Shown here: one piece after another, positions 1-64,000 of the stretch
Layout of the letters: each line of letters begins with the position of its first letter
How positions within the stretch are numbered: position 1 is the stretch's first letter
Source: Aneurinibacillus sp.
Lineage (GTDB): Bacteria; Bacillota; UBA5301; DYFA01
Direction: 5' to 3'
DNA: 64,000 nucleotides
Assembly: GCA_020725425.1 (NCBI GenBank)
Contig: DYFA01000027.1
Coordinates: forward strand, 24,131-88,130
Made by a program: the position numbers and the translations under genes
The notes under the pieces: generated by a model
Database searches by the model: none
Told to the model about the DNA's origin: nothing
Seen by the model: only the letters and a program-made list of their open reading frames with translations

Positions 1-37
1 CGGAAGTACCGAATCGTAATGGAAGTATTTACAGTCT

Positions 38-322
38 TTGAAGAGGATAAGCGCCCTTGCCCGAAACAAGTTCGGGGAGCAGACCAAAGGGGCGCTGCTC
101 ACCCTGCTGTCGACCCTCTTCCGGCGGGGGGACGTGGTCTGCCCGTGGGATTCTCGGTGGTGCCTCGTGCAACTGACGGGGATCGAGCAGAAAGCCGTCT
201 CGGTCGTCAAGCGCCGCCTGGAACGGGCTCTCAAGGGGCTGCCCTTCGTTCCTCCCACCCTCACCGTCCGGGTCGTCGAGCCGTCGGCCGAACCGGCTTC
301 CCTGGAAAACCTTCTCTCCTAG
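38..322 (+). CDS. Small hypothetical protein, possibly winged-helix-like
   Basis: TTG-initiated 94-aa ORF with a protein-like composition, near the window edge and in a lower-GC stretch. The other frame (19..345) reads as Arg/Pro-rich junk. No family recognised. Confidence 0.25.
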   Translation: MKRISALARNKFGEQTKGALLTLLSTLFRRGDVVCPWDSRWCLVQLTGIEQKAVSVVKRRLERALKGLPFVPPTLTVRVVEPSAEPASLENLLS

Positions 323-623
323 ACTCGAACGCCCCCTCTCTTTGAGATTCCTCTGAGAGTCAACAAGAGCCCCCCAAGTTACCGGGGCGAAAAGCTGCAG
401 TGAGGGGCAGTTCACCCTGGGCCGAGGAGTGGGAGAAATGTGAGACCGCTTTGAGAGTCGTCTGGCATAGTGTAGCTACCAGGCCTCACAGGCCTTCCCG
501 GAAGATGAATAAGTTGCCACCTGAGGTATTACACTAGAACCACTGCACTCGGATCGCTGTGCACCAAGCCGAGGGCTGACCGGGGCGCCGTTCCGGTGGG
601 CAAGGACAAAGAGGTGGAAGAAT

Positions 624-1949
624 GTGACCGGGTGGTGGGGGCGCCTCGTGAGAGCTTCAGCCGGGTCCCTGGCGACCTGGTTGATTTTCGCCCTGCTCCA
701 CGCCACCCCCGTTCAGGCCGGGGACCTCGGTCGCATCTTCCAGCGTGATCCGGTCACGGGCGCGTGGGTCCGGCTCCCGTCCGTCAACGACCTGGCCGTT
801 CTCACAAGCACCGGCGCTCCGGCCGGTGGCGCCTGCAATAATCAGAATCGGCCGACGCTCTTCACGAACCGAGTCAAGGTGGAAATGTCCGTGTCGAAGC
901 TCAGCGTCCCGACGCTCGCTTCCCCCGACGAGCTGGGGGCCAGGCCTGTGGACCTGACCTCGCCGGAACTGGGCACGACCAGCTCGGAGGTCACCTTCGT
1001 CGAGGACTTCCAGCCGCGGTCGCCGGCGATCAGTCTGCAGCCGGCCCAGTACGGCTACCTCGCCGGCTTCCGGGTCCCGGAGGACCTCCGGGTGGAATGG
1101 CAGGTGGTTCTGACAGTCAAGAACAACCTGGACGGGGAAATCACGGGCCTCACGGTGACTGAACACCTCAACGCGGAACTGGACTACCACCCGGACACGG
1201 TCAGCGTCACTTCGGGACTCCCAGCCCCGGTTTTCGAACGGAGCGGGAACTTGAAAGTGACTTGGACGATCCCTGGCCTGGGGCCGGGCGCCGAGGCCCG
1301 GCTGAGCTTCACCATCTACAGCCGGCTCAGGAACGCTCACCAGCAGTACAGCGAGCCCACGCCGCCGGAGGGGCCGCCCTACTTCCTGAACTCCGGAGCC
1401 ACCTTAAAGTATTACCGCCTGGGCGTGAAAAGCAGCTTGGAGTTGCCGGCGATCCCCGTCTGGGTCGAGGAGGGCGGATACCTCCGAGTGAGCCTGAGCG
1501 CCACCCGCTACGACTGGCAAGTCCGCAAGCCGGGTACCTTCGCCGCAGATCCGGTGGAGATCGGCGTGTACTCGAACAGAAAGGTGTCGGTGATCTTCAG
1601 CGGGTTTGCCGATTTAGCCGCTGTTTCGCCGGGTCATACGGGGGCCATACCCACCTTCTACGGGTTCGGGAACACGCTGGACGAGGTCGAGAACACGGGG
1701 TGGATACGTGCGCAGGACCTGAACGTCCGGCGGCTTGAGACTGCTGCTGCGGAAAGCGGGACGACTGCGGTGTGGAAGCTGTGGCCGAAACTGAAGGTCA
1801 GCGGGCGGGAGCGCGCCGGGGAATACGAGGATGTAGGCTGCCTGACCTTCATTCTTTGCGAGACCTCGGCTTACATAGAGACCCAGGATACCCTGCTTCG
1901 GACTTCACTGCTTGAGGGGGTGAACCTGCCTGATCCAGACCGACTTTGA
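624..1949 (+). CDS. Secreted protein with a DUF11-like repeat domain and a C-terminal domain paralogous to the next gene
   Basis: GTG start preceded by a GAGGTGG ribosome-binding site. N-terminal signal peptide. Mid-region motif VVLTVKNN..ITGLTVTEHL..TVSVTSG resembles DUF11/CARDB-like repeats. The C-terminal block (YDWQVRKPGTFAAD...FADLA...KLW) is shared with ORF 2045..2728. Confidence 0.6.
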   Translation: MTGWWGRLVRASAGSLATWLIFALLHATPVQAGDLGRIFQRDPVTGAWVRLPSVNDLAVLTSTGAPAGGACNNQNRPTLFTNRVKVEMSVSKLSVPTLASPDELGARPVDLTSPELGTTSSEVTFVEDFQPRSPAISLQPAQYGYLAGFRVPEDLRVEWQVVLTVKNNLDGEITGLTVTEHLNAELDYHPDTVSVTSGLPAPVFERSGNLKVTWTIPGLGPGAEARLSFTIYSRLRNAHQQYSEPTPPEGPPYFLNSGATLKYYRLGVKSSLELPAIPVWVEEGGYLRVSLSATRYDWQVRKPGTFAADPVEIGVYSNRKVSVIFSGFADLAAVSPGHTGAIPTFYGFGNTLDEVENTGWIRAQDLNVRRLETAAAESGTTAVWKLWPKLKVSGRERAGEYEDVGCLTFILCETSAYIETQDTLLRTSLLEGVNLPDPDRL

Positions 1950-2044
1950 CTCCTGATGCATGATCAAACCTTCTCGGAGGCTTTGGGAAGGGCCGCCGGA
2001 GGAGGGCACTAGGTGCAAGGGTAACAAGAAAAGGAGTGTTGAGA

Positions 2045-2728
2045 GGAATGAAGAAGGCCATTTTTGGGGCGATCTTGCTGGCATGCCTGCTTTCCGTGTC
2101 CACCGTCGCGCTGGCTGCTCTTCCTGGCCAGGTCACAGTCTATGTGCCTTCCGAAAACGGCTGGGCCGCGCTGAGCAAAGAGGATCCGGCCTCACTGGCG
2201 AGAGCGTTCACCTCCATCCCGGCCCTCAATAGGTCATGCGATAAGGCGACTTGGACAGAAACGTTCACCAACCATGCCTCAGTCACGCAATGGCTCAATT
2301 ACTCGTTTGCCGGAACCCGGTGGGACTGGCAGGTCCGGAAGCCGGGGATTTTCGCAGCGGACTGCATCTCGTTCACCATCCAGAGCAACGACGATGTAGT
2401 GGTGACCTTCGCTGATTTTGCTGACCTCGAGCCGCAGGTTCATGAGGGGGCGGCCCCGATTCCGGTCGCCTACAGCTTCGGCGACACCGTTGAGGATGCT
2501 ACGGCCAACGGCTGGGTACCGGCAGCAGAGCTCAACGAGAAGGAGATCACCTTGCCCTACGAAGTGGTCGCGGGCGGCGTGAATTACAAGCTGTGGAACA
2601 AGATCGTGGTCGACCAGACCACCCGCGCCTGCGACTACGAGGACAGCGGGACCATCACTATCGCGCTGACCGACGTCAAGCCGTTTGTCGATCCTGCGGA
2701 CGGCGAATACTGGGACCTCATCTACTAG
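2045..2728 (+). CDS. Small secreted protein made of the same domain as the C-terminus of the upstream gene
   Basis: ATG preceded by an AAGGAG ribosome-binding site. Signal peptide MKKAIFGAILLACLLSVSTVALA. Shares RWDWQVRKPGIFAAD, FADFADLEP, GW..A.ELN and YKLWNKIVV...YEDSG with the C-terminal domain of 624..1949. Confidence 0.6.
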   Translation, partial: GMKKAIFGAILLACLLSVSTVALAALPGQVTVYVPSENGWAALSKEDPASLARAFTSIPALNRSCDKATWTETFTNHASVTQWLNYSFAGTRWDWQVRKPGIFAADCISFTIQSNDDVVVTFADFADLEPQVHEGAAPIPVAYSFGDTVEDATANGWVPAAELNEKEITLPYEVVAGGVNYKLWNKIVVDQTTRACDYEDSGTITIALTDVKPFVDPADGEYWDLIY

Positions 2729-2809
2729 TGTCCCGGCTTCCCTTGTCCGGCGGCCCTTCCCAAGGCCTTTGAGACTGGAGTGACTTGGAGTGGAGGAGGA
2801 TATCAGAGG

Positions 2810-4525
2810 GTGACTTCAACCCGGCTATCGCGATGGATGCGTGCACTGTCAGTGTTGGCAATCATGTTGCTTACCACGTCGTCAGGGTTAGGGGCCGGCT
2901 TGAACCTGCAAATCAGTCCACCGATGGCGGAGTTGTTTCTTGAACCAGGCGGGGAGAGGTCTCTTGACGTAGCGATCGAGAACGCGAGCGAGAGCGAAGC
3001 GGCCAGCATCCGGACCCGGCTCTTGCCTGTCGTCCAAGAACGCAAAGGGAACTATCGGGTGGCGTCCGAGCAAGAGATTCCGCCAGGAACGGCATTATCC
3101 TGGTTCCAGTTCTCATCTGAACAGTTCACCCTTCCCCCACGGAGCGCCGAGTCGGTGAACGTGAAGGTCAAGCTCCCCCGAAACGCCAGCGGAAGCCAGG
3201 CGGCTGCGCTGGTCTTCGAAGTCCTGCCGGGGACTGGGCAGGGACGTTCGGAAGGGGCCGTAGGAGGCAGCACGACGTTTGTGCACCAACTCACTTCGAT
3301 TGTCAAAGTCACCGCGAACAGCAGGGCCAACCGGAAAGCCGCCTCCATCTCCGGTCTAGCTGTGGTCAATGGGGCATCCGACCAACGTTTCCGGTCTTAC
3401 GGCGAAGAAGCGCTCGCAGTGATCTGCTCCATCGCCAACGAGGGCAACGTCTTTGTCTCGAGCCAGGGACGCTTGCTCATCAGGAACGCCGCCGGGCGAC
3501 GCATCAAAGATCTTCCCCTCAGTGATGGACGGGGTGTCATATTGCCTGGTTCGACAGTGGACCTGGTGACGATTATTCCGAAGGGGCTGCCGGAGGGCGA
3601 CTATACTGCCGAAGTCTCTGTCCGCTACGGAGGACTCCGGCCGCTTCAGGCGAGGATGCCCTTTCACGTGGCTGGCAGGAAGGCCGCGGTTGGGGAGCCG
3701 CAGGTGGCCTCGACGGTCCGGCTATTGGTTGCTCCGGAGGAAGTTGGTACCCAGCTTCCTCAGGGGGCTTTCCGGGGTTTCACGTTCAGCCTGGCAAACC
3801 TGGACAAGAGCCCCGTACAGGTATGCGGGGCCATCAAAGGGTTGGAATCGGACGAGAATGGCGGACTCATACCGGTTGACGAGCCTTCGGGGCGGTGGTC
3901 GGCAGCAAGCTGGATCAGCCTGGAACAGCACGTCATCCGCCTGGGGCCGGGAGAGAAGAAAAACTTGCGCCTGACGGCCAGCGTTCCTAAGGAAGCAACC
4001 GACGGAACCCGTTATGCCATGCTGGTTTTGGAAGCGACGCTGGAACAGCAGGGAGAATCCGGCACGGTGACCACCATCAGCACTCCGATTGTCATCACCA
4101 CTGGCAAGAATCTGACCAGGAAGGCTGAACTCACAGACACCAGGATTGCCGTGATCGAAGAATCGGGATTGCTATTGGTCGGTGCTACTCTGAAGAACCA
4201 AGGCAACACCCACTTGGCGCCTTCCGGCAAGGTCGTCCTGCGGCGGCGGGGAGTCACCCCTGCCCTTTCGGGAGGGATCGAGTATCTCGGTGAAGCCAAA
4301 TTCGAAGACGTAGCGACCATCCCGTTGCAGGAGACATCAGGCTGGCTCCTTCCCGACCATGCGCGACCGGTCGCGGCGGTGTATGATAAGCCCCTCGAAC
4401 TGGGCGAGTACCAGGGGGAGATTATTGTCGATATCGGAGACAAGCTTCCGCTGAGGGCAACGGTAACGTTCATGGTCGCCCCCCAAGGGACGGACATGAG
4501 GAAGTCCCCGGGTTCCGCCAACTAG
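2810..4525 (+). CDS. Secreted protein with an internally duplicated beta-rich domain
   Basis: GTG at 2810 lies 9 nt after GGAGGAGGA. Signal peptide (TSTRLSRWMRALSVLAIMLLTTSSGLGAG). The two halves share the pattern S.QE..PGT..S.F.FS...FTLPPRSAESVNVKV / R..SVPKEATDGTRYAMLVLE. The family is unknown. Confidence 0.55.
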   Translation: MTSTRLSRWMRALSVLAIMLLTTSSGLGAGLNLQISPPMAELFLEPGGERSLDVAIENASESEAASIRTRLLPVVQERKGNYRVASEQEIPPGTALSWFQFSSEQFTLPPRSAESVNVKVKLPRNASGSQAAALVFEVLPGTGQGRSEGAVGGSTTFVHQLTSIVKVTANSRANRKAASISGLAVVNGASDQRFRSYGEEALAVICSIANEGNVFVSSQGRLLIRNAAGRRIKDLPLSDGRGVILPGSTVDLVTIIPKGLPEGDYTAEVSVRYGGLRPLQARMPFHVAGRKAAVGEPQVASTVRLLVAPEEVGTQLPQGAFRGFTFSLANLDKSPVQVCGAIKGLESDENGGLIPVDEPSGRWSAASWISLEQHVIRLGPGEKKNLRLTASVPKEATDGTRYAMLVLEATLEQQGESGTVTTISTPIVITTGKNLTRKAELTDTRIAVIEESGLLLVGATLKNQGNTHLAPSGKVVLRRRGVTPALSGGIEYLGEAKFEDVATIPLQETSGWLLPDHARPVAAVYDKPLELGEYQGEIIVDIGDKLPLRATVTFMVAPQGTDMRKSPGSAN

Positions 4526-4545
4526 CCAGAAAGGGTGAAAACAGA

Positions 4546-5808
4546 GTGAGAACTCATCGGGTTCACGCCGTATGGTGGATCTCCATCCTACTGATCGGGC
4601 TGGCGGCGGTGAGTGTAGGTGTCCGGGCGGAGCCCCCGGTGACAAACGTTTTCGACAACACGTTCTTGGTTGACGCGCTGCGCGATATTTCCGCCCAGAC
4701 CGGCGTTCCGATCGTCGCCGACTCAACGGTTCAGGGTCAGGTGACCATGACGCTGGAGAATGTCCCCTTGGAAGAGGCGCTCAACCGAGTGTTGGCCCCG
4801 GCAGGCTTGGTGTACCGCCGGATAAACGACTACTATCTGGTCGGTGCCCCAGATCCCAAGAACCCGTCTTTCCTTCTGCTTAGCCGCACGGAGACGGTGA
4901 AGATGCGCTACACCAAAGCGGGAAGTGCCGCCAGGCTTATATCGGACGCGGTCAGCCAGTATGTCAAAGTAGATGTCGACAACAACGCTCTCGTTCTGAC
5001 TGCTCCTGATCCCATTCTGACCCGGATCAAGGCAGACCTGGCAGTGATCGACCGGCCCATCCCGCAGATCATGATCGAAGCCCTGGTGGTGGACGTCTCA
5101 AACGAGGGACGCAAGAACCTCGGGCTCGATTGGGGATGGGAGCACAAGGGGATGGTACGTACCGACACTCCCCGGTCGGGTACGGCGGTCATGGAAGCAT
5201 TGGCGGCGAGCATCGGATACATTCCCGCCGGGGGATTGAACGAGTTTGTCGTAAAGCTCAAGGCGACGTGTGAAAAGGGCCAGGCCAAGATTGAGGCCAA
5301 CCCCCGGGTGGCGACGCTGGACGGCCAGACGGCGGAGATCTTCGTCGGGCGAGACCGGTACTACAACCTGACGACCGGCATCGAGACCAATATGACGGCC
5401 CGGCTCGAGTCGATCAAGACCGGGATCACGCTGAAGCTCCTCCCCCAGGTGGGCGACAACGGCGAGATCACCGTGCGGATCGAGCCGGAGGTCAGCGATG
5501 TGGTGGGCGACAGCACGACCAACGGGACCTACCCCGTGATCAGCCGCCGCAAGGTCAGCACGACGGTGCGGGTCAAGACGGGCGAGAGCATCGTGCTCGG
5601 CGGGCTATTGCAGAGAACGGAACACAAGGTTGTCACCCGGGTGCCGATCCTCGGTTACATCCCGGTCCTTAACCTCCTGTTCAGTTCGACCAAGACGGTT
5701 CAGGAGGAAGGAGAGGTGCTCATCGTCATCACGCCGTATCTGGTGGGCGGCCCGGATACGCCGTCGGGCCGGGTGCCGGTGCTCATGACCCCGTCAACCA
5801 CCAATTAG
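4546..5808 (+). CDS. Secretin-family outer-membrane channel (GspD/PilQ/CpaC-like, short form)
   Basis: Signal peptide and secretin N-domains (FLVDALRDISAQTGVPIV...VTMTLENVPLEEALNRVL). Canonical C-terminal secretin block IEANPRVATLDGQTAEIFVG...VSTTVRVKTGESIVLGGLL...VPILGYIPVLNLLFSS...VLIVITPYLV. Confidence 0.8.
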   Translation: MRTHRVHAVWWISILLIGLAAVSVGVRAEPPVTNVFDNTFLVDALRDISAQTGVPIVADSTVQGQVTMTLENVPLEEALNRVLAPAGLVYRRINDYYLVGAPDPKNPSFLLLSRTETVKMRYTKAGSAARLISDAVSQYVKVDVDNNALVLTAPDPILTRIKADLAVIDRPIPQIMIEALVVDVSNEGRKNLGLDWGWEHKGMVRTDTPRSGTAVMEALAASIGYIPAGGLNEFVVKLKATCEKGQAKIEANPRVATLDGQTAEIFVGRDRYYNLTTGIETNMTARLESIKTGITLKLLPQVGDNGEITVRIEPEVSDVVGDSTTNGTYPVISRRKVSTTVRVKTGESIVLGGLLQRTEHKVVTRVPILGYIPVLNLLFSSTKTVQEEGEVLIVITPYLVGGPDTPSGRVPVLMTPSTTN

Positions 5809-5905
5809 CCTCGCTCGAGATTGAGAGGATGGCGTCACCGGCGGGTGGCGGCGTCCTTTGTATCAATAACTTTACTCAAACTTTACACGCAAAGCAGGAA
5901 ACGGG

Positions 5906-6730
5906 GTGGCTCCGGCAAATACTCCGGTAATGCGGGCGGTGGAGGTGGGTGTGGTGGACGCCCCGGCGGTAGTCACTTTTTTGGTCGGGTGGCTTAAGCA
6001 GCAAGTCGAGGCGAGCAAGACGGAGGGAGTCGTCTTCGGTCTGTCCGGCGGAATTGACTCGGCGGTGGTGGGCGCTCTGTGTAAGCAGGCGGTCCCGGAA
6101 CGCTGCCAGGGGCTGATCATGCCGTGCCACTCCGACCCCCGCGACCGGGAGGACGCGCTGGCGGTCGCCCGGCTCTTCGGCATCCCCGTCCAGACGGTGG
6201 ACCTGAGCCCGGTCTACGACCTGCACCTGGCGGCGCTGCGCCAGAGCCTGGCGGCGGCAGAACAGGAGCAGGGGCCGGGGCTCGCGGTGGACAGGCGGGC
6301 CAGCCTCGCTGAGGCCAACCTGAAGCCGCGCTTACGGATGGCGACTCTCTACTTTTTCGCCAACAGCTTAAACTACCTGGTGGTAGGCACGGGGAACCGG
6401 AGCGAGCTGACCGTCGGGTACTTCACCAAGTACGGCGACGGCGGGGTGGACCTCCTGCCTCTCGGCAGCCTGGTCAAAACCCAGGTGCGCCAGCTGGCGG
6501 AGCATCTCGGCCTCCCGCGACGGGTGATCGACAAGCCTCCCTCAGCCGGCCTGTGGGAGGGGCAGACGGATGAGGGGGAGATGGGCACCTCCTACGCCGA
6601 GTTGGACCGGTACATCCTGGAGGGCGTGGCCGCTGGAGCAGTGCGGGCCAAGGTCGAGCGCATGAGCCGGGCGGCCGCGCACAAGCTGACCCTGCCGCTG
6701 ATTCCGGAACTGCCCGAGGAATTCTTGTAA
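5906..6730 (+). CDS. nadE: NH3-dependent NAD+ synthetase
   Basis: PP-loop motif VFGLSGGIDSAVV and typical NadE length and C-terminus. Confidence 0.85.
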   Translation: MAPANTPVMRAVEVGVVDAPAVVTFLVGWLKQQVEASKTEGVVFGLSGGIDSAVVGALCKQAVPERCQGLIMPCHSDPRDREDALAVARLFGIPVQTVDLSPVYDLHLAALRQSLAAAEQEQGPGLAVDRRASLAEANLKPRLRMATLYFFANSLNYLVVGTGNRSELTVGYFTKYGDGGVDLLPLGSLVKTQVRQLAEHLGLPRRVIDKPPSAGLWEGQTDEGEMGTSYAELDRYILEGVAAGAVRAKVERMSRAAAHKLTLPLIPELPEEFL

Positions 6731-6731
6731 A

Positions 6732-7691
6732 GTGAAGAAAGGGTTCATCTTCCCTATCCTCTCCGCGACTCTCTGGGGTTTCACCGGGACAGTTGCCAAG
6801 CTGCTCTTCCGAGGCACCACCAGCCCGTTGGCGCTGGTCGAAGTGAGGCTGACCCTCTCCGCCGCGCTGCTCGGGCTGTTCCTCGGTGTGGTGCAGCGCC
6901 GGCTGCTCCTTCTTTCGGCCCGGGACATCCCCTACTTCATAGTGTTGGGCGTGGCCGGCATGGCTGGCGTGCAGTTCACCTACCTCTTCACCATCAGTCA
7001 GACCACGGTGGCCACGGCGGTGTTCCTCCAGTCCCTCGCTCCCTCACTGATCTTCCTGCATGCCGCGCTCTTCAAGGGTGAACGGCTGACGGCGGGCAAG
7101 TTCACCGCGCTGGCCCTCACCCTCTGCGGGAGCATCCTGATGATCCAGGGCCGGGGCGGGGGGCGGGGGCTCTATCCCTGGGGGCTGGCCTCCGGCCTGG
7201 CGTCAGCCTTCTTTGCCGCCTTCTACACGATTTACAGCAAGCGCGCCCTGGCCCGCTACCATCCCCTGACGGTGAACTTCTGGGCGCTGGCGTTCGGGGC
7301 GGTGCCCTGGTGGTTCATCCTCCCGCCGGGACGCCTCCTGAGCGCGGGGTTCACCACCAACGACCTGTTCTTCTTCCTCTACATCGCCGTTTTCTCCACG
7401 GTGGTCCCCTTCACCCTCTACTTTCAGGGCCTGCGGGATCTGACGCCGGGGCAGGCAGGCATCATCTCCACCCTCGAGCCGGTGGTAGCCACTGCCACCG
7501 CCTATCTGGTGTTGGGGGAGCGACTGAGCCTGGCCCGGGGCACCGGCGGGGCCCTCGTCCTGCTTGGCATCTTGCTCCTCCGATTGCTTCCCTCAACAGA
7601 AGAGCTGCCCGCCGGGACGAGGCAGCGATTGAACAAGGAAGCCGGACTGACTGGCGGTCGGGCGATCAGGCGGGGAGAGAGGCGGCTGTAG
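6732..7691 (+). CDS. EamA/DMT-family membrane transporter
   Basis: About 10 predicted transmembrane helices in two EamA-like repeats. Confidence 0.65.
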   Translation: MKKGFIFPILSATLWGFTGTVAKLLFRGTTSPLALVEVRLTLSAALLGLFLGVVQRRLLLLSARDIPYFIVLGVAGMAGVQFTYLFTISQTTVATAVFLQSLAPSLIFLHAALFKGERLTAGKFTALALTLCGSILMIQGRGGGRGLYPWGLASGLASAFFAAFYTIYSKRALARYHPLTVNFWALAFGAVPWWFILPPGRLLSAGFTTNDLFFFLYIAVFSTVVPFTLYFQGLRDLTPGQAGIISTLEPVVATATAYLVLGERLSLARGTGGALVLLGILLLRLLPSTEELPAGTRQRLNKEAGLTGGRAIRRGERRL

Positions 7692-8109
7692 TGAAGTCGA
7701 GGACTTTCTCCAGATCGAGCACGATGACGAGGCGCTCATCGATCTTGGCGACACCCTTGATGAAGGCCGCGTCCACGCCGGAGGCGCTCTCCGGAGGGAG
7801 GTCGATCGCCGCCTCGTCCAGGCGCAGGACTTCGGTAACTGCATCCACCACGAAGCCCGCGATTTCTCCCTTGAGCTCACTCACCACGATGCGGGTTGCG
7901 TCATCGTTGGTCTCTTTGGGAAAGCCGAACCGCTGGCGCAGGCTGATGACGGGGATGATCTTGCCCCGCAGGTTGATAATCCCCAGGACGCTGGGCGGGG
8001 CCTTCGGGATAGCGGTGATGGGCACAAGGCGGATGATCTCCCGCACCTGGGCGATGGGCACCCCGAAGTCTTCCCCTGCCAGGTTGAACACGACGAGCTG
8101 AATCTCCAT
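7666..8109 (-). CDS. cheW: Chemotaxis coupling protein CheW
   Basis: Full CheW domain (MEIQLVVFNLAGEDFGVPIAQVREIIRLVPITAIPKAP..LGIINLRGKIIPVISL). ATG at 8109 is preceded by AAGGGGGG. The track ORF extends further 5' to 8202 without support. Confidence 0.85.
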   Translation of the reverse strand: MEIQLVVFNLAGEDFGVPIAQVREIIRLVPITAIPKAPPSVLGIINLRGKIIPVISLRQRFGFPKETNDDATRIVVSELKGEIAGFVVDAVTEVLRLDEAAIDLPPESASGVDAAFIKGVAKIDERLVIVLDLEKVLDFTTAASLPA

Positions 8110-8273
8110 GACGGCCCCCCCCCTTACTTGAGGGAGATTAAACGGCCACAGGCAAAATCCTGCGCGGCGGTGACCCGTTCTAGCCCTGCTGCTCCCTGCC
8201 AACGGAGGGCCAATCTACCGGCAGGAGGCCGTTGGCGGGAGCGCCAATAAAGAAAGGGAGAGGAGTTGCAGCC

Positions 8274-8954
8274 ATGAGTCGCAGCATCGTTCACCGCTTT
8301 CTCCTCGCCTCCGCGGTGTTGCTCTGTCTCGCCTTTCCGGCCACTCCGGCCGCGGCCGCCCCGGAGACCCCGGAGGTCCGCCGCGGTCACGGCGTCCTCG
8401 CCTTTACTGCCTTCACCCAGTCCGGCGAGGTCTTTCCCGAGCCCAGCCTGGAATTCGGCCCAGCCGTGGAGTATGGCCTGACCGATCGGGCAGCCGTGCG
8501 GGCCTTCTGGCACGAGCAAAGGTACAACGATCCGCGCTCCCGGGACAGCCGCCTGGCTGATCTCGGGCTCAAGTACGAAGTCACTCCGGACCTCGCCGTG
8601 GAGGGCTTCGTCGAATCCAACTGGGACGATCGCAACTCCGCGACCGTCTATGGCTTCGGGTTGTTTGCCGGAAAGCAGTTCGGGCGGGCGTACGGATCAG
8701 TTCGGTGGCAGGCTCTCGCGCTTCCCTACCTGGGAGAATACTACTGGTACGACCAGCTCGCGGCCACCGGGAGCTACGCCCTGACTCCCCAGCTCAACTT
8801 CCTCGGCGGTGTCACGGCCACCCTCGACGTGGGGATCGACTGGCGCGGTTCGTACGGCCTGGAGTGGCAGCCCGATTCAAACTGGGCAATATGCGTGAGC
8901 CGCTTCACCGACCGCCGCGACCTCACCCAGCTTGGGGTGGAGTACCGCTTCTAG
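8274..8954 (+). CDS. Putative outer-membrane beta-barrel protein
   Basis: ATG after an AAAGGGAGAGGAG ribosome-binding site, followed by a signal peptide. The alternating hydrophobic pattern and C-terminal ...LGVEYRF (terminal Phe) are typical of outer-membrane barrels. Confidence 0.45.
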   Translation: MSRSIVHRFLLASAVLLCLAFPATPAAAAPETPEVRRGHGVLAFTAFTQSGEVFPEPSLEFGPAVEYGLTDRAAVRAFWHEQRYNDPRSRDSRLADLGLKYEVTPDLAVEGFVESNWDDRNSATVYGFGLFAGKQFGRAYGSVRWQALALPYLGEYYWYDQLAATGSYALTPQLNFLGGVTATLDVGIDWRGSYGLEWQPDSNWAICVSRFTDRRDLTQLGVEYRF

Positions 8955-8989
8955 TCCCGCCGGCGCCCAGTCCTGGACGATCAAGGACT

Positions 8990-9409
8990 CTACGCCACTG
9001 GCACCCGGACCACGAGCCGCGCCGGCCCCTGCTGCTCGGTGCGGGCCGCCTCCGGACGGACCCGGGCCGGCAGGGGGACAGTCCGGTAGAAAGTCCGGTA
9101 GCACTGGGTGTGGTCCTGCCGGGTCTCCGCTTCGCCCCGGACAGTCAGGTAGTCGGCTGAGACGCTGACTTCCAGGCTGTCCGGCCGCGCCCCGGGGATT
9201 TCCACGGTGGCGACGACCTCCTGCCCCCTTCGTTCCGCCTCGATCCGGGGGAAGAACTCGTTCAGCTTCAGGGGGGCCCCGGCGCTCTCGGCCGCTCTGA
9301 CGACCGCCGCCATGGTCTGGGAGAACAGCCGGTCGAGCTCCTGCCAGAGGCGGGTGAAGCCCAGGTCCAGGGGGTCCGGGTTCTGCGGACCCTTGGCGAG
9401 TTCGCCCAT
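8990..9409 (-). CDS. Small heat shock protein, Hsp20/alpha-crystallin family
   Basis: Alpha-crystallin domain (EAERRGQEVVATVEIPGARPDSLEVSVSADYLTVRGE...). ATG at 9409 is preceded by GGGGAGGTGAG. Confidence 0.85.
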   Translation of the reverse strand: MGELAKGPQNPDPLDLGFTRLWQELDRLFSQTMAAVVRAAESAGAPLKLNEFFPRIEAERRGQEVVATVEIPGARPDSLEVSVSADYLTVRGEAETRQDHTQCYRTFYRTVPLPARVRPEAARTEQQGPARLVVRVPVA

Positions 9410-9540
9410 CTGACTCACCTCCCCGCTCGCTAGCATCTTATGCCCCGGTAGTGAGCCGGTTCTAGGAGGCAGGCCGGGCTTCGTGCTTGTCACCCTTCTG
9501 GCGCCTCTCATATCATGAGACGAAAAGGGGAGGGAGTGCC

Positions 9541-10167
9541 GTGAGCGTCAGGGTCTTTCTCGGCGGCAGTGAGCTCCTGGGACTCCGGCATCCGAGCTAC
9601 GCCGACCCGCTTATCGCCGTCTGCCAGGCCGCGGGACTGGACTTCACCTACCGGCCGGACCTGGAGTGCCTCTTTATCGCCTCGCCGGTGGCCGGCGCCC
9701 TTGTGGCGTTGAAGGTGGAGGAGCCCTCCTCCGGGACCCTGCGGCGCCGGTTAACCGCTTTGTTGCGCGGGGCGGGCGCTCAGGTGGTCTCGGAAGTCGG
9801 GCTGATCGGCCGGCGCTACGGTGACGTGGCGTTGCGTCTGGTGGTGGAGGAGGGCCGGCGGGTGACCGAGATCCGTTATCCTCTGGGGAGTGCCTTATCC
9901 CGCATCCTGGCTTGTGGGGTGGCCAGGGCACTCGACCAAGCCGGCCTGCCGGTCGAGGCGCCCCGGGGCGAGTTCGCCGGCTTCGGCCGACGGGTGCCGT
10001 TGGCCCGCGTAAGGGTGGCAGAAGCGGCACCGCCCGTTGCGGCGGACCTGTACGCCCAGGGCCTGTTCCTCGGCATAACCCGCTTTCTGTGGTGGCGATC
10101 GTTGGCGCGATGCCGGGAGCGGCAGGCCGAGGCCGTACAGAGGGGGGTGAACGCCCCCCTGTCGTAG
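9541..10167 (+). CDS. Hypothetical protein
   Basis: GTG after an AAAAGGGGAGGGAG ribosome-binding site, with protein-like composition. No family recognised. Confidence 0.4.
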   Translation: MSVRVFLGGSELLGLRHPSYADPLIAVCQAAGLDFTYRPDLECLFIASPVAGALVALKVEEPSSGTLRRRLTALLRGAGAQVVSEVGLIGRRYGDVALRLVVEEGRRVTEIRYPLGSALSRILACGVARALDQAGLPVEAPRGEFAGFGRRVPLARVRVAEAAPPVAADLYAQGLFLGITRFLWWRSLARCRERQAEAVQRGVNAPLS

Positions 10168-10183
10168 CGCGGCGAAGGAAACC

Positions 10184-10764
10184 ATGGGCTCCCGTGGAAG
10201 TATTCGCGGCAAAGCTGCGCAAGCGAGGCAGTCGATGGGAGGTACGAGGGTGAGACGGTGGAGAGAGTGGAGCGCGAGAGTAGCAGCGGCTCTTCTGCTG
10301 CTCTCGATGCTGGTCCCGACGGCGCTGGCGGGAGACACGGGGCTCAGCGTGGCGGTCATGGACTTTGAGGACGCGTGGAGCGGACCCGGCTCGAGCAGAT
10401 CATGAAGGAGCAGAACTTCCAAGCGGGCACTGCGGTGGATGAGTCCACCGCGGTGCAGCTCGGAAGGGTGTTGGGCGTGCGGCTCATGGTCCTGGGCGCC
10501 GTGACGGAGTTCAACGTGAGAGGGATCAGCGGGCTGTCGGTCGGCAACATTGGACTGGGTGTGCAGACCGCCTCGGCCAAGGTGTCGGCTCGCTTGGTGG
10601 ACGTCCAGACTGGAGAGATCCTTGCCGCGGTGAAAGGTGAAGGCAACGCCTCCGGCGGGGCGGGCGCCATCAAGGTGGTGAGTGTGGATCCGGCGGCCTC
10701 CGTGGCCACCGTTTCAGAGTCCCAGGATGAGATCCAGGTAGGGGATGTGGTCGAGACTGAGTAA
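10184..10764 (+). pseudogene. Disrupted CsgG/TolB-N-like periplasmic protein gene (frameshifted, possibly internally deleted)
   Basis: Two overlapping ORFs in different frames (10184..10405 and 10375..10764) together encode a signal peptide, LSVAVMDFED, then LEQIMKEQNFQ...LGVRLMVLGAVTEF. This is a CsgG-like motif order, but about 40 residues between the motifs are missing. Confidence 0.4.
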
Positions 10765-10812
10765 CCGGTCCCTGCCCTGGCGGGGCGTTGGGTCGGGTAG
10801 GAGACCGGGCGG

Positions 10813-11460
10813 TCAGCGCAGGTACGGGGTGAAAAGAAGCCAGGTGAGCGGGAGATCCACTGCCGCGACCGCCAGAATCCCGGCGTAGGAAGAGGAGAGG
10901 CGCCGGTCCTGCCGCAAGGAGACGGCGGCCCAAACCCCGAGGGCAAAGAAAGCGGTCGAGATGAGCCAGCCCACGGGTAGGGGAGCGAGCCAAGCCGGCA
11001 GGAGCGAGCGGACGGTGACCTCGTAGAAGGTGCGTCTCAGAAGCAGCGTTTTGCCGATCAGATAGGAAGCGAGGCCCAGGTTCATCACTGCCCGATCGTG
11101 GTGTTCTACCCAGGTCAGAGCTACCGCGGAGATGACAGTCACGACCGCCACGGTCAAGAGCACTGTAGCTGGGATGTAGTACAGCGCCAGGAAGAAGGAG
11201 AAGAGACCCAAGGCAGTGCCGGTCAGCGCTTCCCACAGATCCGCCGGAGCGAGGCGGTTATAGCGGCGGAAGGCGGTCCCGGTACCGGTGACCGAGATCC
11301 GGTAGCGGCCGAACCCGGCGCTCTCCGTGAAGCACAGGATCCGCTCTCCCTCCGTTCCGGCCAGGGTGGGTTGGAGAACCGCCCCGGTGGCCCGGGAGGC
11401 GAAGGCCGGCGCGGTCAATCCGTCAGGCCGCAGCGTTGCGGTGAAGGCTTGAAAGCTCAC
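10813..11460 (-). CDS. C-terminal part of a split membrane-anchored protein (about 4 transmembrane helices)
   Basis: Protein-like N-terminus (ATGAVLQPTLAGTEGERILCF) and C-terminal transmembrane helices. Its upstream reading frame continues in-frame to about 11556, overlapping the end of 11423..12196. Confidence 0.45.
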   Translation of the reverse strand: MSFQAFTATLRPDGLTAPAFASRATGAVLQPTLAGTEGERILCFTESAGFGRYRISVTGTGTAFRRYNRLAPADLWEALTGTALGLFSFFLALYYIPATVLLTVAVVTVISAVALTWVEHHDRAVMNLGLASYLIGKTLLLRRTFYEVTVRSLLPAWLAPLPVGWLISTAFFALGVWAAVSLRQDRRLSSSYAGILAVAAVDLPLTWLLFTPYLR

Positions 11461-12196
11461 CCCGTGGCGGCCGGAGACTTTCCCTGTGCCGGCGGCCTCG
11501 AGGTGTTCGCCGCCGGACGGTGGCCAGCTCCTGAGTGGCCAGGAGAAGGCTGGTCACTCTGGGCTTGTGCTGCTGCCAGAGAGTAAGGCAGTACAGGTTG
11601 GTCCGGTCGAACCCCACCTGAAGGCTGGCCAGTGACCGGCCCAGCGTGGTGAGGGACCCGAGGGAGTCGAGCTTGACCCCGCCGGGGGCGCTTTCGGGAA
11701 ACAGGACGGCGTGCCAGAGCGCCAGCTCTCCGGACCGGTCGGGCACAGCGAGCGCCAGGTGAAGCTCGCCGGCGGCCGCCACTGCCACCGTCCCGGCCGG
11801 GAGGCTGTACTGGGTGACCACCCGGCCAGACGGATCGAGCACGGCTCCGCCCGCTCCTCCGGGACTCACCCAGAAGAAGGCGCCGCTCCCGGCACCCCCG
11901 ACCACTTCTCCGGCGGGGCTGGCGCCCTCGATGAACCCCTGGCGGAGGACCCGCCCGTCGGGCGCGAGCCGGGCGAAGCGCACGGAATCTCCGGCCGCCC
12001 AGGCGAGGAGATAACCTTCACCCCTCAGGGTCTCCACTGCCACTGGCGTGTTGAGATCCGTCTCCCCCACGCGTACCGATCGGCTCCAGGCAGGCGACGG
12101 GGGAGAGACCACCCGCTGCAGTTCCTCGCTGAAGTGAAGGCCAGTGACTGCCAGGACCGTCAACCCCACCACCGCGACCCACGGTTTCATGCCCAT
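11423..12196 (-). CDS. N-terminal part of a split exported protein
   Basis: ATG at 12196 gives signal peptide MKPWVAVVGLTVLAVTGL. The last 40 residues are Arg-rich and look out-of-frame. This is probably one gene with 10813..11460, split by a frameshift. Confidence 0.45.
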   Translation of the reverse strand: MGMKPWVAVVGLTVLAVTGLHFSEELQRVVSPPSPAWSRSVRVGETDLNTPVAVETLRGEGYLLAWAAGDSVRFARLAPDGRVLRQGFIEGASPAGEVVGGAGSGAFFWVSPGGAGGAVLDPSGRVVTQYSLPAGTVAVAAAGELHLALAVPDRSGELALWHAVLFPESAPGGVKLDSLGSLTTLGRSLASLQVGFDRTNLYCLTLWQQHKPRVTSLLLATQELATVRRRTPRGRRHRESLRPPRGELSSLHRNAAA

Positions 12197-12292
12197 CTTC
12201 CTCGCGACTCTGGATATTCCCCGGCAGAGGGGGCGATTCCTGGGAGAGGCGGAGAGAAAGGTTTCTCCTTCGGGGCGCCGAATTCTCAGGTC

Positions 12293-13756
12293 ATGGACCG
12301 CACTCAGATGGCCTTTCAGTCGGTGGTGTTCTTCTTCTATGGCCTGGGCTTCTTCGTGCTGGGCATGGCCACCGCTTTCCAGTACCGGCCGCGGAGCGAG
12401 TTCCCGTTGACCAAGGCCATCTGGGCGCTGGCCGGCTTCGGCGTCTTTCATGCCTTTCACGAGTGGTCCCTGGTTTTCGCTCCCATCCAGGAGGCGATCC
12501 TGCCCCCCTCTGGCGTGTTGCTCTTCAAAGTGGGGGAGGCGGCGGCGACCGCCGTCTCGTGGGCTCTCCTCTGGCAGTTCGGCGCGCTGCTCCTGCCGCA
12601 GTCGGAGCGCGGCTCGCCGGTGCTGCGCCGGGTTCCGCTGGCGGTCTTCCTCGGCTGGCTGGTCTTGCTGGGTCGGGTGCATTACCTCCTCCGACTTCAC
12701 CCGCAGCCGCTGGCCATAGCCCTCGCCGAACTCCGCAGCCTCGAACACCTCGCCCACTACCTCCTCGGCGTGCCGGCCGCGGTGGTCACCGCTTGGGCCC
12801 TCCTGGGGCAGGCCGCGGAATTCCGCGCCACCAGGTTGGACTGCCTGGTAGCTCCCTTGCGCTGGGCGTCGTGTTCCTTTTTCTGTTACGCCGCATTGAC
12901 GGGGTTCGTCATTTACCGTCCCGGCCTCGGCCTGGTCTCCCTCTTCACCCAGACTGAGCTGGCGACCTGGTGGTCGGTGTCGGTGCAGGTGCTCCAGTTG
13001 TTCACCGTGGTCGTCATGACCATCGCCACGGTGCGTGTCCTGGGTATCTTCAACCTGGAGGGGGAGCGGCGGCTGGAGGAGGCCGAGACCCAGCGGGCGA
13101 TCCTCAACGAACGGCTCCGGATCAGCCGGGACCTGCACGACGGGGTCATGCAGTCCATCTATGCTGTGGGGTTGGCGCTGGAGAACGTGCTCTTCCTGAT
13201 GAGCGAGGATCACTCCCGCGCCCGGAACGAACTCGAACGCTCGATGGCCCGGCTCAACGACACGATTCAGGACATCCGGGGGTACATCCTGAATCTGCGG
13301 CCTGCCCGGAGGTCGACCGGGGACCTGTATGCCAGTGTGCTCGAGGTGGTGGCCCAGTTCCGGGCCGGCGTGGCCCTCCGGACGACCATCGAACTGGAAC
13401 CGCTCCGGGCGGTCAGCCTTCCGCCGGAACAGGTCGAGGAGGTCTGCCAGATCGTCCGGGAAGCGCTGACCAACGTCGCCCGCCACGCCCGCGCCACGGA
13501 GGTGGCCGTTACCGCCCGCCTCCAGTGGGGCCAGGCGGTGGAGCTCGCGGTATGGGACAACGGCCAGGGGTTCCAGCCTGCCAGTATCCGTCCCGAGGGG
13601 CGCCAGGGGTTGAGGAACATGCGGGAGCGGGCGGAGGGGATCGGCGGCAGCCTGGAGGTGAACAGCCGGCGCGGCCGGGGTACGGAGGTGGTGCTCCGCC
13701 TGCCGCTGGGAGGAGGGTCCGTGGATGAACCGGAGCATTCGCATAGTGCTGGTTGA
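12293..13756 (+). CDS. Sensor histidine kinase, NarL-family type (HisKA_3 + HATPase_c) with a multi-TM sensor
   Basis: Six or seven N-terminal transmembrane helices, followed by RISRDLHDGVMQSIYAVGLAL (H-box) and an ATPase domain (LTNVARHA...DNGQGF...GLRNMRERAEGIGGSL). The track ORF extends upstream to 11711 without support. Confidence 0.8.
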   Translation: MDRTQMAFQSVVFFFYGLGFFVLGMATAFQYRPRSEFPLTKAIWALAGFGVFHAFHEWSLVFAPIQEAILPPSGVLLFKVGEAAATAVSWALLWQFGALLLPQSERGSPVLRRVPLAVFLGWLVLLGRVHYLLRLHPQPLAIALAELRSLEHLAHYLLGVPAAVVTAWALLGQAAEFRATRLDCLVAPLRWASCSFFCYAALTGFVIYRPGLGLVSLFTQTELATWWSVSVQVLQLFTVVVMTIATVRVLGIFNLEGERRLEEAETQRAILNERLRISRDLHDGVMQSIYAVGLALENVLFLMSEDHSRARNELERSMARLNDTIQDIRGYILNLRPARRSTGDLYASVLEVVAQFRAGVALRTTIELEPLRAVSLPPEQVEEVCQIVREALTNVARHARATEVAVTARLQWGQAVELAVWDNGQGFQPASIRPEGRQGLRNMRERAEGIGGSLEVNSRRGRGTEVVLRLPLGGGSVDEPEHSHSAG

Positions 13757-14402
13757 CGATCACGCCGTGGTGCGGGAGGGTCTGGCCGCCGTCCTGGGGC
13801 GCTGCCCCGACCTGGAGGTGGTCGGCGAGGCCGGTTCGGCCGCCCAGGCGGTGGAGGTGGCCGGCCGGACCCAGCCGGACGTCGTGGTGATGGATATCCG
13901 CATGCCGGGCGGGAGCGGCATCGACGCCTGCCGGGAGATCACCTCCCGGTGGCCGGAGGTGCGGATTCTCGTGCTGACCTCGTACGCCGACGACGAAGCC
14001 GTGCTCGCCTCCATCGCCGCCGGCGCCAGCGGGTACGTTCTGAAGCAAGTGGGGAGCCAGGGCCTGGTGGAAGCGATCCGCCGGGTGGCGGCGGGGGAAT
14101 CGCTGCTCGACCCAAGCGTAACCGGGCAGGTCTTGGCGGAAGTCCGCCGGGCGGCCGCCGCTCGCGACCCGGAACTGGCGCTCCTCAACGACCAGGAGCG
14201 CAAGATCCTGGGTTTGATCGCCGCCGGGAAGACCAACCGCGAAATCGCCACCGCCGTCTACCTCTCAGAAAAGACGGTCCGCAACTACGTGAGCGGCATC
14301 TTCACCAAGCTGAACCTGGCCAACCGGGCTGAGGCCGCGGCCTTCGCCGCCCGCAAGGGACTCCGCCCCGACCCTTCAGCCAACGGGACCGACAAAGCAT
14401 GA
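13725..14402 (+). CDS. Response regulator, NarL/LuxR family
   Basis: Receiver domain (IVLVDDH...VVVMDIRMPGGSG) and LuxR helix-turn-helix (ERKILGLIAAGKTNREIATAVYLSEKTVRNYVSGIFTKL). GGAGG ribosome-binding site. Overlaps the histidine kinase 3' end. Confidence 0.9.
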   Translation: MNRSIRIVLVDDHAVVREGLAAVLGRCPDLEVVGEAGSAAQAVEVAGRTQPDVVVMDIRMPGGSGIDACREITSRWPEVRILVLTSYADDEAVLASIAAGASGYVLKQVGSQGLVEAIRRVAAGESLLDPSVTGQVLAEVRRAAAARDPELALLNDQERKILGLIAAGKTNREIATAVYLSEKTVRNYVSGIFTKLNLANRAEAAAFAARKGLRPDPSANGTDKA

Positions 14403-14502
14403 CACCCTGCCCAAAACCTGAGGACATTTGCCCCATGCTGGTTGAAACAAAAGGCAGGATAATGTAGTCAAGGATTGGCGGAGCAGCAGCGTTCACACCC
14501 AT

Positions 14503-14530
14503 GCAGGTGCCAGCCCACCTGCTTTGTTGC
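14503..14530 (+). terminator. Intrinsic terminator after the two-component operon
   Basis: GCAGGTG-ccagcc-CACCTGC hairpin followed by TTTGTTGC. Confidence 0.5.
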
Positions 14531-14752
14531 AGGCGTCGTCCCGCAAGCCTCCCTTACCTTTGAATCCTAGACGCAGCAACCCCCCTCCCCCTCCACCTGT
14601 ACTACAACCGCCAATTGCCTGGAGCCGGCCGACGAGGCCGGCTCGCGCCTTTCGTACGCCCCGAGGCCGAATTGCCTTCCCCCGGGAATTTCCTCCTCCG
14701 CTCTTACCCACACTATCCTTGCCGCTTCACTGGGAATTTGAACGGCGGGGTG

Positions 14753-16024
14753 ATGGTCGTGCAGGAGGCGCTCCGCAATCTCCTCCGGCAGAAGGGGCGG
14801 ACAGCCCTGACGGTCACCGGGATCGTGATCGGCATCTTCGCCCTGACGGTCATGGGGGCGCTGGCGGAGAAGTTCAACCAGATGATCGCCAACGGGGAGC
14901 GGTACTTCACCCACCAGATCTCCGTGTACGCCGCTCATGTCAACGGTGCGCCGCTCGGCTCCAACTTCTTCCCGGCGGAGAAGGTGGAGGAGATCAAGCG
15001 TGTCCCCGGCGTCGACGAGGTGGCCCCGGAGGTGCTGATGCTGATGGAGGAGGAGACGCGCCGCCTGACCCTGGGGATACCGCCGTTGATCCACGGGACG
15101 GACCTGGCCGCCGTAGCCCGGACCCGCCGGGGGAACCAGCTCGTCCTGCGGGAAGGCCGCATGCCACGGCCGGGGGAGCGGGGATGGGTGGTCGTCGGTG
15201 CAGATCTGGCCTTCGAGCGTAAGGCACAGGTGGGCGAGGTGCTCCGGTTGCGCGGCCGCTCCTTCCGGGTGGTGGGGGTGGCGGACAAGACTATGACCGG
15301 GCCCGACCGCATGGCCTTCGTGGCGTTGGAGGACGCCCAGGCGCTGCTGGCGGAGAGCCAGCCTTACCTGCGGCTGCTGAAGGAGCAGGCTGAGGCGGTT
15401 CGGGCGATCCCGGACTTCTGGGTGGTGCTCCTCCCGCCGGCGATCCGGCGCCAGCTGCAGGCAGTGAGCCACCTCCCCGTGCAGGGCCTGGCCACGGCGG
15501 CCTCGGTAGGGTGGAAACCCGGCGAGGATCCCGAAGAGGTGGCCCGGAGGATTCGGAAGGCCGTCTCCGGGGTCGAGGTCTACTCGCCGGCGGAGATGCG
15601 CCGAAGCCTCCGCCAGGCCACGCTCCTCTTCAACCTCCTGATCCTCGGCAGTGCGACCATCGCCCTGGTGGTGGGAGCCCTGGCGGTGATCAACACCATG
15701 ACGATGGCGGTCCTGGAGCGAACCCGTGAGATCGGGCTGAAGCGGGCGTTGGGGGCGCGGACCGCCGACGTTCTCCGGGAGTACCTCCTGGAGGCCGGAC
15801 TGATCGGGTTCCTGGGCGGGCTGGCCGGCGTCGGGTCGGGCGTGGCCTTTGTATCAGCCTTGAACCGCTGGATGGCGGAGCGGGGGGCGGTCCTCTTCGC
15901 CGCGACGCCGCGCCTCGAGCTCCTGGGGGTGGTTCTGGCCACCGGGCTCGGGGTGGCGGCCGGAGTCTACCCGGCGCTGCGGGCGGCGCGACTCGATTGC
16001 GTGCAGGCGTTGCGGGAGGAGTGA
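14753..16024 (+). CDS. ABC transporter permease, FtsX/MacB family
   Basis: N-terminal transmembrane helix, large extracytoplasmic domain and C-terminal FtsX-like 3-TM bundle (LGARTADVLREYLLEAGLIGFLGGLAG). ATG at 14753. The track start further upstream is unsupported. Confidence 0.8.
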   Translation: MVVQEALRNLLRQKGRTALTVTGIVIGIFALTVMGALAEKFNQMIANGERYFTHQISVYAAHVNGAPLGSNFFPAEKVEEIKRVPGVDEVAPEVLMLMEEETRRLTLGIPPLIHGTDLAAVARTRRGNQLVLREGRMPRPGERGWVVVGADLAFERKAQVGEVLRLRGRSFRVVGVADKTMTGPDRMAFVALEDAQALLAESQPYLRLLKEQAEAVRAIPDFWVVLLPPAIRRQLQAVSHLPVQGLATAASVGWKPGEDPEEVARRIRKAVSGVEVYSPAEMRRSLRQATLLFNLLILGSATIALVVGALAVINTMTMAVLERTREIGLKRALGARTADVLREYLLEAGLIGFLGGLAGVGSGVAFVSALNRWMAERGAVLFAATPRLELLGVVLATGLGVAAGVYPALRAARLDCVQALREE

Positions 16025-16749
16025 AACAGGCGGTGCTGGTGGAAGCGGAGGACCTGCGCAAGGAGTACCGGCGTAGCCCTGCTCAGGTGGTTCACGCCCT
16101 GAACGGGGTCACGCTGAGTGTGGCGGAGGGCAGCATGGTCGCCATCGTGGGGCCGTCCGGCTCGGGCAAGTCCACCCTCCTCCACCTCCTCGGCTGTCTC
16201 GACCGTCCGACCGCGGGGCGCATCCGACTCCTCGGCGAGGACCCGAGCCGCCTTCCCCCCGGGTCCCTGTCCGACTTCCGCAACCGCAACCTGGGCTTCA
16301 TCTTCCAGCAGCACTACCTGATCCCGACCCTGACTGCCTGGGAGAACGTGGCCCTGCCGCTGCGGTACGCCCGGGTGGGGCCGGCGGCTGCCCGGAGGCG
16401 GGCCCGGGACCTCCTGGCCGAAGTCGGGCTGGCCGAGCGGTTGAACCACCGCCCGGGGGAGCTCTCCGGAGGGCAGCAGCAGCGGGTGGCCATCGCCCGC
16501 GCCCTGGCCTGCGATCCTCCCTTGATTCTGGCGGATGAGCCCACGGGTGAACTCGACTCAACCACCACCGGCCAGGTGATGATCCTGCTCCGCCGGTTGA
16601 ACCGGGAGAGCGGCCGGACCTTCCTCATCGTCACCCACAACCCGGAAGTGGCCCGGGCCTGCGACCGGTGTGTGATTCTTCGGGACGGCCGGGTGGTCGG
16701 GGAGGAGGGCCTCGTCACCGCGGCCGGCGCGGCATCGCCCGACCCGTGA
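15997..16749 (+). CDS. ABC transporter ATP-binding protein (MacB/LolD-type)
   Basis: Walker A GPSGSGKST, signature LSGGQQQRVAIARAL, Walker B ILADEPTGELD. The true start may be the in-frame GTG at 16018 or 16030 after GGAGGAG. Confidence 0.85.
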   Translation: MRAGVAGGVKQAVLVEAEDLRKEYRRSPAQVVHALNGVTLSVAEGSMVAIVGPSGSGKSTLLHLLGCLDRPTAGRIRLLGEDPSRLPPGSLSDFRNRNLGFIFQQHYLIPTLTAWENVALPLRYARVGPAAARRRARDLLAEVGLAERLNHRPGELSGGQQQRVAIARALACDPPLILADEPTGELDSTTTGQVMILLRRLNRESGRTFLIVTHNPEVARACDRCVILRDGRVVGEEGLVTAAGAASPDP

Positions 16750-17626
16750 GGATGAGTCCTTCCACCTTCAGCGCCAAAAGCCGCCGGGCCTCCTCCGGGG
16801 AGGCGGCCGGGCCGGCGAGAACCGCCAGGCGGCGGCGGTGGGCCGCACCCACTACCCGCGCCGTGAGCGCTTCCGGCGCCGCCCACAGCAGGTGGTAGGC
16901 CGGGCGGGCGAACGCGGCGAGGCCGAGGCGGGCCAGGGTGAGGAAGGAGGCGGCCTCCTCCGGAGTGGAGACGGCCGGGGCCTCCGGGATGAGGCGGCGC
17001 AGAGTGGCGGCCACCTCCCGCGACCGGGCGGCAAGGAGAATCGTCCCTGAAACCTCCCACCGCTTCACTATGCGGGCAAGGCGGTCCAGGTGGGCCGGTG
17101 CCGGTGACGGGTCAACGAGCTCGACCAGCATCGGAGTGCCCGGGAAGGCGGCCAAGACCTCTTCGAACAGCGGGATCTGCAGGCCGTGGCCCCGGAAGGA
17201 GAAGGCGCCGGGCGGGTCGGCGAAGCGATACCCGGCGTCCAGGGTTTGGAGGTCCGCCAGGGGGAGAGCCTCGACCGCGCCGTGCCCGTCGGTTGTGGCG
17301 CTCAGGTCGCCGGCGGGATAGACCACCGGTTCCCCGTCGGCGGTGAAGCGGAGCGGCAGCGCCAGCGCCTGCACCCCGTCGGCCAGCGCCCGGCGGAAAG
17401 CTGGCAGGGTGTAGGGTGGGGCGGAGGGGGCCCCGCCGGCGGCGATCAGGAAGGGACGTCCCAGGGTGCCCTGCCAGGGGAAGGGCGCGACACGGGGTGG
17501 AGCGGCCGGGGTGAGCAAAAGGACCCCCGCCGCGGCCAGGGCGGGCGCCGACAGCAGCACGGCGAGCCACTTCAGGATCGGCCGGCGCTGAAACACGACG
17601 GGGCCACCCATCTTGCTCACCCCCAC
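16715..17626 (-). CDS. Glycerophosphodiester phosphodiesterase family protein (membrane-anchored)
   Basis: GDPD-like motifs (TADGEPVVYPAGDLSATTDGHG; QIPLFEEVL) after an N-terminal signal/anchor. Confidence 0.6.
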   Translation of the reverse strand: MGVSKMGGPVVFQRRPILKWLAVLLSAPALAAAGVLLLTPAAPPRVAPFPWQGTLGRPFLIAAGGAPSAPPYTLPAFRRALADGVQALALPLRFTADGEPVVYPAGDLSATTDGHGAVEALPLADLQTLDAGYRFADPPGAFSFRGHGLQIPLFEEVLAAFPGTPMLVELVDPSPAPAHLDRLARIVKRWEVSGTILLAARSREVAATLRRLIPEAPAVSTPEEAASFLTLARLGLAAFARPAYHLLWAAPEALTARVVGAAHRRRLAVLAGPAASPEEARRLLALKVEGLILTGRAMPRRPR

Positions 17627-17663
17627 AGATCCGAGGACGGACTCTGACCTGGCCGGAGTAACT

Positions 17664-18317
17664 TTACGCCTGCGAGGGGGAAAAGATGTCCCGGGAAGGG
17701 CAGTCCGGGGCGAGTGGGCAGGCGGCGCAGCGCGGCCGTCGGGCGGTGCAGACCTGCCGGCCGTGGGCGATGAGCTGATGGTGGGCGCGAAGTCGGAGGT
17801 CTGGCGGCACGAGGGCTTCCAACTCGTCGGAGACCTGGTCCGGCGTCTTGCCGGAGGCGAGGCCCAGACGGTGAGCCACCCGGAAGACGTGGGTGTCGAC
17901 GGGCAGATAAGGGCCGGCGAAGGCGTTGGCCAGCACCACCCCGGCTGTCTTGCGCCCGACCCCCGGCAGGGCGGTCAGGGCTTCGACGGAGGCGGGGACC
18001 TGCCCGCCGTGCTCCTCGACCAGGGCCCGGCAGACGGCGTGAATATGGCGCGCCTTGGTGCGGTTGAGCCCGCACTCCCGGATCAGGCCGGCCAGTTCCT
18101 CCTCGCTCAACTTCAGGAAGTCCTCCGGTCCGGGGTAGCGGGCGAAGAGCGGACCGCTCACCCGATTGACGCATTCGTCGGTGCACTGGGCGGAGAGCAT
18201 GGTGGCGATGAGCAGCTGAAAGGGGTTGGCGTGGACCAGGGCGCAGCGGGCCCCCGGGTAAGCCTGTTCCAGACGAGCGAGGATGCGTTTGAGGCGCTTG
18301 GTGTCACGTGAGCGCAT
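17664..18317 (-). CDS. nth: Endonuclease III
   Basis: HhH-GPD fold (LPGVGRKTAGVVL) with the C-terminal 4Fe-4S cluster loop C-x6-C-x2-C-x5-C. Confidence 0.9.
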   Translation of the reverse strand: MRSRDTKRLKRILARLEQAYPGARCALVHANPFQLLIATMLSAQCTDECVNRVSGPLFARYPGPEDFLKLSEEELAGLIRECGLNRTKARHIHAVCRALVEEHGGQVPASVEALTALPGVGRKTAGVVLANAFAGPYLPVDTHVFRVAHRLGLASGKTPDQVSDELEALVPPDLRLRAHHQLIAHGRQVCTARRPRCAACPLAPDCPSRDIFSPSQA

Positions 18318-18465
18318 GGCGGGGAGTTCGCTCCCTTCTCGCTTTCTTCCTGCTGGCGGAGGTGTCAGGCTGTGGCAGACCGCCTAGAACATGCCGCTTG
18401 GCGGAAGCAGGAAAACTCGCCTCAGATGTAGGAGTGTAACCCGAACACGGGCAAAGGAGTACCTC

Positions 18466-19416
18466 ATGCCGTCAGTCCTCATCACCGGCGCCAGCGGCTG
18501 CGTCGGCCACTATGTGGTCGACGAGTTTGCCGCGGCCGGATACGAAGCGTACCTGCTGGTACGGAACCCAGCCAAACTGCGCTTCGACCCGGCGACCCGC
18601 CCGAACGTCACTGTCGTCCGGGGCGACCTGACCGAACTGAGCGCCCACGCTGCGCTGCTTTCGCAGATGGACTACTGCGTCCATACGGCCGCTGCCTGGG
18701 GCGGGCCGGCGGCCTGGGAAGTGAACGTCCGCCGGACCCACGAACTGTTCACCCTGCTGAACCCGGAGCGGGTGCGGCGGATCGTCTACTTCTCCACCGC
18801 CAGCATCCTCGGCCGGGGAAACCGGTTGCTCCACGAGGTGGACCGGTACGGAACGGACTACATCCGCTCGAAGTACCGGGCCTATGTGGAGTTGCCCCAG
18901 TCACCCAACTATGAGCGGATCGTGACAGTCTTCCCCACCCTGGTCTTCGGGGGGGACCGGGGCCACCCCACCTCCCACCTCAGCTCCGGCCTGCCGCTCC
19001 TGAAGCGCTGGGCGTGGCTCCTGGGGCGGCTGGACACGGACGCCTGGTTCCACTTCATCCATGCCAGGGACATCGCCCGGCTGGTGCGACACTTGGTTGA
19101 GGCGGAACAGGTGGAGAAAGACAACGTCCTGGGGAATGAGCCGCTCAGCTTCGGCGAGTTCACCCGGCGGGTGGCGGCCTACTTCGGCCACCGGATCGGT
19201 TGGCAGCTCCATCTGTCCCCGCAGGCCATGTACCGCTTCGCGAGGCTCATGGGCGCCAGGATGAGCCCCTGGGACCGGTTCTGCATCGAATACGGCGACT
19301 TCCGCTACCGGACGGTCAACTGCCCCGCCGTGGGCCTGCCCGGCGACCTCTCGACCCTCGAGGGCATCCTGGCGGACTGGGAGCGGGCGCAGCGCGAGGC
19401 GGTGGTGGAGCCATAG
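18466..19416 (+). CDS. NAD-dependent epimerase/dehydratase family protein
   Basis: Rossmann motif ITGASGCVGHYVV. ATG after an AAAGGAG ribosome-binding site. Confidence 0.75.
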   Translation: MPSVLITGASGCVGHYVVDEFAAAGYEAYLLVRNPAKLRFDPATRPNVTVVRGDLTELSAHAALLSQMDYCVHTAAAWGGPAAWEVNVRRTHELFTLLNPERVRRIVYFSTASILGRGNRLLHEVDRYGTDYIRSKYRAYVELPQSPNYERIVTVFPTLVFGGDRGHPTSHLSSGLPLLKRWAWLLGRLDTDAWFHFIHARDIARLVRHLVEAEQVEKDNVLGNEPLSFGEFTRRVAAYFGHRIGWQLHLSPQAMYRFARLMGARMSPWDRFCIEYGDFRYRTVNCPAVGLPGDLSTLEGILADWERAQREAVVEP

Positions 19417-19418
19417 CC

Positions 19419-20438
19419 GGAGGGGTCCTGGTCATCCTGGCCTTCGCCGCGCTGGGGTCGGCCGCCGCGGTGGTGGCGCGCCGCTACCAGGCCCTGCGCC
19501 ATGACGTCCATGCCTTCACCACCTTCTCCTTCCCGATCAGGCGGCCGCGGCTCGCCGCCTTCACTGTAGCCGACCCCTATCGCGTCCCCGGCACCTACCG
19601 CAAGGGGCAACTCCACCTGCACACCTCCAACTCGCCGGACGTGCGGGAGAAGAAACCGGTCCGGGAGACAGTGCTGGCCTACCGGCGCGCCGGGTACAGC
19701 TTCGTGGTCCTGACCGACCACGACCGGGTGACCGACGTCGCGGGCCTGGCCGACCTGAACACCCCGGACTTCGCCGTGCTCCCGGGGGAGGAGAGGACTC
19801 TGCCGGTCATCACTTGGCCATTAGGGAGGCACCTGCTGCGGATCGGGATCGGCAGGGACGAGGTTCGGGCTGTGGCGCACCCGAGCTGGGGCGGGAATCT
19901 CGGAACCGGGCGCTGGAGCCTGAAAGACCTGCTGAGGCGGAGGGACTACCAGCTCATCGAAGTGCTCAACGGCAAGTCCAATTCGACCCTGGATTTCTGG
20001 CTGTGGCACAAGGTCCTCGAGCGGCGGGGATACGCCGATCCGGTCTGGGGGATCGCCGTGGATGACACCGACAACGCCGAGCCGATCGACGCCGGGTGGG
20101 TCATGGTCAAGACGGCGGAGGTCTCCCGGGAGGCCCTGCTGGCCGCCTTGCGGAGAGGCAGCTTCTACGCCACCAACGGCGCGCTGGCGGAGTTCGGGGT
20201 GGTGGACGGAGCGATCCGAGCCGAAGCCTCAGCGGGAGCCTGGATCAGGTTTATCAACGCCCGGAACGAGGTCGTGGCGGTTTTCCGGGGTGACCGGGGC
20301 GAGTACCGGCCGGTGGGCGACGAGGGGTTCGTCCGGGTCGAGGTGGAGAGCCAGGCTGGGTACGCCGCCTGGTCCCAGCCGTTCTTCCTGATCCCTTCGG
20401 ACGGCGCGGCGGAGGGGGGTGACGGGCGCCATGGATAA
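19419..20438 (+). CDS. PHP-domain metal-dependent phosphoesterase (membrane-anchored)
   Basis: N-terminal transmembrane helix, then GQLHLHTSNSPD and further His/Asp motifs typical of PHP domains. The start codon is unresolved: the ORF overlaps the 3' end of the upstream gene and has no obvious ATG/GTG. Confidence 0.5.
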   Translation, partial: GGVLVILAFAALGSAAAVVARRYQALRHDVHAFTTFSFPIRRPRLAAFTVADPYRVPGTYRKGQLHLHTSNSPDVREKKPVRETVLAYRRAGYSFVVLTDHDRVTDVAGLADLNTPDFAVLPGEERTLPVITWPLGRHLLRIGIGRDEVRAVAHPSWGGNLGTGRWSLKDLLRRRDYQLIEVLNGKSNSTLDFWLWHKVLERRGYADPVWGIAVDDTDNAEPIDAGWVMVKTAEVSREALLAALRRGSFYATNGALAEFGVVDGAIRAEASAGAWIRFINARNEVVAVFRGDRGEYRPVGDEGFVRVEVESQAGYAAWSQPFFLIPSDGAAEGGDGRHG

Positions 20439-22164
20439 GACCCGCCGACTTTTGGCCTATCTCAAGCCGCACTGGAGGACGTTCCTCGGTGGCTTCCTGG
20501 CCATGCTCGTGGTCATCGCCATCAACCTCATGATCCCCTTCATCTTCGGCCGGCTGCTGGGGACTCTCCTCCACCGGGGACAGCAGGTTCAGCTCAACCT
20601 CCTGGCCGGCGGCGTGGTGGTGCTCGTCCTCATCAAGGGGGCCTTCTCCTTCGCCCGCAACTACCTGATGGCTTTCACCGGCCACCGGGTCGTCGTCAGG
20701 CTGCGTAACCAGATCTACGAGCAACTGCAGCGGATGTCCATCGGGTACCACGAGTCCCACCGGACCGGCGAACTCCTGGCCAGGATCACGAACGACGTAG
20801 GTCTTATCCAGACGAGCATCTCCAGCGGGGTGGCGGACCTCCTCTACCAGTCCCTCTACCTTACCGGGGTGTTGGTCGCCCTGTTTTACCTGCACTGGCG
20901 GCTGGCGCTCCTGACCCTCACCGTCTTTCCCCTGGCCGCCTACGTCGTGTCCCGGGCGGGGGAGCGCATCCGGGGGGTGAGCCGGCGCGTCCAGGAGAAG
21001 GTGGCCGACCTCACCTCCGTCCTCCACGAGAACCTGGCCGGCATTCGGATCATCAAGGCTTTCACCATGGAGGAGCGGGAGGCGCAGCGGTTCGCCGGGG
21101 AGAACGAGGCCAGCTTCCGGGCGGTCATGCGGTCGGAACAGGCTGTGGCGACGCTGGGCCCGCTGATCGAGCTGATCTTCACCGTGGCGCTGGCACTGGT
21201 GATGTGGTACGGCGGGGGGGAGGTCATCCGCGGGCGCCTGGAGGCCAGCGAGCTTCTAACCTTTTTCACCCTGATCGCCATGGCGGGGGCGCCTCTGACG
21301 ACGCTGACCAACACCTTCAACGGCTTCCAGCAGGCTCTGGCCGCCGCCGAGCGGGTGTTCCAGGTCCTGGACTCCGAACCGGAGATCCGGGACGCGCCGG
21401 GCGCCATCACCCTCCCTCGCCTGGCGGGGCGGGTGGAATTCCAGGACGTGACCTTCGGCTACCGGGAGGGGCAGCCGGTCCTTTCCCACCTGAACCTGGA
21501 CGTCCGTCCGGGCGAGGTGGTGGCGCTGGTCGGGCCGAGCGGCGCCGGCAAGACCAGCCTGGTGAACCTCATCCCCCGCTTCTACGATCCGTCGGAAGGC
21601 CGGGTCCTGGTGGACGGGTACGACCTCCGGACGGTCAAGGCGGCCTCCCTCCGTGCCCAGATCGGTCTCGTCCCCCAGGAGACGCTGCTCTTCAGCGTGA
21701 GTGTCCGGGAGAACATCGCCTACGGGCGGCTCGGGGCGACGGAGGAGGAGATTGTCGCCGCCGCCAAGGCGGCCAACGCCCATGACTTCATCCTGGAACT
21801 GCCGGACGGCTACGACACCCTGATCGGCGAGCGGGGGGCCGCTCTCTCCGGGGGACAGCGGCAGCGAATCGCCATCGCCCGGGCCATCCTGCGCGACCCG
21901 CGCCTTCTCATCCTGGACGAGGCGACCTCCGCCCTGGACACTGAATCGGAGCGACTGATCCAGGCGGCGCTGGAAAACCTGATGCGGGGCCGGACGACCT
22001 TCGTGATCGCTCACCGGCTCTCCACGGTCCAACGCGCCCATCGGATCGTCGTCCTGGCCGAAGGACGCATTGTCGAGCAGGGAACCCACGAGGAGCTGCT
22101 GGCGAAGGACGGCCTGTACCGCAGGTTGTACGAGACGCAGTTCACTGAGGGTCCTCGACCGTAA
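20431..22164 (+). CDS. ABC exporter, fused permease-ATPase (MsbA-like)
   Basis: Six transmembrane helices, then ATPase domain (GPSGAGKTS; LSGGQRQRIAIARAIL; LILDEATSALD). ATG at 20431 is about 14 nt after GGAGGGGGG. Confidence 0.85.
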   Translation: MDKTRRLLAYLKPHWRTFLGGFLAMLVVIAINLMIPFIFGRLLGTLLHRGQQVQLNLLAGGVVVLVLIKGAFSFARNYLMAFTGHRVVVRLRNQIYEQLQRMSIGYHESHRTGELLARITNDVGLIQTSISSGVADLLYQSLYLTGVLVALFYLHWRLALLTLTVFPLAAYVVSRAGERIRGVSRRVQEKVADLTSVLHENLAGIRIIKAFTMEEREAQRFAGENEASFRAVMRSEQAVATLGPLIELIFTVALALVMWYGGGEVIRGRLEASELLTFFTLIAMAGAPLTTLTNTFNGFQQALAAAERVFQVLDSEPEIRDAPGAITLPRLAGRVEFQDVTFGYREGQPVLSHLNLDVRPGEVVALVGPSGAGKTSLVNLIPRFYDPSEGRVLVDGYDLRTVKAASLRAQIGLVPQETLLFSVSVRENIAYGRLGATEEEIVAAAKAANAHDFILELPDGYDTLIGERGAALSGGQRQRIAIARAILRDPRLLILDEATSALDTESERLIQAALENLMRGRTTFVIAHRLSTVQRAHRIVVLAEGRIVEQGTHEELLAKDGLYRRLYETQFTEGPRP

Positions 22165-22215
22165 GACCGTAATTGGTCCGATTTATCCGAAGCCGGGATA
22201 AGGCATACTTAGAGC

Positions 22216-24111
22216 ATGGTTATTCTGCTTCTGGTCGCCATCCCGCTGGCGGCGGGGTTGTTCACGCTGATCGGCGGGGCGTGGACGAGATACGTCGCCG
22301 TGGGTGGGGCCGTCCTGTCGCTTCTCTCGGGGGCAGCCCTCGTTCTGGCGCACGGCCGCCTCGCCCTGGATGCCGCCACCCTCCTCGGCGGCTTCCGTCC
22401 CGGCCCGCTCTTCGGGATTCTCGATGCCCTGCTCCTGGCCTACATCGGCCTGACCGGCTGGCGGCTGCGGCACCTCCTCCTCACCCTGCTTGCCTTGGTA
22501 CAACTGGCTGGGATCCTCTACCTCGAAGGGGTGCCCCGGCCCGAAGCCGGCCGCTTCGTCGTGGACGGGCTCTCGGCAGTGATGGTGCTCGTCGTCTCCG
22601 TCGTGGGTTCGCTGGTGGCCCTCTTCAGCCTCCCCTACATGCGGGAGTACGAGCGGCACGCCCAGGGCACGGCGGGACCCAGGCGCTTTTTCGCCGTGCT
22701 CCTCGCTTTCCTCGGCCTCATGAACGGCCTCGTCCTGGCCGATGACCTTCACTGGGTCTACTTCTTCTGGGAGGCGACCACCCTTGCCTCATTCCTGCTC
22801 ATCTCCCATCCGCAGTCGGGCGACGCCGTCCCCAACGCGGCCTATGCGCTGACGGTCAACTCGCTCGGAGGCGTGGCCTTCGTCGGCGCTCTGGTCCTGC
22901 TCGCGGGGCGGGGAGAAGCGTCCCTCGAACAGCTCGCGGCGACACCGCCTGCTCCCGGAATCCTCGTGCCGCTGGGGCTGCTCCTCTTCGCCGCCTTCAT
23001 CAAGGCCGCCCAGTTCCCCTTCCAGCGCTGGCTCACCGCGGCCATGGTGGCCCCCACCCCGGTCTCAGCCCTCCTCCACTCCAGCACCATGGTGAAGGCC
23101 GCCGTCTACCTCGTCCTTCGCCTGGCGCCGGCCTTCCGCGGCACACCCCTGGCGCTGGCGGCCGCCGTCTACGGGGCCTTCTCCTTCTTCGCCGGTTCGG
23201 CCACAGCCATCGGACAGGCCAACGGAAAGAAGGTGCTGGCCTACTCGACCATCGCCAACCTGGGGCTCATCATCGCCTGCGCCGGTGTGGGGACGACCGG
23301 CGCCCTCGCCGCCGCGATCCTCCTGGTCCTCTTCCACGCCGCCACCAAGGCGCTCCTCTTCCTCTGCGTGGGGACGATCGAGCACGGCATCGGCACCCGC
23401 AACATCGAGGAGATGGAAGGGGTCATGTGGAAGATGCCGGTGACGACGGTCCTAACCGTTCTCGCCATGCTGGCGATGGTGGTCCCCCCCTTCGGCATGC
23501 TGATCGGAAAGTGGCTGGCGATCGAATCGAGCGTCCGGACCCCGCTGGTCCTGGCCTTCGTCGTCTTCGGCTCCGCTTTCACTCTCGTCTTCTGGTCCAA
23601 GTGGATCGGCCGGATTCTCACCGTCTCCTACCACCGGAAGTTCCGCTGGGAGCGCCTGCCCGTCCTCCTCCGCCTTCCCAAGCTCCTGCTCCTTTTGGCC
23701 GTCTTCTCTGGGAGCATCGGCGTGGCGCCCCTCTACAACCGGCTCGTCCGGCCGGTGATCGTCGACCAGTTCGACGCCCGGGGCTTTGTCCGAACCGGCG
23801 GGGGAGGACTGACCACCGGCTTCGGGGATTTCCTGCCGTGGCCCATTTTCCTGGTCATCCTGGGAGTGCTGCTGCTCCTCCTCGTCATGGTCGGCCGACT
23901 CGAACCGGAGGACGCCCGACCGCCGTATCTTTGCGGAGAGAACGCCGACCAGAAGCCGGGAACGTCCTTCCACACCGCCCGGGACGAGGTGGAGATCGCT
24001 GAGACAGGCAACTTCTACCTGGAGTCGGTCTTCGGCGAGGGAATGGTGCGCCAGTGGGCCGACCCGCTAGCCCTGGCGATCCTGTTGCTGATGGTGGGGT
24101 TCCTGCGGTAA
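22216..24111 (+). CDS. echA: Ech-type hydrogenase membrane subunit (NuoL/MnhA antiporter-like; EchA/HyfB-like)
   Basis: 631-aa polytopic protein of the complex I antiporter-subunit family. First gene of an ech-like operon. Confidence 0.75.
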   Translation: MVILLLVAIPLAAGLFTLIGGAWTRYVAVGGAVLSLLSGAALVLAHGRLALDAATLLGGFRPGPLFGILDALLLAYIGLTGWRLRHLLLTLLALVQLAGILYLEGVPRPEAGRFVVDGLSAVMVLVVSVVGSLVALFSLPYMREYERHAQGTAGPRRFFAVLLAFLGLMNGLVLADDLHWVYFFWEATTLASFLLISHPQSGDAVPNAAYALTVNSLGGVAFVGALVLLAGRGEASLEQLAATPPAPGILVPLGLLLFAAFIKAAQFPFQRWLTAAMVAPTPVSALLHSSTMVKAAVYLVLRLAPAFRGTPLALAAAVYGAFSFFAGSATAIGQANGKKVLAYSTIANLGLIIACAGVGTTGALAAAILLVLFHAATKALLFLCVGTIEHGIGTRNIEEMEGVMWKMPVTTVLTVLAMLAMVVPPFGMLIGKWLAIESSVRTPLVLAFVVFGSAFTLVFWSKWIGRILTVSYHRKFRWERLPVLLRLPKLLLLLAVFSGSIGVAPLYNRLVRPVIVDQFDARGFVRTGGGGLTTGFGDFLPWPIFLVILGVLLLLLVMVGRLEPEDARPPYLCGENADQKPGTSFHTARDEVEIAETGNFYLESVFGEGMVRQWADPLALAILLLMVGFLR

Positions 24112-24161
24112 GGCCTGTGAGGTTAATACAGCGCACCTCCCGGCGGGAGACTATAACTTCG

Positions 24162-25034
24162 ATGGTTTACCGTCCACTCCTGATCGCTTTTGGAGTCCTT
24201 GTCCTGGCGCCGCTCCTGGGCGGGCTCCTCACCGGGTTCGACCGGTGGCTCTCGGCGCGCCTCCAGGCGAGGGTCGGCCCTCCGCTCTGGCAGCCCTTCG
24301 CCGACCTGGTGAAGCTGTGGCACAAGGACCGGCTCACCGTCAACGTGGTGCAGATCCTCTACGCCAACGCCTACCTACTCTTCGTCGCAGCTGCCCTGGC
24401 GGAGCTGGCCCTGGGCCACGACCTCCTGATGCTTCTCTTCACCCTCGCCTTCGGCACCATCTCGCTGGTGCTGGGGGGGTTCAGCGTCCGCTCCCCCTAC
24501 AGCCGGTTCGGAGCCCAGCGGGAGATCATGCAGCTTCTGGCGTACGAACCGATCCTGGTTCTGATGGTGGTGGCGATCTACCTCCGAACGGGCAGTTTCC
24601 TGGTGAGCCGGGTGGTCGTCTTCCCACGACCCTTGCTCCCCAGCCTGCCCCTGATCTTTCTCGGCTACCTGCTGGTCGTCGTCATCAAGCTGCGCAAGTC
24701 CCCCTTCGACCTGGCCACCTCACTCCACCACCCCCACCAGGAACTGGTCAAGGGCATTCTCACCGATTATTCCGGGCCATACTTGGGCATCATCGAGCTG
24801 GCCCACTGGTACGAGCTCGTCCTGCTTCTCGGTCTGGCGGGTCTCTTCTGGGCGACCAGCGTCTGGGCGGCGGCCGGGGTGGCTCTCCTGGTCTACCTGG
24901 CAGCCATCACCGTCGACAACGTCTCCGCCCGGGTTACCTGGGCCTGGATGCTGCGCTTCGCTTGGCAGGCGGGGCTGGGGTTGGCCGCCATCAACGTAGT
25001 CTGGCTGTACCTTTGGGGGGCGGGTATGCCGTGA
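24162..25034 (+). CDS. echB: Ech-type hydrogenase membrane subunit (NuoH/HycD-like; EchB)
   Basis: NuoH-family helices and N-terminal LLGGLLTGFDRWLSARLQARVGP..WQPFADLVKL. Confidence 0.8.
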   Translation: MVYRPLLIAFGVLVLAPLLGGLLTGFDRWLSARLQARVGPPLWQPFADLVKLWHKDRLTVNVVQILYANAYLLFVAAALAELALGHDLLMLLFTLAFGTISLVLGGFSVRSPYSRFGAQREIMQLLAYEPILVLMVVAIYLRTGSFLVSRVVVFPRPLLPSLPLIFLGYLLVVVIKLRKSPFDLATSLHHPHQELVKGILTDYSGPYLGIIELAHWYELVLLLGLAGLFWATSVWAAAGVALLVYLAAITVDNVSARVTWAWMLRFAWQAGLGLAAINVVWLYLWGAGMP

Positions 25035-25531
25035 GCATCGTGCGGTGGGCCCGGGGGAAGTCGCCCTGGTATTTCCACTACGAGACGGGGAGCTGCAACG
25101 GGTGCGCCATCGAGGTCTTCGCCCTCCAGACCCCCCTCTACGACCTGGAACGGTTCGGGATCATGAACACCGGCAACCCCAAGCACGCCGACCTCCTCCT
25201 CGTCACCGGCTGTGTCGGGTATCGGAGCGGGCGGGTGCTCCGGAACCTGTACCACCAGATGCCCGGGCCGAAGGCGGTGGTGGCGATCGGGGTCTGCGCC
25301 CTGACCGGCGGCATCTTCCACGACTGCTACAACCTGGCTCCGGGGGCCGACAAGGTGATACCGGTGGACGTCTACGTGCCGGGGTGCGCCCCCTGGCCGG
25401 AGGCCATGATCGACGGGATCCTCCTGGCGGCGGAGAAGCTCCGGGGGGCGCCGGTGGCCCGGGACCGCCGGCGCCTGGTCGAAGAGGAGGAACCGCCGGC
25501 CGGGGGGGCGGGGGAGGAGGGGAAGGCATGA
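25031..25531 (+). CDS. echC: [NiFe] hydrogenase small subunit (NuoB-like; EchC)
   Basis: NuoB-like Fe-S motifs GSCNGCAIE, AIGVCALTGGIF, VPGCAP. GTG at 25031 overlaps the upstream stop (GTGA). Confidence 0.85.
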   Translation: MSIVRWARGKSPWYFHYETGSCNGCAIEVFALQTPLYDLERFGIMNTGNPKHADLLLVTGCVGYRSGRVLRNLYHQMPGPKAVVAIGVCALTGGIFHDCYNLAPGADKVIPVDVYVPGCAPWPEAMIDGILLAAEKLRGAPVARDRRRLVEEEEPPAGGAGEEGKA

Positions 25532-25896
25532 TCCCGGACGTCACTCAGGTGGGAGTGGAGCAGTTGCTCACGGTGGTCCAGGGCTTGGCGGAGGAAGGGT
25601 GCCGGCTCGTCTCCATCACCGGCGTGGACGCCGGCGACGCCTTCGAGCTGCTCTACCACTTCGACCGGGAGTTGCGCCTGACCCACCTGCGGGTCCGTCT
25701 CCCGAAGGGGCAGGAACTGCCCAGCATCAGCCGGATCTACTTCTGCGCCTTCGTCCCCGAGAACGAACTCCAGGACTTCTTCGGGATCAGGGTGGCCAAC
25801 CCGGTGATCGACTACGGGGGGCACATGCTCCTCGCCCGCGAGTCGCCGGAGACGCCTCTCGTCAAGCGGGAGCGGCCGGAGGGGGCAGAGCGCTAG
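25528..25896 (+). CDS. echD: NuoC-like subunit (EchD)
   Basis: 122-aa NuoC/30 kDa-like domain. ATGA overlap with echC. Confidence 0.7.
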   Translation: MIPDVTQVGVEQLLTVVQGLAEEGCRLVSITGVDAGDAFELLYHFDRELRLTHLRVRLPKGQELPSISRIYFCAFVPENELQDFFGIRVANPVIDYGGHMLLARESPETPLVKRERPEGAER

Positions 25897-26975
25897 TGCC
25901 CGGCCAGAGCGTGATCCCCTTCGGGCCCCAGCACCCCGTCTTCCCCGAACCCCTCCAGTTACGCCTGGTGATGAAAGAGGAGCGGGTGCTGGAGGCCGTC
26001 CCCGCCCTCGGCTACATGCATCGGGGCTTGGAGAAGCTCGCTGAGACGAAGGACTACGCCCAGAACGTCTTCCTCATGGAGCGGGTCTGCGGCATCTGCA
26101 GCTTCATGCACTCCCTCTGCTACTGCCAGGCGCTCGAGGATCTGATGGGAATCGAGGTCCCGCCCCGGGCCCGCTACCTCCGGACCATCTGGGCCGAACT
26201 TGGCCGCCTCCAGTCCCACCACCTCTGGCTGGGCCTTTTGGCCGACGCCTTCGGGTTCGAGAGCCTCTTCATGGAGTGCTGGAAGAACCGGGAGATCGTG
26301 ATGGACCTCTGCGAGGCGACCACGGGGAACCGGGTGATCATCTCCGGCAACGCCGTCGGGGGCTGCCGGCGGGACCTCGAACCCTCGGTCCTGAAGGAGA
26401 TCGGGCGGCGGATGGACGACCTGGAGCGAGGGTTGGACCGGGTGGCGCCGGTCTTCCAGGACGACCCCCTGATCAAGCAACGCACTGTCGGGACGGGGAT
26501 CATCACCCGGGAGGAGGTCATCCGGCTTGGGGCGGTGGGGCCGGTCCTCCGGGCCAGCGGGGTGGCGCAGGACATGAGGCAGCTCGGCTACGCCGCCTAC
26601 GGGGAACTGGACTTCCGGCCGGTGGTGGAAACGGGCGGGGACTCCTACTCCCGGCTGATGGCGCGCCTCGGCGAGACCTACCAGGCGATCGACCTGGTCC
26701 GGCAGGCGCTGCGGAGGATCCCAGAGGGCGAGGTGCTGCCGAAGGTCAAGGGACGCCCGGAGGGAGAGGCGGTCAGCCGGGTGGAGCAGCCCCGGGGGGA
26801 GCTCCTGTACTACGTCCGGGCCACCGGGAAGCCGCAGCTCGACCGGGTGCGGGTGAGGACCCCGACCCTCTCCAACATCCCCCCGCTCGTCCGGATGCTG
26901 GAGGGGTGCCGCCTGTCCGACGTGCCGGTGATCGCCCTCTCCATCGACTCCTGCGTCAGTTGCACCGAGCGCTGA
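25896..26975 (+). CDS. echE: [NiFe] hydrogenase large subunit (NuoD-like; EchE)
   Basis: N-terminal Ni-binding motif RVCGICSFMH and C-terminal DSCVSCTER (the DPCxxCxxR type, ending at the stop), as in Ech/Mbh group 4 enzymes. 359 aa. Confidence 0.9.
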   Translation: MPGQSVIPFGPQHPVFPEPLQLRLVMKEERVLEAVPALGYMHRGLEKLAETKDYAQNVFLMERVCGICSFMHSLCYCQALEDLMGIEVPPRARYLRTIWAELGRLQSHHLWLGLLADAFGFESLFMECWKNREIVMDLCEATTGNRVIISGNAVGGCRRDLEPSVLKEIGRRMDDLERGLDRVAPVFQDDPLIKQRTVGTGIITREEVIRLGAVGPVLRASGVAQDMRQLGYAAYGELDFRPVVETGGDSYSRLMARLGETYQAIDLVRQALRRIPEGEVLPKVKGRPEGEAVSRVEQPRGELLYYVRATGKPQLDRVRVRTPTLSNIPPLVRMLEGCRLSDVPVIALSIDSCVSCTER

Positions 26976-26994
26976 TTGCCTGCAGAAGAGGTGA

Positions 26995-27366
26995 ATGAGC
27001 GAAGTGTTCGAGATGCTCCGCGTCCTCAGCGCCAATCTCGGCCGCGGCCCGGCGACCCGGCGGTATCCGGCGGAGAAGCGAGCGATATTCCCCTCCTCCC
27101 GGGGGCGGATCGAGAGTGTCATCGAGAACTGCATCTTCTGCGGGGTCTGCCAGAAGCGGTGCCCGGCGGACTGCATCGTGGTGAACAAGGCGGAGAGAAC
27201 CTGGAACCTCGACCCCTACCAGTGCATCGTCTGTGGGGTGTGCGTGGAGGTCTGCCCGACGAAGGCCATCGCCATGCGGACCGAATACCGCAAGCCGCGC
27301 AGCGAGCGGACTCCCCTGACCCACCACCAGGAACCGGGACCCCGCGAAGGGCGGGTCGAAGGCTAG
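26995..27366 (+). CDS. echF: 2x[4Fe-4S] ferredoxin subunit (NuoI-like; EchF)
   Basis: Two CxxCxxCxxxCP motifs (CIFCGVCQKRCP; CIVCGVCVEVCP). Confidence 0.8.
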   Translation: MSEVFEMLRVLSANLGRGPATRRYPAEKRAIFPSSRGRIESVIENCIFCGVCQKRCPADCIVVNKAERTWNLDPYQCIVCGVCVEVCPTKAIAMRTEYRKPRSERTPLTHHQEPGPREGRVEG

Positions 27367-27397
27367 GGCGGAGGAACGGCCGGGGGGCGGGGAAGGG

Positions 27398-28309
27398 TCA
27401 CTCGGCAAGCGGTTCCTGCACCAGTTCCGCCCGACGCTCCGGGAGAGCGGCCAGTACCACCCCGGTGACTACGAGGCCGATGGCCAGGACCCCCTGAGCG
27501 GTGACCGCCTCCCCGAAGAAGGCGCCCAGGATAACGGCGATGACCGGGTTGACGAAGGCGTAGGTCCCGACGATGTGCGGGGGGACGTGCGCGACCAGCC
27601 ACGAGAAGGAGAAGTAGCCGATGCAGGAGCCGAAGACCGCGAGGTAGAGTATGGCCAGCAGGGGCTTAGGGGCGAGCAGCGCCGGGCCGACCCTGGCGCC
27701 ATCGCCGTGGAGCAGCGCCAGAAGCACGAAACCCGCCCCCCCGGCCAGCATCTGATACGCCACGCGCACCAGGAGCGATCCGGCGGGGCGGCGCTTGGCG
27801 ACCCAGACCGAGGCGAAGGCCCAGGTTGCCGCACCGACCAGCAGGATGAAAGCGTTGGCGGCCGACACCGCGGCTCCGCCGTTGGCGACCAGCAGGGCCA
27901 CCCCCGACAGGCCGAGCGCCAGGGCAACGAAGACGCGGAGGCTGGGGCGGGCGTGGGTCCCCATGAGCCAGGCGAAGAGCGTCATCCAGATGGGCACCGT
28001 GGCGGTGAGGGTGGCGACCAGACCTGAGGAGGTGGTCTGTTCCGCCCACAGCACGGCGCCGTTCCCCACCGGAAAGAGGAGCAGCCCGGAGAGGAAGGAG
28101 GTGGCCAGGGCGCGGCGGTCGAGCCGGAGCGAGTGTCCGAAGGCCTTGGCGGTGAGCAGCATCAACGTGCCCGCCGAAAGGAAGCGGACGACCCCGGTGA
28201 GGAACGGCGGCCAAACGGCGACGGCGAAGCGGATCGCCAGGTAGGTCGAGCCCCAGACCACGTAGATGATCGCCAGGTGGGTGAGCGCCAGGGGCGATAG
28301 ACTAGTCAT
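27398..28309 (-). CDS. EamA/DMT-family transporter
   Basis: 10-TM protein built from two EamA repeats. Confidence 0.7.
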   Translation of the reverse strand: MTSLSPLALTHLAIIYVVWGSTYLAIRFAVAVWPPFLTGVVRFLSAGTLMLLTAKAFGHSLRLDRRALATSFLSGLLLFPVGNGAVLWAEQTTSSGLVATLTATVPIWMTLFAWLMGTHARPSLRVFVALALGLSGVALLVANGGAAVSAANAFILLVGAATWAFASVWVAKRRPAGSLLVRVAYQMLAGGAGFVLLALLHGDGARVGPALLAPKPLLAILYLAVFGSCIGYFSFSWLVAHVPPHIVGTYAFVNPVIAVILGAFFGEAVTAQGVLAIGLVVTGVVLAALPERRAELVQEPLAE

Positions 28310-28324
28310 GCTCGACTCCCTTCG

Positions 28325-29161
28325 TCATTCCCGGGTGATGAGGCACGGGCCGAGGATCTCCGGACCCGTGTGGCTGGCGATCACCGGGGAAAGGCGGACC
28401 AGCGGCACCGGCATCCCGGCGACGGCCTCCATCTCCCGGGCGAAGGCGGTCGCCTCCTCCAGGTTGTCTCCGTAGTGGAGGGCGATCTTCTCAATCCCCC
28501 GCCCGGCCCGCTCCTTCACAAGCTCGATGAGGCGCGCCCGGGCCGCCTTGGTGGTGCGGATCTTCTCCAGGGCCTCCATTGTCCCCGCCGAGTCGAACCA
28601 GATGATCGGCTTGATCTGGATGAGCGAGCCGAGCAACGCCTGGGCTCCGGAGAGCCGGCCCCCTTCATAGAGGTAGCGGAGGGACTCGACGACGAAGTAA
28701 GTCCGAGTCCGGGCGATGAGGTCGTCCAAGGCGCGGACGATCTCCTCTCGGCCGGCCCCGGCGTCCGCCATCTCCTTCGCCCTGAGGGCCAGGGAGGCCT
28801 CGCCGAAGCCGCTCTGGCGGGAGTCCACGACGGAGACCCGGTCGGTTTCGAGCAGTTGCCTGGCGAGGTTGGCCGAGTTCAGCGCCCCGGAGATGCGGCT
28901 CGACAGCACGATGCAGATGACCTCGTCCCCTGCCTCCACCGCCGGCCGGAAGTGCTCGAGGAAGGCGTTGGGGTCCGGCTGGGCGGTGGAGAACCTGGCT
29001 CCCGCCCGCTGCCGCCGGTAGAACTCCGCGTAGGAGAGGTCGAACAGCTCCCGCTGGACGTTCTCGCCCTCCCGGACGTACAACGGCACGGCGGTAAGGC
29101 CGTGCTGGCCGTACCATTCCAGCGGCATGGAACAGGTGGTGTCGACGATGACCCTGATCAT
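28325..29161 (-). CDS. DegV-family fatty-acid-binding protein
   Basis: Typical DegV N-terminus MIRVIVDTTCSMP...GLTAVPLYV. GGAGGGA ribosome-binding site before the ATG at 29161. Confidence 0.8.
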   Translation of the reverse strand: MIRVIVDTTCSMPLEWYGQHGLTAVPLYVREGENVQRELFDLSYAEFYRRQRAGARFSTAQPDPNAFLEHFRPAVEAGDEVICIVLSSRISGALNSANLARQLLETDRVSVVDSRQSGFGEASLALRAKEMADAGAGREEIVRALDDLIARTRTYFVVESLRYLYEGGRLSGAQALLGSLIQIKPIIWFDSAGTMEALEKIRTTKAARARLIELVKERAGRGIEKIALHYGDNLEEATAFAREMEAVAGMPVPLVRLSPVIASHTGPEILGPCLITRE

Positions 29162-29270
29162 ACTGTTCCCTCCACGCAAAACGGACTTGACCGAATGACC
29201 GCTTGTTGCTTACTACGGCATTGGAAGGCGTAAACCTTCCGTGCATACTATCACCAAGGAGGCGATCCTT

Positions 29271-30479
29271 TTGCGGACCTGGGACCTGATCGTGGTGGGG
29301 GCGGGGCCGGCCGGCGCGGCGGCCGCCCGGGCGGCCGCCCGGGCCGGCGTCGAGACGCTGATCCTGGAGGCGGAGGAGTTTCCCCGGCCGAAACCGTGCG
29401 CCGGAGGTCTCTCGGCAGCGGCCCTGAAGGAGCTGGGGGAGCCGCTCCCGCCCGGAGTGGCGGGGCGGGCGTGCCGGGCTGTGCGGCCTCGCTACGGCGG
29501 CTTGGCGGTTACAGTGCGCCGGGAGGAGACGCTGGTCGAGGTGGTCCACCGGGACCGGTTCGACGCCTACCTGCTCTCCCTGGCCCGGCAGGCTGGGGCC
29601 GAGGTGAGGCACGGGACCCGGGTCACCGCCGCCGAGCCGGGGAGCGACGGGGTGACCTTGCGCACTGACCGGGGGACGTGGCGCGCCCGGGTGGTCGTGG
29701 GAGCCGACGGCGCCCGGAGCAGGGTCGGCCTGGCGGTCCGCCCGCCGTTCCCCCGCCGCGACCTCGGGGTGTGCCAGGTCGGGGAACTGCCCCTCCGCCC
29801 CCAGGAGTACGAAACCTTCTTCGTTGATGGGCTCGAGGTGTGGTACAGCAACCCGGAGAAAGGCTACGGCTGGATCTTCCCGCAGGAGGCCGGCCTGAAC
29901 GTAGGCATCGGCAGCGTCGCCCGGTACTTGCCTTCGCCCCGCCGCGAGCTGTCGCGCTTCCTGGCCCTGGCCGGGCTCCCGGAGCCGGCGGCGGTCAAGG
30001 GGGCAGTCCTGCCGCTCGGCGGGCGGAATCATCCCGGGCAGGCCGCGCGGGTGCTGCTGGCGGGGGACGCTCTGGGCGTGGCCGACCCTTTCACCGGTGA
30101 GGGTATTCGTTATGCCCTGCTTTCGGGGCGGCTGGCTGGCGAGTGCGCTGCCGCGGCGCTTCACCGCTCCCCCGCCCACCCGGACCTCTCCTCCTACCCC
30201 GCGCGGTGCTGGGAGAGCTTCGGGGCCGACCTCCGGTATGCCCGCCTCTTCGCCCGCCTCTACCTCTCGCTCGATCAGCGGCTCAACCGCTTGGTCTTCC
30301 GCCACCCCGGTCTCTTCTCCCGGGTGGCTGACATCATGCAAGGGAAGGGCACCTACCGCGATCTCGTGGGGAAGCTCGGGAGTCATCTGCCCGGCTACTG
30401 GCTGCGGGGTCTCATGAACCGCCAAACCCGTGAGTTTAGTCGAACAATTTCGGAAAGAACGTTGCGACCACCAGGATGA
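29271..30479 (+). CDS. Geranylgeranyl reductase family FAD-dependent oxidoreductase
   Basis: FAD dinucleotide-binding motif DLIVVGAGPAGAAAARAAARAG..LILE. TTG at 29271 lies 8 nt after AAGGAGG. The track ATG at 29241 has no ribosome-binding site. Confidence 0.7.
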   Translation: MRTWDLIVVGAGPAGAAAARAAARAGVETLILEAEEFPRPKPCAGGLSAAALKELGEPLPPGVAGRACRAVRPRYGGLAVTVRREETLVEVVHRDRFDAYLLSLARQAGAEVRHGTRVTAAEPGSDGVTLRTDRGTWRARVVVGADGARSRVGLAVRPPFPRRDLGVCQVGELPLRPQEYETFFVDGLEVWYSNPEKGYGWIFPQEAGLNVGIGSVARYLPSPRRELSRFLALAGLPEPAAVKGAVLPLGGRNHPGQAARVLLAGDALGVADPFTGEGIRYALLSGRLAGECAAAALHRSPAHPDLSSYPARCWESFGADLRYARLFARLYLSLDQRLNRLVFRHPGLFSRVADIMQGKGTYRDLVGKLGSHLPGYWLRGLMNRQTREFSRTISERTLRPPG

Positions 30480-31692
30480 TGGTCAGGGCGATCATCACCC
30501 AGGTTGTCACCCAGGCCACCACATTGTACCAGCGTGAATTGACGTAGTTGCCCATGAGTCTGCGGTCGTTGATGAGAAGCTGCATATAGATCAGGATGAA
30601 TGGCAAAAGGATGCCGTTCGCCACCTGGGACAGGTACATCATCAGGATCAGAGGCGCGTTGGGAATCAGAACAATCCCGACTGCGAGAACGATCAAGCCG
30701 GTGTACAAGCCGAAGAACCAGGGTGCCTCTTTGAACGTCTTGTTGACTCCGGATTCCCAGCCCATACCTTCACAGACGGAGTAGGCAGTCGATAACGGGA
30801 GAATCGAGGCAGCGAAGAGGGAGGCGTTGAACAGCCCAAAGCCGAACAGCGCAGCCGCATGTTTGCCTGCGAGGGGACGGAGGGCCATCGCAGCGTCTTT
30901 GGCGGTCTCGATTTGGATGCCATGTGCGAAGAGAGTAGCCGCGCAAGCCGCCACGATGAACCAGGCTACGATGTCCGTGACGAAACATCCCAGCACCACG
31001 TCCAGGCGGGAGTATCTGTAATCGCATACCCGGATCCCCTTCTCGACGATGGACGATTGAAGATAGAACTGCATCCAGGGAGCGATCGTCGTTCCGACCA
31101 TGCCGATGACCATCATGATGTAGCTCGGCTCAAAGCTAAAACTTGGAGTTACCGTGGCACGCAAGAGTTCTCCCCAGTGTGGCTTGGCCATGATGCCGGA
31201 GATGACGTATGCCACGTAGAACACGCACGCTGCTAGAAAGACCTTCTCAACGGTCTTGTATGTCCCCTTGACCACCAGCCACCATACCAGGACTGCCCCG
31301 AGCGGCACGGTGATGTACTTGGAGATACCAAAGACTTCTCCCGCAGCCGCTACCCCGGCGAAGTTACCGACCGTGTTGGCCAGATTGGCGATCAAGAGAC
31401 CCAAGAGAAGGTAAAACGTGGTCTTGACCCCGAAATTCTCCCGAATAAGGTCAGAGAGGCCCTTGCCGGTTACGGCGCCCATCCGGGCTACCATTTCTTG
31501 AACTACGATCAGCGCGAATGTTATGGGGACAAGGGTCCAGAGCATAGCTGCGCCATAATGCGCCCCGGCCAGAGAATAGGTGGTAATGCCGCCGGCGTCG
31601 TTGTCGACGTTGGCGGTGATAATCCCTGGACCTACCACACTCAGCCAGAAGAAGAGGCTGCCGAGCCTTGCTTTCACATCTCTCACTAGCAT
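30436..31692 (-). CDS. mntH: NRAMP-family divalent metal transporter (MntH-like)
   Basis: 11-12 transmembrane helices and an NRAMP N-terminal signature region (VVGPGIITANVDNDAGGITTYSLAGAHYG). Confidence 0.75.
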   Translation of the reverse strand: MLVRDVKARLGSLFFWLSVVGPGIITANVDNDAGGITTYSLAGAHYGAAMLWTLVPITFALIVVQEMVARMGAVTGKGLSDLIRENFGVKTTFYLLLGLLIANLANTVGNFAGVAAAGEVFGISKYITVPLGAVLVWWLVVKGTYKTVEKVFLAACVFYVAYVISGIMAKPHWGELLRATVTPSFSFEPSYIMMVIGMVGTTIAPWMQFYLQSSIVEKGIRVCDYRYSRLDVVLGCFVTDIVAWFIVAACAATLFAHGIQIETAKDAAMALRPLAGKHAAALFGFGLFNASLFAASILPLSTAYSVCEGMGWESGVNKTFKEAPWFFGLYTGLIVLAVGIVLIPNAPLILMMYLSQVANGILLPFILIYMQLLINDRRLMGNYVNSRWYNVVAWVTTWVMIALTIILVVATFFPKLFD

Positions 31693-31713
31693 GGCGTCAT
31701 CTCCGTTTCGCTC

Positions 31714-32985
31714 CTAGACCCGACGGAGGCGCTTCCGGCGGTTGGCGAGGTAGACGTCGTCCACCACGTCGTGGATGAGGGCCATGCCGAGCAGGTGCTG
31801 GCCGGCGTCGACCACCGGGATGGCCAGGAGGTCGTACTTGGTCATCACCTCGGCCACCTCGTTCTTGTGCGCATCCTCCTTAACGAAGAGGACGTGGGGG
31901 TCCATGATCGCCCAGAGCGGCTGGTCCGGCTCAGCCACCACCAGGTCGCGCAAGGAGACCACGCCGATCAGGTGCTGCTCCCCGTCGACGACGTACAGAT
32001 AGTAGGCCGAGTCCGGGTCCGGCTTCAGCCGCCGTAACTCCTCGATGGTTTGAGCGGTAGTGAGCTCCTCCCGGAAGGAGAGCACGTCGGTGGTCATCAG
32101 GCGCCCGGCCGTGTCCTCCTCGTATTCGAGCAGTTCCCGGACGTCCTCTGCCTCCTCGTCCTCCATCTGCTCCAGGAGTTCCTGAGCCCGCCGTTCCGGC
32201 AGCTCACCCAAGATGTCGGCCGCTTCGTCGGCCGGCATCGACTCCAGGATGTCGGAGGCCTTCTCTCCCCCCAACTGTTCCAGGACATCGGCCTGCGCTT
32301 CCGGCTCCATCTCCTGCAGGGTCTCGGCGGCCACGTCCACGTTCAGGGCGGACATGACCGCCGCCCGCTCCGGCCGGTTCAGGGCCTCCAGGATGTCGGC
32401 TAGGTCCGCCGGGTGGAGCTTGCTCAGCCGCTCGTACGGCACAGCGAGCTTGACCTGGTGGGGGGCGCTGGTGATGGGTTCCACGTCCCGCCAGGAGATG
32501 AAGTAGTCCTCGATCGGCTTGGGCAGGAGCTTATCCAAGCCATGGACCAGGCGGCGCAGCCCCAGCCGGCGCAGCAGGCCGCGCAGGCCCACCTCGACGG
32601 CCACGAGCCGCAGCACGCCGTTGATCTCGGCCAGCTTGATGTCGTTGATCCGCCGTACCTTCAGCCCGTTCAGGTCGACGATCTGCTTGTCGAGGAGGTC
32701 CCGCTTGAGATGGAGCAGCTTCTCCGGGAGGGATTGCTCGTCGACCTCGTCTTTCTGCACCGAAAGGGTCAGGTACTGGCGGACGAGCACCTGGATGAGC
32801 GACCAGGGAATCCTCCGGAGGGCGCCGCGCTTCGTCCGCACCTCCAGCCCCACCACCGGCGGAAACTCCTCCCCCGGCTCGACCAGGATATCGTTCACCC
32901 TGCCCAGACGCTTGCCGAAGCGGTCGACCACTGTCTTTTCGAGTAAGCGACTCGCGTGGATCTCAGGCACGATGGCGACGGACAT
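31714..32985 (-). CDS. Soluble PRC-barrel + MgtE-N + CBS-pair protein (no channel domain)
   Basis: MgtE intracellular N domain (LADILEALN..., acidic helix) and a tandem CBS pair. It lacks the MgtE transmembrane domain. ATG at 32985 after GGGAGGTGAG. Likely co-transcribed with the NRAMP gene. Confidence 0.7.
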   Translation of the reverse strand: MSVAIVPEIHASRLLEKTVVDRFGKRLGRVNDILVEPGEEFPPVVGLEVRTKRGALRRIPWSLIQVLVRQYLTLSVQKDEVDEQSLPEKLLHLKRDLLDKQIVDLNGLKVRRINDIKLAEINGVLRLVAVEVGLRGLLRRLGLRRLVHGLDKLLPKPIEDYFISWRDVEPITSAPHQVKLAVPYERLSKLHPADLADILEALNRPERAAVMSALNVDVAAETLQEMEPEAQADVLEQLGGEKASDILESMPADEAADILGELPERRAQELLEQMEDEEAEDVRELLEYEEDTAGRLMTTDVLSFREELTTAQTIEELRRLKPDPDSAYYLYVVDGEQHLIGVVSLRDLVVAEPDQPLWAIMDPHVLFVKEDAHKNEVAEVMTKYDLLAIPVVDAGQHLLGMALIHDVVDDVYLANRRKRLRRV

Positions 32986-32994
32986 GGTTCTCAC

Positions 32995-33255
32995 CTCCCG
33001 GCATCAAAAAGCCCCCGGCTTACTTTCACCGGGGGCGGAAACTTACATGCCTCGGGTACGGGCAGGCGCCTAGCCCCCCGTCTCCGACCTGTTTCCGGCG
33101 GTGGAAGAATGGCCGATTCCCAGAAAGACAAGCTGCTGCGGACTGTGACACGGGCTCCCGTCCATCTGCCACCACCACCTTAGGCCTGGCTGGTTCTTAA
33201 GCCGATACGCTCACGCTCCACCAATAACCTACTACGCCGACCAGCGCTTGTCAAC
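32995..33255 (-). promoter_or_regulatory. Promoter plus about 225-nt structured leader ending in an intrinsic terminator just 5' of the ribosome-binding site
   Basis: Minus-strand TTGACA (33254..33249), 17-nt spacer, TAGGTT (33231..33226). The leader then ends in GCCCCCGG-ugaaaguaa-CCGGGGGC followed by UUUUUGAU, about 8 nt before GGGAGGUGAG-ATG. Confidence 0.35.
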
Positions 33256-33261
33256 CGGTCA

Positions 33262-33281
33262 AGTCCAGGGCAGTCCAGGGC
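33262..33281. repeat. Tandem direct repeat 2 x GTCCAGGGCA between divergent promoters
   Basis: Exact 10-mer repeated in tandem immediately upstream of the trp -35 element. Confidence 0.4.
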
Positions 33282-33289
33282 AGTTCCCT

Positions 33290-33319
33290 ATTGACAGACA
33301 AGCCCGGCGTGCCTTAGAA
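33290..33319 (+). promoter_or_regulatory. Sigma-A-type promoter of the trp operon
   Basis: TTGACA (33290-33295), 18-nt spacer, TAGAAT (33314-33319). Confidence 0.6.
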
Positions 33320-33342
33320 TCCTTTCAAAGGCAGTGGCGCCC

Positions 33343-33448
33343 GGAGGGGAGCCAGCCGAGTCGAGGTCACAGGTTGAGTGGAGAAGAGACGAGCAAAGAG
33401 CAGGCAGGACCCGTTCAGGTCTGACTCTTTGGAGTCGGGCCGTTTTTG
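33343..33448 (+). promoter_or_regulatory. trp leader attenuator: GAG-triplet array followed by an intrinsic terminator
   Basis: Nine GAG triplets at 33343, 33348, 33357, 33362, 33375, 33380, 33385, 33390 and 33397, mostly 2-nt spaced. These are followed by the nested hairpin GACCCG..GACUCuuugGAGUC..GGGCC and then UUUUUGUU. Confidence 0.45.
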
Positions 33449-33484
33449 TTACCTCGTCCTTCTCCCGCCCCGGAGGTGGGAAAG

Positions 33485-35803
33485 GTGTCCGCAGACTTGT
33501 CCGTCCTGCGGGAGTCGCTTCCGCTCGTCACCGCCCCGCACCCGGAGAGGGTCCGGATAAGGTTAGGGGAGGTGGTCGCCGGCGGCCCGGTCCCGGTGGT
33601 CATCGCCGGCCCCTGCGCCGTGGAGAGCCTGGCGCAGCTCCTCCAGACCGCCCGGCAGGTCAAGGCCGCCGGCGCCCACGGCTTGCGCGGCGGCGCCTTC
33701 AAGCCCCGCAGTTCCCCCTACAGCTTCCAAGGTTTGGGTCGGCCAGCTCTGGAGATGTTGGCCGCGGCCAAGGTCGAGACGGGTCTCTTCCTGACCATCG
33801 AGGTGATGCGGGAGGCTGAGGTCGACCTGGTGGCCGACTACGCCGACCTGCTCCAGATCGGCGCCCGGAACATGCAGAACTTCGCCCTGCTGCGGGCCGT
33901 GGGAAGGTGCCCCCGCCCGGTGCTGCTCAAGCGGGGGATGGCCGCCACTGTCCGGGAGTGGCTGCAGGCCGCGGAGTACATCCTTGCGGAAGGGAACCCC
34001 AGCGTCATCCTTTGCGAGCGCGGAATCCGCACCTTCGAACCGTGGACCCGCAATACCTTCGATGTCGCCGCTATCTCCCTGGTGCGCAACCTGTCCGGAC
34101 TGCCGGTCTTCGCCGACCCCAGCCACGCCGCCGGCCGGCGGGAACTCGTTCCCCCTCTGGCCCGGGCCGCTCTGGCGGCGGGGGCCGACGGCCTCCTGCT
34201 CGAGGTTCATCCCGATCCGTCGAGGGCGCTCTCCGACGGCGACCAGTCGCTCACCCTGGAGGAGTTCGCAAACCTGATGCGCGGCCTGGCCCCGTTCTGC
34301 GCCGGCCGGGAGCCGGTTTCCCGCAGGAGCCGGCCGGCGGGGATCAGCCCGGCAGCCGGTGAGTTCCCGGAACTGGCGGCCCGCGGCTACCGCCACGCCC
34401 CGGTCTTCACCCAGTTCACCAGCGACGAGCTTACGCCGGTGGGGATTTTCCGTCGCCTGGTGCATCAGGGGCCCGGCTTCCTCTTGGAAAGCGTGGAGTC
34501 CGGGGGAAACGGAGTCGGCCGGTACTCCTTCTGCGGTGACCGCCCGCTCCTGACCCTGACCGCCCGGGGCCGCCGCCTGGAGCAGAAGGGGCCCGGCCGG
34601 CTCGAGGAGGCGTCGGAGGGCGACGTCCTGGACCGGCTGCGCGAGCTCCTGGAGGTGTTCCGCGTGGCGCCGGTCGAGGGGTTACCCCGCTTCTACGGGG
34701 GAGCCGTGGGCTATTTGGGCTACGACTACGTACAGGCGTTGGAACCCATCCCTGCGACCGCCCCGGACCCGCTGGGGCTGCCGGACTCCTTCTGGCTGGT
34801 GCCGGAGCGACTCGTGGTCCTGGACCACGTCACCGGCGCGGTGACAGTGATCATCCTGGCGCCGACGGACCGGGAGGGGTACGAACGGGCCTCATCCCTC
34901 CTCGAGGCCACCCTCGCCGAACTGCGCCAACCGTGCCCGGCGCGGGAAGCGAAGCCGGAACCAGCTGGAGCCCTCCTCTCTTCGGTCTCCCAGGCGGAGT
35001 TCTGCACGGCCGTGACGAAGGCCAAAGAGTACATCGCCGGGGGTGACGCCTTCCAGGTGGTGCTCTCCCGGCGGCTGACCACCCCCTACGCCGGCGACGC
35101 CGTTGAGCTGTACCGGGCCCTGCGCTCCGAGAACCCTTCGCCCTACCTGTTCCTCCTCGACTGCGGCGGTTTCCACCTGGTCGGCTCCTCCCCGGAGATG
35201 CTGGTGCGCCTGGAGGGAACTACGGCCGAGATCCGCCCGCTGGCAGGGACCAGGCCTCGGGGCCGGGACAGCGAGGCCGACCGGGCCCTTGAGGCGGAAT
35301 TGCGGGCTGACGCCAAGGAGTGCGCCGAGCACGTCATGCTGGTGGACTTGGGCCGTAACGACCTGGGGCGGGTCTGCCGGTTCGGGAGCGTTCAAGTGCC
35401 GGAGTTGATGGGGGTGGAGCGGTTCTCCCGGGTGATGCACCTCGTCTCCCGCGTCACCGGCGAGCTGGCGCCGGGCCAGGACGCCTTTTCGCTGCTCAAG
35501 GCGGTCTTCCCCGCCGGGACGCTGACCGGCGCCCCGAAGGTGCGGGCGATGCAGCTCATCGCCGAACTGGAGCCCTTCCAACGCGGCATCTACGGCGGGG
35601 CGGTGGGGTACGTCGGGTTCAACGGCAGTCTGGACGCCTGCATCGCCATCCGCACGGCGGTCCTCTGCGACGGCCGGGTCAGCGTGCAGGCCGGAGCGGG
35701 GATCGTCGCCGACTCCGACCCGGAGCGGGAGTACGCCGAGACGGCCCACAAGGCGGCGGCCGTTCTCGCCGCCGTCCGCCGGGCGCAGGAGGGACGGTCA
35801 TGA
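33485..35803 (+). CDS. trpE: Fusion protein: DAHP synthase (class I-beta, AroG/KdsA-like) + anthranilate synthase component I (TrpE)
   Basis: N-terminal [10 protein letters not shown]...[19 protein letters not shown]...IGARNMQNF...LLKRG...[10 protein letters not shown]...[10 protein letters not shown] matches the unadorned I-beta DAHP synthase core. A roughly 30-aa linker is followed by the TrpE body (LLESVESGG...GRYSF...[15 protein letters not shown]). One continuous ORF. GTG at 33485 after GGAGGTG. Confidence 0.85.
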
Positions 35804-36360
35804 TTCTCCTGATCGACAACTACGATTCCTTCGTCTATAACCTGGCCCAGTATCTGGGAGAACTGGGGGCGGAGGTGGAGGTCCAGCGCAACGACGCCGT
35901 GGACATTGCGGCCATCGAGCAGAAGGCCCCGTCGCACCTGGTCATCTCGCCCGGCCCCGGGTACCCCCGGGACGCCGGTGTATCGCTGACTGCCGTCCGC
36001 CACTTCGCCGGCCGCCTGCCGATCCTCGGGGTCTGCCTCGGCCACCAGAGCATCGGCGAGGCCTTCGGGGGCATCGTCGTCCGCTACCAGCCGGTCCACG
36101 GCAAGACGTCGCTCATCACCCACTCCGGCCGGGGCATCTTCGCCGGCCTGCCCAACCCCTTCCGGGCGACGCGGTACCACTCGCTGGTCGTGGACGCGGC
36201 CACCTGTCCGGCGGAGCTCGAGATCACCGCCACCACCGAGCCGGGCCTGGTGATGGGGCTGGCCCACCGGCGGTGGCCGGTCTTCGGCGTCCAGTTCCAC
36301 CCCGAGTCCATCCTGACTGAGGGGGGACACCGTCTGCTCAAGAACTTTCTGGAGATGTGA
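35800..36360 (+). CDS. trpG: Anthranilate synthase component II (glutamine amidotransferase)
   Basis: Class I GATase: [15 protein letters not shown], catalytic GVCLGHQ, C-terminal HPES. ATGA overlap with trpE. Confidence 0.9.
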
Positions 36361-36398
36361 GTCCAGACGAGAGACCCGGTTGAGCCGGGAACAGCTGA

Positions 36399-37421
36399 GT
36401 GGAGGCGAGAAGAGTGATCAAAGAAGCGATAGCCATGGTAGTTCAGGGACACGACCTCAGCGCCGACGACATGGCCCGGGTGATGGACGAGGTCATGAGC
36501 GGAGAGGCCACCCCGGCGCAGATCGGGGGACTGCTGACCGCCCTTCACATGAAAGGGGAGTCGCCGGCGGAGATCGCCGGGGCGGCTCGCACCATGCGGG
36601 CCAAGGCCACCAAGGTCCCGGTGAACGGGGACGGCCTGGTCGACACCTGCGGCACAGGCGGGGACGGCAAGCGCACCTTCAACATCTCGACCACCGTGGC
36701 GTTCGTTGTCGCCGGGGCAGGGGTGCGCGTCGCCAAGCACGGGAACCGGGCCGTCTCCTCCGGCTGCGGCAGCGCCGATGTCCTGGAGGCGGTGGGAGTC
36801 AGGATCGACCTGGCTCCCGAGCGCGTCGCGGCCTGCATCGACGAGGCCGGCATCGGCTTTTTGTTCGCGCCGCTCTTCCACACGGCCATGCGCCACGCCG
36901 TCGGCCCCCGCCGGGAGCTCGGCTTTCGCACCATCTTCAACGTCCTCGGGCCCCTGGCCAATCCGGCTGGCGCCTCCCGCCAGGTCCTGGGGGTCTACGC
37001 TCCCGAGCTGACCCGGACGATCGGCCGGGTTCTCCTGGACCTGGGGACGGAGCACAGCCTGGTGGTGCACGGGGCGGGCGGCGCTGACGAGTTGACCCTC
37101 GCCGGCCCCAACCTGGTCTGCGAGTGCCGGGGAGGCGAGCTCCGGGAGTACACTCTCCGGCCGTCCGACGTGGGGCTCCGGGAAGCCCCCCTGTCGGCTC
37201 TGGCCGGCGGGGACGCCCGGGAGAACGGGGAGATCATGCTCCGGGTCCTGCGGGGGGAGGAGGGACCGCGCCGGGAGGCGGTGCTCTTGAACGCCGCCGC
37301 GGCCCTGGTCGCCGCCGGGCGGGCCCGGGACCTGGCGGAGGGCGTCTCTCTGGCGGCCGAGTCGATCGACCGCGGGGCGGCTCTGGCCGCGCTGGAGCGG
37401 CTTCGCCGGGTGGCAGCCTGA
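36399..37421 (+). CDS. trpD: Anthranilate phosphoribosyltransferase
   Basis: Signature DTCGTGGDG and GAGVRVAKHGNRAVSSGCGSADVLEA. Alternative GTG start at 36414 after GGAGG. Confidence 0.9.
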   Translation: MEARRVIKEAIAMVVQGHDLSADDMARVMDEVMSGEATPAQIGGLLTALHMKGESPAEIAGAARTMRAKATKVPVNGDGLVDTCGTGGDGKRTFNISTTVAFVVAGAGVRVAKHGNRAVSSGCGSADVLEAVGVRIDLAPERVAACIDEAGIGFLFAPLFHTAMRHAVGPRRELGFRTIFNVLGPLANPAGASRQVLGVYAPELTRTIGRVLLDLGTEHSLVVHGAGGADELTLAGPNLVCECRGGELREYTLRPSDVGLREAPLSALAGGDARENGEIMLRVLRGEEGPRREAVLLNAAAALVAAGRARDLAEGVSLAAESIDRGAALAALERLRRVAA

Positions 37422-37423
37422 CC

Positions 37424-38254
37424 ATGTCCTTTCTCTCGGCTATCCTGGAAGCCAAACGCGCGGAGGTCCGCCGGGCCAGGCGCCGTGTCCCCGAGGCAAT
37501 CCTGGCGGCCAGCCCCCGCCCCGCCCGGCGGGACTTCTCCGCCAGCCTGCGGCAGGAAGGCCTTTCGGTCATCGCCGAGGTGAAGCGGGCTTCCCCGTCC
37601 AGAGGCCCTCTGGCCCCGGACCTCGACCTCGGCTGGCTGGTCAGCCGGTACGAGGCGGGGGGCGCCGCCGCGGTCTCCGTGTTGACCGACGGACGGTTCT
37701 TCGCGGGAAGCCTCGCCGACCTGCGAGCCATCCGGGAGCTGACCTCCCTGCCCCTATTGCGCAAGGACTTCCTGATCGACCCGTACCAGGTGGTCGAGGC
37801 GGCTGCGGCGGGGGCCGACGCCGTGCTGCTGATCGTCGCCTGCCTCAGTGCCCCTCAGTTGTCCGAGCTCTTGGCGGCGGCGGAGGAACAAGGTCTGGCG
37901 GCCTTGGTCGAGGTCCACACCCCAGCCGAACTGCAGACGGCCGTCGCCGCGGGAGCCAGGATCGTCGGACTCAACAATCGGGACCTCCACACGTTTGCAG
38001 TCGACCCGGGGACCACTCTGAGGCTGTTGCCGGAGGTTCCCCGGGGGTGCCTGGTGGTGGCGGAGAGCGGACTCCGTCAGCCGGAGGAGGCGGCCGCCCT
38101 GGCCCGGGCAGGGGTGGACGCCGTCCTGGTCGGGGAGGCCCTGGTCAAGAGCCCCGATCCGGCCGGACTGATCCGGGCTTTCCGGTTGTCGGCGGCGCGG
38201 AGATCCGCCGGACAGGTCCCTGCCGGAGAGGGGGACCGAGAGCATGTTTGTTAA
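37424..38254 (+). CDS. trpC: Indole-3-glycerol phosphate synthase
   Basis: TIM-barrel motifs (SVIAEVKRASPS; LRKDF; VGLNNRDL; ESG). ATG 3 nt after the trpD stop. Confidence 0.9.
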   Translation: MSFLSAILEAKRAEVRRARRRVPEAILAASPRPARRDFSASLRQEGLSVIAEVKRASPSRGPLAPDLDLGWLVSRYEAGGAAAVSVLTDGRFFAGSLADLRAIRELTSLPLLRKDFLIDPYQVVEAAAAGADAVLLIVACLSAPQLSELLAAAEEQGLAALVEVHTPAELQTAVAAGARIVGLNNRDLHTFAVDPGTTLRLLPEVPRGCLVVAESGLRQPEEAAALARAGVDAVLVGEALVKSPDPAGLIRAFRLSAARRSAGQVPAGEGDREHVC

Positions 38255-38879
38255 GATCTGCGGCCTGACCCGGGTCGACGAAGCGGTGGCGGCGGCAGAG
38301 GCCGGGGCCACCGCCATCGGGTTTGTCTTCGCCTCCTCCCCCCGACGGGTATCGCCCGCTCAGGCCCGGGTCATCGGGGAACGGCTGCCGCCGGGAGTCC
38401 TGCGGGTGGGGGTGTTCGTCTCGCCTGCGCCAGACGAGGTCGAGCAGACCCTGGCTGAGGCCGGCCTGGACCTGGCCCAGATTCATGGCGCCTTCCCGGA
38501 AGAAGGGTGGCTGCGCCTGGGCGATCGGGCGATCAGGGGGGTCAGGGTGGGGCAGGATGAACCCCACCCTGCTCTGACCACCGGCCGGCCGCGCTTTCTC
38601 CTGCTCGACACCTACCAGCCGGGGCTGGCCGGAGGAACCGGCCGGACCTTTGCCTGGTCCAAGGCCGGGGCCTTCCGGGCGCTGGGCCTGCCGCTCCTGA
38701 TCGCCGGAGGATTGGCCCCCAGCAACGTCCGGGCCGCTCTGACGGCCACGCGGCCGGCCGGAGTCGACGTGTCGAGCGGGGTGGAATCCTGCCCCGGGCG
38801 CAAGGACCCCGCCCTGGTCGCGGCCTTCCTGGCGGCGGTCCGGGAGTGGGAGGAGTCATTCGGAAGCAAAGGAGAGTAA
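38244..38879 (+). CDS. trpF: Phosphoribosylanthranilate isomerase
   Basis: MFVKICGLT...LLDT...GGTG...AGGL pattern typical of TrpF. Confidence 0.85.
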
Positions 38880-38884
38880 GGCAG

Positions 38885-40060
38885 ATGCGAGGCTACTTCG
38901 GTCCCTACGGAGGCCAGTTCGTGCCGGAGACCGTGATGGCGGCCCTGGAAGAGCTCGAGCAGGCATACGCCCGCTACCGCGAGGATCCGGTGTTTCAGGC
39001 GGACCTGGCGGCGCTCTACCGGGACTACGCCGGGCGACCCACCCCGCTCTACCACGCCCGGCGCCTCAGCGCCGAGGCGGGCGGGGCCCAGATCCACCTC
39101 AAGCGGGAGGACCTGAACCACACCGGCGCCCACAAGCTTAACAACACCCTCGGCCAGATCCTGCTGGCGCAGCGCATGGGGAAGCGGCGCATCGTGGCCG
39201 AGACCGGCGCCGGGCAGCACGGGGTGGCCACCGCCACCGTGGCGGCCCTCTTCGGGTGCGAGTGCGTGATCTACATGGGCGCCAAGGACATGGCGCGCCA
39301 GGCGCCGAACGTCGCCCGGATGCGCATGCTAGGCGCCGAGGTCAGGGCGGTCGCCTCCGGGAGCCAGACGTTGAAAGACGCCACCAGTGAGGCCATCCGG
39401 GACTGGGTCACCAACGTGGAGGACACCTATTACCTGATCGGCTCGGTGGTCGGCCCTCACCCCTATCCCACCATCGTCCGGGACTTCCAGGCAATCATCG
39501 GACGGGAGGCCCTGGCCCAGGCCAGGGAGCAGCTGGGGCGGCTGCCGGAGGCGGTCTACGCCTGCGTCGGCGGGGGGAGCAACGCCATCGGCATCTTCAC
39601 GGCGTTCCTCGCTCACCCGGAGGTCAGGCTGGTGGGGGTGGAAGCCGCCGGGTTGGGGCTCGAGACGGGAGCTCACGCCGCCACGCTCGCCTGCGGCCGG
39701 CCGGGGGTCCTGCACGGGGCGCTGAGCTATCTTCTCTGCACGAAGGAGGGTCAGATTCAGGAGGCTCACTCGATCTCGGCCGGCCTGGACTATCCCGGGG
39801 TGGGGCCGGAACACAGCTGGCTCAAGGATCAGGGACGGGTGACCTACACCGCCGCCACCGACGAGGAGGCGCTGGCCGCCTTCCACCGCCTGACCCGCCT
39901 GGAAGGGATCCTTCCGGCGCTGGAAAGCGCTCACGCCGTGGCGGCTGCCCTGCGGGACGCCGCCCGTCTCCCGGCCGGCCAGAATCTCGTGGTCAACCTC
40001 TCCGGGCGGGGGGACAAGGACCTGGCGATAGTGGCCGGGGAGGAGGGGGTCGCCGTATGA
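38885..40060 (+). CDS. trpB: Tryptophan synthase beta subunit
   Basis: PLP-binding site HTGAHKLNN, plus [18 protein letters not shown] and [19 protein letters not shown] ribosome-binding site. Confidence 0.95.
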
Positions 40061-40839
40061 ACCGGGTCGCCGAGCGTCTCGCCGGCCTGCGCGCTCAAGG
40101 CTGCAAGGCGTTCGTCCCGTTCGTCATGGCCGGCTACCCGGACCTCGAGGCCACTGCCCGACTGCTGGTCGGGCTCTCCCGGGCCGGGGCGGACGTGATC
40201 GAGCTCGGTCTGCCCTTTTCGGATCCCCTGGCCGACGGGCCGGTGAACCAGTCGGCCGCCCACGCGGCGCTGGCCGCCGGGACAACTGTCGACCGCGTCC
40301 TGGCCCTCCTGGCGTCGGTTACCCCGCACCTGGCCTGTCCAGTCATGCTCTTCACCTACCTCAACCCTGTCCTCCAGGCCGGGCCGGAGGTCTTCGCCGC
40401 CCGGGCGGCCGCCGCCGGTGCCGCCGGGCTGGTCATCCCGGATCTTCCCCCGGAGGCGGCCGGGGAGATCCGGGCGCACGCCCGGGAGCACGGCCTGGGT
40501 TTGGCTTTCCTGGTTGCCCCGACCAGTCCGGAGCAGCGTCTTCGCCTGGCCGGCCAGGCCAGCTCCGCCTTCGTGTACGCGGTCTCGCTCCGAGGCGTGA
40601 CCGGCGAACGCCAGACTCTCCCGCCCGACCTGCCGGACTTCCTCCAGCGGGTCAAGCGGCAAGTCGCGCAGCCGGTCCTGGTCGGGTTCGGGATCAGCAC
40701 GCCGGCGCAGGCCAGAGAGGCGGCGCGCTTGGCCGACGGGGTGATCGTAGGCAGCGCGCTGGTGCGACTCGCCGGGTCAGGCGGGGTGGACGCCGCCTGT
40801 GGGCTGGCGCAGGAACTGCGGGAGGCGATCCGGTGTTGA
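40057..40839 (+). CDS. trpA: Tryptophan synthase alpha subunit
   Basis: [36 protein letters not shown] overlap with trpB. Confidence 0.9.
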
Positions 40840-40862
40840 ACTGGCTCGGAAGGGCCGGGCGG

Positions 40863-42278
40863 CTACTCTGCCAGTTTCACGCACCGCCAGGCGGTGCGGT
40901 CCACCAGCCGGCCTAGGTACGCCTCTGCAGCCACGAAGAAGCGGCGACGGGGTCCGGCGGCCAGCCGGGGAAAGCGGACGATGATCGCCCGGTCCGACGC
41001 CGTCACGGGGTAGTCCGGCTCGGGCGCGGATTTCCGACCCGGGAAGGCCGCCCACCTTCCCTCACAAAAGCGGAGGCGAAGGTCGGAGCGGAGCGGGGTT
41101 CCGTCGGCCAGGGCCGGCAGGGCGTGCAAGTGCAGGCAGTAAGCGACAAAGGGGGAAAGGGGGCGCCGGACAGTGAGGCGGCAGTAGAGGTAGTCCCGGT
41201 CCGACCAGAGGGCGATCTCCTCGAGGTCGGCGGCTCCTTCCGCCTCCCCGGCCAGAATGTCGCCGACCGGGTCGTTCACCGCCGCCACCGGCGCAGGGCC
41301 GATTTCCGGGGCCGGGGGGAGAAGACCGAAGAGCTCGTCAGCCCGGGCGAAAGCCAAGAGGTGGCTGCGCATGACCTTGACCTGAGACCGATACTCGAGG
41401 ATGGCTTGGTGCTTGGCTTTGACTTCCTCGGGGGTCAGGGGAAACGTCCTCCACTCCGTCCCGACCTGGAGGAGCCGGGGCGGGGGGGCCAGCCCAAGGC
41501 GCGGGCAATACCCCTTGGGTGTGGGCCAGGACCCCCGGTGGACCAAGTAGGTGAGGAGCTGCGGCTTCTGACGGAAGAGGTGGCTCAAGCCCCGCTCCGA
41601 CTCCTCCAGCATGGCCAGGGAGTAGACGACGAAGTTGTGGGTCGCCCAATGGTCGGGGTGCAGGTCGTTGGGGTGGGGGAGGATGATCGTGTCCGGGTTG
41701 AACTCCCGGATGAGCTGCATGATCTCCTCGGCCAGGGCCGCCCCGCTGAACGGCGCCCCCGTGACATAGCTGTTGTGGTAGGGCGAGTGGCTGAGCTTGG
41801 TGTACCGGGAGGTGTAGGGGTTGGACTTGCGCCAGTGGTTCTCCCACTCCGCGGCCGTTCCCCGGTCCGGGAAGCCCAGGAAGGTCACGGCGCTTGAGGG
41901 CAGGCCGAGGGAGTTGAGCGCCGCCAGCGTCTCCTGCTGGCGGAGGTAGGCGAACTGGATGTACTTTTCCGGCGTAAGGCGGACGGAGTGGAACTCGTCC
42001 TCAGCGGCCAGCGTGAAGCCGTCGCCGTTGGTGAGGAGGACCACCCGCACCACTGCCCCGGCACGCCTGGCGCGGCTGAGCAGTCCCCCGGAAGCGAGGA
42101 CCTCGTCGTCGCTGTGGGGGGCGAAGACCATGATGCGGTCGCCCCGCTCTATAGTGAGCGGGGGCAGTGGCTTCGAAGGCGCGGGTGCGGTCGGGAAGGC
42201 GAAGCGCCACCAGAAGGCGACGGTTGCCGCAAGCAGGAAAGCCGCCACGGCGGCCGGCCGGCGGATTGCGTGGGGCAC
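40863..42278 (-). CDS. Membrane-anchored PIG-L/LmbE-family N-deacetylase with C-terminal extension
   Basis: N-terminal anchor, then VFAPHSDDEVLASGG, HPDH and the other LmbE Zn-site motifs. About 200 extra C-terminal residues. Confidence 0.7.
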   Translation of the reverse strand: MPHAIRRPAAVAAFLLAATVAFWWRFAFPTAPAPSKPLPPLTIERGDRIMVFAPHSDDEVLASGGLLSRARRAGAVVRVVLLTNGDGFTLAAEDEFHSVRLTPEKYIQFAYLRQQETLAALNSLGLPSSAVTFLGFPDRGTAAEWENHWRKSNPYTSRYTKLSHSPYHNSYVTGAPFSGAALAEEIMQLIREFNPDTIILPHPNDLHPDHWATHNFVVYSLAMLEESERGLSHLFRQKPQLLTYLVHRGSWPTPKGYCPRLGLAPPPRLLQVGTEWRTFPLTPEEVKAKHQAILEYRSQVKVMRSHLLAFARADELFGLLPPAPEIGPAPVAAVNDPVGDILAGEAEGAADLEEIALWSDRDYLYCRLTVRRPLSPFVAYCLHLHALPALADGTPLRSDLRLRFCEGRWAAFPGRKSAPEPDYPVTASDRAIIVRFPRLAAGPRRRFFVAAEAYLGRLVDRTAWRCVKLAE

Positions 42279-42401
42279 GCCCCTGTTCCTCCTACGGGCC
42301 AGTCTCTCCCGCTGCCGGGGCCCCTGCGCGCAAGCCGTTCGACGCCCGGCCGGGCGTCGAAGTATTTCCGCCTGCTGCTCGGGAAGTCCTTCCCTGTCCC
42401 C

Positions 42402-43499
42402 TCAGGCAAGAGCAGGTCCTGGAGGCAGTATCCGGTCCAGTACCTCCTGCTGCTTCCCTTCGATGGCCGCGAAGTCCATGTGCGGCACGTAGTGGCGCTC
42501 CAGCTCGTCGTGGACCTCTTTGGCCCGGTGAAGGTGGTCCACCGCCGCCGCGAAGGCCTCGTCGTAAAAGACACGGGCCGTCTCCAACTCCCCGCGGAAG
42601 GGTGCGAGCCGGGACTCGGTCACGAACTCCCCGGTGTCCACGGTCCGGTCGCCGGGCTGAGCCGGATAGGGATGGGGCTCCGCCCCGTTGATGACGGCGA
42701 CGTCCAGGGCGGGGATGAGGGCGTGGTCGATCCGGGAGGGGTCCAGGGCGTCATGAAAGACTTCCACGTCGTACCCGCGGAAGGCGGCCAGGTCGGCGAG
42801 GTAGCGGACGATGGTCGTCTTTCCGGTGCCGGGAGGTCCGCTGAGGATCACCCGGCGGGAGACCGGCGCGAAGAGCGAGGCGAAGTGGTGGCGGAGGCCG
42901 TCGGGCGTGATGGCGCTGGCGAAGAGATGGCGCTCGCGGGCTTGGCGGGCGAGGCTGGGCCGGCCGGCGAAGAGGTCGTTCCCGAGCGCCTCGGCCACCC
43001 GGTTGAGCGCGGCGTAGTCCACCGCCTCCGAGTCGCAGTAAGCCGCCTCCCACTGGTCGTGGAAGGTCTTGGCGGCGGCGAGGTACCCATAGGCCCGGCG
43101 GAAGAGCCGGCCGACCTCTCTGGTGGCGGCGAGAATGGCCTCCCGCTCGGCCCGCATCGCCGGTTCGTCCCAAAAGTCCCCGAGGTGGACGATGGTGTCG
43201 ACGGCGCCGGGATGGCGCGGATCCAGAACATGTGGAGCCGTACCATCTATCAGCGCAACTCCCAGCGACGGGGCGACGACACCGTCCAGTGAGTGGTTGT
43301 CGGCGGAACAGTGGTGCAGTTCGACGGGGATTCCCCGGGCGCTCAACTTCGCGGCGATCGAGCGCATGAAGCTGGATTTGCCGACGCCCGGCCCCCCTTT
43401 GATGATGTAGATGCGGCTGATCTCAGGGCCGGCGACGTAATCGTAAAACGAGTAGAAGCCGAGAGCGGTGTTGCCTCCCGGAAAGACGTGGCGCTCCAT
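42402..43499 (-). CDS. Tandem P-loop NTPase of unknown function
   Basis: Two Walker A motifs (GGPGVGKSS and GPPGTGKTT), each followed by a kinase-like domain. ATG at 43499 after AAGGGGGAGAAGG. The track ORF extends to 43856 without support. Confidence 0.55.
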   Translation of the reverse strand: MERHVFPGGNTALGFYSFYDYVAGPEISRIYIIKGGPGVGKSSFMRSIAAKLSARGIPVELHHCSADNHSLDGVVAPSLGVALIDGTAPHVLDPRHPGAVDTIVHLGDFWDEPAMRAEREAILAATREVGRLFRRAYGYLAAAKTFHDQWEAAYCDSEAVDYAALNRVAEALGNDLFAGRPSLARQARERHLFASAITPDGLRHHFASLFAPVSRRVILSGPPGTGKTTIVRYLADLAAFRGYDVEVFHDALDPSRIDHALIPALDVAVINGAEPHPYPAQPGDRTVDTGEFVTESRLAPFRGELETARVFYDEAFAAAVDHLHRAKEVHDELERHYVPHMDFAAIEGKQQEVLDRILPPGPALA

Positions 43500-43669
43500 T
43501 CCTTCTCCCCCTTCTGCGCCCGGAGTGTACGGCCGGGCGCTTTGTGAGGTTATCTTACGGGAGAGAAGAGAGGGGTGTGCCCGTCCGCCACCTTCTCCCG
43601 GCGGACAGTCGTCTCCGGGATTCATAAACCCCTGGGTCCGGCATAACTCTCCGGCAGGGGGTGAGCGGG

Positions 43670-45517
43670 ATGTACGTCCTGGTCTGGCGGCCCCGCAAGG
43701 GCACAGCCTTGCCGGCGCTAGGGTTGTTTCTACTCCTTTCGCTGTTGGCAGCGGGGCGGGAGATGGAACCGCCGCTCCGCCTGGCCGTTCCCGAAACGCT
43801 TCTCCCCGCGGCGAAGGAGCTCGTGACCGCCTATACCTCGGCCTGTCCCGGGGCACAGGTTCACCTCCTGCCGGTGGACGGGGAAGCGGCGGCCACCGGT
43901 TTGGTCCGGGAGAAGGCGGCCGAGGCTGCTCTGGTAAGGGGGGCTTTCCCGGCGTCGGGAGGTGACTCCGCCCCGCGGCCGGTCCGGCTGGGCGGCGGGC
44001 GCCTCCGTCTGGTGCACGTCGGGTGGGAGGCAGTGGCTGCCGTCTCCGGTCCTTTCACCCCGCCCGGCGACCTGAGCGCGGCGCAAGTGACGGCGCTCCT
44101 CAGCGGGAAGCCGGTTCCCTGGGGGACGATCGCCCCCGGAGCCAGCGGCAGGGTCCGCCTGTACTGGCCGGCCGGGAACGCCGCCCTCCCGCTTCTGGCA
44201 GATTTCCTGGCCGCCCGGGGTCAGCGGCTGCAGCCCGGCCGGGTGGTCCGCGGGTTCGACGACTTCCGTCAGGCTCTGCTGGCGGATCCGGCCGGCCTCG
44301 GTTTCGTCCCCCTGTCCGCCCTTGCCCCCGGCTTGCGCCCACTTGCCGTCGGGGGCGCCCTGCCCGACCGGGATGCTCTAGCCGCCGGCCGCTACCCGCT
44401 GTCCCGCCCGCTCTTTCTGGCCCTGCCCGGGAGGCCGACTGCCCCGGCCCGCGCCCTGGTGCGGGAGGCCCGGCGCCGGTGGGGTGAAGCCGGCGGACGC
44501 CCGGTAACCGTGGCTCTGGCAGGTGACTTCCTGCCGGACGGGCCTGTGGGGGAGGCCATTCGCAAGCACGGCCCGGAGTGGCCCTGGGCCAAGGTGGGTC
44601 CCCTGACCGCCGGCTGCGACCTGGCGGTCTGCAACCTGGAGGCGCCGCTCTCGGAGATTGGGTGGAAGATCAACGAGTACCGCGGAGACCCAGTGGCGGT
44701 CAGAGGGCTCCGCTCCGCAGGTATAGACGGAGTGACCGTGGCGAACGACCACATCCTGGACTATGATGATCCAGCGCTCCTCTCCACGCTGGCTCTGCTC
44801 GACCGGGAGGGCATCGCCCACGCCGGAGCCGGCGCTACGCTGGCCCACGCCCGGAGACCGGCGGTTTTCCAGGTGCGGGGAATCCGGGTGGCGCTCCTGG
44901 CCTACGGCCGTCCCGAACTGGGCCGTTCCCGGACCGGCCGGCGCTGGGACGCCTCCCCCTGGTCGCCGGGGATCGCCCCGGCGGTGACGGAAGAGGTGGC
45001 GGAGGACGTGCGCCGGGCGCGCCGGGAGGCGGAGGTAGTCCTGGTCGGGGTGCACTGGGGCGAAGAGGGAGCGGAGGCGCCGCGCTCCGAGGACCGGCTC
45101 CTCGCCCGGGCGGCGATCGACGCCGGGGCGGCGGCGGTCTTCGGATGCGGCCCCGGCCTGGTCCAGGGGCTGGAGCTCTACCAGGACGGGGTCGTCCTGT
45201 ACGGGCTCGGCAGCTTCGTCCGCCAGGAGGATGAACCGGCGAAGCAACTGGGCGTGGTGGCCGTGCTCTCCCTGGCCGGCGGGTGGGTTCAGGGGGTGAA
45301 GCTGGTACCGGTCCGGAACGTGGGCGCCCAGCCGGTGGTTCTTGAGGGGACAGAGCGCGCCGCCGCTCTCCGGCTGCTCCATGAACGTACCAGGCACATC
45401 CAGGCTGTCTTCCTTCAGTCCCCCGCAGGAAATGGCGGCGAGGCACCGTATTCTGGCGGGAGAAGGGGGCCTTCGCTTGAGCGACATAACCATCACGGAA
45501 TGCCGGACTTTCCCTGA
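43670..45517 (+). CDS. Fusion of a periplasmic-binding-protein-like domain with a CapA/PgsA-type metallophosphatase domain
   Basis: Signal/anchor, then a PstS-like PBP domain (LSGKPVPWGTI...). C-terminal CapA motifs CDLAVCNLEAPLS, GIDGVTVANDHILDYD, GIAHAGAG. Confidence 0.65.
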   Translation: MYVLVWRPRKGTALPALGLFLLLSLLAAGREMEPPLRLAVPETLLPAAKELVTAYTSACPGAQVHLLPVDGEAAATGLVREKAAEAALVRGAFPASGGDSAPRPVRLGGGRLRLVHVGWEAVAAVSGPFTPPGDLSAAQVTALLSGKPVPWGTIAPGASGRVRLYWPAGNAALPLLADFLAARGQRLQPGRVVRGFDDFRQALLADPAGLGFVPLSALAPGLRPLAVGGALPDRDALAAGRYPLSRPLFLALPGRPTAPARALVREARRRWGEAGGRPVTVALAGDFLPDGPVGEAIRKHGPEWPWAKVGPLTAGCDLAVCNLEAPLSEIGWKINEYRGDPVAVRGLRSAGIDGVTVANDHILDYDDPALLSTLALLDREGIAHAGAGATLAHARRPAVFQVRGIRVALLAYGRPELGRSRTGRRWDASPWSPGIAPAVTEEVAEDVRRARREAEVVLVGVHWGEEGAEAPRSEDRLLARAAIDAGAAAVFGCGPGLVQGLELYQDGVVLYGLGSFVRQEDEPAKQLGVVAVLSLAGGWVQGVKLVPVRNVGAQPVVLEGTERAAALRLLHERTRHIQAVFLQSPAGNGGEAPYSGGRRGPSLERHNHHGMPDFP

Positions 45518-46613
45518 GCACTTCGCCTTCTTCGCCTTGCCTCGCCGGCTCTACCGCAACGACCCGAACTGGGTGCCCCCGCTACTCTTCGAGTTGTGGC
45601 AGGTTCTGTACCCGCGCTACAACGCCCTGCTGCGCCTCGGACCCCACGCCCACCTGCTCGCCCGGCGGAACGGGCGGGTGGTGGGGAGGCTGGGGGTGGG
45701 GATCGACGAGAACCTCAACGCCAGGAAAAACCGGCGCGAGGGCTACCTCACCCTGTTCGAGGCGGAGAACGACTACGCCATCGCCCAGGCGCTCTTCGAC
45801 GCCGGCGAGAAGTGGCTCGCCGAGCGCGGGATGACCGCCTGGACCGGCCCCCAGTCCCCCTCCAACGGCGACGACTACCGGGGCCTCCTGGTCAAGGGTT
45901 TCGATTCTCCGCCGGTCCTCATGAACAGCTACAATCCCCCTTATTACCAGGAGTTTTTCGAGCGTTACGGGTTCGTGAAGCAGTTCGACCGTCTGGCCTT
46001 CCGCATCGACCTCTCGCAGGGGGAGCCGGAACGCTTCGCCCGCCTGGCTGAGACGGTCCAGGAACGGTACGGCTTCCACGTGGACCAGGTCGACCTGAGG
46101 CGCATCCACGAAGAGTTCGCGGACGTCAAGGTGATCTGCGACAACTCCTGGCCTGAGGAGTGGCCGGACATGATCCCTCCCACCATGGAGGAGATCCAGG
46201 CGGAGGCCGACCGCCTCCTGCCGCTGGCCGAATCCGACCTGGTGCACATCGCCCGGAGCGACGAAGGGAAACCGATCGGTTTCTCGGTGACGCTCCCCGA
46301 CTACAACCAGGTGCTGAGGAAAATGAAAGGGCGTCTGCTCCCCTTCGGTTGGCTCATCTTCCTCCGGGAGCGGAAGAAGATCGACGCCGGGCGCATCTTC
46401 ATCCTCATGGTGGACAAGGAGTGGCACCGCAAGGGTGTCTCCGCGGCGCTCTATCACGCCAACTATCAGGCGGCTCTGCGGCGCGGCTGGAAGTGGGGCG
46501 AGGGCGGAACGGTCCACGAGTTCAACCGCAAGATGGTGGCCGACGCCGAGGGGGCCGGGGGAAAGCTGTACAAGATCTATCGCATCTACCGCAAGGAACT
46601 GGCCCCGGCCTGA
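45477..46613 (+). CDS. Uncharacterised protein, possibly an acyltransferase fold
   Basis: TTG at 45477 after GGGAGAAGGGGG (alternative ATG at 45432). Conserved-looking FFALPRRLYRNDPNWVPPLLFE. No family firmly recognised. Confidence 0.4.
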   Translation: MSDITITECRTFPEHFAFFALPRRLYRNDPNWVPPLLFELWQVLYPRYNALLRLGPHAHLLARRNGRVVGRLGVGIDENLNARKNRREGYLTLFEAENDYAIAQALFDAGEKWLAERGMTAWTGPQSPSNGDDYRGLLVKGFDSPPVLMNSYNPPYYQEFFERYGFVKQFDRLAFRIDLSQGEPERFARLAETVQERYGFHVDQVDLRRIHEEFADVKVICDNSWPEEWPDMIPPTMEEIQAEADRLLPLAESDLVHIARSDEGKPIGFSVTLPDYNQVLRKMKGRLLPFGWLIFLRERKKIDAGRIFILMVDKEWHRKGVSAALYHANYQAALRRGWKWGEGGTVHEFNRKMVADAEGAGGKLYKIYRIYRKELAPA

Positions 46614-46678
46614 GGCGGCCGCCGTCAAACCTCTCTCCTACTACTCGGCTCGGTATTCGGGAATAAGCTGTAGCCGGG

Positions 46679-46951
46679 GTGGGACGCGTGGAGCAAGCAC
46701 GGTCGGAAGAAAGGTCGCTCGCCAACCTCCTGCGTGCCTCCCGACCCGAGTTCGTAACTCCCGAGGTGTACACCATTCACCGGGGGATCGACGTAATTCT
46801 CGGGCTGCTCCTGATTGCCAATTACCTGCGCAGCACTGGTATCTTCATCGGTGACGACGGGGCAGTGAGTATCTCTATTTCCGGCCCGCTCATCAATAAG
46901 CCTTTCGTGCAGGCAATCTTCGACAGGGAGAGGGGGAGGGAGAATGGCTGA
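46679..46951 (+). CDS. Small hypothetical protein
   Basis: 90-aa ORF with no recognisable family and a weak ribosome-binding site. Confidence 0.3.
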   Translation: MGRVEQARSEERSLANLLRASRPEFVTPEVYTIHRGIDVILGLLLIANYLRSTGIFIGDDGAVSISISGPLINKPFVQAIFDRERGRENG

Positions 46952-47165
46952 GAATCCTGCACCGTCCCCTACCGCTGGTCTCGCGCCGCGCAGCATCGAC
47001 TTGACCCCTGCTGGAGCGGTGTTACTGATCGTCGCCCTGGCCATCGCCATCTTCTACTACGTCACTCCTCCCATCGGGCCGCCTGTGGGTCGGATCCTCG
47101 CCATCCTGGGGTTACGCCGCCCGCCCGAGGAGGCGCTTGGCGGCCGAGGCTCCTCGTCGAAGTAG
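46944..47165 (+). CDS. Small membrane protein
   Basis: ATG after GGGGGAGGGAGA. One transmembrane helix (AVLLIVALAIAIFYYV). Overlaps the 3' end of the convergent amidase ORF. Confidence 0.35.
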   Translation: MAENPAPSPTAGLAPRSIDLTPAGAVLLIVALAIAIFYYVTPPIGPPVGRILAILGLRRPPEEALGGRGSSSK

Positions 47166-47860
47166 GTGGTGATCCCCCGCAGCAACGCCCGGGCGAGTTC
47201 CTCGCGGTAGACCTCCTGGTTCAGCAGGTGGCGCTCCTCCGGGTGGGAGATGAACCCCAGCTCGACGAGGACCGACGGAATGTCGGTGCACCTTAACAGG
47301 AAGAGGTCGGCGGCCCCGGCCCGGCGGTAGTTCCCTGGCTGGAGGCGGAGGAGTTCCGCCTGGAGCGCCAGGGCGAGCCGCCGCCCTTCGACGGACGAGG
47401 GGTGGTAGAAGACCTGCCCGTACTGGCAGGAGGAGTCGGAATGGGCGTCGACGTGGAGGCTCAGGAGGATCTCCGCCCGCCCCTTCTCGGCGATGGCGGC
47501 CCGCCGGCGGAGTTCCGCCCGGTCCGGCAGGTCGCTCTCCCAGTCGTCAGTCCGGGTGAGGACAGCCCGGCCGCCGGCCTGGCGGACGAGCCGGCCGAGG
47601 CGCCGGGCGACGTCGAGCGTGATCTCCTTTTCGGTAAGACGGCTCTCGGGGTGGTGGGCGCCGCTGTCGATCCCGCCGTGCCCCGGGTCGAGGGCGATGG
47701 TGCGACCGGCCAGCGGCCGGAGCCTGACGGGACGGCGGACGGCGGCCGCCCAGGCGCCACCGACGAGCCCCCCGACCAGGGCGAAGGCGAGCAGGGCGGC
47801 CAGCCTCCGGCGGGTGAGCACGACGACGACCGGCAGACGGGTGCGCTGGCGGACCTCCAC
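47057..47860 (-). CDS. N-acetylmuramoyl-L-alanine amidase (Amidase_3; CwlD/AmiC-like)
   Basis: Signal/anchor, then IALDPGHGGIDSGA...EKEITLDVARRL...LSLHVDA...SVLVELGFISHPEE. The true stop may lie earlier than the ORF end. Confidence 0.8.
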   Translation of the reverse strand: MEVRQRTRLPVVVVLTRRRLAALLAFALVGGLVGGAWAAAVRRPVRLRPLAGRTIALDPGHGGIDSGAHHPESRLTEKEITLDVARRLGRLVRQAGGRAVLTRTDDWESDLPDRAELRRRAAIAEKGRAEILLSLHVDAHSDSSCQYGQVFYHPSSVEGRRLALALQAELLRLQPGNYRRAGAADLFLLRCTDIPSVLVELGFISHPEERHLLNQEVYREELARALLRGITTYFDEEPRPPSASSGGRRNPRMARIRPTGGPMGGVT

Positions 47861-47926
47861 GGCGCGTCCCTCCCCTCGGTGAATCGGTAGAGGGTATGCG
47901 CCGGGGCAGCCGGGTATTTCGTTGGC

Positions 47927-48577
47927 CTAAGTCCGGGGGGGCACCGAAACGTACGGGTTGTCGCGGAGCGAGAAACGCCAGGGCCGGTCGGCCCACTCGC
48001 CGGCGTAGGTCACGCCGATGCGGGGCGAGGCGACGATCTCGTCTCGGTCTACCGGACGCCCTTCCTCCAGGAAGAGCCGGTCACCGGTGAGATCGGCGCC
48101 GTAGAGGTCCATGTTGATCCCGAGAGCGGCGGTCAGCTTGCCCGGCCCGTTGGTGAGGCGGACGAGGTCGCGGGCGGTCCGGACCGGCAGCCGGCGCCGG
48201 CGGGCCATCAGCGCGACCCCCTCGAGGGGCTCCAGCGCCCGGACGAGAACCGCCTCCGGTTGGCCTCTCCCGGCGGCGACCACGTTGAAGCAGTAGTGCA
48301 TGCCGTAGACGAAGAAGATGTACGCCCGTCCCGGCGGGCCGAACATGGCGCGGGTGCGTTGGGTGGGCCGCCCGCCGAAAGAGTGGGCGGCCCGGTCGTG
48401 CGGACCGCAGTACGCCTCCACTTCGACAATCATCCCGCTCGTCCGCCCCTCTGGGGCCTCATGAACCAGGACCTTGCCGAGCAAGGCGGGGGCCAGGGCC
48501 AGCGCCCCCCGGGCGTAGAAACCGCGGGGCAGTTTCCGGCGGGAGTATTCCTGGCCGGAACCGCCTGCGCCGTTCAT
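47927..48577 (-). CDS. mpg: DNA-3-methyladenine glycosylase (Mpg/AAG family)
   Basis: MPG-family motifs (IVEVEAYCGPHDRAAH; YIFFVYGMHYCFNVV; GPGKLTAALGI). Confidence 0.85.
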   Translation of the reverse strand: MNGAGGSGQEYSRRKLPRGFYARGALALAPALLGKVLVHEAPEGRTSGMIVEVEAYCGPHDRAAHSFGGRPTQRTRAMFGPPGRAYIFFVYGMHYCFNVVAAGRGQPEAVLVRALEPLEGVALMARRRRLPVRTARDLVRLTNGPGKLTAALGINMDLYGADLTGDRLFLEEGRPVDRDEIVASPRIGVTYAGEWADRPWRFSLRDNPYVSVPPRT

Positions 48578-49347
48578 CGCGACCCGCGGAGAACGCGCGC
48601 CGCTGGCGCCGGGACCAGATGCTCAGGCGAGGGATCTATGGCGCAGCGGGCCAGGGCGGTCCCGCCCAGGAGCATCGGGGAGACGACCCGGGTGGCACCG
48701 GCGAGATACAGCTTCCGCGCCGCCTCGGCGTTCGAGGCGGCGGCGATGATCTCGGCGTCCGGGTTGAGGTCCACTGCCTCGAGGACCACGTACGTGTTGT
48801 CCTCATCCGGCTCGAAGGTGACAATCACCCCGGCTGCCCGAGCCACCCCCGCCCGCTCGAGCACCTCCTGGCGCAGGGCGTTCCCGTGCACGAAGGGGAT
48901 GCCCAGCTGGCCGAGCTCCTCGGCTTTCTCGCCGACCCGGTCGATGACCACCACCTGCTTGCCCGCCCGGCGCAGCTCCTCCACGACGATCGTGCCGAGC
49001 CGGCCGTGTCCGCAGACCACGTAATGGCCGGAGAGCGAGTCGATCAATTTCTCCATGCGCCGCCACCTCCGCGTGAAGAGACCCCGGAAGTACTCCTCCA
49101 CGAGCGTGATTCCTACCCCGAAGATCAGGGCGATGGCGCTCGGGATCAGCAGGATGAGAAACAGCTTGCCGGCGGCCGTCTTCGGGACGAGATCCCCATA
49201 TCCGACAGTGGTGAAGGTGATCGTCGCCAGGTACAGGGCGTCAACGAGGGACAACCGCTCGACCCACATCAGGACGCCCACCGTCACGGCGTAGACCAGC
49301 GCCAGCAGCTTCAGATAGGTTGTGGCCCGGTTACTGGTGGTATTCAC
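48574..49347 (-). CDS. Two-TM potassium channel with C-terminal RCK/TrkA-N domain (MthK-like)
   Basis: Selectivity filter TTVGYGD between two transmembrane helices. RCK Rossmann motif VVCGHGRLG. Confidence 0.85.
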   Translation of the reverse strand: MNTTSNRATTYLKLLALVYAVTVGVLMWVERLSLVDALYLATITFTTVGYGDLVPKTAAGKLFLILLIPSAIALIFGVGITLVEEYFRGLFTRRWRRMEKLIDSLSGHYVVCGHGRLGTIVVEELRRAGKQVVVIDRVGEKAEELGQLGIPFVHGNALRQEVLERAGVARAAGVIVTFEPDEDNTYVVLEAVDLNPDAEIIAAASNAEAARKLYLAGATRVVSPMLLGGTALARCAIDPSPEHLVPAPAARVLRGSR

Positions 49348-49514
49348 CGGCTTTCCCTCCGCTACCCCTCACACTTTTCGGTGAGAGCCGGGCAAATCCT
49401 TGTGGCCGGACTGGTCGCAGCCGACAGGAGACTGGACAATTAGGGAAGCCATGGGAGGAACGGCTTTCCGGGCGGCGAATAGAACCATATCACGCACTCC
49501 CAGGGGGGATAGAC

Positions 49515-51338
49515 GTGGCCGATTCTGGGCTCGGTTCCCGCTCGCGGCTCGGGCGAGGCTCGCTCCTTCTTACTTTGGCCGTCGTCCTCGTCCTGGGGGG
49601 ACTCCCGGCCGCAGCCAGCGCCAGCCTGCCTGCCGCCGACCTTTTGGTCACCACCACTGGCGAGACCAAGCTGGTCGGAACGCTGGAAGAAGCCTATCTC
49701 TCCCTGGAAGCCTTCGGTACGGTCCTGCAGCTGCCGCTCGGTTTCGTCACCTCGCTTCAGAGGCTCGAGAACGGCCAGGTTCGCCTGGAGTTGATCAATC
49801 ACGACGTGCTCACCGGCACCCTACGCAACCGGGTGTTCTCCTTCTCCACCCCGTCAGCCAAGATGACCATCCCGGTCGAGAAGGTCAAGGCGCTCTCCCT
49901 AAAGACGCGGCAGGCGCCGCCGGAGGCCGTGGAGAGCCTCCTGGTCTCCCTCAAAAACGGTGATGCGCTGGCCTGGATGCTGGTGCCGACGGAACCGGTC
50001 ATCCTCTCGTTCGAGACTTCGTTCAGCGACCCGATCCGGATCCAGCTCGACAAGGTGCGGGAGATCCGCCTGAAGGACGGCGCACCGGATATCGCGGAGT
50101 TGGGGAACGGGGACGTGATCTTCGGGCGGCTCCAGGACTCCCTTCTCCGGGTGCGGACGTACTATCAGCCCGTGGAGCTCCCCCGGGCCGAGGTGGCGAG
50201 CATCGTCTTTCTGAGCAAGCAGGAAGCCAAAGCCCGCTTCACCGGCGTTGAGGAAGCGGAGCCAGCCGCCCCTGCCCAACCTCCGGCTCCCCCTGCCCAG
50301 GCCGCCGCACCGGCGGGCGCCCGCCCGCTTACGGCGACCAGCCTGACTATCAGTACCGCGAACCCTTTGGCTGACCCGCGCGTGGCCGATGCCTACCAGC
50401 CCTTTTCCGATTACACCTATAGCTCCATAGGGGCGTTGGCTGTGGCAGTGGGGGTGCCTGGGGTCAGCGGCGAGAAGACGGGGCGGGAGATCTGGGTGTA
50501 TCACCGCACGGGGAAGCGGGTGGTGATCGAGGCGCCCGGCGAGGCCTCGTCACCGGCCTGGAGCCCGGACGGCCAACGCCTGGCGTACGACTTCCGGCCG
50601 GCCGGCTCGCCCACCTCCGAGATCTGGATCAGCGCGGCCGACGGTTCCTCCCGCCGGCAGCTTTCCCGAGACGGGGCGGGTTCCCATTCCAGCCTCGCCT
50701 GGTCACCCGAGGGCAAGCGCCTGGCCTACGTGGCCCGGGATTACCAGACCGGCACCAACGGGGTCTGGGTGATGAGCCTGGACGGCGGTGCGGCGGTGAG
50801 GCTGCTCTCCAGCAACTTTGACTACTTCTCCAGCCTCCAGTGGTCGCCCGACGGGCGGAAGCTCCTGGTCGTCAGCGGGGTGCCCGGGGCGAACCCCCGC
50901 TCCACCCTGAAGCTGATCGACGTGGAGAGCAAGGCGGTGATGGATTTCCTGCCGCGGACGGACAAAGGAGGGGTCAATGATCACCCCCGCTGGTCGCCGG
51001 ACGGCCGGGAGATCGCCTTCTCCTCCGACCGGAGCGGGACCCGCCAGATCTGGCTCGTCCGGGCTGACGGCACCAACCTCCGCCGCCTGACCAGTGGAGA
51101 CGAGCCGAAGGACTTCCCGGTGTGGTCGCCCGACAGCCGGGTGGTGATGTATTGGGCGGGGCGGAACGGTTTGGGTAACCTCTGGCTGGTCAACGCCTCT
51201 GGGGGAGAGAGCGTCCAGTTGACCAGCAGCGGGCGGATCACCGGGCGGGCCGAGTGGTCCCCGGACGGCCAGCAGATGGTGTTCACCAAGCGCGAGCAGA
51301 GTCTCCAGCTTTGGACGGCGGTCCTGGTGGCCAAGTGA
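49515..51338 (+). CDS. Secreted protein: two unknown ~85-aa modules + Pro/Ala linker + TolB-like beta-propeller
   Basis: GTG at 49515, signal peptide. Two N-terminal modules are paralogous to the next gene. The C-terminus carries 6 or more repeats of type WSPDG(Q/R)..A/VW. Confidence 0.6.
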   Translation: MADSGLGSRSRLGRGSLLLTLAVVLVLGGLPAAASASLPAADLLVTTTGETKLVGTLEEAYLSLEAFGTVLQLPLGFVTSLQRLENGQVRLELINHDVLTGTLRNRVFSFSTPSAKMTIPVEKVKALSLKTRQAPPEAVESLLVSLKNGDALAWMLVPTEPVILSFETSFSDPIRIQLDKVREIRLKDGAPDIAELGNGDVIFGRLQDSLLRVRTYYQPVELPRAEVASIVFLSKQEAKARFTGVEEAEPAAPAQPPAPPAQAAAPAGARPLTATSLTISTANPLADPRVADAYQPFSDYTYSSIGALAVAVGVPGVSGEKTGREIWVYHRTGKRVVIEAPGEASSPAWSPDGQRLAYDFRPAGSPTSEIWISAADGSSRRQLSRDGAGSHSSLAWSPEGKRLAYVARDYQTGTNGVWVMSLDGGAAVRLLSSNFDYFSSLQWSPDGRKLLVVSGVPGANPRSTLKLIDVESKAVMDFLPRTDKGGVNDHPRWSPDGREIAFSSDRSGTRQIWLVRADGTNLRRLTSGDEPKDFPVWSPDSRVVMYWAGRNGLGNLWLVNASGGESVQLTSSGRITGRAEWSPDGQQMVFTKREQSLQLWTAVLVAK

Positions 51339-51368
51339 CGTCATCCGAAACGGGTAGGGGGAGCCGGG

Positions 51369-52043
51369 ATGAAGAGGACGAGGCGCACGTTGGGGATGGC
51401 AGCCGTAGGACTTTGGCTGGTGTTGGCTCTGGGAAGCCCGGCCTGGGCTGCGGTGGGCGTGATCGAGACGACCGCCGGTGAGACCCTGGAGGGACAACTG
51501 GCCGAGGAGTTCGTCTTCCTCGAGAGCCCAATCGTGGGGCAACTCACTCTCGCAGCCAACCAGGTGACGCGGGTCACGATCTCCCCCGGGAAGGTGGAAC
51601 TGGCCGGGGGGGACGTGCTCTCCGGGACCATCAAGAACGAGCTGATCCACTTCACGACCGAGTTCGCCGCCGTCGCCATCCGCACGGACAAGGTGCGCAG
51701 TCTCACCGTGAAAGACGTGACCCTGCCGGCGGGAGCGCCGGGCGGTGTCGAGGTGCGATTGCGCAACGGCGACCAGGTCCGGGGGGCCTTGACCTTCGAC
51801 CGGGCTGCCCGGCCGAGCGTCGGGGTGTCGACCAGCTACGCCGGGACGGTCAGCGTGGCGCTGGGCGAGATCGCCGACATCCAGTCGACCGGCGACCAGT
51901 ACCTGGTCACCATGCGGGACGGGTCCCGGCTCACCGGCGCTATCACCAACGCCTTCTTCGTCCTGCGGACCGCTTACGGGGAACTGGTTCTCCCTCGGGC
52001 GGCCATCGCCAGCTTCACCTTTCCCAAGACCGTCAAGAAGTGA
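51369..52043 (+). CDS. Secreted protein consisting of the same two-module domain as the N-terminus of the upstream gene
   Basis: Signal peptide. Module 1 (IETTAGETLEGQL...VLSGTIKNE...KVRSLTVK) and module 2 (NGDQVRG...GDQYLVTM...LPRAAIASFTF) match the upstream protein (e.g. LPRAEVASIVF). Confidence 0.55.
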   Translation: MKRTRRTLGMAAVGLWLVLALGSPAWAAVGVIETTAGETLEGQLAEEFVFLESPIVGQLTLAANQVTRVTISPGKVELAGGDVLSGTIKNELIHFTTEFAAVAIRTDKVRSLTVKDVTLPAGAPGGVEVRLRNGDQVRGALTFDRAARPSVGVSTSYAGTVSVALGEIADIQSTGDQYLVTMRDGSRLTGAITNAFFVLRTAYGELVLPRAAIASFTFPKTVKK

Positions 52044-52839
52044 GTCGGGTGTGGTAGGCGGGCAGACGCACGAGTTCCACCTCGCCGGCGACGGCGAGGT
52101 GGTCGCCTTTTACGAGGAGGGCTCCGGCCACGCCGGGGACGGTGAGGGCCCAGTCGGCCGCCGCCTGGAGGTCCGCCGCGGAGTGCACCCGGTTGCCGGC
52201 GGCGGTGGCCACCGCGTCGGCCAGCGCGGCGTCCGGGGCCACGACTACCGCCGCGTCGGCACTCCCGAAGCTGAGGGACGGCCCGACCGTCCCGGCGGAG
52301 GTGCAGACGCCGGTGGGCAACTTCTCCGGGGGGAGGCGGAGGCCGAGGAGGCCAGTGAAGGGGGATTCGCCGGCGAAGACGGCGACGGTTAGCGGCTGCC
52401 GGGAGGCCAGGTAGAGGTCGCCGCCGTTCTCAATCACCACCTCGGAAGTCTGTTCTCGCAGCTTCTCCCCGACCTCCGCCGCGATAGCTCCGGCCACCGC
52501 CGCCATCGGCCCTACACCGGCGGCTTCCGCAGCCCGGGCCATGCGTCGGACGAGGCGGGGCGCATGGGGCGGCACCGGGCGCGGGGCGAGGGCGGTCCAG
52601 AAGGCGGGGTCCACGGCCAGAAAGGCTTCGAGGCCCCGCCGCGCCTCCCGGACGAGCTGTTCCACGAAGCGCCGCCAGGCGGCGACGTCCGCCTCCCGTC
52701 CCCCACCCCCTCCGGCTGCCGGCCCCAGGCGGACGAAGAGGTCCGTCTCCTGGATCCGGACCTCGAAGGAGACCAGGTCCGGCGCCTCCCGGGTCCAGGT
52801 GCGGTAGGTCCGCCGAACGTACGAGCGGGGGTGGCGCAT
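52033..52839 (-). CDS. UPF0280/COG2122 (ApbE-like) protein, a frequent partner of COG1900 in homocysteine biosynthesis clusters
   Basis: Family-level recognition from gene context and the Gly/Ala-rich C-terminal half. Confidence 0.5.
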   Translation of the reverse strand: MRHPRSYVRRTYRTWTREAPDLVSFEVRIQETDLFVRLGPAAGGGGGREADVAAWRRFVEQLVREARRGLEAFLAVDPAFWTALAPRPVPPHAPRLVRRMARAAEAAGVGPMAAVAGAIAAEVGEKLREQTSEVVIENGGDLYLASRQPLTVAVFAGESPFTGLLGLRLPPEKLPTGVCTSAGTVGPSLSFGSADAAVVVAPDAALADAVATAAGNRVHSAADLQAAADWALTVPGVAGALLVKGDHLAVAGEVELVRLPAYHTRLTS

Positions 52840-52840
52840 C

Positions 52841-53251
52841 TCAGAAGGAGACCCGGAGGATCCCCAGCGGGCAGGCGGTCACGCACTGCTCGCAGACGAT
52901 ACATCTGTCCTGGTCGAAGGAGAGCTCCCAGCTCTCCGGGTTGAGCGCCAACGCCTGGGGGCGGCAGACGGCGGTGCAGGCCCCGCAGTGGATGCACTCC
53001 GCCTCGTTCCACGTGATCTCCCGGGAAAGCGGCTCCACCTGCGCCCCGTTCTCCCGGAGGAAGGCCAGCCCCCGCTCGACCTGTTCCTCCGAGGAGTTAC
53101 CGATCTCGAGGACGAGCTTTCCCTCCTCCTCAGGGGAGATGCGGGCGAAGAGGATGTTGATCACCAGGTCGAAGTCCTTGACCAGATGGTAGGTGAGGGG
53201 CTTCTCCGCAAGCCCGGGGGGGAAGGTGATGACGATGCGCTTCTTGATCAT
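52841..53251 (-). CDS. NIL-domain + 2x[4Fe-4S] ferredoxin protein
   Basis: N-terminal NIL-like domain (VITFPPGLAEKPLTYHLVKDFDLVINILFARI). Two Cys clusters CIHCGACTAVC and CIVCEQCVTACP. Confidence 0.7.
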   Translation of the reverse strand: MIKKRIVITFPPGLAEKPLTYHLVKDFDLVINILFARISPEEEGKLVLEIGNSSEEQVERGLAFLRENGAQVEPLSREITWNEAECIHCGACTAVCRPQALALNPESWELSFDQDRCIVCEQCVTACPLGILRVSF

Positions 53252-53254
53252 GGG

Positions 53255-54421
53255 CTACTCCTCTCCTTCCGCCTGCCGGATAGTCAACGGCCGGAACGGG
53301 GTGGTGGCCGGGAGCGGCTGAACCGGCGGGTTCAGGGCGAACCGGCCGGCCCGCACCTCCTCCCGGAGCAGAGCGGCGATCCGGCGGGCCTTGGCCAGGC
53401 TGCTCAGGGGAGCAGTGGGAACGCGCCGGCCCTGCAGGGTCACGGCGCCGCTGCGCAGCTCGGCGTAGCTTACCTGCGCCAGCGCCGGCCGGGACCGGAC
53501 GGGGACGCCGTAATCGTAGACGCTGGTCAGGATATCCTTGTCCCGGATGGCCAACTGGGCGGCGAGGTCCTGGTCCAGTACCGGGATAGGGACGCCGACA
53601 CCGACGTAGAGCGTCACCCCGTAACGGTGGAAAACCGCCGCCCGGAGGTACTCGCGGCTCATCTCCTTCAGGTTGCCGATCAGCGCCAGGGTCCCCGCCC
53701 CGCCCAGCGGCACCCCCTGATCTGTCCGCTTGACGGCCGGGTTGTGCTGCGTCCCCTCCCAGGCCACGTAACCCTGGGCGCCGCCGAGGAAGACCCGTGT
53801 GCCGACCCCGATGGTGCGGTAGTACGGGTCGTTCAGGAGCGGGCTCAACTGGCCGGCGGTGGAGTAGGTGACGTTGCCGTACCTGGGCAGGAGAGTGCCC
53901 ATGTAGGTGTAGATGGTCCGGTCGGACCCGTTGGTCGCCGCAGCGTAGTTCTGGTAGGCGTTGCGGGGGTTGAAGAGATAGGCCTGGTTGACCTCGCGCA
54001 GGCTCACCCAGGTCTCCACCTCGCGCCGGGGGTAGCAGTCGGTTCCCTGGGAGACCGCCCGCAGCCGTACCCGTTTCCCGGCCACCAGTTCCTCGATGAC
54101 GTGGGCCCCGCCGTAGGTCGGGTCGAGTTCGGACTGCTCGGTGGCGCCGAGGTAGGCGTCCACGGCTGCCAGGCCTCCATAGGCCGGAACGCCGTTGAGC
54201 CAGACCCGGCTCATCTTGATCGGCGGGTCGGCGTGCCCGAAGTTCAGAAAAGCCCCGGAAGAACACATGGCGCCGAAGGTGGCGGTGGTGACCACGTCCA
54301 CCGTCTCGGCGGCCCGGTCAACCCCCTGCTCGTCGACCGCCTTCAGGAATTCCTCCTTGGTCAGGACGACCGCTTTCCCTTGGCGTATGCGGTGTGCGAT
54401 CTCTTCGTAGCTCTTGGCCAT
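53255..54421 (-). CDS. COG1900/DUF39 homocysteine biosynthesis protein (sulfide-dependent route)
   Basis: Characteristic N-terminus MAKSYEEIAHRIRQGKAVVLTKEEF...VDVVTTATFGAMCSSGAFLNFG...WLNGVPAYGG.AAVDAYLGAT. The gene is preceded by a SAM riboswitch. Confidence 0.7.
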   Translation of the reverse strand: MAKSYEEIAHRIRQGKAVVLTKEEFLKAVDEQGVDRAAETVDVVTTATFGAMCSSGAFLNFGHADPPIKMSRVWLNGVPAYGGLAAVDAYLGATEQSELDPTYGGAHVIEELVAGKRVRLRAVSQGTDCYPRREVETWVSLREVNQAYLFNPRNAYQNYAAATNGSDRTIYTYMGTLLPRYGNVTYSTAGQLSPLLNDPYYRTIGVGTRVFLGGAQGYVAWEGTQHNPAVKRTDQGVPLGGAGTLALIGNLKEMSREYLRAAVFHRYGVTLYVGVGVPIPVLDQDLAAQLAIRDKDILTSVYDYGVPVRSRPALAQVSYAELRSGAVTLQGRRVPTAPLSSLAKARRIAALLREEVRAGRFALNPPVQPLPATTPFRPLTIRQAEGEE

Positions 54422-54439
54422 GCCGTTCCCTCCTTGCCG

Positions 54440-54645
54440 GTCTCTGCCCCGCCCCGCGGCGGGGCGTAAAGAAAGCGCCTGTTCCCTTGAGTGGAAAGGC
54501 GCCGGACAGGCCGTTTCTCATCTCTCAGGAACTGCTTCCTGCAGGATTTGGCACCGCACGGCCGGGCCGCCGGTTGCCGAGGCTTCATCGGGCCAGTCCC
54601 TCCACCTCTCGCGATGAGACCTTTGTGGTATGCGGTTGTAGTTGT
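54440..54645 (-). promoter_or_regulatory. SAM-I (S-box) riboswitch with terminator-like expression platform
   Basis: Minus strand reads CUCAUCgcGAGAGGUGGAGGGACUGGCCCGAUGAAGCCUCGGCAACC...GUGCGGUGCCAAAUCCUGCAGGAAG...GAGAUGAGA, which matches the SAM-I core and P1 pairing. It is followed by GGCGCC...GGCGCUUUCUUUA. Confidence 0.8.
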
Positions 54646-54652
54646 TGCTCCT

Positions 54653-54681
54653 ACTCTACCACCTGGACCCTCCCTTGTCAA
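54653..54681 (-). promoter_or_regulatory. Promoter of the riboswitch-controlled homocysteine operon
   Basis: Minus strand TTGACA (54681..54676), 17-nt spacer, TAGAGT (54658..54653). Confidence 0.5.
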
Positions 54682-54707
54682 CCACTATGACATCACCACT
54701 ATGACAT
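54681..54707. repeat. Tandem direct repeat 2 x ACCACTATGACAT abutting the -35 element
   Basis: Exact 13-mer repeated with 14-bp periodicity (54681-54693 and 54695-54707). Confidence 0.5.
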
Positions 54708-54825
54708 TCACTTTGTGACCGGGTGGGTGGAGACTCGCACCGGGGCGGGTCATGCCCGGCCCTCGGGCGGCGTAGGATTCTGGCAGGCCGCCGGAGAAAG
54801 CTACCGGCGACGGAGGGACAGCCCC

Positions 54826-55635
54826 ATGGAATGGCCGGACGAGGTAAAAGGGCTGCTGGAGGCGTTTCCCGGCGAGGTCTCGCTGGCGGTCGAGGTCCTG
54901 CCGGAGGGCGGGGGACCGGGGGCGCGGCTGAGCCACCGGGCGGAGGAGGCTTATCCGGCGGCGAGCCTGATCAAGCTGCCGGTGCTTCTTGCGGCGTTAG
55001 AGGCAGCCGAGCGGGGAGAGCTGCCGCTCGAGCAGGAAGTGGCGGTAGGGGGGGAAGCTACCGGCGGGGCCGGGGTGGTGGAGCACTTCCACCCCGGGAC
55101 CCGCCTTACCCTGGGCGACCTCCTCCTTTGCATGACCGCGGTCAGCGACAACGCCGCCACCAACCACGTGCTCGACCTGGTCGGGTTCGAGGCGGTGAAT
55201 GCCCTGTCCAGCAGGTTGGGGCTGAAGGATACTCTCCTGCGCCGGCGGATGATGGACGCCGCAGCGCGGGCCGCGGGGCGGGAGAACACCACCACCGCCG
55301 CCGACATGCACCGCCTCCTGCGCCAGTTGGTCCGTCCGGAGCTGGTCTCGCCGCGGGTGGCGGCCCACGCCCGCCGGCTGCTCGCGCTTCAACAGTTGAA
55401 GCTGGGATTCGGCACTTTCCTGCCCGAGGAGCGGGTCGCCCACAAGACGGGGGACTTGGCGGGTCTCTTCCACGACGCGGGCCTGGTGGACCCGGAGGGG
55501 CCGGTGACGGTGGTGTACGCCTTCCTCTCCAGGGGGGTGGAGAACCTCGGCGAGGCCTCGGTGGCTGCGGGGCGGGTGGGCCAGGCCGTGGCGGCGTGGG
55601 CGGCGTCCCTGGCCGGGGAGGGGCGCGGGCGATGA
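54826..55635 (+). CDS. Class A beta-lactamase-like serine hydrolase
   Basis: S-x-x-K (ASLIKLP), SDN and KTG (HKTGD) motifs. ATG 9 nt after GGAGGG. The track ORF 54715/54723 starts are unsupported. Confidence 0.7.
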   Translation: MEWPDEVKGLLEAFPGEVSLAVEVLPEGGGPGARLSHRAEEAYPAASLIKLPVLLAALEAAERGELPLEQEVAVGGEATGGAGVVEHFHPGTRLTLGDLLLCMTAVSDNAATNHVLDLVGFEAVNALSSRLGLKDTLLRRRMMDAAARAAGRENTTTAADMHRLLRQLVRPELVSPRVAAHARRLLALQQLKLGFGTFLPEERVAHKTGDLAGLFHDAGLVDPEGPVTVVYAFLSRGVENLGEASVAAGRVGQAVAAWAASLAGEGRGR

Positions 55636-56747
55636 GGATTGTGGGGGCGGCGGTCTATCCCGTCCGCCTGCCGAAGCGCACCGCCTTCCAGGTGGCCTAC
55701 GCCACCCGGACCGCCTGCCGCAGCGCCCTGCTGCGGCTGGAGACGGAGGACGGGCGCGTGGGGTGGGGCGAGGCGGTGCCGGTGGCGGAGGTGACAGGGG
55801 AGAGGCGGGCCGGGGCGTATGCCCAACTGGAACGGTTTGCCCGGGAGCGCCTGCCCGGCGCCGACCCCTTCGCCCGGGAGGAACTGAGCGTCCTCCTCCG
55901 GCAGGAGCTGGGGGCCTGGCCTTCGGCACGGTGTGCGGTGGACACCGCCCTGTGGGACCTGCGGGGCCAGGCGCTCGGCCTTTCCCTGCGCCAACTCCTC
56001 GGCGGGGCGCGGACCACCTTCCGCGCCAGTTGCAGCCTGGGGATCAAGGACACCGCCGCCACCGTGGCCGAGGGACGCGCTTTGCTGGCGAAGGGCTTCC
56101 GGGACCTCAAGATGAAGATCGGACTCGATCCCAAGGCTGACGCAGCCCGGGTGAAGGCGCTCCGGGCCGAACTCGGCCGGGGCTTCCGCCTCTACCTCGA
56201 CGCTAACCAGGGGTACACCGCCCGGGAAGCAATCGCCTTTCTCCAGGGGCTGGCGGAAGAGGGTGTGGAACTGGTGGAGCAGCCGGTGCCAGCAGGTGAC
56301 CTGGAGGGGCTGGCGGAGGTGAGCCGCCACAGCCCCATCCCGGTCGTGGCCGATGAGGCGGTCAAGGGGCCGGAGACCTTGGTGCCGCTCCTCGCCCGGC
56401 AAGCGGCCCATTTCATCAACGTGAAGCTGGCGAAGTGCGGCGGCCCCTCCGGGGCGGAGACGCTCGTCCGGATGGCGGAGGCGGCCGGGATGGGGGCGAT
56501 GGTCGGCTGCATGATCGAGAGCCGCGTCGGCATCACGGCCGGCCTTTCGGTGGCCCTGGCCCTGAACAACGTCCGCTACATCGACCTGGATGGGGCCTTC
56601 GACTTGGCCGACGACCTGGTGGCGGCGGGCGGAGCCCAGTTCGAGTGCGGCGAGCAGTTCCTGGTGGAGGGGCCGGGGCTGGGACTGACAGTGGACGAGG
56701 AGAAGCTGGCCCGCTACCGCGATGAAGGGCCGGAGGAGGATCAGTGA
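55632..56747 (+). CDS. ykfB: L-Ala-D/L-Glu dipeptide epimerase (enolase superfamily, YkfB-like)
   Basis: MR/MLE motifs (KMKIG; LYLDANQGY; VEQP; ADE; KLAKCGG; IESRVG). ATGA overlap upstream. Confidence 0.85.
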   Translation: MRIVGAAVYPVRLPKRTAFQVAYATRTACRSALLRLETEDGRVGWGEAVPVAEVTGERRAGAYAQLERFARERLPGADPFAREELSVLLRQELGAWPSARCAVDTALWDLRGQALGLSLRQLLGGARTTFRASCSLGIKDTAATVAEGRALLAKGFRDLKMKIGLDPKADAARVKALRAELGRGFRLYLDANQGYTAREAIAFLQGLAEEGVELVEQPVPAGDLEGLAEVSRHSPIPVVADEAVKGPETLVPLLARQAAHFINVKLAKCGGPSGAETLVRMAEAAGMGAMVGCMIESRVGITAGLSVALALNNVRYIDLDGAFDLADDLVAAGGAQFECGEQFLVEGPGLGLTVDEEKLARYRDEGPEEDQ

Positions 56748-57634
56748 TGGGTGGAGTCGCGACACCGGCGAAGGGGACGACCGTCTTCGTCCGCCGGAGC
56801 CTCGTCTCCCTGCACCGGACGCCGGAGCCGGAGGCGGAAGTAGTGACGCAGGCCAGGCTCGGCGAGGTTGGCGGGATTCTGGAGACCGGCGGGACCGGGG
56901 CTGAAGGGTGGGTCTGCCTGGCCATGAGCCATGACGGCTACACCGGCTGGACCAGGACGGAAGGGCTGGCGGAAGGGGTCTGGCCCGCGCCCGGCGCGCC
57001 GGTGGTCGCGGTCCGCCAGTTGTTCGCCAACGTCTACGCTGCACCGAAGGTCCAGGCGCCGTTGCTCCTCACGGTGCCGCTCGGCACACCGCTGCCGGAG
57101 CTCGGGGCCGAGGGCGAGTGGCGGCGGGTCGGACTGCCTGGGAACGGCGAAGGATTTGTCCAGGCCGGTGACGTCTGCCGCGGGGCCGAGGCCTGGGCCT
57201 GGGAGAGCCTGCCCGAGCTGCGGCGGAGCCTGGTGCGCGTAGCGCGCCAACTCCTCGGCCTGCCTTACCGGTGGGGCGGGACGACGCCCTGGGGGCTCGA
57301 CTGCTCCGGGCTGGTGCAACTGGTCTACCGCCTGCACGGCATCCTCCTCCCGCGGGACGCCTGCGAGCAGGCCAGGGACGGGCGGACCGTCGCGGTCAGC
57401 CGGAACGACCTCCAGCCGGGGGACCTCCTCTTCTTTGCCGACCGCAGCCACGTGGGGCTGGCCGTCTCCCACTGGGAGTTCATCCACGCCACCACCCACG
57501 AGACGCCGGTGGTCCAGGTGAGCGCGGTGGACGAGGCTTACTGGGCGGGCCGCCGCGACGAGATCCGGCGGCTTCCTCTCCTTCCCGCTGACCGGCGGCG
57601 GCCCGAAGGCACAGGTGGAGGGACGAGTGCATAG
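56744..57634 (+). CDS. NlpC/P60-family gamma-D-glutamyl-L-diamino-acid endopeptidase with N-terminal SH3-like domains (YkfC-like)
   Basis: NlpC/P60 core YRWGG..P.GLDCSGLVQ...H with catalytic Cys/His. Linked to the ykfB homologue. Confidence 0.75.
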   Translation: MMGGVATPAKGTTVFVRRSLVSLHRTPEPEAEVVTQARLGEVGGILETGGTGAEGWVCLAMSHDGYTGWTRTEGLAEGVWPAPGAPVVAVRQLFANVYAAPKVQAPLLLTVPLGTPLPELGAEGEWRRVGLPGNGEGFVQAGDVCRGAEAWAWESLPELRRSLVRVARQLLGLPYRWGGTTPWGLDCSGLVQLVYRLHGILLPRDACEQARDGRTVAVSRNDLQPGDLLFFADRSHVGLAVSHWEFIHATTHETPVVQVSAVDEAYWAGRRDEIRRLPLLPADRRRPEGTGGGTSA

Positions 57635-57652
57635 GGTGTAGCCAAACGGGAG

Positions 57653-58768
57653 GTGGTCCCTTTGGCTAATCAGCCTCTGGTCCTGCGCCCTGGCGACATC
57701 GCTGTGCCGGTCGGCAACGTGCAGGAGCAACTGAATGTCATCATATATGCGGGCCTGGAGGTCGACAACATCTTCGGCCCGGCCACTGAGGCGGCGGTGC
57801 GGCAGTTCCAACGCCAGGCCGGGCTGCCAGTGACCGGCATCGTGGATGAGCCTACCTGGCGCCGGCTTTTCCTCGGGCGTCCGCTGCCGGCGGAAGTGGT
57901 GGGCGGCGTGGACCCGCCCCAGTTCCCCCAGACCGGCGGGTACAGCGTGGAGATCAACCTGGCCAACCGGACGCTCACTCTCTTCCGCAACGGCACGTGG
58001 CAGGCGACTTATCCGGTGGCGATCGGCAAACCGGCGACCCCTACGCCGGTCGGCAACTTCACCATTTTGAACAAGGCCTGGGAACCGGGAGGGGTCTTCG
58101 GCACCCGGTGGCTCGGGGTGACGGAATCCGGTGTCGGGATCCACGGCACCAACGACCCGGCCTCCATCGGACTCGCCGTCTCGAACGGCTGCATTCGCAT
58201 GTACAACCAGGACGTCGAAGCCATCTTCCCCGTCCTGAACGTCGGCGACCCTGTCCGGATCGTCGCCGGAGCAGTGGCAGGGAATACCTACACCGTGCAG
58301 CCGGGCGACACCCTCTGGCTGATCGCCCAGCGCTTCGGCACCACCGTGGAAGCCCTGCGGCGGGCGAACAACCTGACCACCGACGTGATCTACCCCGGCC
58401 AGGTCCTGTTCATCCCCGGCGCGGCTGCACCCCCGCCTCCTCCGCCGCCTGGGCCGCCGCCTGCGCCGCTCCCCGGCACGATGACCTACACCGTCCAGCC
58501 CGGCGACACGCTCTTCCTGATCGCCCAGCAGTTCAACACCACCTTAGAAGAGCTGCGTCGGCTGAACAACATCCAGGGCGACCTGATCTACCCCGGCCAG
58601 ACGCTGCTCGTTCCCACGGCCGGAATTCCGCAGACCTACACCGTGCAGCCCGGGGATACGCTGTACTTCATCGCCCAGCGGTTCGGCACGACGGTGGCGG
58701 AGTTGCGCCGGCTGAACAACCTGACGAGCGACATCATTTACCCGGGGCAGGTGTTGCGGGTGCGGTAG
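57653..58768 (+). CDS. L,D-transpeptidase (YkuD) with PG-binding domain and three LysM repeats
   Basis: PG_binding_1 (PATEAAVRQFQRQAGLPVTGIVD). YkuD catalytic HGT...SNGCIRM. 3x LysM (YTVQPGDTL..IAQRF.TTV.EL...NNL). Confidence 0.85.
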   Translation: MVPLANQPLVLRPGDIAVPVGNVQEQLNVIIYAGLEVDNIFGPATEAAVRQFQRQAGLPVTGIVDEPTWRRLFLGRPLPAEVVGGVDPPQFPQTGGYSVEINLANRTLTLFRNGTWQATYPVAIGKPATPTPVGNFTILNKAWEPGGVFGTRWLGVTESGVGIHGTNDPASIGLAVSNGCIRMYNQDVEAIFPVLNVGDPVRIVAGAVAGNTYTVQPGDTLWLIAQRFGTTVEALRRANNLTTDVIYPGQVLFIPGAAAPPPPPPPGPPPAPLPGTMTYTVQPGDTLFLIAQQFNTTLEELRRLNNIQGDLIYPGQTLLVPTAGIPQTYTVQPGDTLYFIAQRFGTTVAELRRLNNLTSDIIYPGQVLRVR

Positions 58769-58796
58769 CGGCTTCGGCCGGCGTCCGCACCGCCTA

Positions 58797-58834
58797 GACA
58801 AAGGGTGCGGACCGGTCGATCCGCACCCTTTGTC
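58797..58834. terminator. Bidirectional terminator hairpin between convergent genes
   Basis: Perfect 14-bp palindrome GACAAAGGGTGCGG-accggtcgat-CCGCACCCTTTGTC followed by TTCCTT. Confidence 0.55.
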
Positions 58835-58867
58835 TTCCTTAGTCGAGGTTTCAGTCGGTCGCCTCTG

Positions 58868-59158
58868 CTAATACCGGCTCCGCGGCTGGAAACAGTCGCT
58901 GCAGTAGACCGGCTTGCCGGCGGTCGGCTGGAACGGCACTACCGCCGCACCCCCGCAGCGGGCGCAGACGGCTTCGTACATCTGCCGCTCCCCGCCGCGG
59001 CCATGGGAATTGCGGTTCTGCTTCCGGGCCGCCCGGCACTCGGGGCACCGCGACGGTTCGTTTGTGAACCCCTTGGCCGCAAAGAATTCCTGCTCCCCCG
59101 CGGTGAACGTGAATTCCTGCTGGCAATCGCGACAGACCAGCGTTTTGTCGGCGTACAT
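58868..59158 (-). CDS. Tandem zinc-ribbon (2x CxxC...CxxC) small protein
   Basis: Two repeats of C..C..F.F...EQ.F...GF...P..C..C (CRDC...CPEC; CARC...CSDC). Confidence 0.6.
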   Translation of the reverse strand: MYADKTLVCRDCQQEFTFTAGEQEFFAAKGFTNEPSRCPECRAARKQNRNSHGRGGERQMYEAVCARCGGAAVVPFQPTAGKPVYCSDCFQPRSRY

Positions 59159-59407
59159 TCAGACCACATCTCCTCTTCTGCCCAGTGGGCGATTTCGTCT
59201 CCGATTGGCTGGGCTTGGAGCGAGATGTCGGCCTCGGACGAACCTCCGCTTTGGTCACGAACCGCACCCATTGATCGTCAGACAACTCATTTTACCACGC
59301 TTTGTCTTGAGTTTCAAACGGCTCTTGCCGGGGTATCCTGCGGGGGGGCAGGAAATCGGCCCCGGAAGAACAAATGGGAGAGATGTTCTACCGGTGGAGG
59401 GATAGGT

Positions 59408-60382
59408 ATGAACGATCGCGAGTCTTCTCGTTCCGTGGCCGCCGCATTAACCCTGATCCTTGCCGTGTTCCCCCCCCTGGCGTGGTCTTGCGCGAGTCAG
59501 GCCGGCGGGTTGACCGTCTTCCGCGAATCGCCCGCGGACTCCGGTGCCATCAACCCGGGCGACTTCAAGCAGTTGGGCGATGCCCTGCAGGGCAAGATCA
59601 AAGTGGTGGACATCGTCAACTTCGGGCGGTTGCGCTTCTTGAGCTGGCCGGCCCGGCGCCGCCTCTCCTACGCCGCGCTCGACCGCTTCCCCGACTTCAT
59701 CCCGGTGCGCCCCCCAGCCGCGCTCGAGGGATATGAGGCGCCGGTGGTCGAGCGGGTGGCGCCGCTCAAGGTCCAGTTCGCGCTGAGAGTCAAGTCCCTG
59801 AACAAGATGCTGGAGTCGCTCGGGAGCGCCGAGCGGCTTCCGGCCGGGTTGGAGGGGCGGACCTTTACCCTTTCCACCGCCCCTGAACTCCGCCTCCGGT
59901 ACCGCTCGAAGGACCTGAAACGCCGTGGCGACCTGGTGCTCTCCGAGACGCAGGCCCCTCTTTTGGAGGTGCCGGCGGGGGTAGACCTGAACCAGCTCCG
60001 CGCCGCCCTCCTGGCCTTACCCCTGTGGCCTGAACCGATCCGTCGCCAGTTCGCCGCGCTGCCGGTCGGCGCCGACGGCCAGGTCGCCGGCGCCCTGGCG
60101 CTTGACCCGCTAGGAGGGGGCGAGGCTGAGCGGGTCGAGGTCAACGGTAACCCGGGCATCTTTCTTTTCCTCCCCTCCGAGTTCGAGCAACGGCTCTCCC
60201 CCCAGGCGCTCGAACTGCGCCGACAGGCGGGCCGCCAGGCCGAGGAGAGCGGCGACCCGTGGGTCGAGCATCACCGGCATGGCAACACCCTCCTGTGGCG
60301 CCAGAAAGGGCTCCTGCTCTCCCTGACAGGCGAGGGGCTCACCCTCGCCCAGGCCAAGGCGATCGCGGAGCTGATGCGATGA
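59408..60382 (+). CDS. Lipoprotein/secreted protein of unknown function, first gene of an ABC-2 operon
   Basis: ATG after GGAGGGATAGGT. Signal peptide ending LAWSCAS (lipobox-like). ATGA-coupled to the ABC ATPase. Confidence 0.5.
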   Translation: MNDRESSRSVAAALTLILAVFPPLAWSCASQAGGLTVFRESPADSGAINPGDFKQLGDALQGKIKVVDIVNFGRLRFLSWPARRRLSYAALDRFPDFIPVRPPAALEGYEAPVVERVAPLKVQFALRVKSLNKMLESLGSAERLPAGLEGRTFTLSTAPELRLRYRSKDLKRRGDLVLSETQAPLLEVPAGVDLNQLRAALLALPLWPEPIRRQFAALPVGADGQVAGALALDPLGGGEAERVEVNGNPGIFLFLPSEFEQRLSPQALELRRQAGRQAEESGDPWVEHHRHGNTLLWRQKGLLLSLTGEGLTLAQAKAIAELMR

Positions 60383-61311
60383 TCGCGGTCGAGACGCAGG
60401 TTCTGACTAAGCTCTACCGGAACGGGGGCGGGTGCCGGGAGGTCACCCTCTCCCTCGAAGCAGGGCGGATCTTCGGCTTGCTGGGGCCCAACGGGGCCGG
60501 GAAGAGCACCCTCGTCAAGACGCTGGTCGGCTTGGTGCGGCCCACCTCCGGAGCGGGCCGCCTCTTCGGCCACCCTCTGCGCAGCCCTGAAGCCCAGCGC
60601 TCCTTCGGCTTCCTTCCTGAACTCTTCCGCTATCAGGACTGGATGACCGGCCGGGAACTGCTCGATTTCCACGGCCACCTCCGCCGGGTTCCCCCGCGCG
60701 ACCTCCGGCGCCGCCGCGAGGAGGTCCTGGCACTGGTGGGCCTCATCGGGCGCGAGAACCAGCGTCTTGGCAGCTATAGCAAGGGGATGCAGCAGCGCCT
60801 CGGGCTCGCCGTGGCCCTCATCGGCGACCCGCCCCTCCTCTTTCTCGACGAGCCCACCTCCGCCCTTGACCCAGTGGGGCGGCGGGAGGTGCGGGAAGTG
60901 ATCCGGAACCTTCGGGCGGCGGGGAAGACAGTCTTCCTGAACAGCCACCTGTTGAGCGAGGTCGAGCTTGTCTGTGACCGGGTAGCGGTGATCCACCAGG
61001 GGAGGATGCTGGCGGAAGGTCCTCCCCAGGCGCTGCGGAAGCGGGAGGTCGAAGTCGAGCTGGTGGCCGACCAGTACCCGGAGGCGCTCCTGAGTGGCCT
61101 GCGTCGGCTGGCCCGCCAGGTGGAGCGGACGGACCAGGGCCTCCGCCTGGTCCTGAGCGAGCGGGCCGACATCCCGGAAGTGGCCCGGCTGGCAGTCGGC
61201 GAGGGGGTTTCGGTGTACGCCCTGACCCCCCGCCCGCCGGCCCTGGAAGACGTCTTCCTCGAACTGGTGAAAGGGGGTGGGGCGGACAATGGGGGCGATC
61301 TTTCAGATTAG
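60379..61311 (+). CDS. ABC transporter ATP-binding protein (ABC-2 type)
   Basis: Walker A GPNGAGKST, signature YSKGMQQRLGLAVAL, Walker B LFLDEPTSALD. Confidence 0.85.
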   Translation: MIAVETQVLTKLYRNGGGCREVTLSLEAGRIFGLLGPNGAGKSTLVKTLVGLVRPTSGAGRLFGHPLRSPEAQRSFGFLPELFRYQDWMTGRELLDFHGHLRRVPPRDLRRRREEVLALVGLIGRENQRLGSYSKGMQQRLGLAVALIGDPPLLFLDEPTSALDPVGRREVREVIRNLRAAGKTVFLNSHLLSEVELVCDRVAVIHQGRMLAEGPPQALRKREVEVELVADQYPEALLSGLRRLARQVERTDQGLRLVLSERADIPEVARLAVGEGVSVYALTPRPPALEDVFLELVKGGGADNGGDLSD

Positions 61312-62122
61312 CCTGAAGGAGATGGTGCGGAGGCGGACCTTGGCCATCACTCTCGGCATGACCCTCTTGTATCTCGTGGCTTATACCCTGACCCTGCGCT
61401 ACGCGGCGGCCGCGGTAGCCCGTACCACCAACCCCCTGATGCGGGCGGTGCTGGTCCCGCAGATCGCCACGGCCGGCCTCTACTTCGCCGAACAGATCCT
61501 GGCCTTTTTCGCCATCGCCTCGACCATGGGGGCGCTCGCCGGCGAGCGGGAGAGCGGAGTGATGCAGGTGATCGCCACCGCGCCGGTGAGGCGCGGCGAG
61601 ATTGTGCTGGGGAAACTCCTTGGGTACTGGACCGTACTGGCCGCCTACGCCGTCGCCCTCTGCCTCGGGGTCTTCGCCCTTCTCCGCACCCAGACCGGTT
61701 TTGCGCTGGCGAACCTCTGGCCGACGCTGGCCGTCTTCACCCTCCAGCCGCTCCTCCTCGCCGCCCTGACGATGCTCGGCTCGGCCGTGCTCCCCACGAT
61801 CCCTAACGCCGTCGTGATGTTCAGCCTGTACGCCATAAGCCTCCTGGGCGGGGTATTGGAGCAGATCGCCGGCTTCACCCGCTCGGCCACCCTGAGCGCC
61901 ATCGGTATCGTCACAAGCCTCCTAATTCCGGCGGACTCGCTTTACCGGAAATCGGTCAGCCTCGCCTTGGCCGTCCGGGACAATCCACTCGCCGGCCTCG
62001 TGATGATCGGCCCCTTCGGCGCCCAGGCTCCGCCCAGCATCTGGATGCTGGTCTACGTCGGTTTCTACCTTGCGGCCTGCGTCTTCCTGACGGTATGGCT
62101 CTTCTCCCGGCAGGATCTGTAA
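61289..62122 (+). CDS. ABC-2 family permease
   Basis: 6-TM ABC-2-like membrane protein. ATG at 61289 after an AAAGGGGGTGGGG ribosome-binding site. Confidence 0.6.
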   Translation: MGAIFQISLKEMVRRRTLAITLGMTLLYLVAYTLTLRYAAAAVARTTNPLMRAVLVPQIATAGLYFAEQILAFFAIASTMGALAGERESGVMQVIATAPVRRGEIVLGKLLGYWTVLAAYAVALCLGVFALLRTQTGFALANLWPTLAVFTLQPLLLAALTMLGSAVLPTIPNAVVMFSLYAISLLGGVLEQIAGFTRSATLSAIGIVTSLLIPADSLYRKSVSLALAVRDNPLAGLVMIGPFGAQAPPSIWMLVYVGFYLAACVFLTVWLFSRQDL

Positions 62123-62249
62123 AGGACCAGTCGTAGATCCATTTGGCGTCCTCCTCGGCCAGGCGCAGGCAGCCGTGGGACGCCGGGGTGCCGAGCTTGG
62201 CCGCCTCGGTACGAAAACAAAGGGAAGTCCTGCCTCGCCTGGGAAGGGG

Positions 62250-63095
62250 TCAGATTTCCGCCGGGGGAGCGTGAAGGGCCTGACGTTCGAGGTAGAGGCG
62301 GAGGGTGTCGCCGCGCAGGCCGCGCCGCAGCGCCTCCACTGCCAGGACCTCCCGGGGCGGAATGTTGCCGAGGTTCACTTCCGGCCCGAAGCGGGCGATC
62401 ATGCACTCCTGCTGGTTCTTCAGCGGTGTCTCCCAGATCAGGGCGTTCGGGTCAGGCAGGCCGGCCAGGAGGTCGTCCACCTCCACCACCTTGACGGCCC
62501 CACTGGCGTCGTAGACCCCGACGCCTTTCCCGGACTCCCGCCCTTCCACGATTACGTGGGAGACGCCTTCGTCCAGGTCCCGGCGGATTTGGTCGCGGAG
62601 GAAAGCCAGGGGCGGCTGGGAGGCGGTGTCCTTCTTCCCCACCTCGCTGATTACCGTGAGGCCGGCGCTCAGCCCTACCCGGACGGCCCGGGCCCGCTCG
62701 GCGGGTGAAAGGGGGATGGTGCCGTCAGAGACCTCGAGGGCGGTGAAGCCGAGTTCGCAGGCGTGCTCGACAAACCGTTCGAGTCTTCCCTGCAGGAGCG
62801 CCACCTCCAGAAGAGTGCCTCCGGGGTAGACGCCGGTCCGGTAGGCGCGGATCAACTCGATCTTCTTCGCCAGCAGCGACTGGTCGTACAGGGCCGAGGT
62901 GCCGAAGGCCAGCTTGACATAGTCGATGTAGTCCCCTGCCAGCTCGAGCAGGTCCCGGGTTTCGCTCAACCCCAGCCCCTTGTCGATGATGACCGTGAGG
63001 CCGCATAGCCGCGGCTTGGTGGAGCGGCCGGGGAAGGGATCGGCGATGATTCCCTCCCACGCCCGCGCACGGTTCTCCCCTGGCAGGTTCGACAC
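62250..63095 (-). CDS. (2R)-phospho-3-sulfolactate synthase (ComA/YitD) family protein
   Basis: TIM-barrel family pattern KPR..GLTVIIDKGLG......LELAGDYIDYVKLAFGTS...K. Confidence 0.6.
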   Translation of the reverse strand: MSNLPGENRARAWEGIIADPFPGRSTKPRLCGLTVIIDKGLGLSETRDLLELAGDYIDYVKLAFGTSALYDQSLLAKKIELIRAYRTGVYPGGTLLEVALLQGRLERFVEHACELGFTALEVSDGTIPLSPAERARAVRVGLSAGLTVISEVGKKDTASQPPLAFLRDQIRRDLDEGVSHVIVEGRESGKGVGVYDASGAVKVVEVDDLLAGLPDPNALIWETPLKNQQECMIARFGPEVNLGNIPPREVLAVEALRRGLRGDTLRLYLERQALHAPPAEI

Positions 63096-63244
63096 GGATA
63101 TCCCTCCGGCGATAGGTTATGCGGCGGCTGGGGTGTGTGACTTTGTCTTCAGAGTTTCTTCAGAATCCCCGGGTAAAATCAGAAGTGAAGGCGGCCAGAC
63201 CGCGGTTGGACCGCCGGAAAAGGAAGTTTGAGGAGGGTCAGAGA

Positions 63245-63670
63245 ATGAAAAAGCTGATTGCTGGCGGGTTGTTGGCGCTGTTGCTTCTGGGGATGATCGG
63301 CGGGTCGGCGCTGGCGGCGGATAACACCCCGACGACGGCGGCCCCCTGGACTGCTCCCTGGGCGAACCTGACCGACAAGCAGAAGGCGGAGCTGGCTGAG
63401 TTGCAGAAGCAGATGCTTTCCGTCCGGGAGAAGCTGATCGACAAGTACGTCGAGTACAAGTGGATCACTCCCCAGCAGGGTCAGTACCTGAAGGACCGGA
63501 TCGCCCTGCAGAAGAAGTATGCGGGCGAATTCGGCTGGGGCCCGGGCTTCGGAATGCGGGGCGGCCGAGGCGGCCGGGGCTTCGGGGCGCGTGGCTTCGG
63601 CGCCGGGATGATGGGCGGTTATCGCCGGGGCTTCGCTCCGGGGTACAACCCGGCCACGGCCACCACCTGA
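63245..63670 (+). CDS. YckD-like (DUF2680-type) small secreted protein with Gly/Arg-rich tail
   Basis: Signal peptide. LTDKQKAELAELQKQMLSVREKLIDKYVEYKWITPQQGQYLKDRI resembles the YckD repeat. C-terminal GRGGRGFGARGFG tail. Confidence 0.5.
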   Translation: MKKLIAGGLLALLLLGMIGGSALAADNTPTTAAPWTAPWANLTDKQKAELAELQKQMLSVREKLIDKYVEYKWITPQQGQYLKDRIALQKKYAGEFGWGPGFGMRGGRGGRGFGARGFGAGMMGGYRRGFAPGYNPATATT

Positions 63671-63801
63671 CTTGCGCGGGGCCCGGGTTTCCGGGAGCCG
63701 GTCTGCGGCGACGGGGAGAACCCGGCGCCGGCGGGGACAGCCGGGTTGGTCGGCTGTCCCCTCTTATTCAGTACGGCCGCGCAGTGAGGAGGAGCAGGCG
63801 A

Positions 63802-64000
63802 CATGGCTTCAGCAGGACGCATCCTCGTGGTCGACGACGAACCGCAGATTCGCCGGGTGGTGGCGGCGTACCTGGAGCGGGAAGGGTATGAAGTGGAGAC
63901 CGCGGCCGGCGGTGAGGAGGCGCTGCGGAAGATCGGACAGTTGCGCCCCGACCTCGTTGTGCTCGACCTCATGCTGCCCGGGCTGAGCGGGGAAGCCGTC
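63802..64000 (+). CDS. Response regulator receiver domain (truncated by window end)
   Basis: [20 protein letters not shown]...[17 protein letters not shown] after a GGAGGAG ribosome-binding site. No stop codon within the window. Confidence 0.8.

What the first reader, a model, noticed from the sequence alone, without database searches (positions are those of the whole stretch)
1450..2728. Novel paralogous domain shared by adjacent secreted proteins (DWQVRKPG-FAAD / FADLA / KLW motifs)
The C-terminal ~160 aa of ORF 624-1949 and almost all of ORF 2045-2728 align with conserved blocks RYDWQVRKPGTFAAD / RWDWQVRKPGIFAAD, FADLA / FADLE, GW..A..LN and KLW.K..V...YED.G. I do not recognise the family. 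It is faintly reminiscent of C-terminal WxL-type cell-surface attachment domains, but does not match them convincingly.
Basis: seen in the sequence. Interest (0 to 1): 0.5.

Follow-up and report, generated by a model that had tools for sequence, protein, structure and literature searches.

The report
Pilin-like proteins with chaperone and secretin
The two adjacent secreted proteins share a real, unannotated domain whose predicted fold resembles pilus subunits, and they always sit beside a pilus-chaperone-like gene and an outer-membrane secretin pore gene, which suggests an undescribed way of building a bacterial surface fibre.

Summary
ORF1 also carries ORF2's N-terminal segment, so it is an ORF2-like protein with a ~195-aa Ig-type insertion.

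No Pfam, NCBIfam, PHROG or PDB sequence model matches the domain. An exhaustive profile search found 376 cluster representatives.

The AlphaFold model of ORF2 most resembles chaperone-usher pilins (CsuA/B, CfaB, FimG), at modest scores.

In the window and ~17 other distinct loci (Bacillota, Zixibacteria and Ignavibacteria MAGs), every locus with enough DNA has the same order: paralogue A, paralogue B, a ~560-aa protein, a secretin.
- Only one locus has a secretion ATPase or platform gene within ±8 kb. Called-gene Pfam lists for five loci show no usher.

Best reading (confidence ~0.5): an ATP-independent "chaperone-secretin" fibre or adhesin system.

The WxL hint fails for the domain itself (Pfam 0/121; hhalign P=0.14), but the gene-cluster layout matches WxL clusters. 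I found no description of this system in the literature.

The parts
610..617 (+). Shine-Dalgarno-like AGAGGTGG, 6 nt upstream of the ORF1 GTG start
   Evidence: Read directly from the sequence. No sigma-70-type promoter was found on the + strand and no Rfam element lies upstream.
624..1949 (+). ORF1, paralogue A (large form, 441 aa). It consists of a signal peptide, an N-terminal segment, an Ig-type insertion and the C-terminal shared domain. Proposed role: minor, tip or adhesin subunit.
   Evidence: It is identical to NCBI QME79_10335.
624..719 (+). ORF1 Sec-type signal peptide (MTGWWGRLVRASAGSLATWLIFALLHATPVQA|GD)
   Evidence: Sequence inspection: basic n-region, hydrophobic core and a V-Q-A cleavage motif. 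This is an inference; no predictor was run.
756..884 (+). ORF1 N-terminal segment (residues ~45-87), homologous to the N-terminal strands of ORF2. Shared motifs are G.W and C[DN]......T..FTN[HR]..V.
   Evidence: The N-segment HMM scores ORF1 at 19.5 bits, against a maximum of 8.7 in 1,700 shuffles. The family HMM splits at this point in all 11 large paralogue-A forms.
885..1472 (+). ~195-aa insertion in ORF1 with a weak DUF11/B_ant_repeat Ig-type match (residues 162-231)
   Evidence: Pfam DUF11 E=0.003, below the curated cut-off. The homologues P0013, P0033 and P0050 pass the DUF11 cut-off.
1473..1892 (+). ORF1 C-terminal shared domain (residues 284-423)
   Evidence: BLASTP E=2e-28 against ORF2. 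Family HMM positions 88-231 match at 133.7 bits.
2048..2728 (+). ORF2, paralogue B (small form, 226 aa from ATG 2048; the mechanical ORF starts at GTG 2036). Proposed role: major subunit.
   Evidence: Paralogue B is the better-conserved of the two across loci (250-325 bits versus 85-190 bits). AF2 model: pLDDT 77.5, pTM 0.70. The fold resembles chaperone-usher pilins.
2291..2701 (+). ORF2 part of the shared domain, aligned to ORF1 (residues 86-222 in 2036 numbering)
2837..4525 (+). ORF3, a secreted ~562-aa protein of four beta-sandwich domains with no membrane anchor. It is a tandem duplication of a PapD/WxLIP-like two-domain unit. Proposed role: periplasmic chaperone or assembly factor.
4546..5808 (+). 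ORF4, a minimal secretin (420 aa): signal peptide, STN/N0 domain, one Secretin_N domain and the secretin domain
   Evidence: Pfam Secretin E=1.1e-42, STN 2.4e-10, Secretin_N 2.5e-5. It falls below the cut-off of every NCBIfam secretin subfamily. Its best PDB relatives are PilQ and GspD (E~1e-29).
5843..5856 (+). Weak terminator-like hairpin followed by TTTGTATCAA, 35 nt after the secretin stop codon
   Evidence: Consensus scan only, and the count is no higher than in shuffled sequence.

Best explanation
The shared domain is the core of a previously unannotated family of Sec-exported beta-sandwich proteins with a chaperone-usher-pilin-like fold. These proteins are the substrates, and probably the subunits, of a self-contained four-gene envelope module: paralogue A (variable, often carrying inserted Ig-type domains), paralogue B (conserved, ~230 aa), a periplasmic protein made of two PapD/WxLIP-like chaperone units in tandem, and a dedicated minimal secretin.

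Proposed mechanism:
1. All four products cross the inner membrane through Sec.
2. ORF3 caps the unfinished Ig fold of each subunit by donating a strand, as PapD and FimC do and as WxLIP is predicted to do.
3. Subunits then join head-to-tail. The N-terminal strand segment of one subunit fills the groove of the next, with paralogue A as the tip or adhesin and paralogue B as the shaft.
4. The growing fibre, or surface complex, leaves through the secretin. The driving force is folding and strand exchange rather than ATP.

Shown here: the paralogy, the family, the signal peptides (by inspection), the invariant gene order, the fold similarities, the duplication in ORF3, and the absence of ATPase and platform genes from the cassette. 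Inferred: strand donation, polymerisation, subunit order, passage through the secretin, and the energy source.
For: (1) Paralogy: E=2e-28.

(2) Family size: 376 representatives at E<=1e-3 and 301 at E<=1e-10 among 1.84 billion proteins.

(3) Gene order: paralogue A, paralogue B, ORF3-like, secretin, all on one strand, in the window and in every locus with enough DNA. There are ~17 further distinct loci, from Bacillota, Clostridia, Zixibacteria and Ignavibacteria MAGs. The flanking genes differ. The only other conserved gene is a 347-aa ORF restricted to one Bacillota clade.

(6) Subunit architecture: the N-terminal strands start ~4 residues after the predicted cleavage site, with an alternating hydrophobic pattern (QVTVYV). 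A low-confidence linker joins them to the core. All 11 large paralogue-A forms tolerate 200-400-aa insertions exactly at that linker. This is the layout of an N-terminal donor element.

(7) No type IV filament machinery: no T2SSE or T2SSF homologue lies within +/-8 kb of the cassette in any locus except L007/L008, where they lie 6-10 kb upstream behind unrelated genes. None occurs anywhere in the 64-kb window. ORF1 and ORF2 have type I signal peptides, not prepilin leaders.

(8) Precedent: membrane-anchored PapD-like chaperones are proposed to assemble donor-strand Pam pili without an usher in CPR bacteria (bioRxiv 10.64898/2026.03.03.709456). AlphaFold predicts that WxLIP inserts a strand into WxL (PMC10599100).
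Against: - The ORF2 model is only moderately confident (pLDDT 77.5). The ORF3 model rests on a 3-sequence alignment (pLDDT 73.9, pTM 0.58).
- I could not obtain model coordinates or run multimer predictions. So I could not tell whether the N-terminal segment completes the fold of its own chain (no polymer needed) or of a neighbour.
- No sequence model of pilins (Fimbrial, SCPU) or of PapD chaperones matches.
- No secretin is known to export a chaperone-assembled fibre without an inner-membrane ATPase. The partner machinery could be encoded elsewhere in these incomplete MAGs.
- Some small paralogue-A forms (L004, L018, L019, L020) lack the N-terminal segment, while the large ones have it. That gives no clean tip-versus-shaft rule.
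- Every member comes from an uncultured organism, so there are no expression or imaging data.
Confidence: 0.5

Rival explanations
1. A non-polymeric surface-display complex, the diderm counterpart of a WxL/Csc cluster. ORF1 and ORF2 are monomeric surface proteins: the shared domain is an anchoring or platform module and ORF1's inserted Ig domains are the binding part. ORF3 holds or stabilises them, and the secretin only lets them reach the cell surface. No fibre forms.
For: - The cluster layout (small + large paralogue + WxLIP-like protein) equals the minimal WxL cluster described in PMC9772566 and PMC10599100.
- The monomer model places the N-terminal strands as part of a folded protein. An insertion within a single domain explains ORF1's architecture without any strand exchange.
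- Some family members carry enzymes, FG-GAP or PKD modules and dockerins, like display scaffolds.
Against: - The domain is not a WxL domain by Pfam (0/121), by motifs, or by hhalign (P=0.14).
- ORF3 lacks the C-terminal membrane helix that tethers WxLIP, and it is duplicated.
- The best fold matches of ORF2 are polymerising pilins rather than wall-binding modules.
- Nothing in the cassette explains how monomers would stay attached to an outer membrane.
Confidence: 0.27
2. Ordinary cargo of a type II secretion, type IV pilus or Tad machine encoded elsewhere in the genome. ORF4 is that machine's secretin or a spare one, ORF1 and ORF2 are secreted adhesins, and ORF3 is a co-secreted partner or secretin accessory.
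For: - Every characterised secretin works with an inner-membrane ATPase-driven machine (established knowledge). ORF4 is most similar to PilQ and GspD.
- L007/L008 carry Tad-like ATPase and platform genes 6-10 kb upstream.
- MAG contigs are incomplete.
Against: - Across three or four phyla the secretin is glued to these three genes and to nothing else.
- No ATPase or platform homologue occurs in the other loci or in the 64-kb window.
- ORF4 falls below the cut-off of every NCBIfam secretin subfamily and has only one N domain.
- This reading leaves unexplained why the conserved partner has a pilus-chaperone fold.
Confidence: 0.13
3. The shared domain is a divergent but true WxL peptidoglycan-binding domain.
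For: - The final strand, Y-E-D-x-G-T-I-T-L-T-L-T-D, resembles the second WxL motif Y-x-x-x-L-T-W-T-L-x-D (Siezen 2006 additional file 7). This is the only segment hhalign aligns.
- G-T-F-A-A after a conserved Arg loosely recalls R-G-T-x-A-G before the first WxL motif.
- The cluster context is WxL-like.
Against: - Both signature Trp residues are replaced (Asp109 and Ile/Leu), and the D-x-R-G motif is absent.
- PF13731 hits 0 of 121 members at E<=1.
- hhalign gives probability 0.4% and P=0.14.
- The hosts appear to be diderm, and the cassette has a secretin instead of wall anchors.
- Caveat: my WxL alignment came from OCR text and lacks the N-terminal ~100 residues of the domain.
Confidence: 0.07

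Closest known systems
Chaperone-usher pili, especially the archaic (sigma) and alternate classes: Csu (CsuA/B-CsuC), CupE, CFA/I (CfaB-CfaA)
   Same: - A larger, variable paralogue encoded next to a conserved small one, like an adhesin beside a major subunit.
- A periplasmic partner with the two-domain PapD fold.
- A compact operon with no ATPase.
   Different: - The outer-membrane component is a secretin (PF00263), not an usher beta-barrel.
- The chaperone-like protein is a tandem duplicate of ~560 aa.
- There is no sequence-level match to the Fimbrial, SCPU, PapD_N/C or Usher models.
- Subunits are larger (~200 aa mature) and have a multi-strand N-terminal segment on a long linker.
- Hosts are uncultured Bacillota, Zixibacteria and Ignavibacteria rather than Proteobacteria.
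WxL/Csc surface-protein clusters of Lactobacillales and Bacillales (small WxL + large WxL + WxLIP = DUF916/DUF3324)
   Same: - Minimal cluster logic: a ~230-aa protein that is essentially one domain, a large paralogue sharing that domain plus Ig-type binding domains, and a two-Ig-domain partner (PMC9772566, PMC10599100).
- In both families an N-terminal strand is tied to the core by a long unstructured stretch (PMC9772566).
   Different: - The shared domain lacks both WxL motifs and does not match PF13731.
- The partner has no transmembrane anchor and is duplicated.
- There is no LPxTG protein.
- A secretin is always present.
- The hosts appear to be diderm.
Pam pili of Candidate Phyla Radiation bacteria (bioRxiv 10.64898/2026.03.03.709456)
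   Same: Ig-like pilins joined by donor-strand exchange and proposed to be assembled by PapD-like chaperones without an usher. Several pilin paralogues sit in one operon.
   Different: - Pam chaperones are membrane-anchored and there is no outer-membrane component, because the host has a single membrane.
- Pam pilins are reported to be exclusive to CPR bacteria.
- I did not test homology to the family here, because no Pam sequences were available.
Secretin-dependent systems (T2SS, type IV pili, Tad, filamentous-phage pIV)
   Same: ORF4 is a bona fide secretin with N0/STN, one N domain and the secretin domain. It is similar in size to phage pIV and RcpA.
   Different: - No GspE/PilB/TadA ATPase, platform protein, prepilin peptidase or class III signal-peptide pilins lie in the cassette (sequence inspection).
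- The conserved partners are instead a pilus-chaperone-like protein and Ig-fold subunits.

Membership tests
WxL domain (Pfam PF13731; CscB/CscC WxL1/WxL2) | Match to the PF13731 profile | tested here: not met
   ORF1 and ORF2 have no hit at E<=1. None of 121 family members hits at E<=1.
WxL domain (Pfam PF13731; CscB/CscC WxL1/WxL2) | Two conserved Trp-x-Leu motifs in the C-terminal domain, the first preceded by Asp-x-Arg-Gly (Siezen 2006, PMC1534035; PMC9772566) | tested here: not met
   Alignments A1-A3 show conserved W98-x-[VI] within DWQVRKPG, and W187-x-K-[IL]. There is no D-x-R-G. The positions that pattern-match the WxL tryptophans hold Asp109 and Ile/Leu.
WxL domain (Pfam PF13731; CscB/CscC WxL1/WxL2) | Profile-profile similarity to WxL1 | tested here: inconclusive
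   hhalign of A3 against a 27-sequence CscB alignment gives probability 0.4%, P=0.14 and 14 aligned columns. That alignment was rebuilt from OCR text, contains errors and lacks the N-terminal ~100 residues, so the curated HMM is still needed.
WxL cluster (small WxL + large WxL + WxLIP) | Adjacent small and large paralogues sharing the domain, plus a DUF916/DUF3324 protein | tested here: met
   [not shown]
WxL cluster (small WxL + large WxL + WxLIP) | WxLIP has one PGBD-HBD pair and a C-terminal transmembrane helix; hosts are monoderm Firmicutes | tested here: not met
   ORF3 has two such pairs (halves homologous, E=2e-11) and no C-terminal hydrophobic helix. A secretin is always adjacent.
Chaperone-usher pilus | Subunit with a pilin-type incomplete Ig fold | tested here: inconclusive
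   [not shown]
Chaperone-usher pilus | Two-domain PapD-like periplasmic chaperone | tested here: met
   [not shown]
Chaperone-usher pilus | Outer-membrane usher (PF00577) | tested here: not met
   The conserved outer-membrane gene is a secretin (Pfam Secretin E=1.1e-42). No Usher family appears in the Pfam lists of called genes for L001-L008. No further gene is conserved across phyla.
Chaperone-usher pilus | Donor-strand complementation by the chaperone and donor-strand exchange between subunits | not testable with these tools
   This needs multimer structure prediction or experiment. There is only indirect support: an N-terminal strand segment on a flexible linker that tolerates insertions.
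Type II secretion / type IV filament systems | Secretin | tested here: met
   PF00263, STN and Secretin_N all match. PilQ and GspD are the best PDB relatives. ORF4 is below the cut-off of all NCBIfam subfamily models.
Type II secretion / type IV filament systems | GspE/PilB/TadA ATPase and GspF/PilC platform encoded with the secretin | tested here: not met
   phmmer with L007's T2SSE and T2SSF against all ORFs of all loci and of the whole window finds them only in L007/L008, 6-10 kb away. Copies elsewhere in the genomes cannot be excluded.
Type II secretion / type IV filament systems | Pilins or pseudopilins with a class III (prepilin) signal peptide | tested here: not met
   ORF1, ORF2 and their orthologues have type I signal peptides ending in A-x-A-like sites, and none has a G|F-T-L-x-E motif.
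Pam pili (CPR) | Homology to PamA/PamB pilins and to the TM-anchored PamC/PamD chaperones | not tested
The comparison rests on the preprint's description only.

The most novel reading that the evidence does not exclude
This is a distinct, ATP-independent pilus biogenesis route, a 'chaperone-secretin pathway'. A tandem PapD/WxLIP-like chaperone assembles Ig-fold subunits by donor-strand exchange, and the fibre exits through a dedicated minimal secretin instead of an usher. Its presence in diderm-type Bacillota, Zixibacteria and Ignavibacteria would make it an evolutionary bridge. It would link the WxL/WxLIP clusters of monoderm Firmicutes, the usher-less Pam pili of CPR bacteria and the chaperone-usher pili of Proteobacteria.
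Probability: 0.35. Interest if true: 0.85.

Novelty: new variant of a known kind. Interest (0 to 1): 0.7.

Why it matters
Non-flagellar surface fibres of double-membraned bacteria are currently sorted into a handful of assembly routes: chaperone-usher, type IV/Tad, curli and type V. Secretins are thought always to work with an inner-membrane ATPase machine.

A conserved cassette that pairs pilus-chaperone-like and pilin-like proteins with a secretin, and with nothing else, would have three consequences if confirmed:
- It would add a new assembly route.
- It would show that a secretin can serve a folding-driven process.
- It would suggest what the long-enigmatic WxL/WxLIP clusters of lactobacilli, enterococci and Listeria are related to.

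It also assigns a testable role to a protein family of several hundred sequence clusters that is currently labelled 'hypothetical'. The four-gene module, about 5.2 kb, is small enough to synthesise and express in E. coli.

Tried and rejected
- **AlphaFold-database fold search (afdb50)** was unavailable, so I could not compare against predicted WxL models.
- **The search for related loci with the 121-sequence alignment A3** failed because no stretch was conserved enough. I repeated it with A2.
- **The third homologue search, with the ORF3 alignment,** returned only 5 proteins because of the candidate cap. Two of them (P0163, P0164) are 347-379-aa DUF916-like proteins with a C-terminal membrane helix. 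P0163's locus (L024) has no WxL neighbour, so it gave no WxL sequences.
- **A solved WxL structure:** a phmmer search of the PDB with a CscB sequence rebuilt from OCR text found none.
- **Sequence searches of ORF2, of the A3 profile and of ORF3 against the PDB** gave nothing significant.
- **PHROGs** gave nothing, so there is no phage link.
- **Promoter and terminator scans** found no more than chance would.
- **No Rfam element lies upstream of ORF1**, so there is no riboswitch clue such as c-di-GMP.
- **A conserved disulfide** between the G.CDK and RACDYED cysteines was considered and rejected. ORF1 and P0013 lack the second Cys and P0010 lacks the first.
- **A fifth conserved gene** was sought by all-against-all BLAST of the flanking ORFs. 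The only candidate is a clade-specific 347-aa ORF downstream of the secretin in L007, L009-L012 and L023.
- **Literature searches** for DUF916+secretin, PapD-like+secretin, and WxL+donor strand found no description of this system.
Full report
**1.

ORF1 (624-1949, 441 aa) and ORF2 (mechanical ORF 2036-2728, probable start ATG 2048) lie 86-98 nt apart on the + strand. BLASTP aligns ORF1 residues 286-422 to ORF2 residues 86-222 without gaps, at 36% identity and E=2e-28.

Both proteins begin with a basic, then hydrophobic, then A-x-A-type signal peptide (read from the sequence). ORF1's GTG start is preceded by AGAGGTGG.

One refinement matters. ORF2's mature N-terminal ~60 residues do not align to ORF1's C-terminus but to ORF1's own N-terminus.
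- An HMM of that segment, built from small family members, scores ORF1 at 19.5 bits. The best of 1,700 shuffled controls scores 8.7.
- The full family HMM splits on ORF1 into residues 24-87 and 284-423.

ORF1 is therefore an ORF2-like protein with a ~195-aa insertion. The insertion weakly resembles DUF11, and homologues such as P0013 pass the DUF11 cut-off.

**2. The family**

Pfam, NCBIfam, PHROGs and PDB sequences give no significant hit to the shared domain.
- The word-indexed search found 11 small and 4 large homologues. The window's proteins are NCBI QME79_10335 and QME79_10340 from a Bacillota MAG.
- An exhaustive profile search of 1.84 billion cluster representatives found 376 proteins at E<=1e-3 and 301 at E<=1e-10. 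Most are 200-280 aa and some are 310-1,158 aa.
- None of 121 small members hits WxL, Fimbrial, SCPU or TasA-type Pfam models at E<=1.
- Large members either have DUF11-type insertions, or carry the domain N-terminally followed by CarboxypepD_reg, 3-keto-disaccharide hydrolase, FG-GAP or PKD modules and a dockerin.

**3. Genomic context is the strongest result**

Downstream of ORF2 lie ORF3 (2837-4525) and ORF4 (4546-5808). ORF4 is a secretin: Pfam Secretin E=1.1e-42, plus STN and one Secretin_N domain.

I looked up contigs encoding family members and scanned GTDB species genomes. I then searched all loci with HMMs I built for the three families.
- The window and every locus with enough DNA show the same order on one strand: paralogue A (large or small), paralogue B (small), ORF3-like (545-616 aa), secretin. 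There are ~17 further distinct loci.
- The hosts are Bacillota and Clostridia MAGs, Zixibacteria and Ignavibacteria, all uncultured.
- Flanking genes differ between loci. An all-against-all comparison of flanking ORFs found no further gene conserved across phyla. The only candidate is a 347-aa ORF after the secretin in one Bacillota clade.
- Homologues of a T2SSE ATPase and T2SSF platform occur only in L007/L008, 6-10 kb upstream behind unrelated genes. None occurs elsewhere, including the entire 64-kb window.
- Paralogue B is much better conserved (250-325 bits) than paralogue A (85-190 bits).

**4. Structure of the shared domain**

AlphaFold2 on ORF2 with a 15-sequence alignment gave pLDDT 77.5 and pTM 0.70. 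The model is all-beta. N-terminal strands (residues 31-45 and 56-68) are joined to the core (87-211) by a low-confidence linker, residues 65-82. The insertions of all 11 large A forms sit at this linker.

- Foldseek agrees independently: CfaB E=3.5e-4 (probability 1.00), then CsuA/B and FimF/G at 0.99.

The scores are modest, so the fold class is likely but homology is not proven.

**5. ORF3 is chaperone-like**

Sixteen orthologues align well, all have signal peptides, and none has a C-terminal membrane helix.
- The protein is a tandem duplication of a two-domain unit. The two halves align at E=2e-11.
- Twelve of 16 orthologues hit Pfam WxLIP_PGBD/DUF916 (best E=1.2e-8), 12 hit FixG_C, 11 hit NPCBM_assoc, and 10 hit OCRL-like ASH, a PapD-like domain.
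- The AlphaFold model rests on a 3-sequence alignment (pLDDT 73.9) and has four beta-sandwiches.

So two independent models, of two different proteins in the operon, point to the two halves of a chaperone-pilin pair.

**6. The WxL question**

WxL clusters consist of a small WxL protein, a large WxL protein with N-terminal binding domains, and WxLIP. AlphaFold predicts that a WxLIP strand inserts into WxL next to its N-terminal strand (PMC9772566, PMC10599100, PMC1534035). The layout here is the same.

The domain itself, however, is not WxL by any test I could run.
- It has no PF13731 hit.
- Both Trp-x-Leu motifs and the D-x-R-G motif are missing.
- I rebuilt a partial CscB (WxL1) alignment from the OCR text of Siezen 2006 additional file 7. 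hhalign against it gave probability 0.4% and P=0.14. The only aligned segment was Y..GTITLTL against Y..tLTWTL.
- That alignment is noisy and lacks the N-terminal part of the domain, so I record this result as inconclusive rather than negative.

**7. Mechanism**

The best-supported reading is a four-gene, ATPase-less module. The chaperone-like ORF3 caps Sec-exported subunits. The subunits join by N-terminal strand donation, with A as tip or adhesin and B as shaft. The product leaves through the dedicated secretin.

Shown: the components, their folds, the invariant linkage, and the lack of type IV machinery in the cassette.

Inferred: strand complementation and exchange, polymerisation, subunit order, and the energy source.

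Main rivals:
- A non-polymeric WxL-like surface complex exported through the secretin.
- Cargo of a T2SS, T4P or Tad machine encoded elsewhere.

The closest conceptual precedent for usher-less assembly by PapD-like chaperones is the CPR Pam pilus preprint.

**8. Novelty**

Full-text searches found nothing that describes a PapD/WxLIP-like chaperone coupled to a secretin, or this protein family. All the parts are of known kinds, but the combination is not. I therefore rate it a new variant of a known kind. I put the chance that it is a genuinely separate pilus assembly pathway at about one in three.

**9. Limits**

- No model coordinates, no multimer prediction and no AlphaFold-database search were available.
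- The fold scores for the shared domain are modest.
- All sequences come from MAGs or metagenomes.
- The diderm status of the Bacillota host is inferred only from the secretin and from a nearby secreted protein ending in ...YRF (8232-8954), which has no Pfam hit.

Noticed in passing
window 54515-54620 (-): SAM riboswitch (RF00162): 88.8 bits against a gathering score of 44.4, full-length match.
   Followed up: no
window 33446-35803 (+): A 785-aa ORF fusing a DAHP synthase domain to anthranilate-synthase-component-I-like domains (DAHP_synth_1 + Anth_synt_I_N + Chorismate_bind). This is an unusual single-chain combination of the first shikimate-pathway enzyme with a chorismate-utilising enzyme.
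   Followed up: no
window 1-6000 and 30001-32000: GC content is 0.60-0.63 over the four-gene cassette, against 0.66-0.72 in most of the window. This is compatible with horizontal acquisition of the cassette. A second dip (0.604) covers the Nramp and MgtE-like transporter genes.
   Followed up: partly
window 2780-4525 (+): The public annotation of ORF3 (QME79_10345, 456 aa, P0161) starts at an internal Met and omits the signal peptide and most of the first domain. The orthologue alignment supports a start at ATG 2837.
   Followed up: yes
L001 12449-14761: The Zixibacteria RBG-1 secretin of this cassette is 770 aa. It has a ~390-aa N-terminal extension with a weak FadL/Toluene_X (outer-membrane beta-barrel) match, E=2e-5 and below the cut-off. 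It may be a secretin fused to another outer-membrane domain.
   Followed up: partly
P0110, P0140, P0105 (family members): Some members carry the family domain at the N-terminus, followed by CarboxypepD_reg + 3-keto-disaccharide hydrolase, or FG-GAP + PKD, or PKD alone, and end in a dockerin. This suggests the domain can serve as a carrier or anchor for enzymes and binding modules. Their genomic context could not be looked up.
   Followed up: partly
window 8232-8954 (+): A 240-aa protein with a signal peptide, ending in ...LGVEYRF, which looks like an outer-membrane beta-barrel C-terminal signal. It has no Pfam hit. It would fit a double-membrane envelope in this Bacillota MAG.
   Followed up: no
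L007 16413-17456, with homologues in L009-L012 and L023: A 347-aa ORF without a Pfam hit lies directly downstream of the secretin, but only in one clade of Bacillota MAGs. It may be a lineage-specific accessory of the cassette, and it is absent from the window.
   Followed up: partly
L024 67-1110 (P0163): A 347-aa DUF916-like protein with a C-terminal membrane helix, the same architecture as WxLIP. It comes from a high-GC metagenome contig and sits next to CARDB/neocarzinostatin-like and TIG-repeat proteins, with no WxL gene. WxLIP-like proteins evidently partner with other substrate families too.
   Followed up: partly
L007/L008 1-3857: Tad-like genes (ParA/CpaE-like, T2SSE ATPase and two T2SSF) lie 6-10 kb upstream of the cassette, separated from it by RecD2, polysaccharide deacetylase and other genes. 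No other locus shows this.
   Followed up: yes

Follow-up and report, generated by a model that had tools for sequence, protein, structure and literature searches.

We identified a complete, intact six-gene Ech-type hydrogenase operon at positions 22216-27366, on the forward strand, of the 64,000-nucleotide stretch of DNA analyzed here (the window). Judged by sequence comparison, the product of these genes is probably a canonical energy-converting [NiFe] hydrogenase of the Ech type, group 4e (probability roughly 0.9). This reading draws on features that we observed in the DNA itself – the subunit set, gene order, metal-ligand motifs, channel residues and family placement. The open reading frame listing and Pfam domains reveal a closely packed echABCDEF succession with one antiporter-like subunit, in agreement with the six-subunit operon, gene order and gene sizes proposed in a preliminary description of this DNA. 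A single antiporter-like subunit, a free EchD, a large subunit without a C-terminal extension and the lack of formate dehydrogenase and CO dehydrogenase genes nearby together fit group 4e and not a formate hydrogenlyase, Coo or Mbh complex.

All six genes lie on the forward strand. The first, echA (22216..24111, ATG start, 631 aa), encodes an antiporter-like (NuoL/MrpA-like) integral membrane subunit and is separated by 50 nt from echB (24162..25034, ATG start, 290 aa), which encodes a NuoH-like integral membrane subunit. These genes are followed by echC (25031..25531, GTG start, 166 aa), encoding a NuoB-like hydrogenase small subunit with one [4Fe-4S] site, by echD (25528..25896, ATG start, 122 aa), encoding a small NuoC-like subunit, and by echE (25896..26975, GTG start, 359 aa), encoding the [NiFe] large (catalytic) subunit. 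After a further 19 nt, echF (26995..27366, ATG start, 123 aa) encodes a NuoI-like 2x[4Fe-4S] subunit. The operon limits given in the preliminary description, 22216 and 27366, coincide exactly with the start of echA and the stop of echF. Start and stop codons overlap as GTGA at the echB/echC junction, ATGA at echC/echD and TAGTG at echD/echE – all three as previously described. The same A-B-C-D-E-F order is kept in 80 of 80 related loci, with echD at the same position in every one.

The six genes are flanked by an ABC exporter gene, 51 nt upstream of echA, and by a convergent EamA gene on the other side. Scanning positions 20300-27800 for promoters and terminators returned neither a promoter-like site nor a terminator downstream of echF, and an Rfam scan of positions 18000-32000 gave no match; the ABC exporter gene and the ech operon may therefore be co-transcribed. 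An alternative echF start, the GTG at 27004, would give a protein of 120 aa and may be the true start; it agrees with the MFEM... start of relatives, and the GAGGTG there is better spaced. The choice between the two echF starts has no effect on the operon finding.

EchE contains both Ni-Fe ligand motifs. The N-terminal RVCGICSFMH (26082..26111, forward strand, aa 63-72) supplies Cys65 and Cys68, and the C-terminal DSCVSCTER (26946..26972, forward strand, aa 351-359) supplies Cys353 and Cys356, with the stop codon directly after its arginine – matching the earlier account of a 359-aa large subunit with RxCGxCxxxH and a DxCxxCxxR that ends at the stop. Pfam assigned the protein to Complex1_49kDa (1.1e-58) and NiFeSe_Hases (4.6e-12), and it aligned full-length to MbhL (1.3e-70) and HycE (1.7e-66). 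RVCGICSFMH aligns with ERMCGICSFSH of MbhL and DRVCGICGFAH of HycE, and all four nickel-binding cysteines match the MbhL and HycE structures column for column, so the loss of these cysteines contemplated in the preliminary description does not hold.

The Complex1_49kDa fold family is common to EchE and complex I NuoD/Nqo4, and the top NCBIfam model for EchE is a NuoD model. EchE scores 309.8 against this equivalog (NF004739), short of the required 360, and the best match is limited to residues 7-281; strong alignment to complex I likewise ends at residue 281. None of the four Ni-Fe cysteines is present in complex I Nqo4, NuoCD or NdhH. We considered a complex I NuoD identity for EchE, and the four cysteines together with the sub-threshold score speak against it. 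The broader idea of an inactive remnant, or of a complex I-like module without hydrogenase function, which could draw on this top-ranked model and on the absence of hyp genes nearby, is very improbable: every metal ligand and channel residue is preserved, the six genes are tightly coupled and free of frameshifts, and by codon-position GC they look like typical expressed genes of the host genome.

The end of EchE is informative about its family. Large subunits without a cleavable C-terminal extension are typical of Ech and Coo hydrogenases, and an end at the motif arginine is common to 120 of the top 120 EchE homologs. The nearest neighboring tree branches also lack an extension, and Mbh- and Hyc-like representatives have 12-54 extra residues. 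Within the C-terminal motif, EchE has a serine in place of the usual proline (92% of homologs): the second position reads DPC in 110 of the top 120 homologs, DSC in seven, which form the clade of EchE, and DTC in three. This clade-specific proline-to-serine change is the only peculiarity of the operon.

The remaining subunits have the domains and ligands predicted for their roles. EchA, which is rich in hydrophobic segments, matched Proton_antipo_M (4.6e-52) and Proton_antipo_N (2.6e-09); its closest solved structures are MrpA (6z16_A, 1.5e-49) and Nqo12, and its conserved charged channel residues – Glu186 in FFWE, Lys263 in FIKAAQFPF, Lys294 in HSSTMVKA and Lys378 in HAATKA – line up with those of both. 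EchB matched NADHdh (1.3e-39), with MbhM (6cfw_M, 2.6e-18), MbsM and HycD as its closest solved structures. For EchC, which matched Oxidored_q6 (4.8e-29), the closest is MbhJ (6cfw_J, 4.8e-43), and alignment to MbhJ shows Cys22 and Cys25 (SCNGC), Cys89 (GVCALTGG) and Cys119 (PGC) to be present. EchD is a free-standing, unfused NuoC-like protein (Complex1_30kDa, 1.8e-12). EchF matched Fer4_7 (8e-14) and other Fer4 families and contains two CxxCxxCxxxCP motifs, CIFCGVCQKRCP (27130-27165) and CIVCGVCVEVCP (27223-27258).

That the closest solved structures are Mbh and formate hydrogenlyase subunits could be taken to favor a group 4a formate hydrogenlyase or a group 4b/4d complex of the Mbh/Mrp type, but this ranking arises because the PDB structures searched include no closer Ech structure. 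Homologous large, small, NuoH-like and antiporter-like modules are indeed found in Pyrococcus furiosus Mbh (6CFW) and Escherichia coli formate hydrogenlyase (7Z0S), and their Ni-Fe and Fe-S ligands are identical to those here. However, EchE shares only 39% identity with MbhL and HycE. In HycE, which works with a formate dehydrogenase, a NuoC-like domain is fused to the N-terminus and a C-terminal extension is cleaved off, and group 4a complexes also have a HycB-type subunit; EchE has neither the fused domain nor the extension, and no formate dehydrogenase gene lies nearby. Mbh contains additional Mrp-type subunits, whereas the operon described here has no small membrane subunits of the Mrp type and no second antiporter-like subunit, and Mbh/Mrp systems total ~13-14 genes against six. 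We thus regard a group 4a, 4b or 4d complex as extremely unlikely.

Sequence identities also place the large subunit among Ech proteins. EchE shares 55-63% identity with more than 100 proteins, many of them annotated ‘ech hydrogenase subunit E’ (a label that comes from automatic JGI annotation) and some of them from Caldicellulosiruptor; with complex I NuoD-type proteins the figure is 33-36%. The NCBIfam collection holds no Ech-specific model, and all matches fell below cut-off except that to a generic NuoB subfamily model. In distance trees – rough neighbor-joining trees anchored by PDB chains rebuilt from printed alignments and by automatically named cluster members, with no curated Methanosarcina or Thermoanaerobacter references – EchE groups with EchE-labeled proteins (neighbors P0178, P0172 and P0216, each ‘ech hydrogenase subunit E’), apart from NuoD, HycE, MbhL and a CooH-containing branch. 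A phylogeny against Mbh and Hyc large subunits, as the preliminary description had envisaged, therefore keeps EchE separate at this rough resolution, and the placement inside complex I NuoD that it had weighed does not hold, given these rough trees and the cysteine-less Nqo4, NuoCD and NdhH. Subunit composition, gene order, the trees and the nearby gene content lend support to its proposal of an Ech-type, probably ferredoxin-coupled complex distinct from formate hydrogenlyase.

The trees bear as well on a CO-induced Coo-type (group 4c) hydrogenase, the partner of CO dehydrogenase. Coo and Ech subunits are homologous (PMC5861303), and CooH and EchE are alike in size and in having no C-terminal extension. 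Nevertheless, a cluster named ‘carbon monoxide-induced hydrogenase’ (P0232) falls on a separate branch, and the cooM-K-L-X-U-H order puts the ferredoxin-like subunit before the NuoC-like subunit, whereas here the ferredoxin-like subunit comes last. With no CO dehydrogenase or CooF gene in the window or in the 10 kb on each side of it, a Coo-type enzyme is very unlikely.

The group 4e systems of Methanosarcina barkeri (EchABCDEF) and of Caldicellulosiruptor and Acetivibrio have the same six-subunit order as the operon described here. They share with it a single antiporter-like subunit, a free NuoC-like EchD, a 2x[4Fe-4S] EchF and a large subunit of ~358-359 aa with two CxxC motifs, the second of which closes the protein at its arginine. 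EchE shares 60-61% identity with the Caldicellulosiruptor proteins and 56% with that of an Acetivibrio straminisolvens locus. The operon differs from these systems in the serine that replaces proline in the D-P-C motif, which is confined to its close clade, in its host, a high-GC (~68%) Bacillota metagenome-assembled genome, and in having no adjacent hyp genes. The ech clusters of Thermoanaerobacter kivui, which encode the ferredoxin-dependent, proton-translocating, reversible membrane [NiFe] hydrogenases Ech1 and Ech2, contain nine and eight genes (PMC10986591) against six here, where the same properties are predicted.

An active [NiFe] enzyme needs hyp maturation genes, and in 47 of the 80 related loci hypA/B/F/D/E directly follow echF. 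Among the precomputed Pfam annotations of every called gene in the window and in the 10 kb beyond either end, none pointed to a hyp gene, a formate dehydrogenase or a CO dehydrogenase, and tblastn with HypA/B/D/E/F from related loci found no match in the window, which confirms the earlier remark that hyp and formate dehydrogenase genes are missing from it. We did observe a Tat-exported, uptake-type [NiFe] hydrogenase with a cytochrome b on the same contig, ~25 kb upstream. Because a second [NiFe] hydrogenase is present, the hyp genes are likely located elsewhere in the genome, and we assume that they are.

Characterized homologs offer a guide to how the complex might work. Ech comprises six subunits homologous to CooMKLXUH and couples ferredoxin-dependent proton reduction to an ion gradient (PMC5861303), and purified T. 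kivui Ech2 is ferredoxin-dependent, proton-translocating and reversible (PMC10986591); from such enzymes we infer the ferredoxin partner, ion pumping and reversibility here. The Ni-Fe active site and the [4Fe-4S] cluster proximal to it would be formed by EchE and EchC, two further [4Fe-4S] clusters in EchF would trade electrons with soluble ferredoxin, and the NuoC-like EchD would have a structural role. The membrane arm, made up of EchB and EchA, would link the redox reaction to the translocation of H+ (or Na+). The predicted reaction, 2 Fd(red) + 2 H+ <-> 2 Fd(ox) + H2, would be reversible: surplus reduced ferredoxin could be used to evolve H2 and build an ion gradient, and H2 together with a pre-existing gradient could drive ferredoxin reduction.

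The same Ech complex might operate mainly in this second direction, with gradient-driven H2 oxidation supplying biosynthesis or CO2 fixation with reduced ferredoxin. Such an H2-oxidizing role has been suggested in both T. kivui and Methanosarcina, Ech has been documented to run in either direction (PMC10986591), and the uptake-type hydrogenase on the contig suggests H2 consumption. On the other hand, nothing in the window points to a direction, and many close relatives – Caldicellulosiruptor and the Acetivibrio group, for example – are fermenters with an H2-evolving Ech. We therefore view a mainly H2-oxidizing role as possible but rather unlikely. A doubtful extension combines the canonical Ech complex with the upstream uptake hydrogenase in an intracellular hydrogen-cycling loop, in which a cytoplasm-facing Ech would use reduced ferredoxin to produce H2 internally, the outer enzyme would re-oxidize it and feed a membrane electron chain, and the proline-to-serine change beside a nickel-binding cysteine could tune Ech for this cycling role.

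Since thousands of anaerobic bacteria have the same operon, the Ech complex is an ordinary, well-known membrane enzyme, and its significance beyond genome annotation is small; it makes no open question testable. EchE is 100% identical to NCBI MDI6871758.1, from the Bacillota metagenome-assembled genome GCA_030019095.1. In the public record this protein has just the generic name ‘nickel-dependent hydrogenase large subunit’, and the group 4e assignment thus represents a modest gain in annotation. For the uncultured high-GC Bacillota organism, the gene content suggests a capacity to link ferredoxin and H2 with an ion gradient, and the ech operon and upstream uptake hydrogenase mark it as an H2-metabolizing anaerobe.

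Six genes on the forward strand occupy positions 22216–27366 of the window: echA (22216–24111, ATG start, 631 aa), echB (24162–25034, ATG, 290 aa), echC (25031–25531, GTG, 166 aa), echD (25528–25896, ATG, 122 aa), echE (25896–26975, GTG, 359 aa) and echF (26995–27366, ATG, 123 aa). Third-position GC of 0.81–0.90, in a region of 67–69% GC, marks these frames as coding. Pfam assigned, with strong E-values, Proton_antipo_M and Proton_antipo_N to EchA, NADHdh to EchB, Oxidored_q6 to EchC, Complex1_30kDa to EchD, Complex1_49kDa and NiFeSe_Hases to EchE, and 4Fe-4S dicluster families to EchF. The ORF list, translations and Pfam families thus all agree with the six-subunit echABCDEF order and sizes proposed in a preliminary description, and the junction sequences contain all three start/stop overlaps quoted there (GTGA at echB/echC, ATGA at echC/echD and TAGTG at echD/echE). 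EchA and EchB are strongly hydrophobic, and no membrane segments were predicted in EchC, EchD, EchE or EchF. The true echF start may be a GTG at 27004, which would give the protein the same MFEM... N-terminus as its relatives and is better spaced from a GAGGTG.

The translation of EchE has the length and both cysteine motifs previously reported: RVCGICSFMH at residues 63–72 and DSCVSCTER at 351–359, with the stop codon straight after the arginine. In phmmer searches against PDB sequences, EchE aligned over its full length with MbhL (6CFW, 1.3e-70) and HycE (7Z0S, 1.7e-66), and its four Ni-binding cysteines are kept, all in the same columns as those of MbhL and HycE. With the complex I proteins Nqo4, NuoCD and NdhH, strong alignment ended near residue 281, and none of the three has a cysteine in any of these four columns. 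EchC retains the four proximal [4Fe-4S] cluster cysteines when aligned with MbhJ, and EchF contains two CxxCxxCxxxCP motifs. EchA keeps Glu and Lys residues (FFWE, FIKAAQFPF, HSSTMVKA and HAATKA) at positions that align with conserved charged residues of MrpA and Nqo12. We observed no sign of operon decay at the metal sites or channel residues.

We considered whether EchE could instead be a complex I NuoD. It shares 60–63% pairwise identity with EchE-labelled proteins, 39% with MbhL and with HycE, and 33–36% with complex I proteins, and a neighbour-joining tree (rough, with automatic labels) placed it within the EchE set. Deeper branches were sampled from 1.84 billion 50%-identity representatives, and a second, similarly rough tree included about 100 group 4 large subunits of full length. 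Here the nearest neighbours of the window clade were the representatives P0178, P0172, P0179, P0216, P0245 and P0254, which lack a C-terminal extension; every one with a source name is automatically annotated 'ech hydrogenase subunit E'. The P0232 cluster, including a 'carbon monoxide-induced hydrogenase', lies on a separate branch, and the branches holding MbhL and HycE have members with 12–54 additional C-terminal residues, often with an N-terminal NuoC fusion. EchE scores 309.8 against the NCBIfam NuoD equivalog (cut-off 360). Tree placement, intact cysteines and this sub-threshold score together indicate that EchE neither falls within NuoD nor has lost its Ni-binding residues.

The exact EchE sequence is already deposited as MDI6871758.1, under the name 'nickel-dependent hydrogenase large subunit', and belongs to the Bacillota MAG GCA_030019095.1. 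EchE matches about 6,900 proteins at E <= 1e-10; the best 120 share 59–93% identity, and many bear the JGI name 'ech hydrogenase subunit E'. A Caldicellulosiruptor cluster is 61% identical. A scan with one genome per species yielded 563 confirmed relatives, from which 80 loci were retained; tblastn with the six window proteins found the A-B-C-D-E-F order unchanged in these wherever the contig was long enough. The large subunit terminates at the motif arginine in 120/120 of the best homologues, and the motif begins DPC in 110, DSC in seven and DTC in three. Since DSC is confined, among these 120, to the window EchE and its closest relatives, the Pro-to-Ser change reads as a small clade-specific trait. 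The closest genome relative, L001 (JBLNCL010000008.1), has a 93% identical EchE and the same flanking genes; its 'Betaproteobacteria bacterium' label probably reflects a wrong taxonomic assignment or a binning error, given its synteny with a Bacillota MAG. In two relatives with 73–74% identity, L002 (labelled Syntrophothermus sp.) and L003 (Bacillota bacterium), ech is followed on the opposite (minus) strand by two large ORFs (926–994 and about 626 aa; 13093–18579 in L002 and 13460–18837 in L003), a pair absent beside ech in the window; from their N-terminal sequences, these looked like formate dehydrogenase/NuoG-like and NuoF-like proteins.

Ech has been described as a membrane [NiFe] hydrogenase of six subunits, related by homology to CooMKLXUH, in which the ferredoxin-dependent reduction of protons is coupled to an H+/Na+ potential (PMC5861303). 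The purified Ech2 of T. kivui depends on ferredoxin, translocates protons into liposomes and can also work in the reverse direction (PMC10986591). The subunit set and intact sites support the same mechanism for the window enzyme, for which ferredoxin coupling, ion pumping and reversibility would follow from its homologues; they likewise favour the earlier reading of a ferredoxin-coupled Ech working in H2 evolution or uptake. The operon is thus confirmed and its interpretation supported; it is an unremarkable addition to a very well-known family, and its sequence was already public.

We surveyed precomputed Pfam annotations of called genes across the window and 10 kb past each end. The genes upstream of ech encode an epimerase, an unknown protein and, ending 51 nt short of echA, an MsbA-like ABC exporter; downstream are a convergent EamA transporter, DegV, an FAD reductase, NRAMP, an MgtE-like protein and the trp operon. 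Consistent with the reported lack of hyp and formate dehydrogenase genes, the survey found neither, nor CO dehydrogenase or maturation protease genes, and tblastn with HypA/B/F/D/E from related loci gave no match in the window or in the 10 kb on either side. That search did place hyp genes immediately 3' of echF in 47 of 80 related loci; by this comparison, it is characteristic of the window's lineage that hyp lies apart from ech.

A second [NiFe] hydrogenase of three genes lies on the same contig (locus L087, 6843–9944), ending some 57 nt upstream of the first position of the window. It comprises a 354 aa small subunit with a Tat signal (RREFLK), a 471 aa large subunit (RICGFCPGSH ... DPCNDCAVQ, then a 13-residue tail) with Gln rather than the usual His after the C-terminal motif, and a b-type cytochrome. 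It resembles an uptake enzyme of group 1. No hyp genes adjoin it; the presence of this uptake-type enzyme makes it very probable that hyp genes lie elsewhere in the genome.

The window spans the ends of two GCA_030019095.1 contigs, JASEFQ010000020.1 and JASEFQ010000015.1 (reversed), which overlap by ~27 bp (29312–29338) inside the FAD reductase gene (29241–30479); the window was therefore taken from another, longer assembly of that genome. The first trp gene (33446–35803, +) encodes a DAHP synthase domain fused to anthranilate synthase component I (PF00793 and Chorismate_bind, about 772–785 aa), and trpG/D/C/F/B/A follow up to 40839. A minus-strand cluster at 52033–54421 encodes HcyBio (COG1900-type homocysteine biosynthesis, 388 aa), a NIL-domain 2x[4Fe-4S] ferredoxin (136 aa) and an ApbE-like protein, and resembles the sulfide-dependent homocysteine pathway that methanogens and certain anaerobic bacteria are known to have. 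The gene at 62250–63086 (−) encodes a phosphosulfolactate synthase of the ComA type (PF02679), which is uncommon except in connection with coenzyme M or sulfolipids. The NRAMP gene (30436–31692, −) and positions 1–6000, which encode a secretin and unknown secreted proteins, may have been horizontally acquired, given their GC of 0.60–0.63 (GC3 0.69–0.82) versus 0.66–0.72 in the rest of the window.

Follow-up and report, generated by a model that had tools for sequence, protein, structure and literature searches.

The window, the whole 64,000-nt stretch of Aneurinibacillus sp. DNA analyzed here, carries on its minus strand two adjacent genes preceded by a leader of ~235 nt, which lies between a promoter and the first structural gene. 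ORF1 (31714–32985, minus strand) encodes a 423-aa channel-less protein in which Pfam recognizes a PRC-barrel, an MgtE_N and two CBS domains; the MgtE membrane domain is absent. Its closest solved structures are the MgtE cytosolic domains (2YVY, E = 7e-38), and most of its >5600 homologues have the same domain set. ORF2 (30436–31692, minus strand) encodes a 418-aa NRMT/NrmT-type Nramp-related Mg2+(/Mn2+) transporter (Pfam Nramp, E = 8e-100). Its best PDB match is EleNRMT (7QIA) at 392 bits, with the top-scoring classical Nramp at 87 bits, and NDAGG in helix 1 and GTTIAPW in helix 6 are the NRMT binding-site residues (PMC8806188). The initial annotation had proposed an NRAMP gene co-transcribed with a gene for a channel-less PRC, MgtE-N and CBS-pair protein; the domain matches agree with both assignments, and the one-operon reading is supported.

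The ORF1-ORF2 pair is a member of the known NrmT/NRMT magnesium-transporter operon, with which it shares the gene pair, gene order, domains and binding-site residues (PMC4072509; EleNRMT, PMC8806188). Shin 2014 (PMC4072509) describes the pair as an NrmT operon with an ancillary 'MgtE cytoplasmic domain' gene, finds such a gene beside most nrmT genes, and speculates that its product regulates the transporter from the cytoplasm. Such a regulatory role of the channel-less MgtE-N/CBS protein may hold here too, as a speculative idea that is already published. Binding of c-di-AMP or adenine nucleotides by its CBS domains, which the initial annotation raised, would be conjecture. The operons described in the accessible portions of both sources differ from the one in the window in that they are M-box-controlled or lack a recognized leader element; neither the N-terminal PRC-barrel of the ancillary protein nor a leader with an upstream ORF (uORF) is mentioned there.

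The promoter claimed earlier, TTGACA-17-TAGGTT on the minus strand, is present at 33254–33226. The −35 hexamer TTGACA (33249–33254) and, 17 nt from it, the −10 hexamer TAGGTT (33226–33231) were read from the sequence, and transcription would start near 33220. An equivalent site, with TTGACA or TTGACT at the matching place and a −10 hexamer 16–18 nt downstream, was found in 14/14 related leaders, the −10 counterparts at the same spacing being TAGGTT, TATGAT, TATTAT or TATAAG. The promoter was missing from the consensus-scan list because its −10 hexamer agrees with the consensus at only 3/6 positions. Orthologous operons with 54–91% protein identity and different upstream neighbours all have a promoter and the same core sequence, mostly with a terminator as well. 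Despite the lack of an Rfam match, the leader is conserved in 14 related loci.

At its 3′-end the leader carries an intrinsic terminator (33003–33036, minus strand), made up of a stem-loop (33036–33011) and the U-tract TTTTTGAT (33010–33003). Of the 9 pairs in the stem-loop, GCCCCCGG-N10-CCGGGGGC, 8 are G-C, and its predicted stability is −20.5 kcal/mol. Directly downstream lies the Shine-Dalgarno of the first structural gene, GGGAGGTGAG (32990–32999, minus strand; ATG at 32985), invariant in close relatives; the strong GC hairpin and T-run noted earlier in front of this ribosome-binding site are present in the leader. Most of the related leaders of Bacillota-like type also have a terminator 3′ of the uORF, part of these terminators having been assigned by hand, and in loci L005 and L007 the T-run is weak or interrupted.

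Between promoter and terminator lies an ORF of 31 codons plus TAG, MDGSPCHSPQQLVFLGIGHSSTAGNRSETGG* (33070–33165, minus strand), with a conserved N-terminus and its own Shine-Dalgarno region, AAGGTGGTGGTGG (33169–33181), invariant among close relatives. This ORF, which begins MDGSPC, had been overlooked in the initial annotation. Conservation within the leader is highest over the Shine-Dalgarno, the start codon and uORF codons 2–6, with the core AGGTGGT, 5–9 nt, ATG GAC NNN NGC CCN. AGGTGGT or GGAGGTGG is located 5–9 nt 5′ of the uORF start in every leader of the Bacillota-like, mgtE and porin types. Peptide conservation is limited to the first five or six residues (Met-Asp-Gly/Ala/Asp-Ser/Gly-Pro).

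The pattern of change in this core follows codons, with wobble at third positions. The Pro codon is CCT in 50, CCG in 18, CCC in 6 and CCA in 5 cases, Gly is encoded by four codons, and Asp at position 3 by GAC (36) or GAT (11). In one Bacteroidales subgroup ATGGAAGAAGGCTCGAGT (MEEGSS) replaces ATGGACGACGGCCCTGCG (MDDGPA), so that the peptide character is kept and the nucleotides differ; in Mahella sp. the uORF starts MQDDGGPG. Among close relatives all frames are open over 28–32 codons, with TAG, TAA or TGA in one alignment column, and in L001 a +1 and −1 indel pair restores the position of the stop. Three features indicate that the leader ORF at 33165–33070 is translated: its codons vary synonymously, its stop codon stays in register although indels shift the frame, and conservation holds at the peptide level (MDDGPA, MEEGSS) where the nucleotides differ. 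The uORF is apparently undescribed so far, no published description having been found in the literature.

The start region of the uORF is predicted to be locked in a long hairpin, P1. Its 5′ strand is the uORF Shine-Dalgarno region, and its 3′ strand, GGCCATTCTTCCACCGCC (33097–33114, minus strand; uORF codons 18–23), pairs with that region and the start codon. The P1 duplex has −27.6 kcal/mol vs. about −20 kcal/mol for shuffled sequences, and P1 surpasses shuffles in most lineages; the fold energy of the whole leader is ordinary (z = −1.05). The initial annotation had also proposed looking for covariation in orthologous leaders: RNAalifold predicts P1, with some pairs changed on both sides. 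Such two-strand changes are GGUGGCGA/UCGCCGCC in L092 and GGUGAAAG/CUUUCACC in L094, and a helix equivalent to P1 is present in L092, L094, L097, L099, L105, L114 and L116. The 3′-strand stretch is conserved at the RNA level, because L001 reads the same stretch in a different frame. A second hairpin, ACGGGGGGC-TAGGC-GCCTGCCCGT (33058–33081, minus strand; −12.9 kcal/mol), holds the uORF stop codon in its loop and is likewise part of the consensus fold, with some covariation (alignment columns 164–191).

The uORF was found upstream and in sense orientation at 63/72 distant orthologue loci, vs. 0/72 on the antisense strand and 0/72 in a control set of coding regions. A DNA-pattern scan of metagenomes revealed the same Shine-Dalgarno and MDxxPS uORF in front of other gene types: full-length MgtE (L097, L099), a CNNM/CorC-type gene (L101), and, in L104, an OprB porin with an NRMT-like Nramp after it. 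In L114 and L116 it precedes an HMA-domain gene, and a second, tandem uORF precedes a porin. Every carrier found so far is either an uncultured genome or a metagenome contig. By sequence comparison, (i) the genes associated with the uORF all concern metal, mainly Mg2+, transport; and (ii) the uORF N-terminus recurs before Mg2+-transport genes in several bacterial phyla.

We favour the reading, with a probability of roughly 0.6, that the leader attenuates transcription of an NrmT-type magnesium-uptake operon in a ribosome-dependent way, by means of a leader peptide. Passage of the ribosome through the acidic, proline-containing start of the peptide would set the fold of the leader RNA, and that fold would decide between termination at the terminator and read-through into the operon. 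The signal would most likely be cytoplasmic Mg2+ acting on the translating ribosome, as in MgtL, and more read-through at low Mg2+ would be the physiologically sensible direction.

The closest parallel is the MgtL/mgtA leader known from Salmonella and E. coli (Park 2010, Gall 2016, Chadani 2017, via bioRxiv 10.1101/2021.02.02.429294). Both have a short ORF within the 5′ leader that precedes a gene for a Mg2+ transporter, and a key acidic, proline-containing stretch right after Met (MEPDPT vs. MDDGPA or MDGSPC), and in both the translation status of the ORF is read, in our case by proposal, through alternative leader RNA structures. In the enterobacterial mgtA leader, early abort of MgtL (MEPDPT...) translation, known as intrinsic ribosome destabilization, is commoner at low Mg2+, and the N-terminal EPDP causes Mg2+-dependent abort within six residues (bioRxiv 10.1101/2021.02.02.429294). 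The uORF is analogous to MgtL, without sequence homology. Its hosts are Bacillota-like, Bacteroidales and unassigned porin-carrying metagenome lineages, its targets are not mgtA but the nrmT operon, mgtE and CNNM/CorC, its output would not be Rho-dependent termination but an intrinsic terminator or sequestration of a Shine-Dalgarno, and a hairpin ties its initiation region to a segment of the uORF itself. The window peptide is poorer in D/E/P than MgtL, which counts against the attenuator reading: MDGSPC has two among its first six residues, and Bacteroidales MDDGPA and MDDDPA come closer to the four of six that define a destabilizing sequence in E. coli (bioRxiv 10.1101/2021.02.02.429294).

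With the trp, his and B. subtilis bmrB-bmrCD attenuators the leader shares a Shine-Dalgarno and short ORF followed by an intrinsic terminator. It differs in that the presumed sensing codons stand at the extreme N-terminus, where the classical attenuators have a series of regulatory codons close to the 3′-end of the ORF, and in that a clear 2:3 antiterminator is not identifiable in the window leader. The pairing and folding results speak against the attenuator reading. Pairing of the terminator 5′ half with the uORF 3′-end or the uORF Shine-Dalgarno was at the level of shuffled sequence, with no antiterminator above chance, and complementarity of the P1 3′ strand to the terminator 3′ half was no better than shuffled. 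In constrained minimum-free-energy folds of the window leader the terminator stays in place with the ribosome at the start, mid-ORF or stop codon; masking the uORF start abolishes the terminator only in L091 and L092, and L008, L093 and L098 differ again.

Two points bear on the nature of the signal. CorC is counted among Mg2+ uptake systems in PMC8806188 and is a putative efflux pump in bioRxiv 10.1101/2021.02.02.429294; if CNNM/CorC exports Mg2+, the opposite regulatory logic would be needed, which counts against the attenuator reading. The A. capsulatum NrmT, which lacks an M-box, behaved mainly as a Mn2+ transporter (PMC4072509), so that Mn2+ or the general cation status could be what is sensed.

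It is unlikely that the RNA alone is the sensor, be it a riboswitch of a new class or an RNA that senses Mg2+ directly, with P1 and its internal loops as the aptamer and the ORF incidental or secondary. P1 is indeed a long irregular hairpin with conserved internal loops and some compensatory changes, the terminator comes directly after, and other nrmT operons carry an M-box at the same position (PMC4072509). Codon 2 of the uORF favours GAC over GAT, 75 to 4; since AUGGAC also pairs with GUCCAU/GUUCAU inside the ORF, the uORF core appears partly RNA-constrained. However, the variation is codon-like, MEEGSS and MDDGPA are alike in peptide and not in nucleotides, compensating frameshifts preserve the stop-codon position, and the L015/L093/L098 subgroup has the uORF N-terminus without P1. 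The modest z-score of the leader fold and the blank Rfam result point the same way: the leader matched no family, M-box, yybP-ykoY and ydaO included, at gathering thresholds or, over a 601-nt stretch, at E ≤ 10, as the earlier failure to place the leader among known aptamers had suggested, and neither the window nor any of the 40 orthologue loci scanned gave a match to the M-box covariance model. The M-box (ykoK, RF00380) occupies the same place before mgtE-N/nrmT operons and mgtE and often acts via an intrinsic terminator just before the gene (PMC4072509), but it is a three-helix metal-binding aptamer, whereas the core of the window leader is a putatively translated ORF. The 'mgtE motif', or SRC-65-1, a Thioalkalivibrio riboswitch candidate, is also a conserved non-M-box leader element before an mgtE-annotated gene; by its description, not by sequence, it is set apart as a multi-stem RNA known from one gammaproteobacterial genus only, whose P4 holds the Shine-Dalgarno and AUG of the main gene and for which no uORF is described (PMC11109978). 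Of the initial 'riboswitch or attenuator', the attenuation architecture stands, in its leader-peptide form; a riboswitch is most likely not present, since the core is conserved like a translated peptide.

We regard as quite improbable that the uORF product is a functional small protein, a regulator or accessory subunit of the MgtR/MgtS/MgtU kind, with the terminator only setting the ratio of small gene to operon. Enterobacteria have small proteins that modulate Mg2+ transporters, mycobacteria have a conserved Mbox-associated small ORF of unassigned role, and the uORF has a good Shine-Dalgarno and a conserved start and stop position. Conservation is nevertheless confined to residues 1–6, the ORF may have as few as 10 or as many as 41 codons, the peptide may be hydrophobic (MDDGPASILINSLI), basic or Gly-rich, the C-terminal two thirds in L001 are read in another frame than in the window with the nucleotides conserved, and L114 and L116 carry tandem copies with unrelated C-termini in one operon.

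Control of the terminator by a leader-binding protein, be it a Mg2+-sensing PRC/MgtE_N/CBS autoregulator or another RNA-binding factor with the uORF at most supporting, is very improbable: the first gene product does have the Mg2+-sensing domains of MgtE, and its gene accompanies the leader in every Bacillota-like locus, but the uORF also precedes full-length mgtE, CNNM/CorC and porin genes without such a protein, MgtE_N and CBS pairs are not known to bind nucleic acids, and no repeated or palindromic binding motif was noticed on inspection of the leader.

In the orthologues from Bacteroidales a uORF of this kind precedes a hairpin that sequesters the AAGGAGG of the main gene, and the output there appears to be translational, not transcriptional. 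Hairpins analogous to the stop-codon hairpin were also spotted by eye in Bacteroidales leaders.

On the minus strand, a promoter-like pair (TTGACA at 33254-33249 and TAGGTT at 33231-33226, separated by a 17-nt spacer) precedes a leader of ~235 nt. The leader ends in a strong intrinsic terminator (-20.5 kcal/mol), with the stem GCCCCCGG-N10-CCGGGGGC at 33036-33011 and the T-run TTTTTGAT at 33010-33003. Next are the ORF1 ribosome-binding site at 32999-32990 (GGGAGGTGAG) and its start codon, an ATG at 32985. Pfam assigned PRC, MgtE_N and two CBS domains to ORF1 (31714-32985, minus strand) and an Nramp domain to ORF2 (30436-31692, minus strand), located 21 nt past the ORF1 end; the MgtE membrane domain (PF01769) was absent from ORF1 in this search. 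The layout of promoter, leader, terminator and two genes proposed in the initial annotation was borne out, with all elements read at their places in the sequence.

The best solved relatives of ORF1 are MgtE cytosolic domains, and the PDB matches cover the cytosolic domain alone. In a PDB search, ORF2 matched EleNRMT of Eggerthella lenta (7QIA) with 392 bits (E = 3e-116), compared with 87 bits for the best classical Nramp and ≤87 bits for all MntH/DMT structures. In an alignment, the ORF2 residues NVDNDAGGITT (helix 1) and GTTIAPWMQ (helix 6) equal those of EleNRMT at the binding-site positions. The NRMT signature, as given in the portion of PMC8806188 that deals with it, comprises a retained Asp and an Asn to Gly replacement in helix 1 (DPGN to DAGG), and Ala to Thr and Met to Ala replacements in helix 6. 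On signature and similarity, ORF2 belongs to the NRMT/NrmT group and is a predicted Mg2+ transporter, and the ORF1-ORF2 pair is an NrmT operon, with the transporter gene adjacent to a gene for an MgtE N-domain and CBS pair without the membrane domain.

NrmT was defined as an Nramp-related Mg2+ transporter by Shin et al. (2014; PMC4072509). According to the sections of that paper on nrmT, most nrmT genes adjoin a gene homologous to the MgtE cytoplasmic N-terminal domain, nrmT operons are often headed by an M-box riboswitch, and A. capsulatum NrmT, which lacks an M-box, behaved mainly as a Mn2+ transporter. The operon itself is already known and is not new. A role of the ORF1 protein as regulator of the transporter, also put forward in the initial annotation, stands as an idea and loses its novelty, since the same sections had proposed it in 2014, there too as speculation (PMC4072509). 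On the other side of the operon, an FAD-dependent oxidoreductase gene (29241-30479, plus strand) converges on the Nramp 3'-end (30436) with an overlap of ~44 nt, and a DegV-family gene (28325-29179, minus strand) comes next; both neighbours recur in the related loci L001 and L007. Beyond the Nramp stop codon, no terminator-like site was listed.

The leader had been read as a candidate riboswitch or attenuator of no known class, and the Rfam searches agreed with the latter point. There was no match in the ORF1 leader, M-box included, when the whole window was searched at gathering thresholds, nor at E ≤ 10 on 601 nt around the leader (M-box, RF00380, included), and M-box was found nowhere in 40 orthologue loci. 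The sole match in the 64-kb window at gathering score was a SAM-I riboswitch (RF00162) at 54515-54620 on the minus strand (88.8 bits, E = 9e-20), unrelated to the leader. Judged by the RF00380 model, the leader is not an M-box riboswitch. A by-eye resemblance to M-box P4-P6 and c-di-GMP-I (GGACGCAAAGCC) received no support from the covariance models, and a structured-aptamer reading was rejected, since the leader folds with an unremarkable energy (z = -1.05).

The leader is nevertheless clearly kept across orthologous operons in related genomes. These operons (54-91% protein identity, with unrelated upstream neighbours) all have a TTGACA-type promoter, a conserved core 80-135 nt past the promoter and an intrinsic terminator, and they come from uncultured, mostly Bacillota-like genomes. 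In three related loci (L091, L092 and L094) the terminator lies 100-370 nt before the structural gene, so that placement next to the ribosome-binding site is not universal. Several MAGs of PRJNA950955 (L011, L012, L013 and L063) carry close relatives of the Bacillota-type operon; their GenBank titles name Betaproteobacteria, Bacteroidota, Patescibacteria or Chitinophagales, which looks at odds with their gene content and leader type, and the bins may be mislabelled or contaminated.

The core (AGGTGGT, 5-9 nt, ATGGACG NNN GCCC NNRT) can be read as a Shine-Dalgarno sequence followed by the first six codons of an ORF, start codon included. In the window it opens a 31-codon upstream ORF (uORF; 33165-33070, minus strand) encoding MDGSPCHSPQQLVFLGIGHSSTAGNRSETGG, and in the relatives it opens frames of 21-41 codons whose peptides begin MDGSPY, MDASPS, MDAGPS or MDAIPG. 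Third positions vary synonymously: the Pro codon is CCT in 50 cases, CCG in 18, CCC in 6 and CCA in 5; four codons are used for Gly, and the third residue, where it is Asp, has either GAC or GAT. The stop codon (TAG, TAA or TGA) occupies the same alignment column in close relatives, and in L001, +1 and -1 indels shift the frame in mid-uORF and then restore it.

Distant orthologues (mostly Bacteroidales, 37-47% protein identity) have a uORF of 10-17 codons ~90-200 nt before the gene. It was present in 63 of 72 distant loci in the sense orientation, vs. 0/72 in antisense and 0/72 in a coding-region control. The peptide starts with MDDGPA in 26 loci, MEEGSS in 11, MDEGPD in 6 and MDDDPA in 5, among other starts, and a Mahella sp. 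variant (L120) reads MQDDGGPG. MEEGSS (ATGGAAGAAGGCTCGAGT) and MDDGPA (ATGGACGACGGCCCTGCG) are alike in peptide character and unlike in nucleotides; 11 orthologues first scored as lacking an MDxxP uORF carry the MEEGSS variant. The nine loci without a recognisable uORF include Chloroflexota-like (Limnocylindria), Limnochordaceae and Verrucomicrobiota MAGs, and Rfam found no M-box as a substitute in orthologues lacking the MDxxP uORF.

Synonymous variation, the register of the stop codon, conservation at the peptide level and a frequency above chance together argue that the uORF is translated. From these sequence patterns, we put the probability that the leader holds a translated regulatory uORF at about 0.8. 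Two features of a leader-peptide attenuator are also present: a short ORF that has its own Shine-Dalgarno sequence and start codon and whose in-frame stop is kept among relatives, and an intrinsic terminator between the uORF and the structural gene.

The start region of the uORF is also part of a hairpin, P1. In the window, the uORF Shine-Dalgarno sequence, the start codon and codon 2 pair with a segment inside the uORF at 33097-33114 (GGUGGUGG...AUGG with CCAU...CCACCGCC). P1 recurs with other sequences in L092 (GGUGGCGA/UCGCCGCC), L094 (GGUGAAAG/CUUUCACC) and L114 (GGGAGGUGGUGCUAAUGGAC/GUCCAUUGCUCACCUC), and it beats shuffled controls in most lineages. The nucleotides of its 3' strand are kept even where the frame differs, which marks P1 as an RNA-level feature. 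A riboswitch acting through RNA only is disfavoured all the same, since conservation follows codon structure and P1 is absent from one subgroup (L015, L093 and L098). A uORF product acting as a functional small protein is likewise disfavoured, because its conservation is confined to six residues, its length varies and its frame changes. Control of the terminator by the ORF1 protein is disfavoured because the uORF also heads genes lacking ORF1.

The loop of a second hairpin (33058-33081) contains the stop codon of the uORF. Pairing was no better than in mononucleotide shuffles across lineages for the uORF 3'-end with the terminator 5' half, for the uORF Shine-Dalgarno region with the terminator 5' half, or for the P1 3' strand with the terminator 3' half. 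When folds were constrained with ribosome footprints, the window terminator stayed at every ribosome position; masking of the uORF start led to loss of the terminator in L091 and L092, and the lineages were inconsistent overall. Constrained folding thus gave no consistent ribosome-position switch across lineages. Codon 2 (Asp) is GAC in 75 of the 79 non-redundant uORFs, AT-rich Bacteroidales included. This bias arises partly because AUGGAC pairs with GUCCAU/GUUCAU inside the uORF, and an influence of this particular codon or its tRNA on early elongation may be a further source.

In Bacteroidales (L020-L089), the main gene (MgtE-N/CBS) has a conserved AAGGAGG(T/C)G ~10 nt before the ATG. As Bacteroidota generally initiate translation without Shine-Dalgarno sequences, a strong and conserved one is unusual there, and the motif may work mainly as part of a regulatory hairpin. 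In the examples inspected by eye, AAGGAGG pairs with an upstream CCUCC segment, and the stretch past the uORF stop can pair with the same segment. These competing pairings would constitute a four-segment switch acting on translation.

In an exact-pattern DNA scan, 25 loci on metagenome contigs matched, and ~16 of them look genuine. A Shine-Dalgarno sequence and MDxxPS uORF were found before full-length MgtE (L097/L102 and L099), before a CNNM/CorC-type gene in a low-GC organism (L096/L101/L109/L110), before an OprB-family porin gene followed by an NRMT-like Nramp gene (L104 and L108), and before an HMA-domain gene in loci where a second, tandem uORF precedes a porin gene (L105, L114 and L116). 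The tandem uORFs lie at 2030 and 2620 in L114, at 758 and 1367 (reverse) in L116, and at 199 and 492 (reverse) in L105. In these pairs MDAGPSS... heads the HMA-domain gene and MDDGPA... the OprB-type porin gene, and a separate Shine-Dalgarno sequence and P1-like hairpin accompany each copy. The genes headed by the uORF are of the kinds that M-box or MgtL, the enterobacterial mgtA leader peptide, control elsewhere, and these associations point to magnesium.

What happens to the ribosome early in elongation, over Met-Asp-x-x-Pro, would set the leader fold and hence termination, and Mg2+ would be the likely signal, with MgtL as precedent. As described in the part of bioRxiv 10.1101/2021.02.02.429294 on MgtL, the EPDP at its N-terminus makes translation break off within the first six residues, more often when Mg2+ is low, and this induces mgtA. 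By eye, the written sequences MDGSPCHSPQQ... and MDDGPA... show no stretch that aligns with MgtL (MEPDPT...), and the likeness is one of composition and position only. The E. coli survey criterion for destabilising starts, as worded in the same part of that preprint, is D, E or P at four of the six residues after Met; the window peptide has two of six (D2 and P5), and among the Bacteroidales starts MDDGPA has 3, MDDDPA 4, MDEGPD 4 and MEEGSS 2.

By analogy with MgtL, Mg2+ sensing through ribosome destabilisation may operate here, at odds that fall slightly short of even. It is weakened because (i) the candidate antiterminator pairings are no better than chance; (ii) the window folds keep the terminator wherever the ribosome stands, and other lineages are inconsistent; (iii) the window peptide is less rich in D, E and P than MgtL; (iv) a CorC-type gene shares the uORF and, if it encodes an exporter, opposite logic is needed; and (v) one NrmT without an M-box acted as a Mn2+ transporter, according to the nrmT sections of PMC4072509.

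Three modes of RNA-level control are well described for bacterial Mg2+ uptake genes, through the M-box riboswitch, through the mgtA leader RNA of Salmonella and through the enterobacterial MgtL/MgtP peptides, and leader peptides of the last type have so far been viewed as an enterobacterial speciality. Tentatively, and with the balance somewhat against it, MD(D/E/G/A)(G/S)P-type leader peptides could form a widespread, unrecognised class of Mg2+-sensing nascent peptides, acting through intrinsic terminators in Bacillota and Shine-Dalgarno sequestration in Bacteroidales. The proposed class may span Bacillota-like genomes, Bacteroidales and other lineages, before nrmT, mgtE, CNNM/CorC and porin-Nramp genes. 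A different leader peptide with a similar acidic, Pro-containing start in distant phyla would suggest that use of the ribosome as Mg2+ sensor is common and evolved repeatedly. It would explain the control of many M-box-less nrmT and mgtE genes, and would offer a compact, testable element (~200 nt in Bacillota, ~120 nt in Bacteroidales) in which to study how a nascent peptide affects early elongation. A caution for annotation is that "orphan riboswitch" candidates called from a conserved core and a terminator can be uORFs.

A literature search on leader ORFs before mgtE/nrmT and on the peptide strings found no description; it covered subscription journals thinly and therefore does not prove the uORF leader to be new. 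Closest to it in the literature are MgtL, the M-box, the Thioalkalivibrio-only "mgtE motif" riboswitch candidate (PMC11109978) and a mycobacterial Mbox-controlled uORF, each of them distinct from the uORF leader.

The divergent neighbour of the operon has a leader of its own (33291-33445, plus strand), in which Rfam found no match. Its promoter (TTGACA-18-TAGAAT, 33291-33320, plus strand) is near-consensus, with 11/12 matches. At least seven GAG triplets lie at roughly 33350-33405 (plus strand), five of them spaced 2-4 nt (GAGtcGAG...GAGtgGAGaaGAGacGAGcaaaGAG), and a terminator-like hairpin with a T-run (33418-33441, plus strand) immediately precedes the ORF that starts at 33446. These triplets look like a binding site for TRAP (trp RNA-binding attenuation protein) before a tryptophan-pathway gene. 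By eye, the 785-aa ORF (33446-35803, plus strand) reads as a DAHP-synthase-like N-terminal half fused to anthranilate synthase component I (TrpE), and in the related loci L003, L004 and L005 the neighbour at the equivalent position is a stand-alone TrpE of 496-523 aa (Chorismate_bind).
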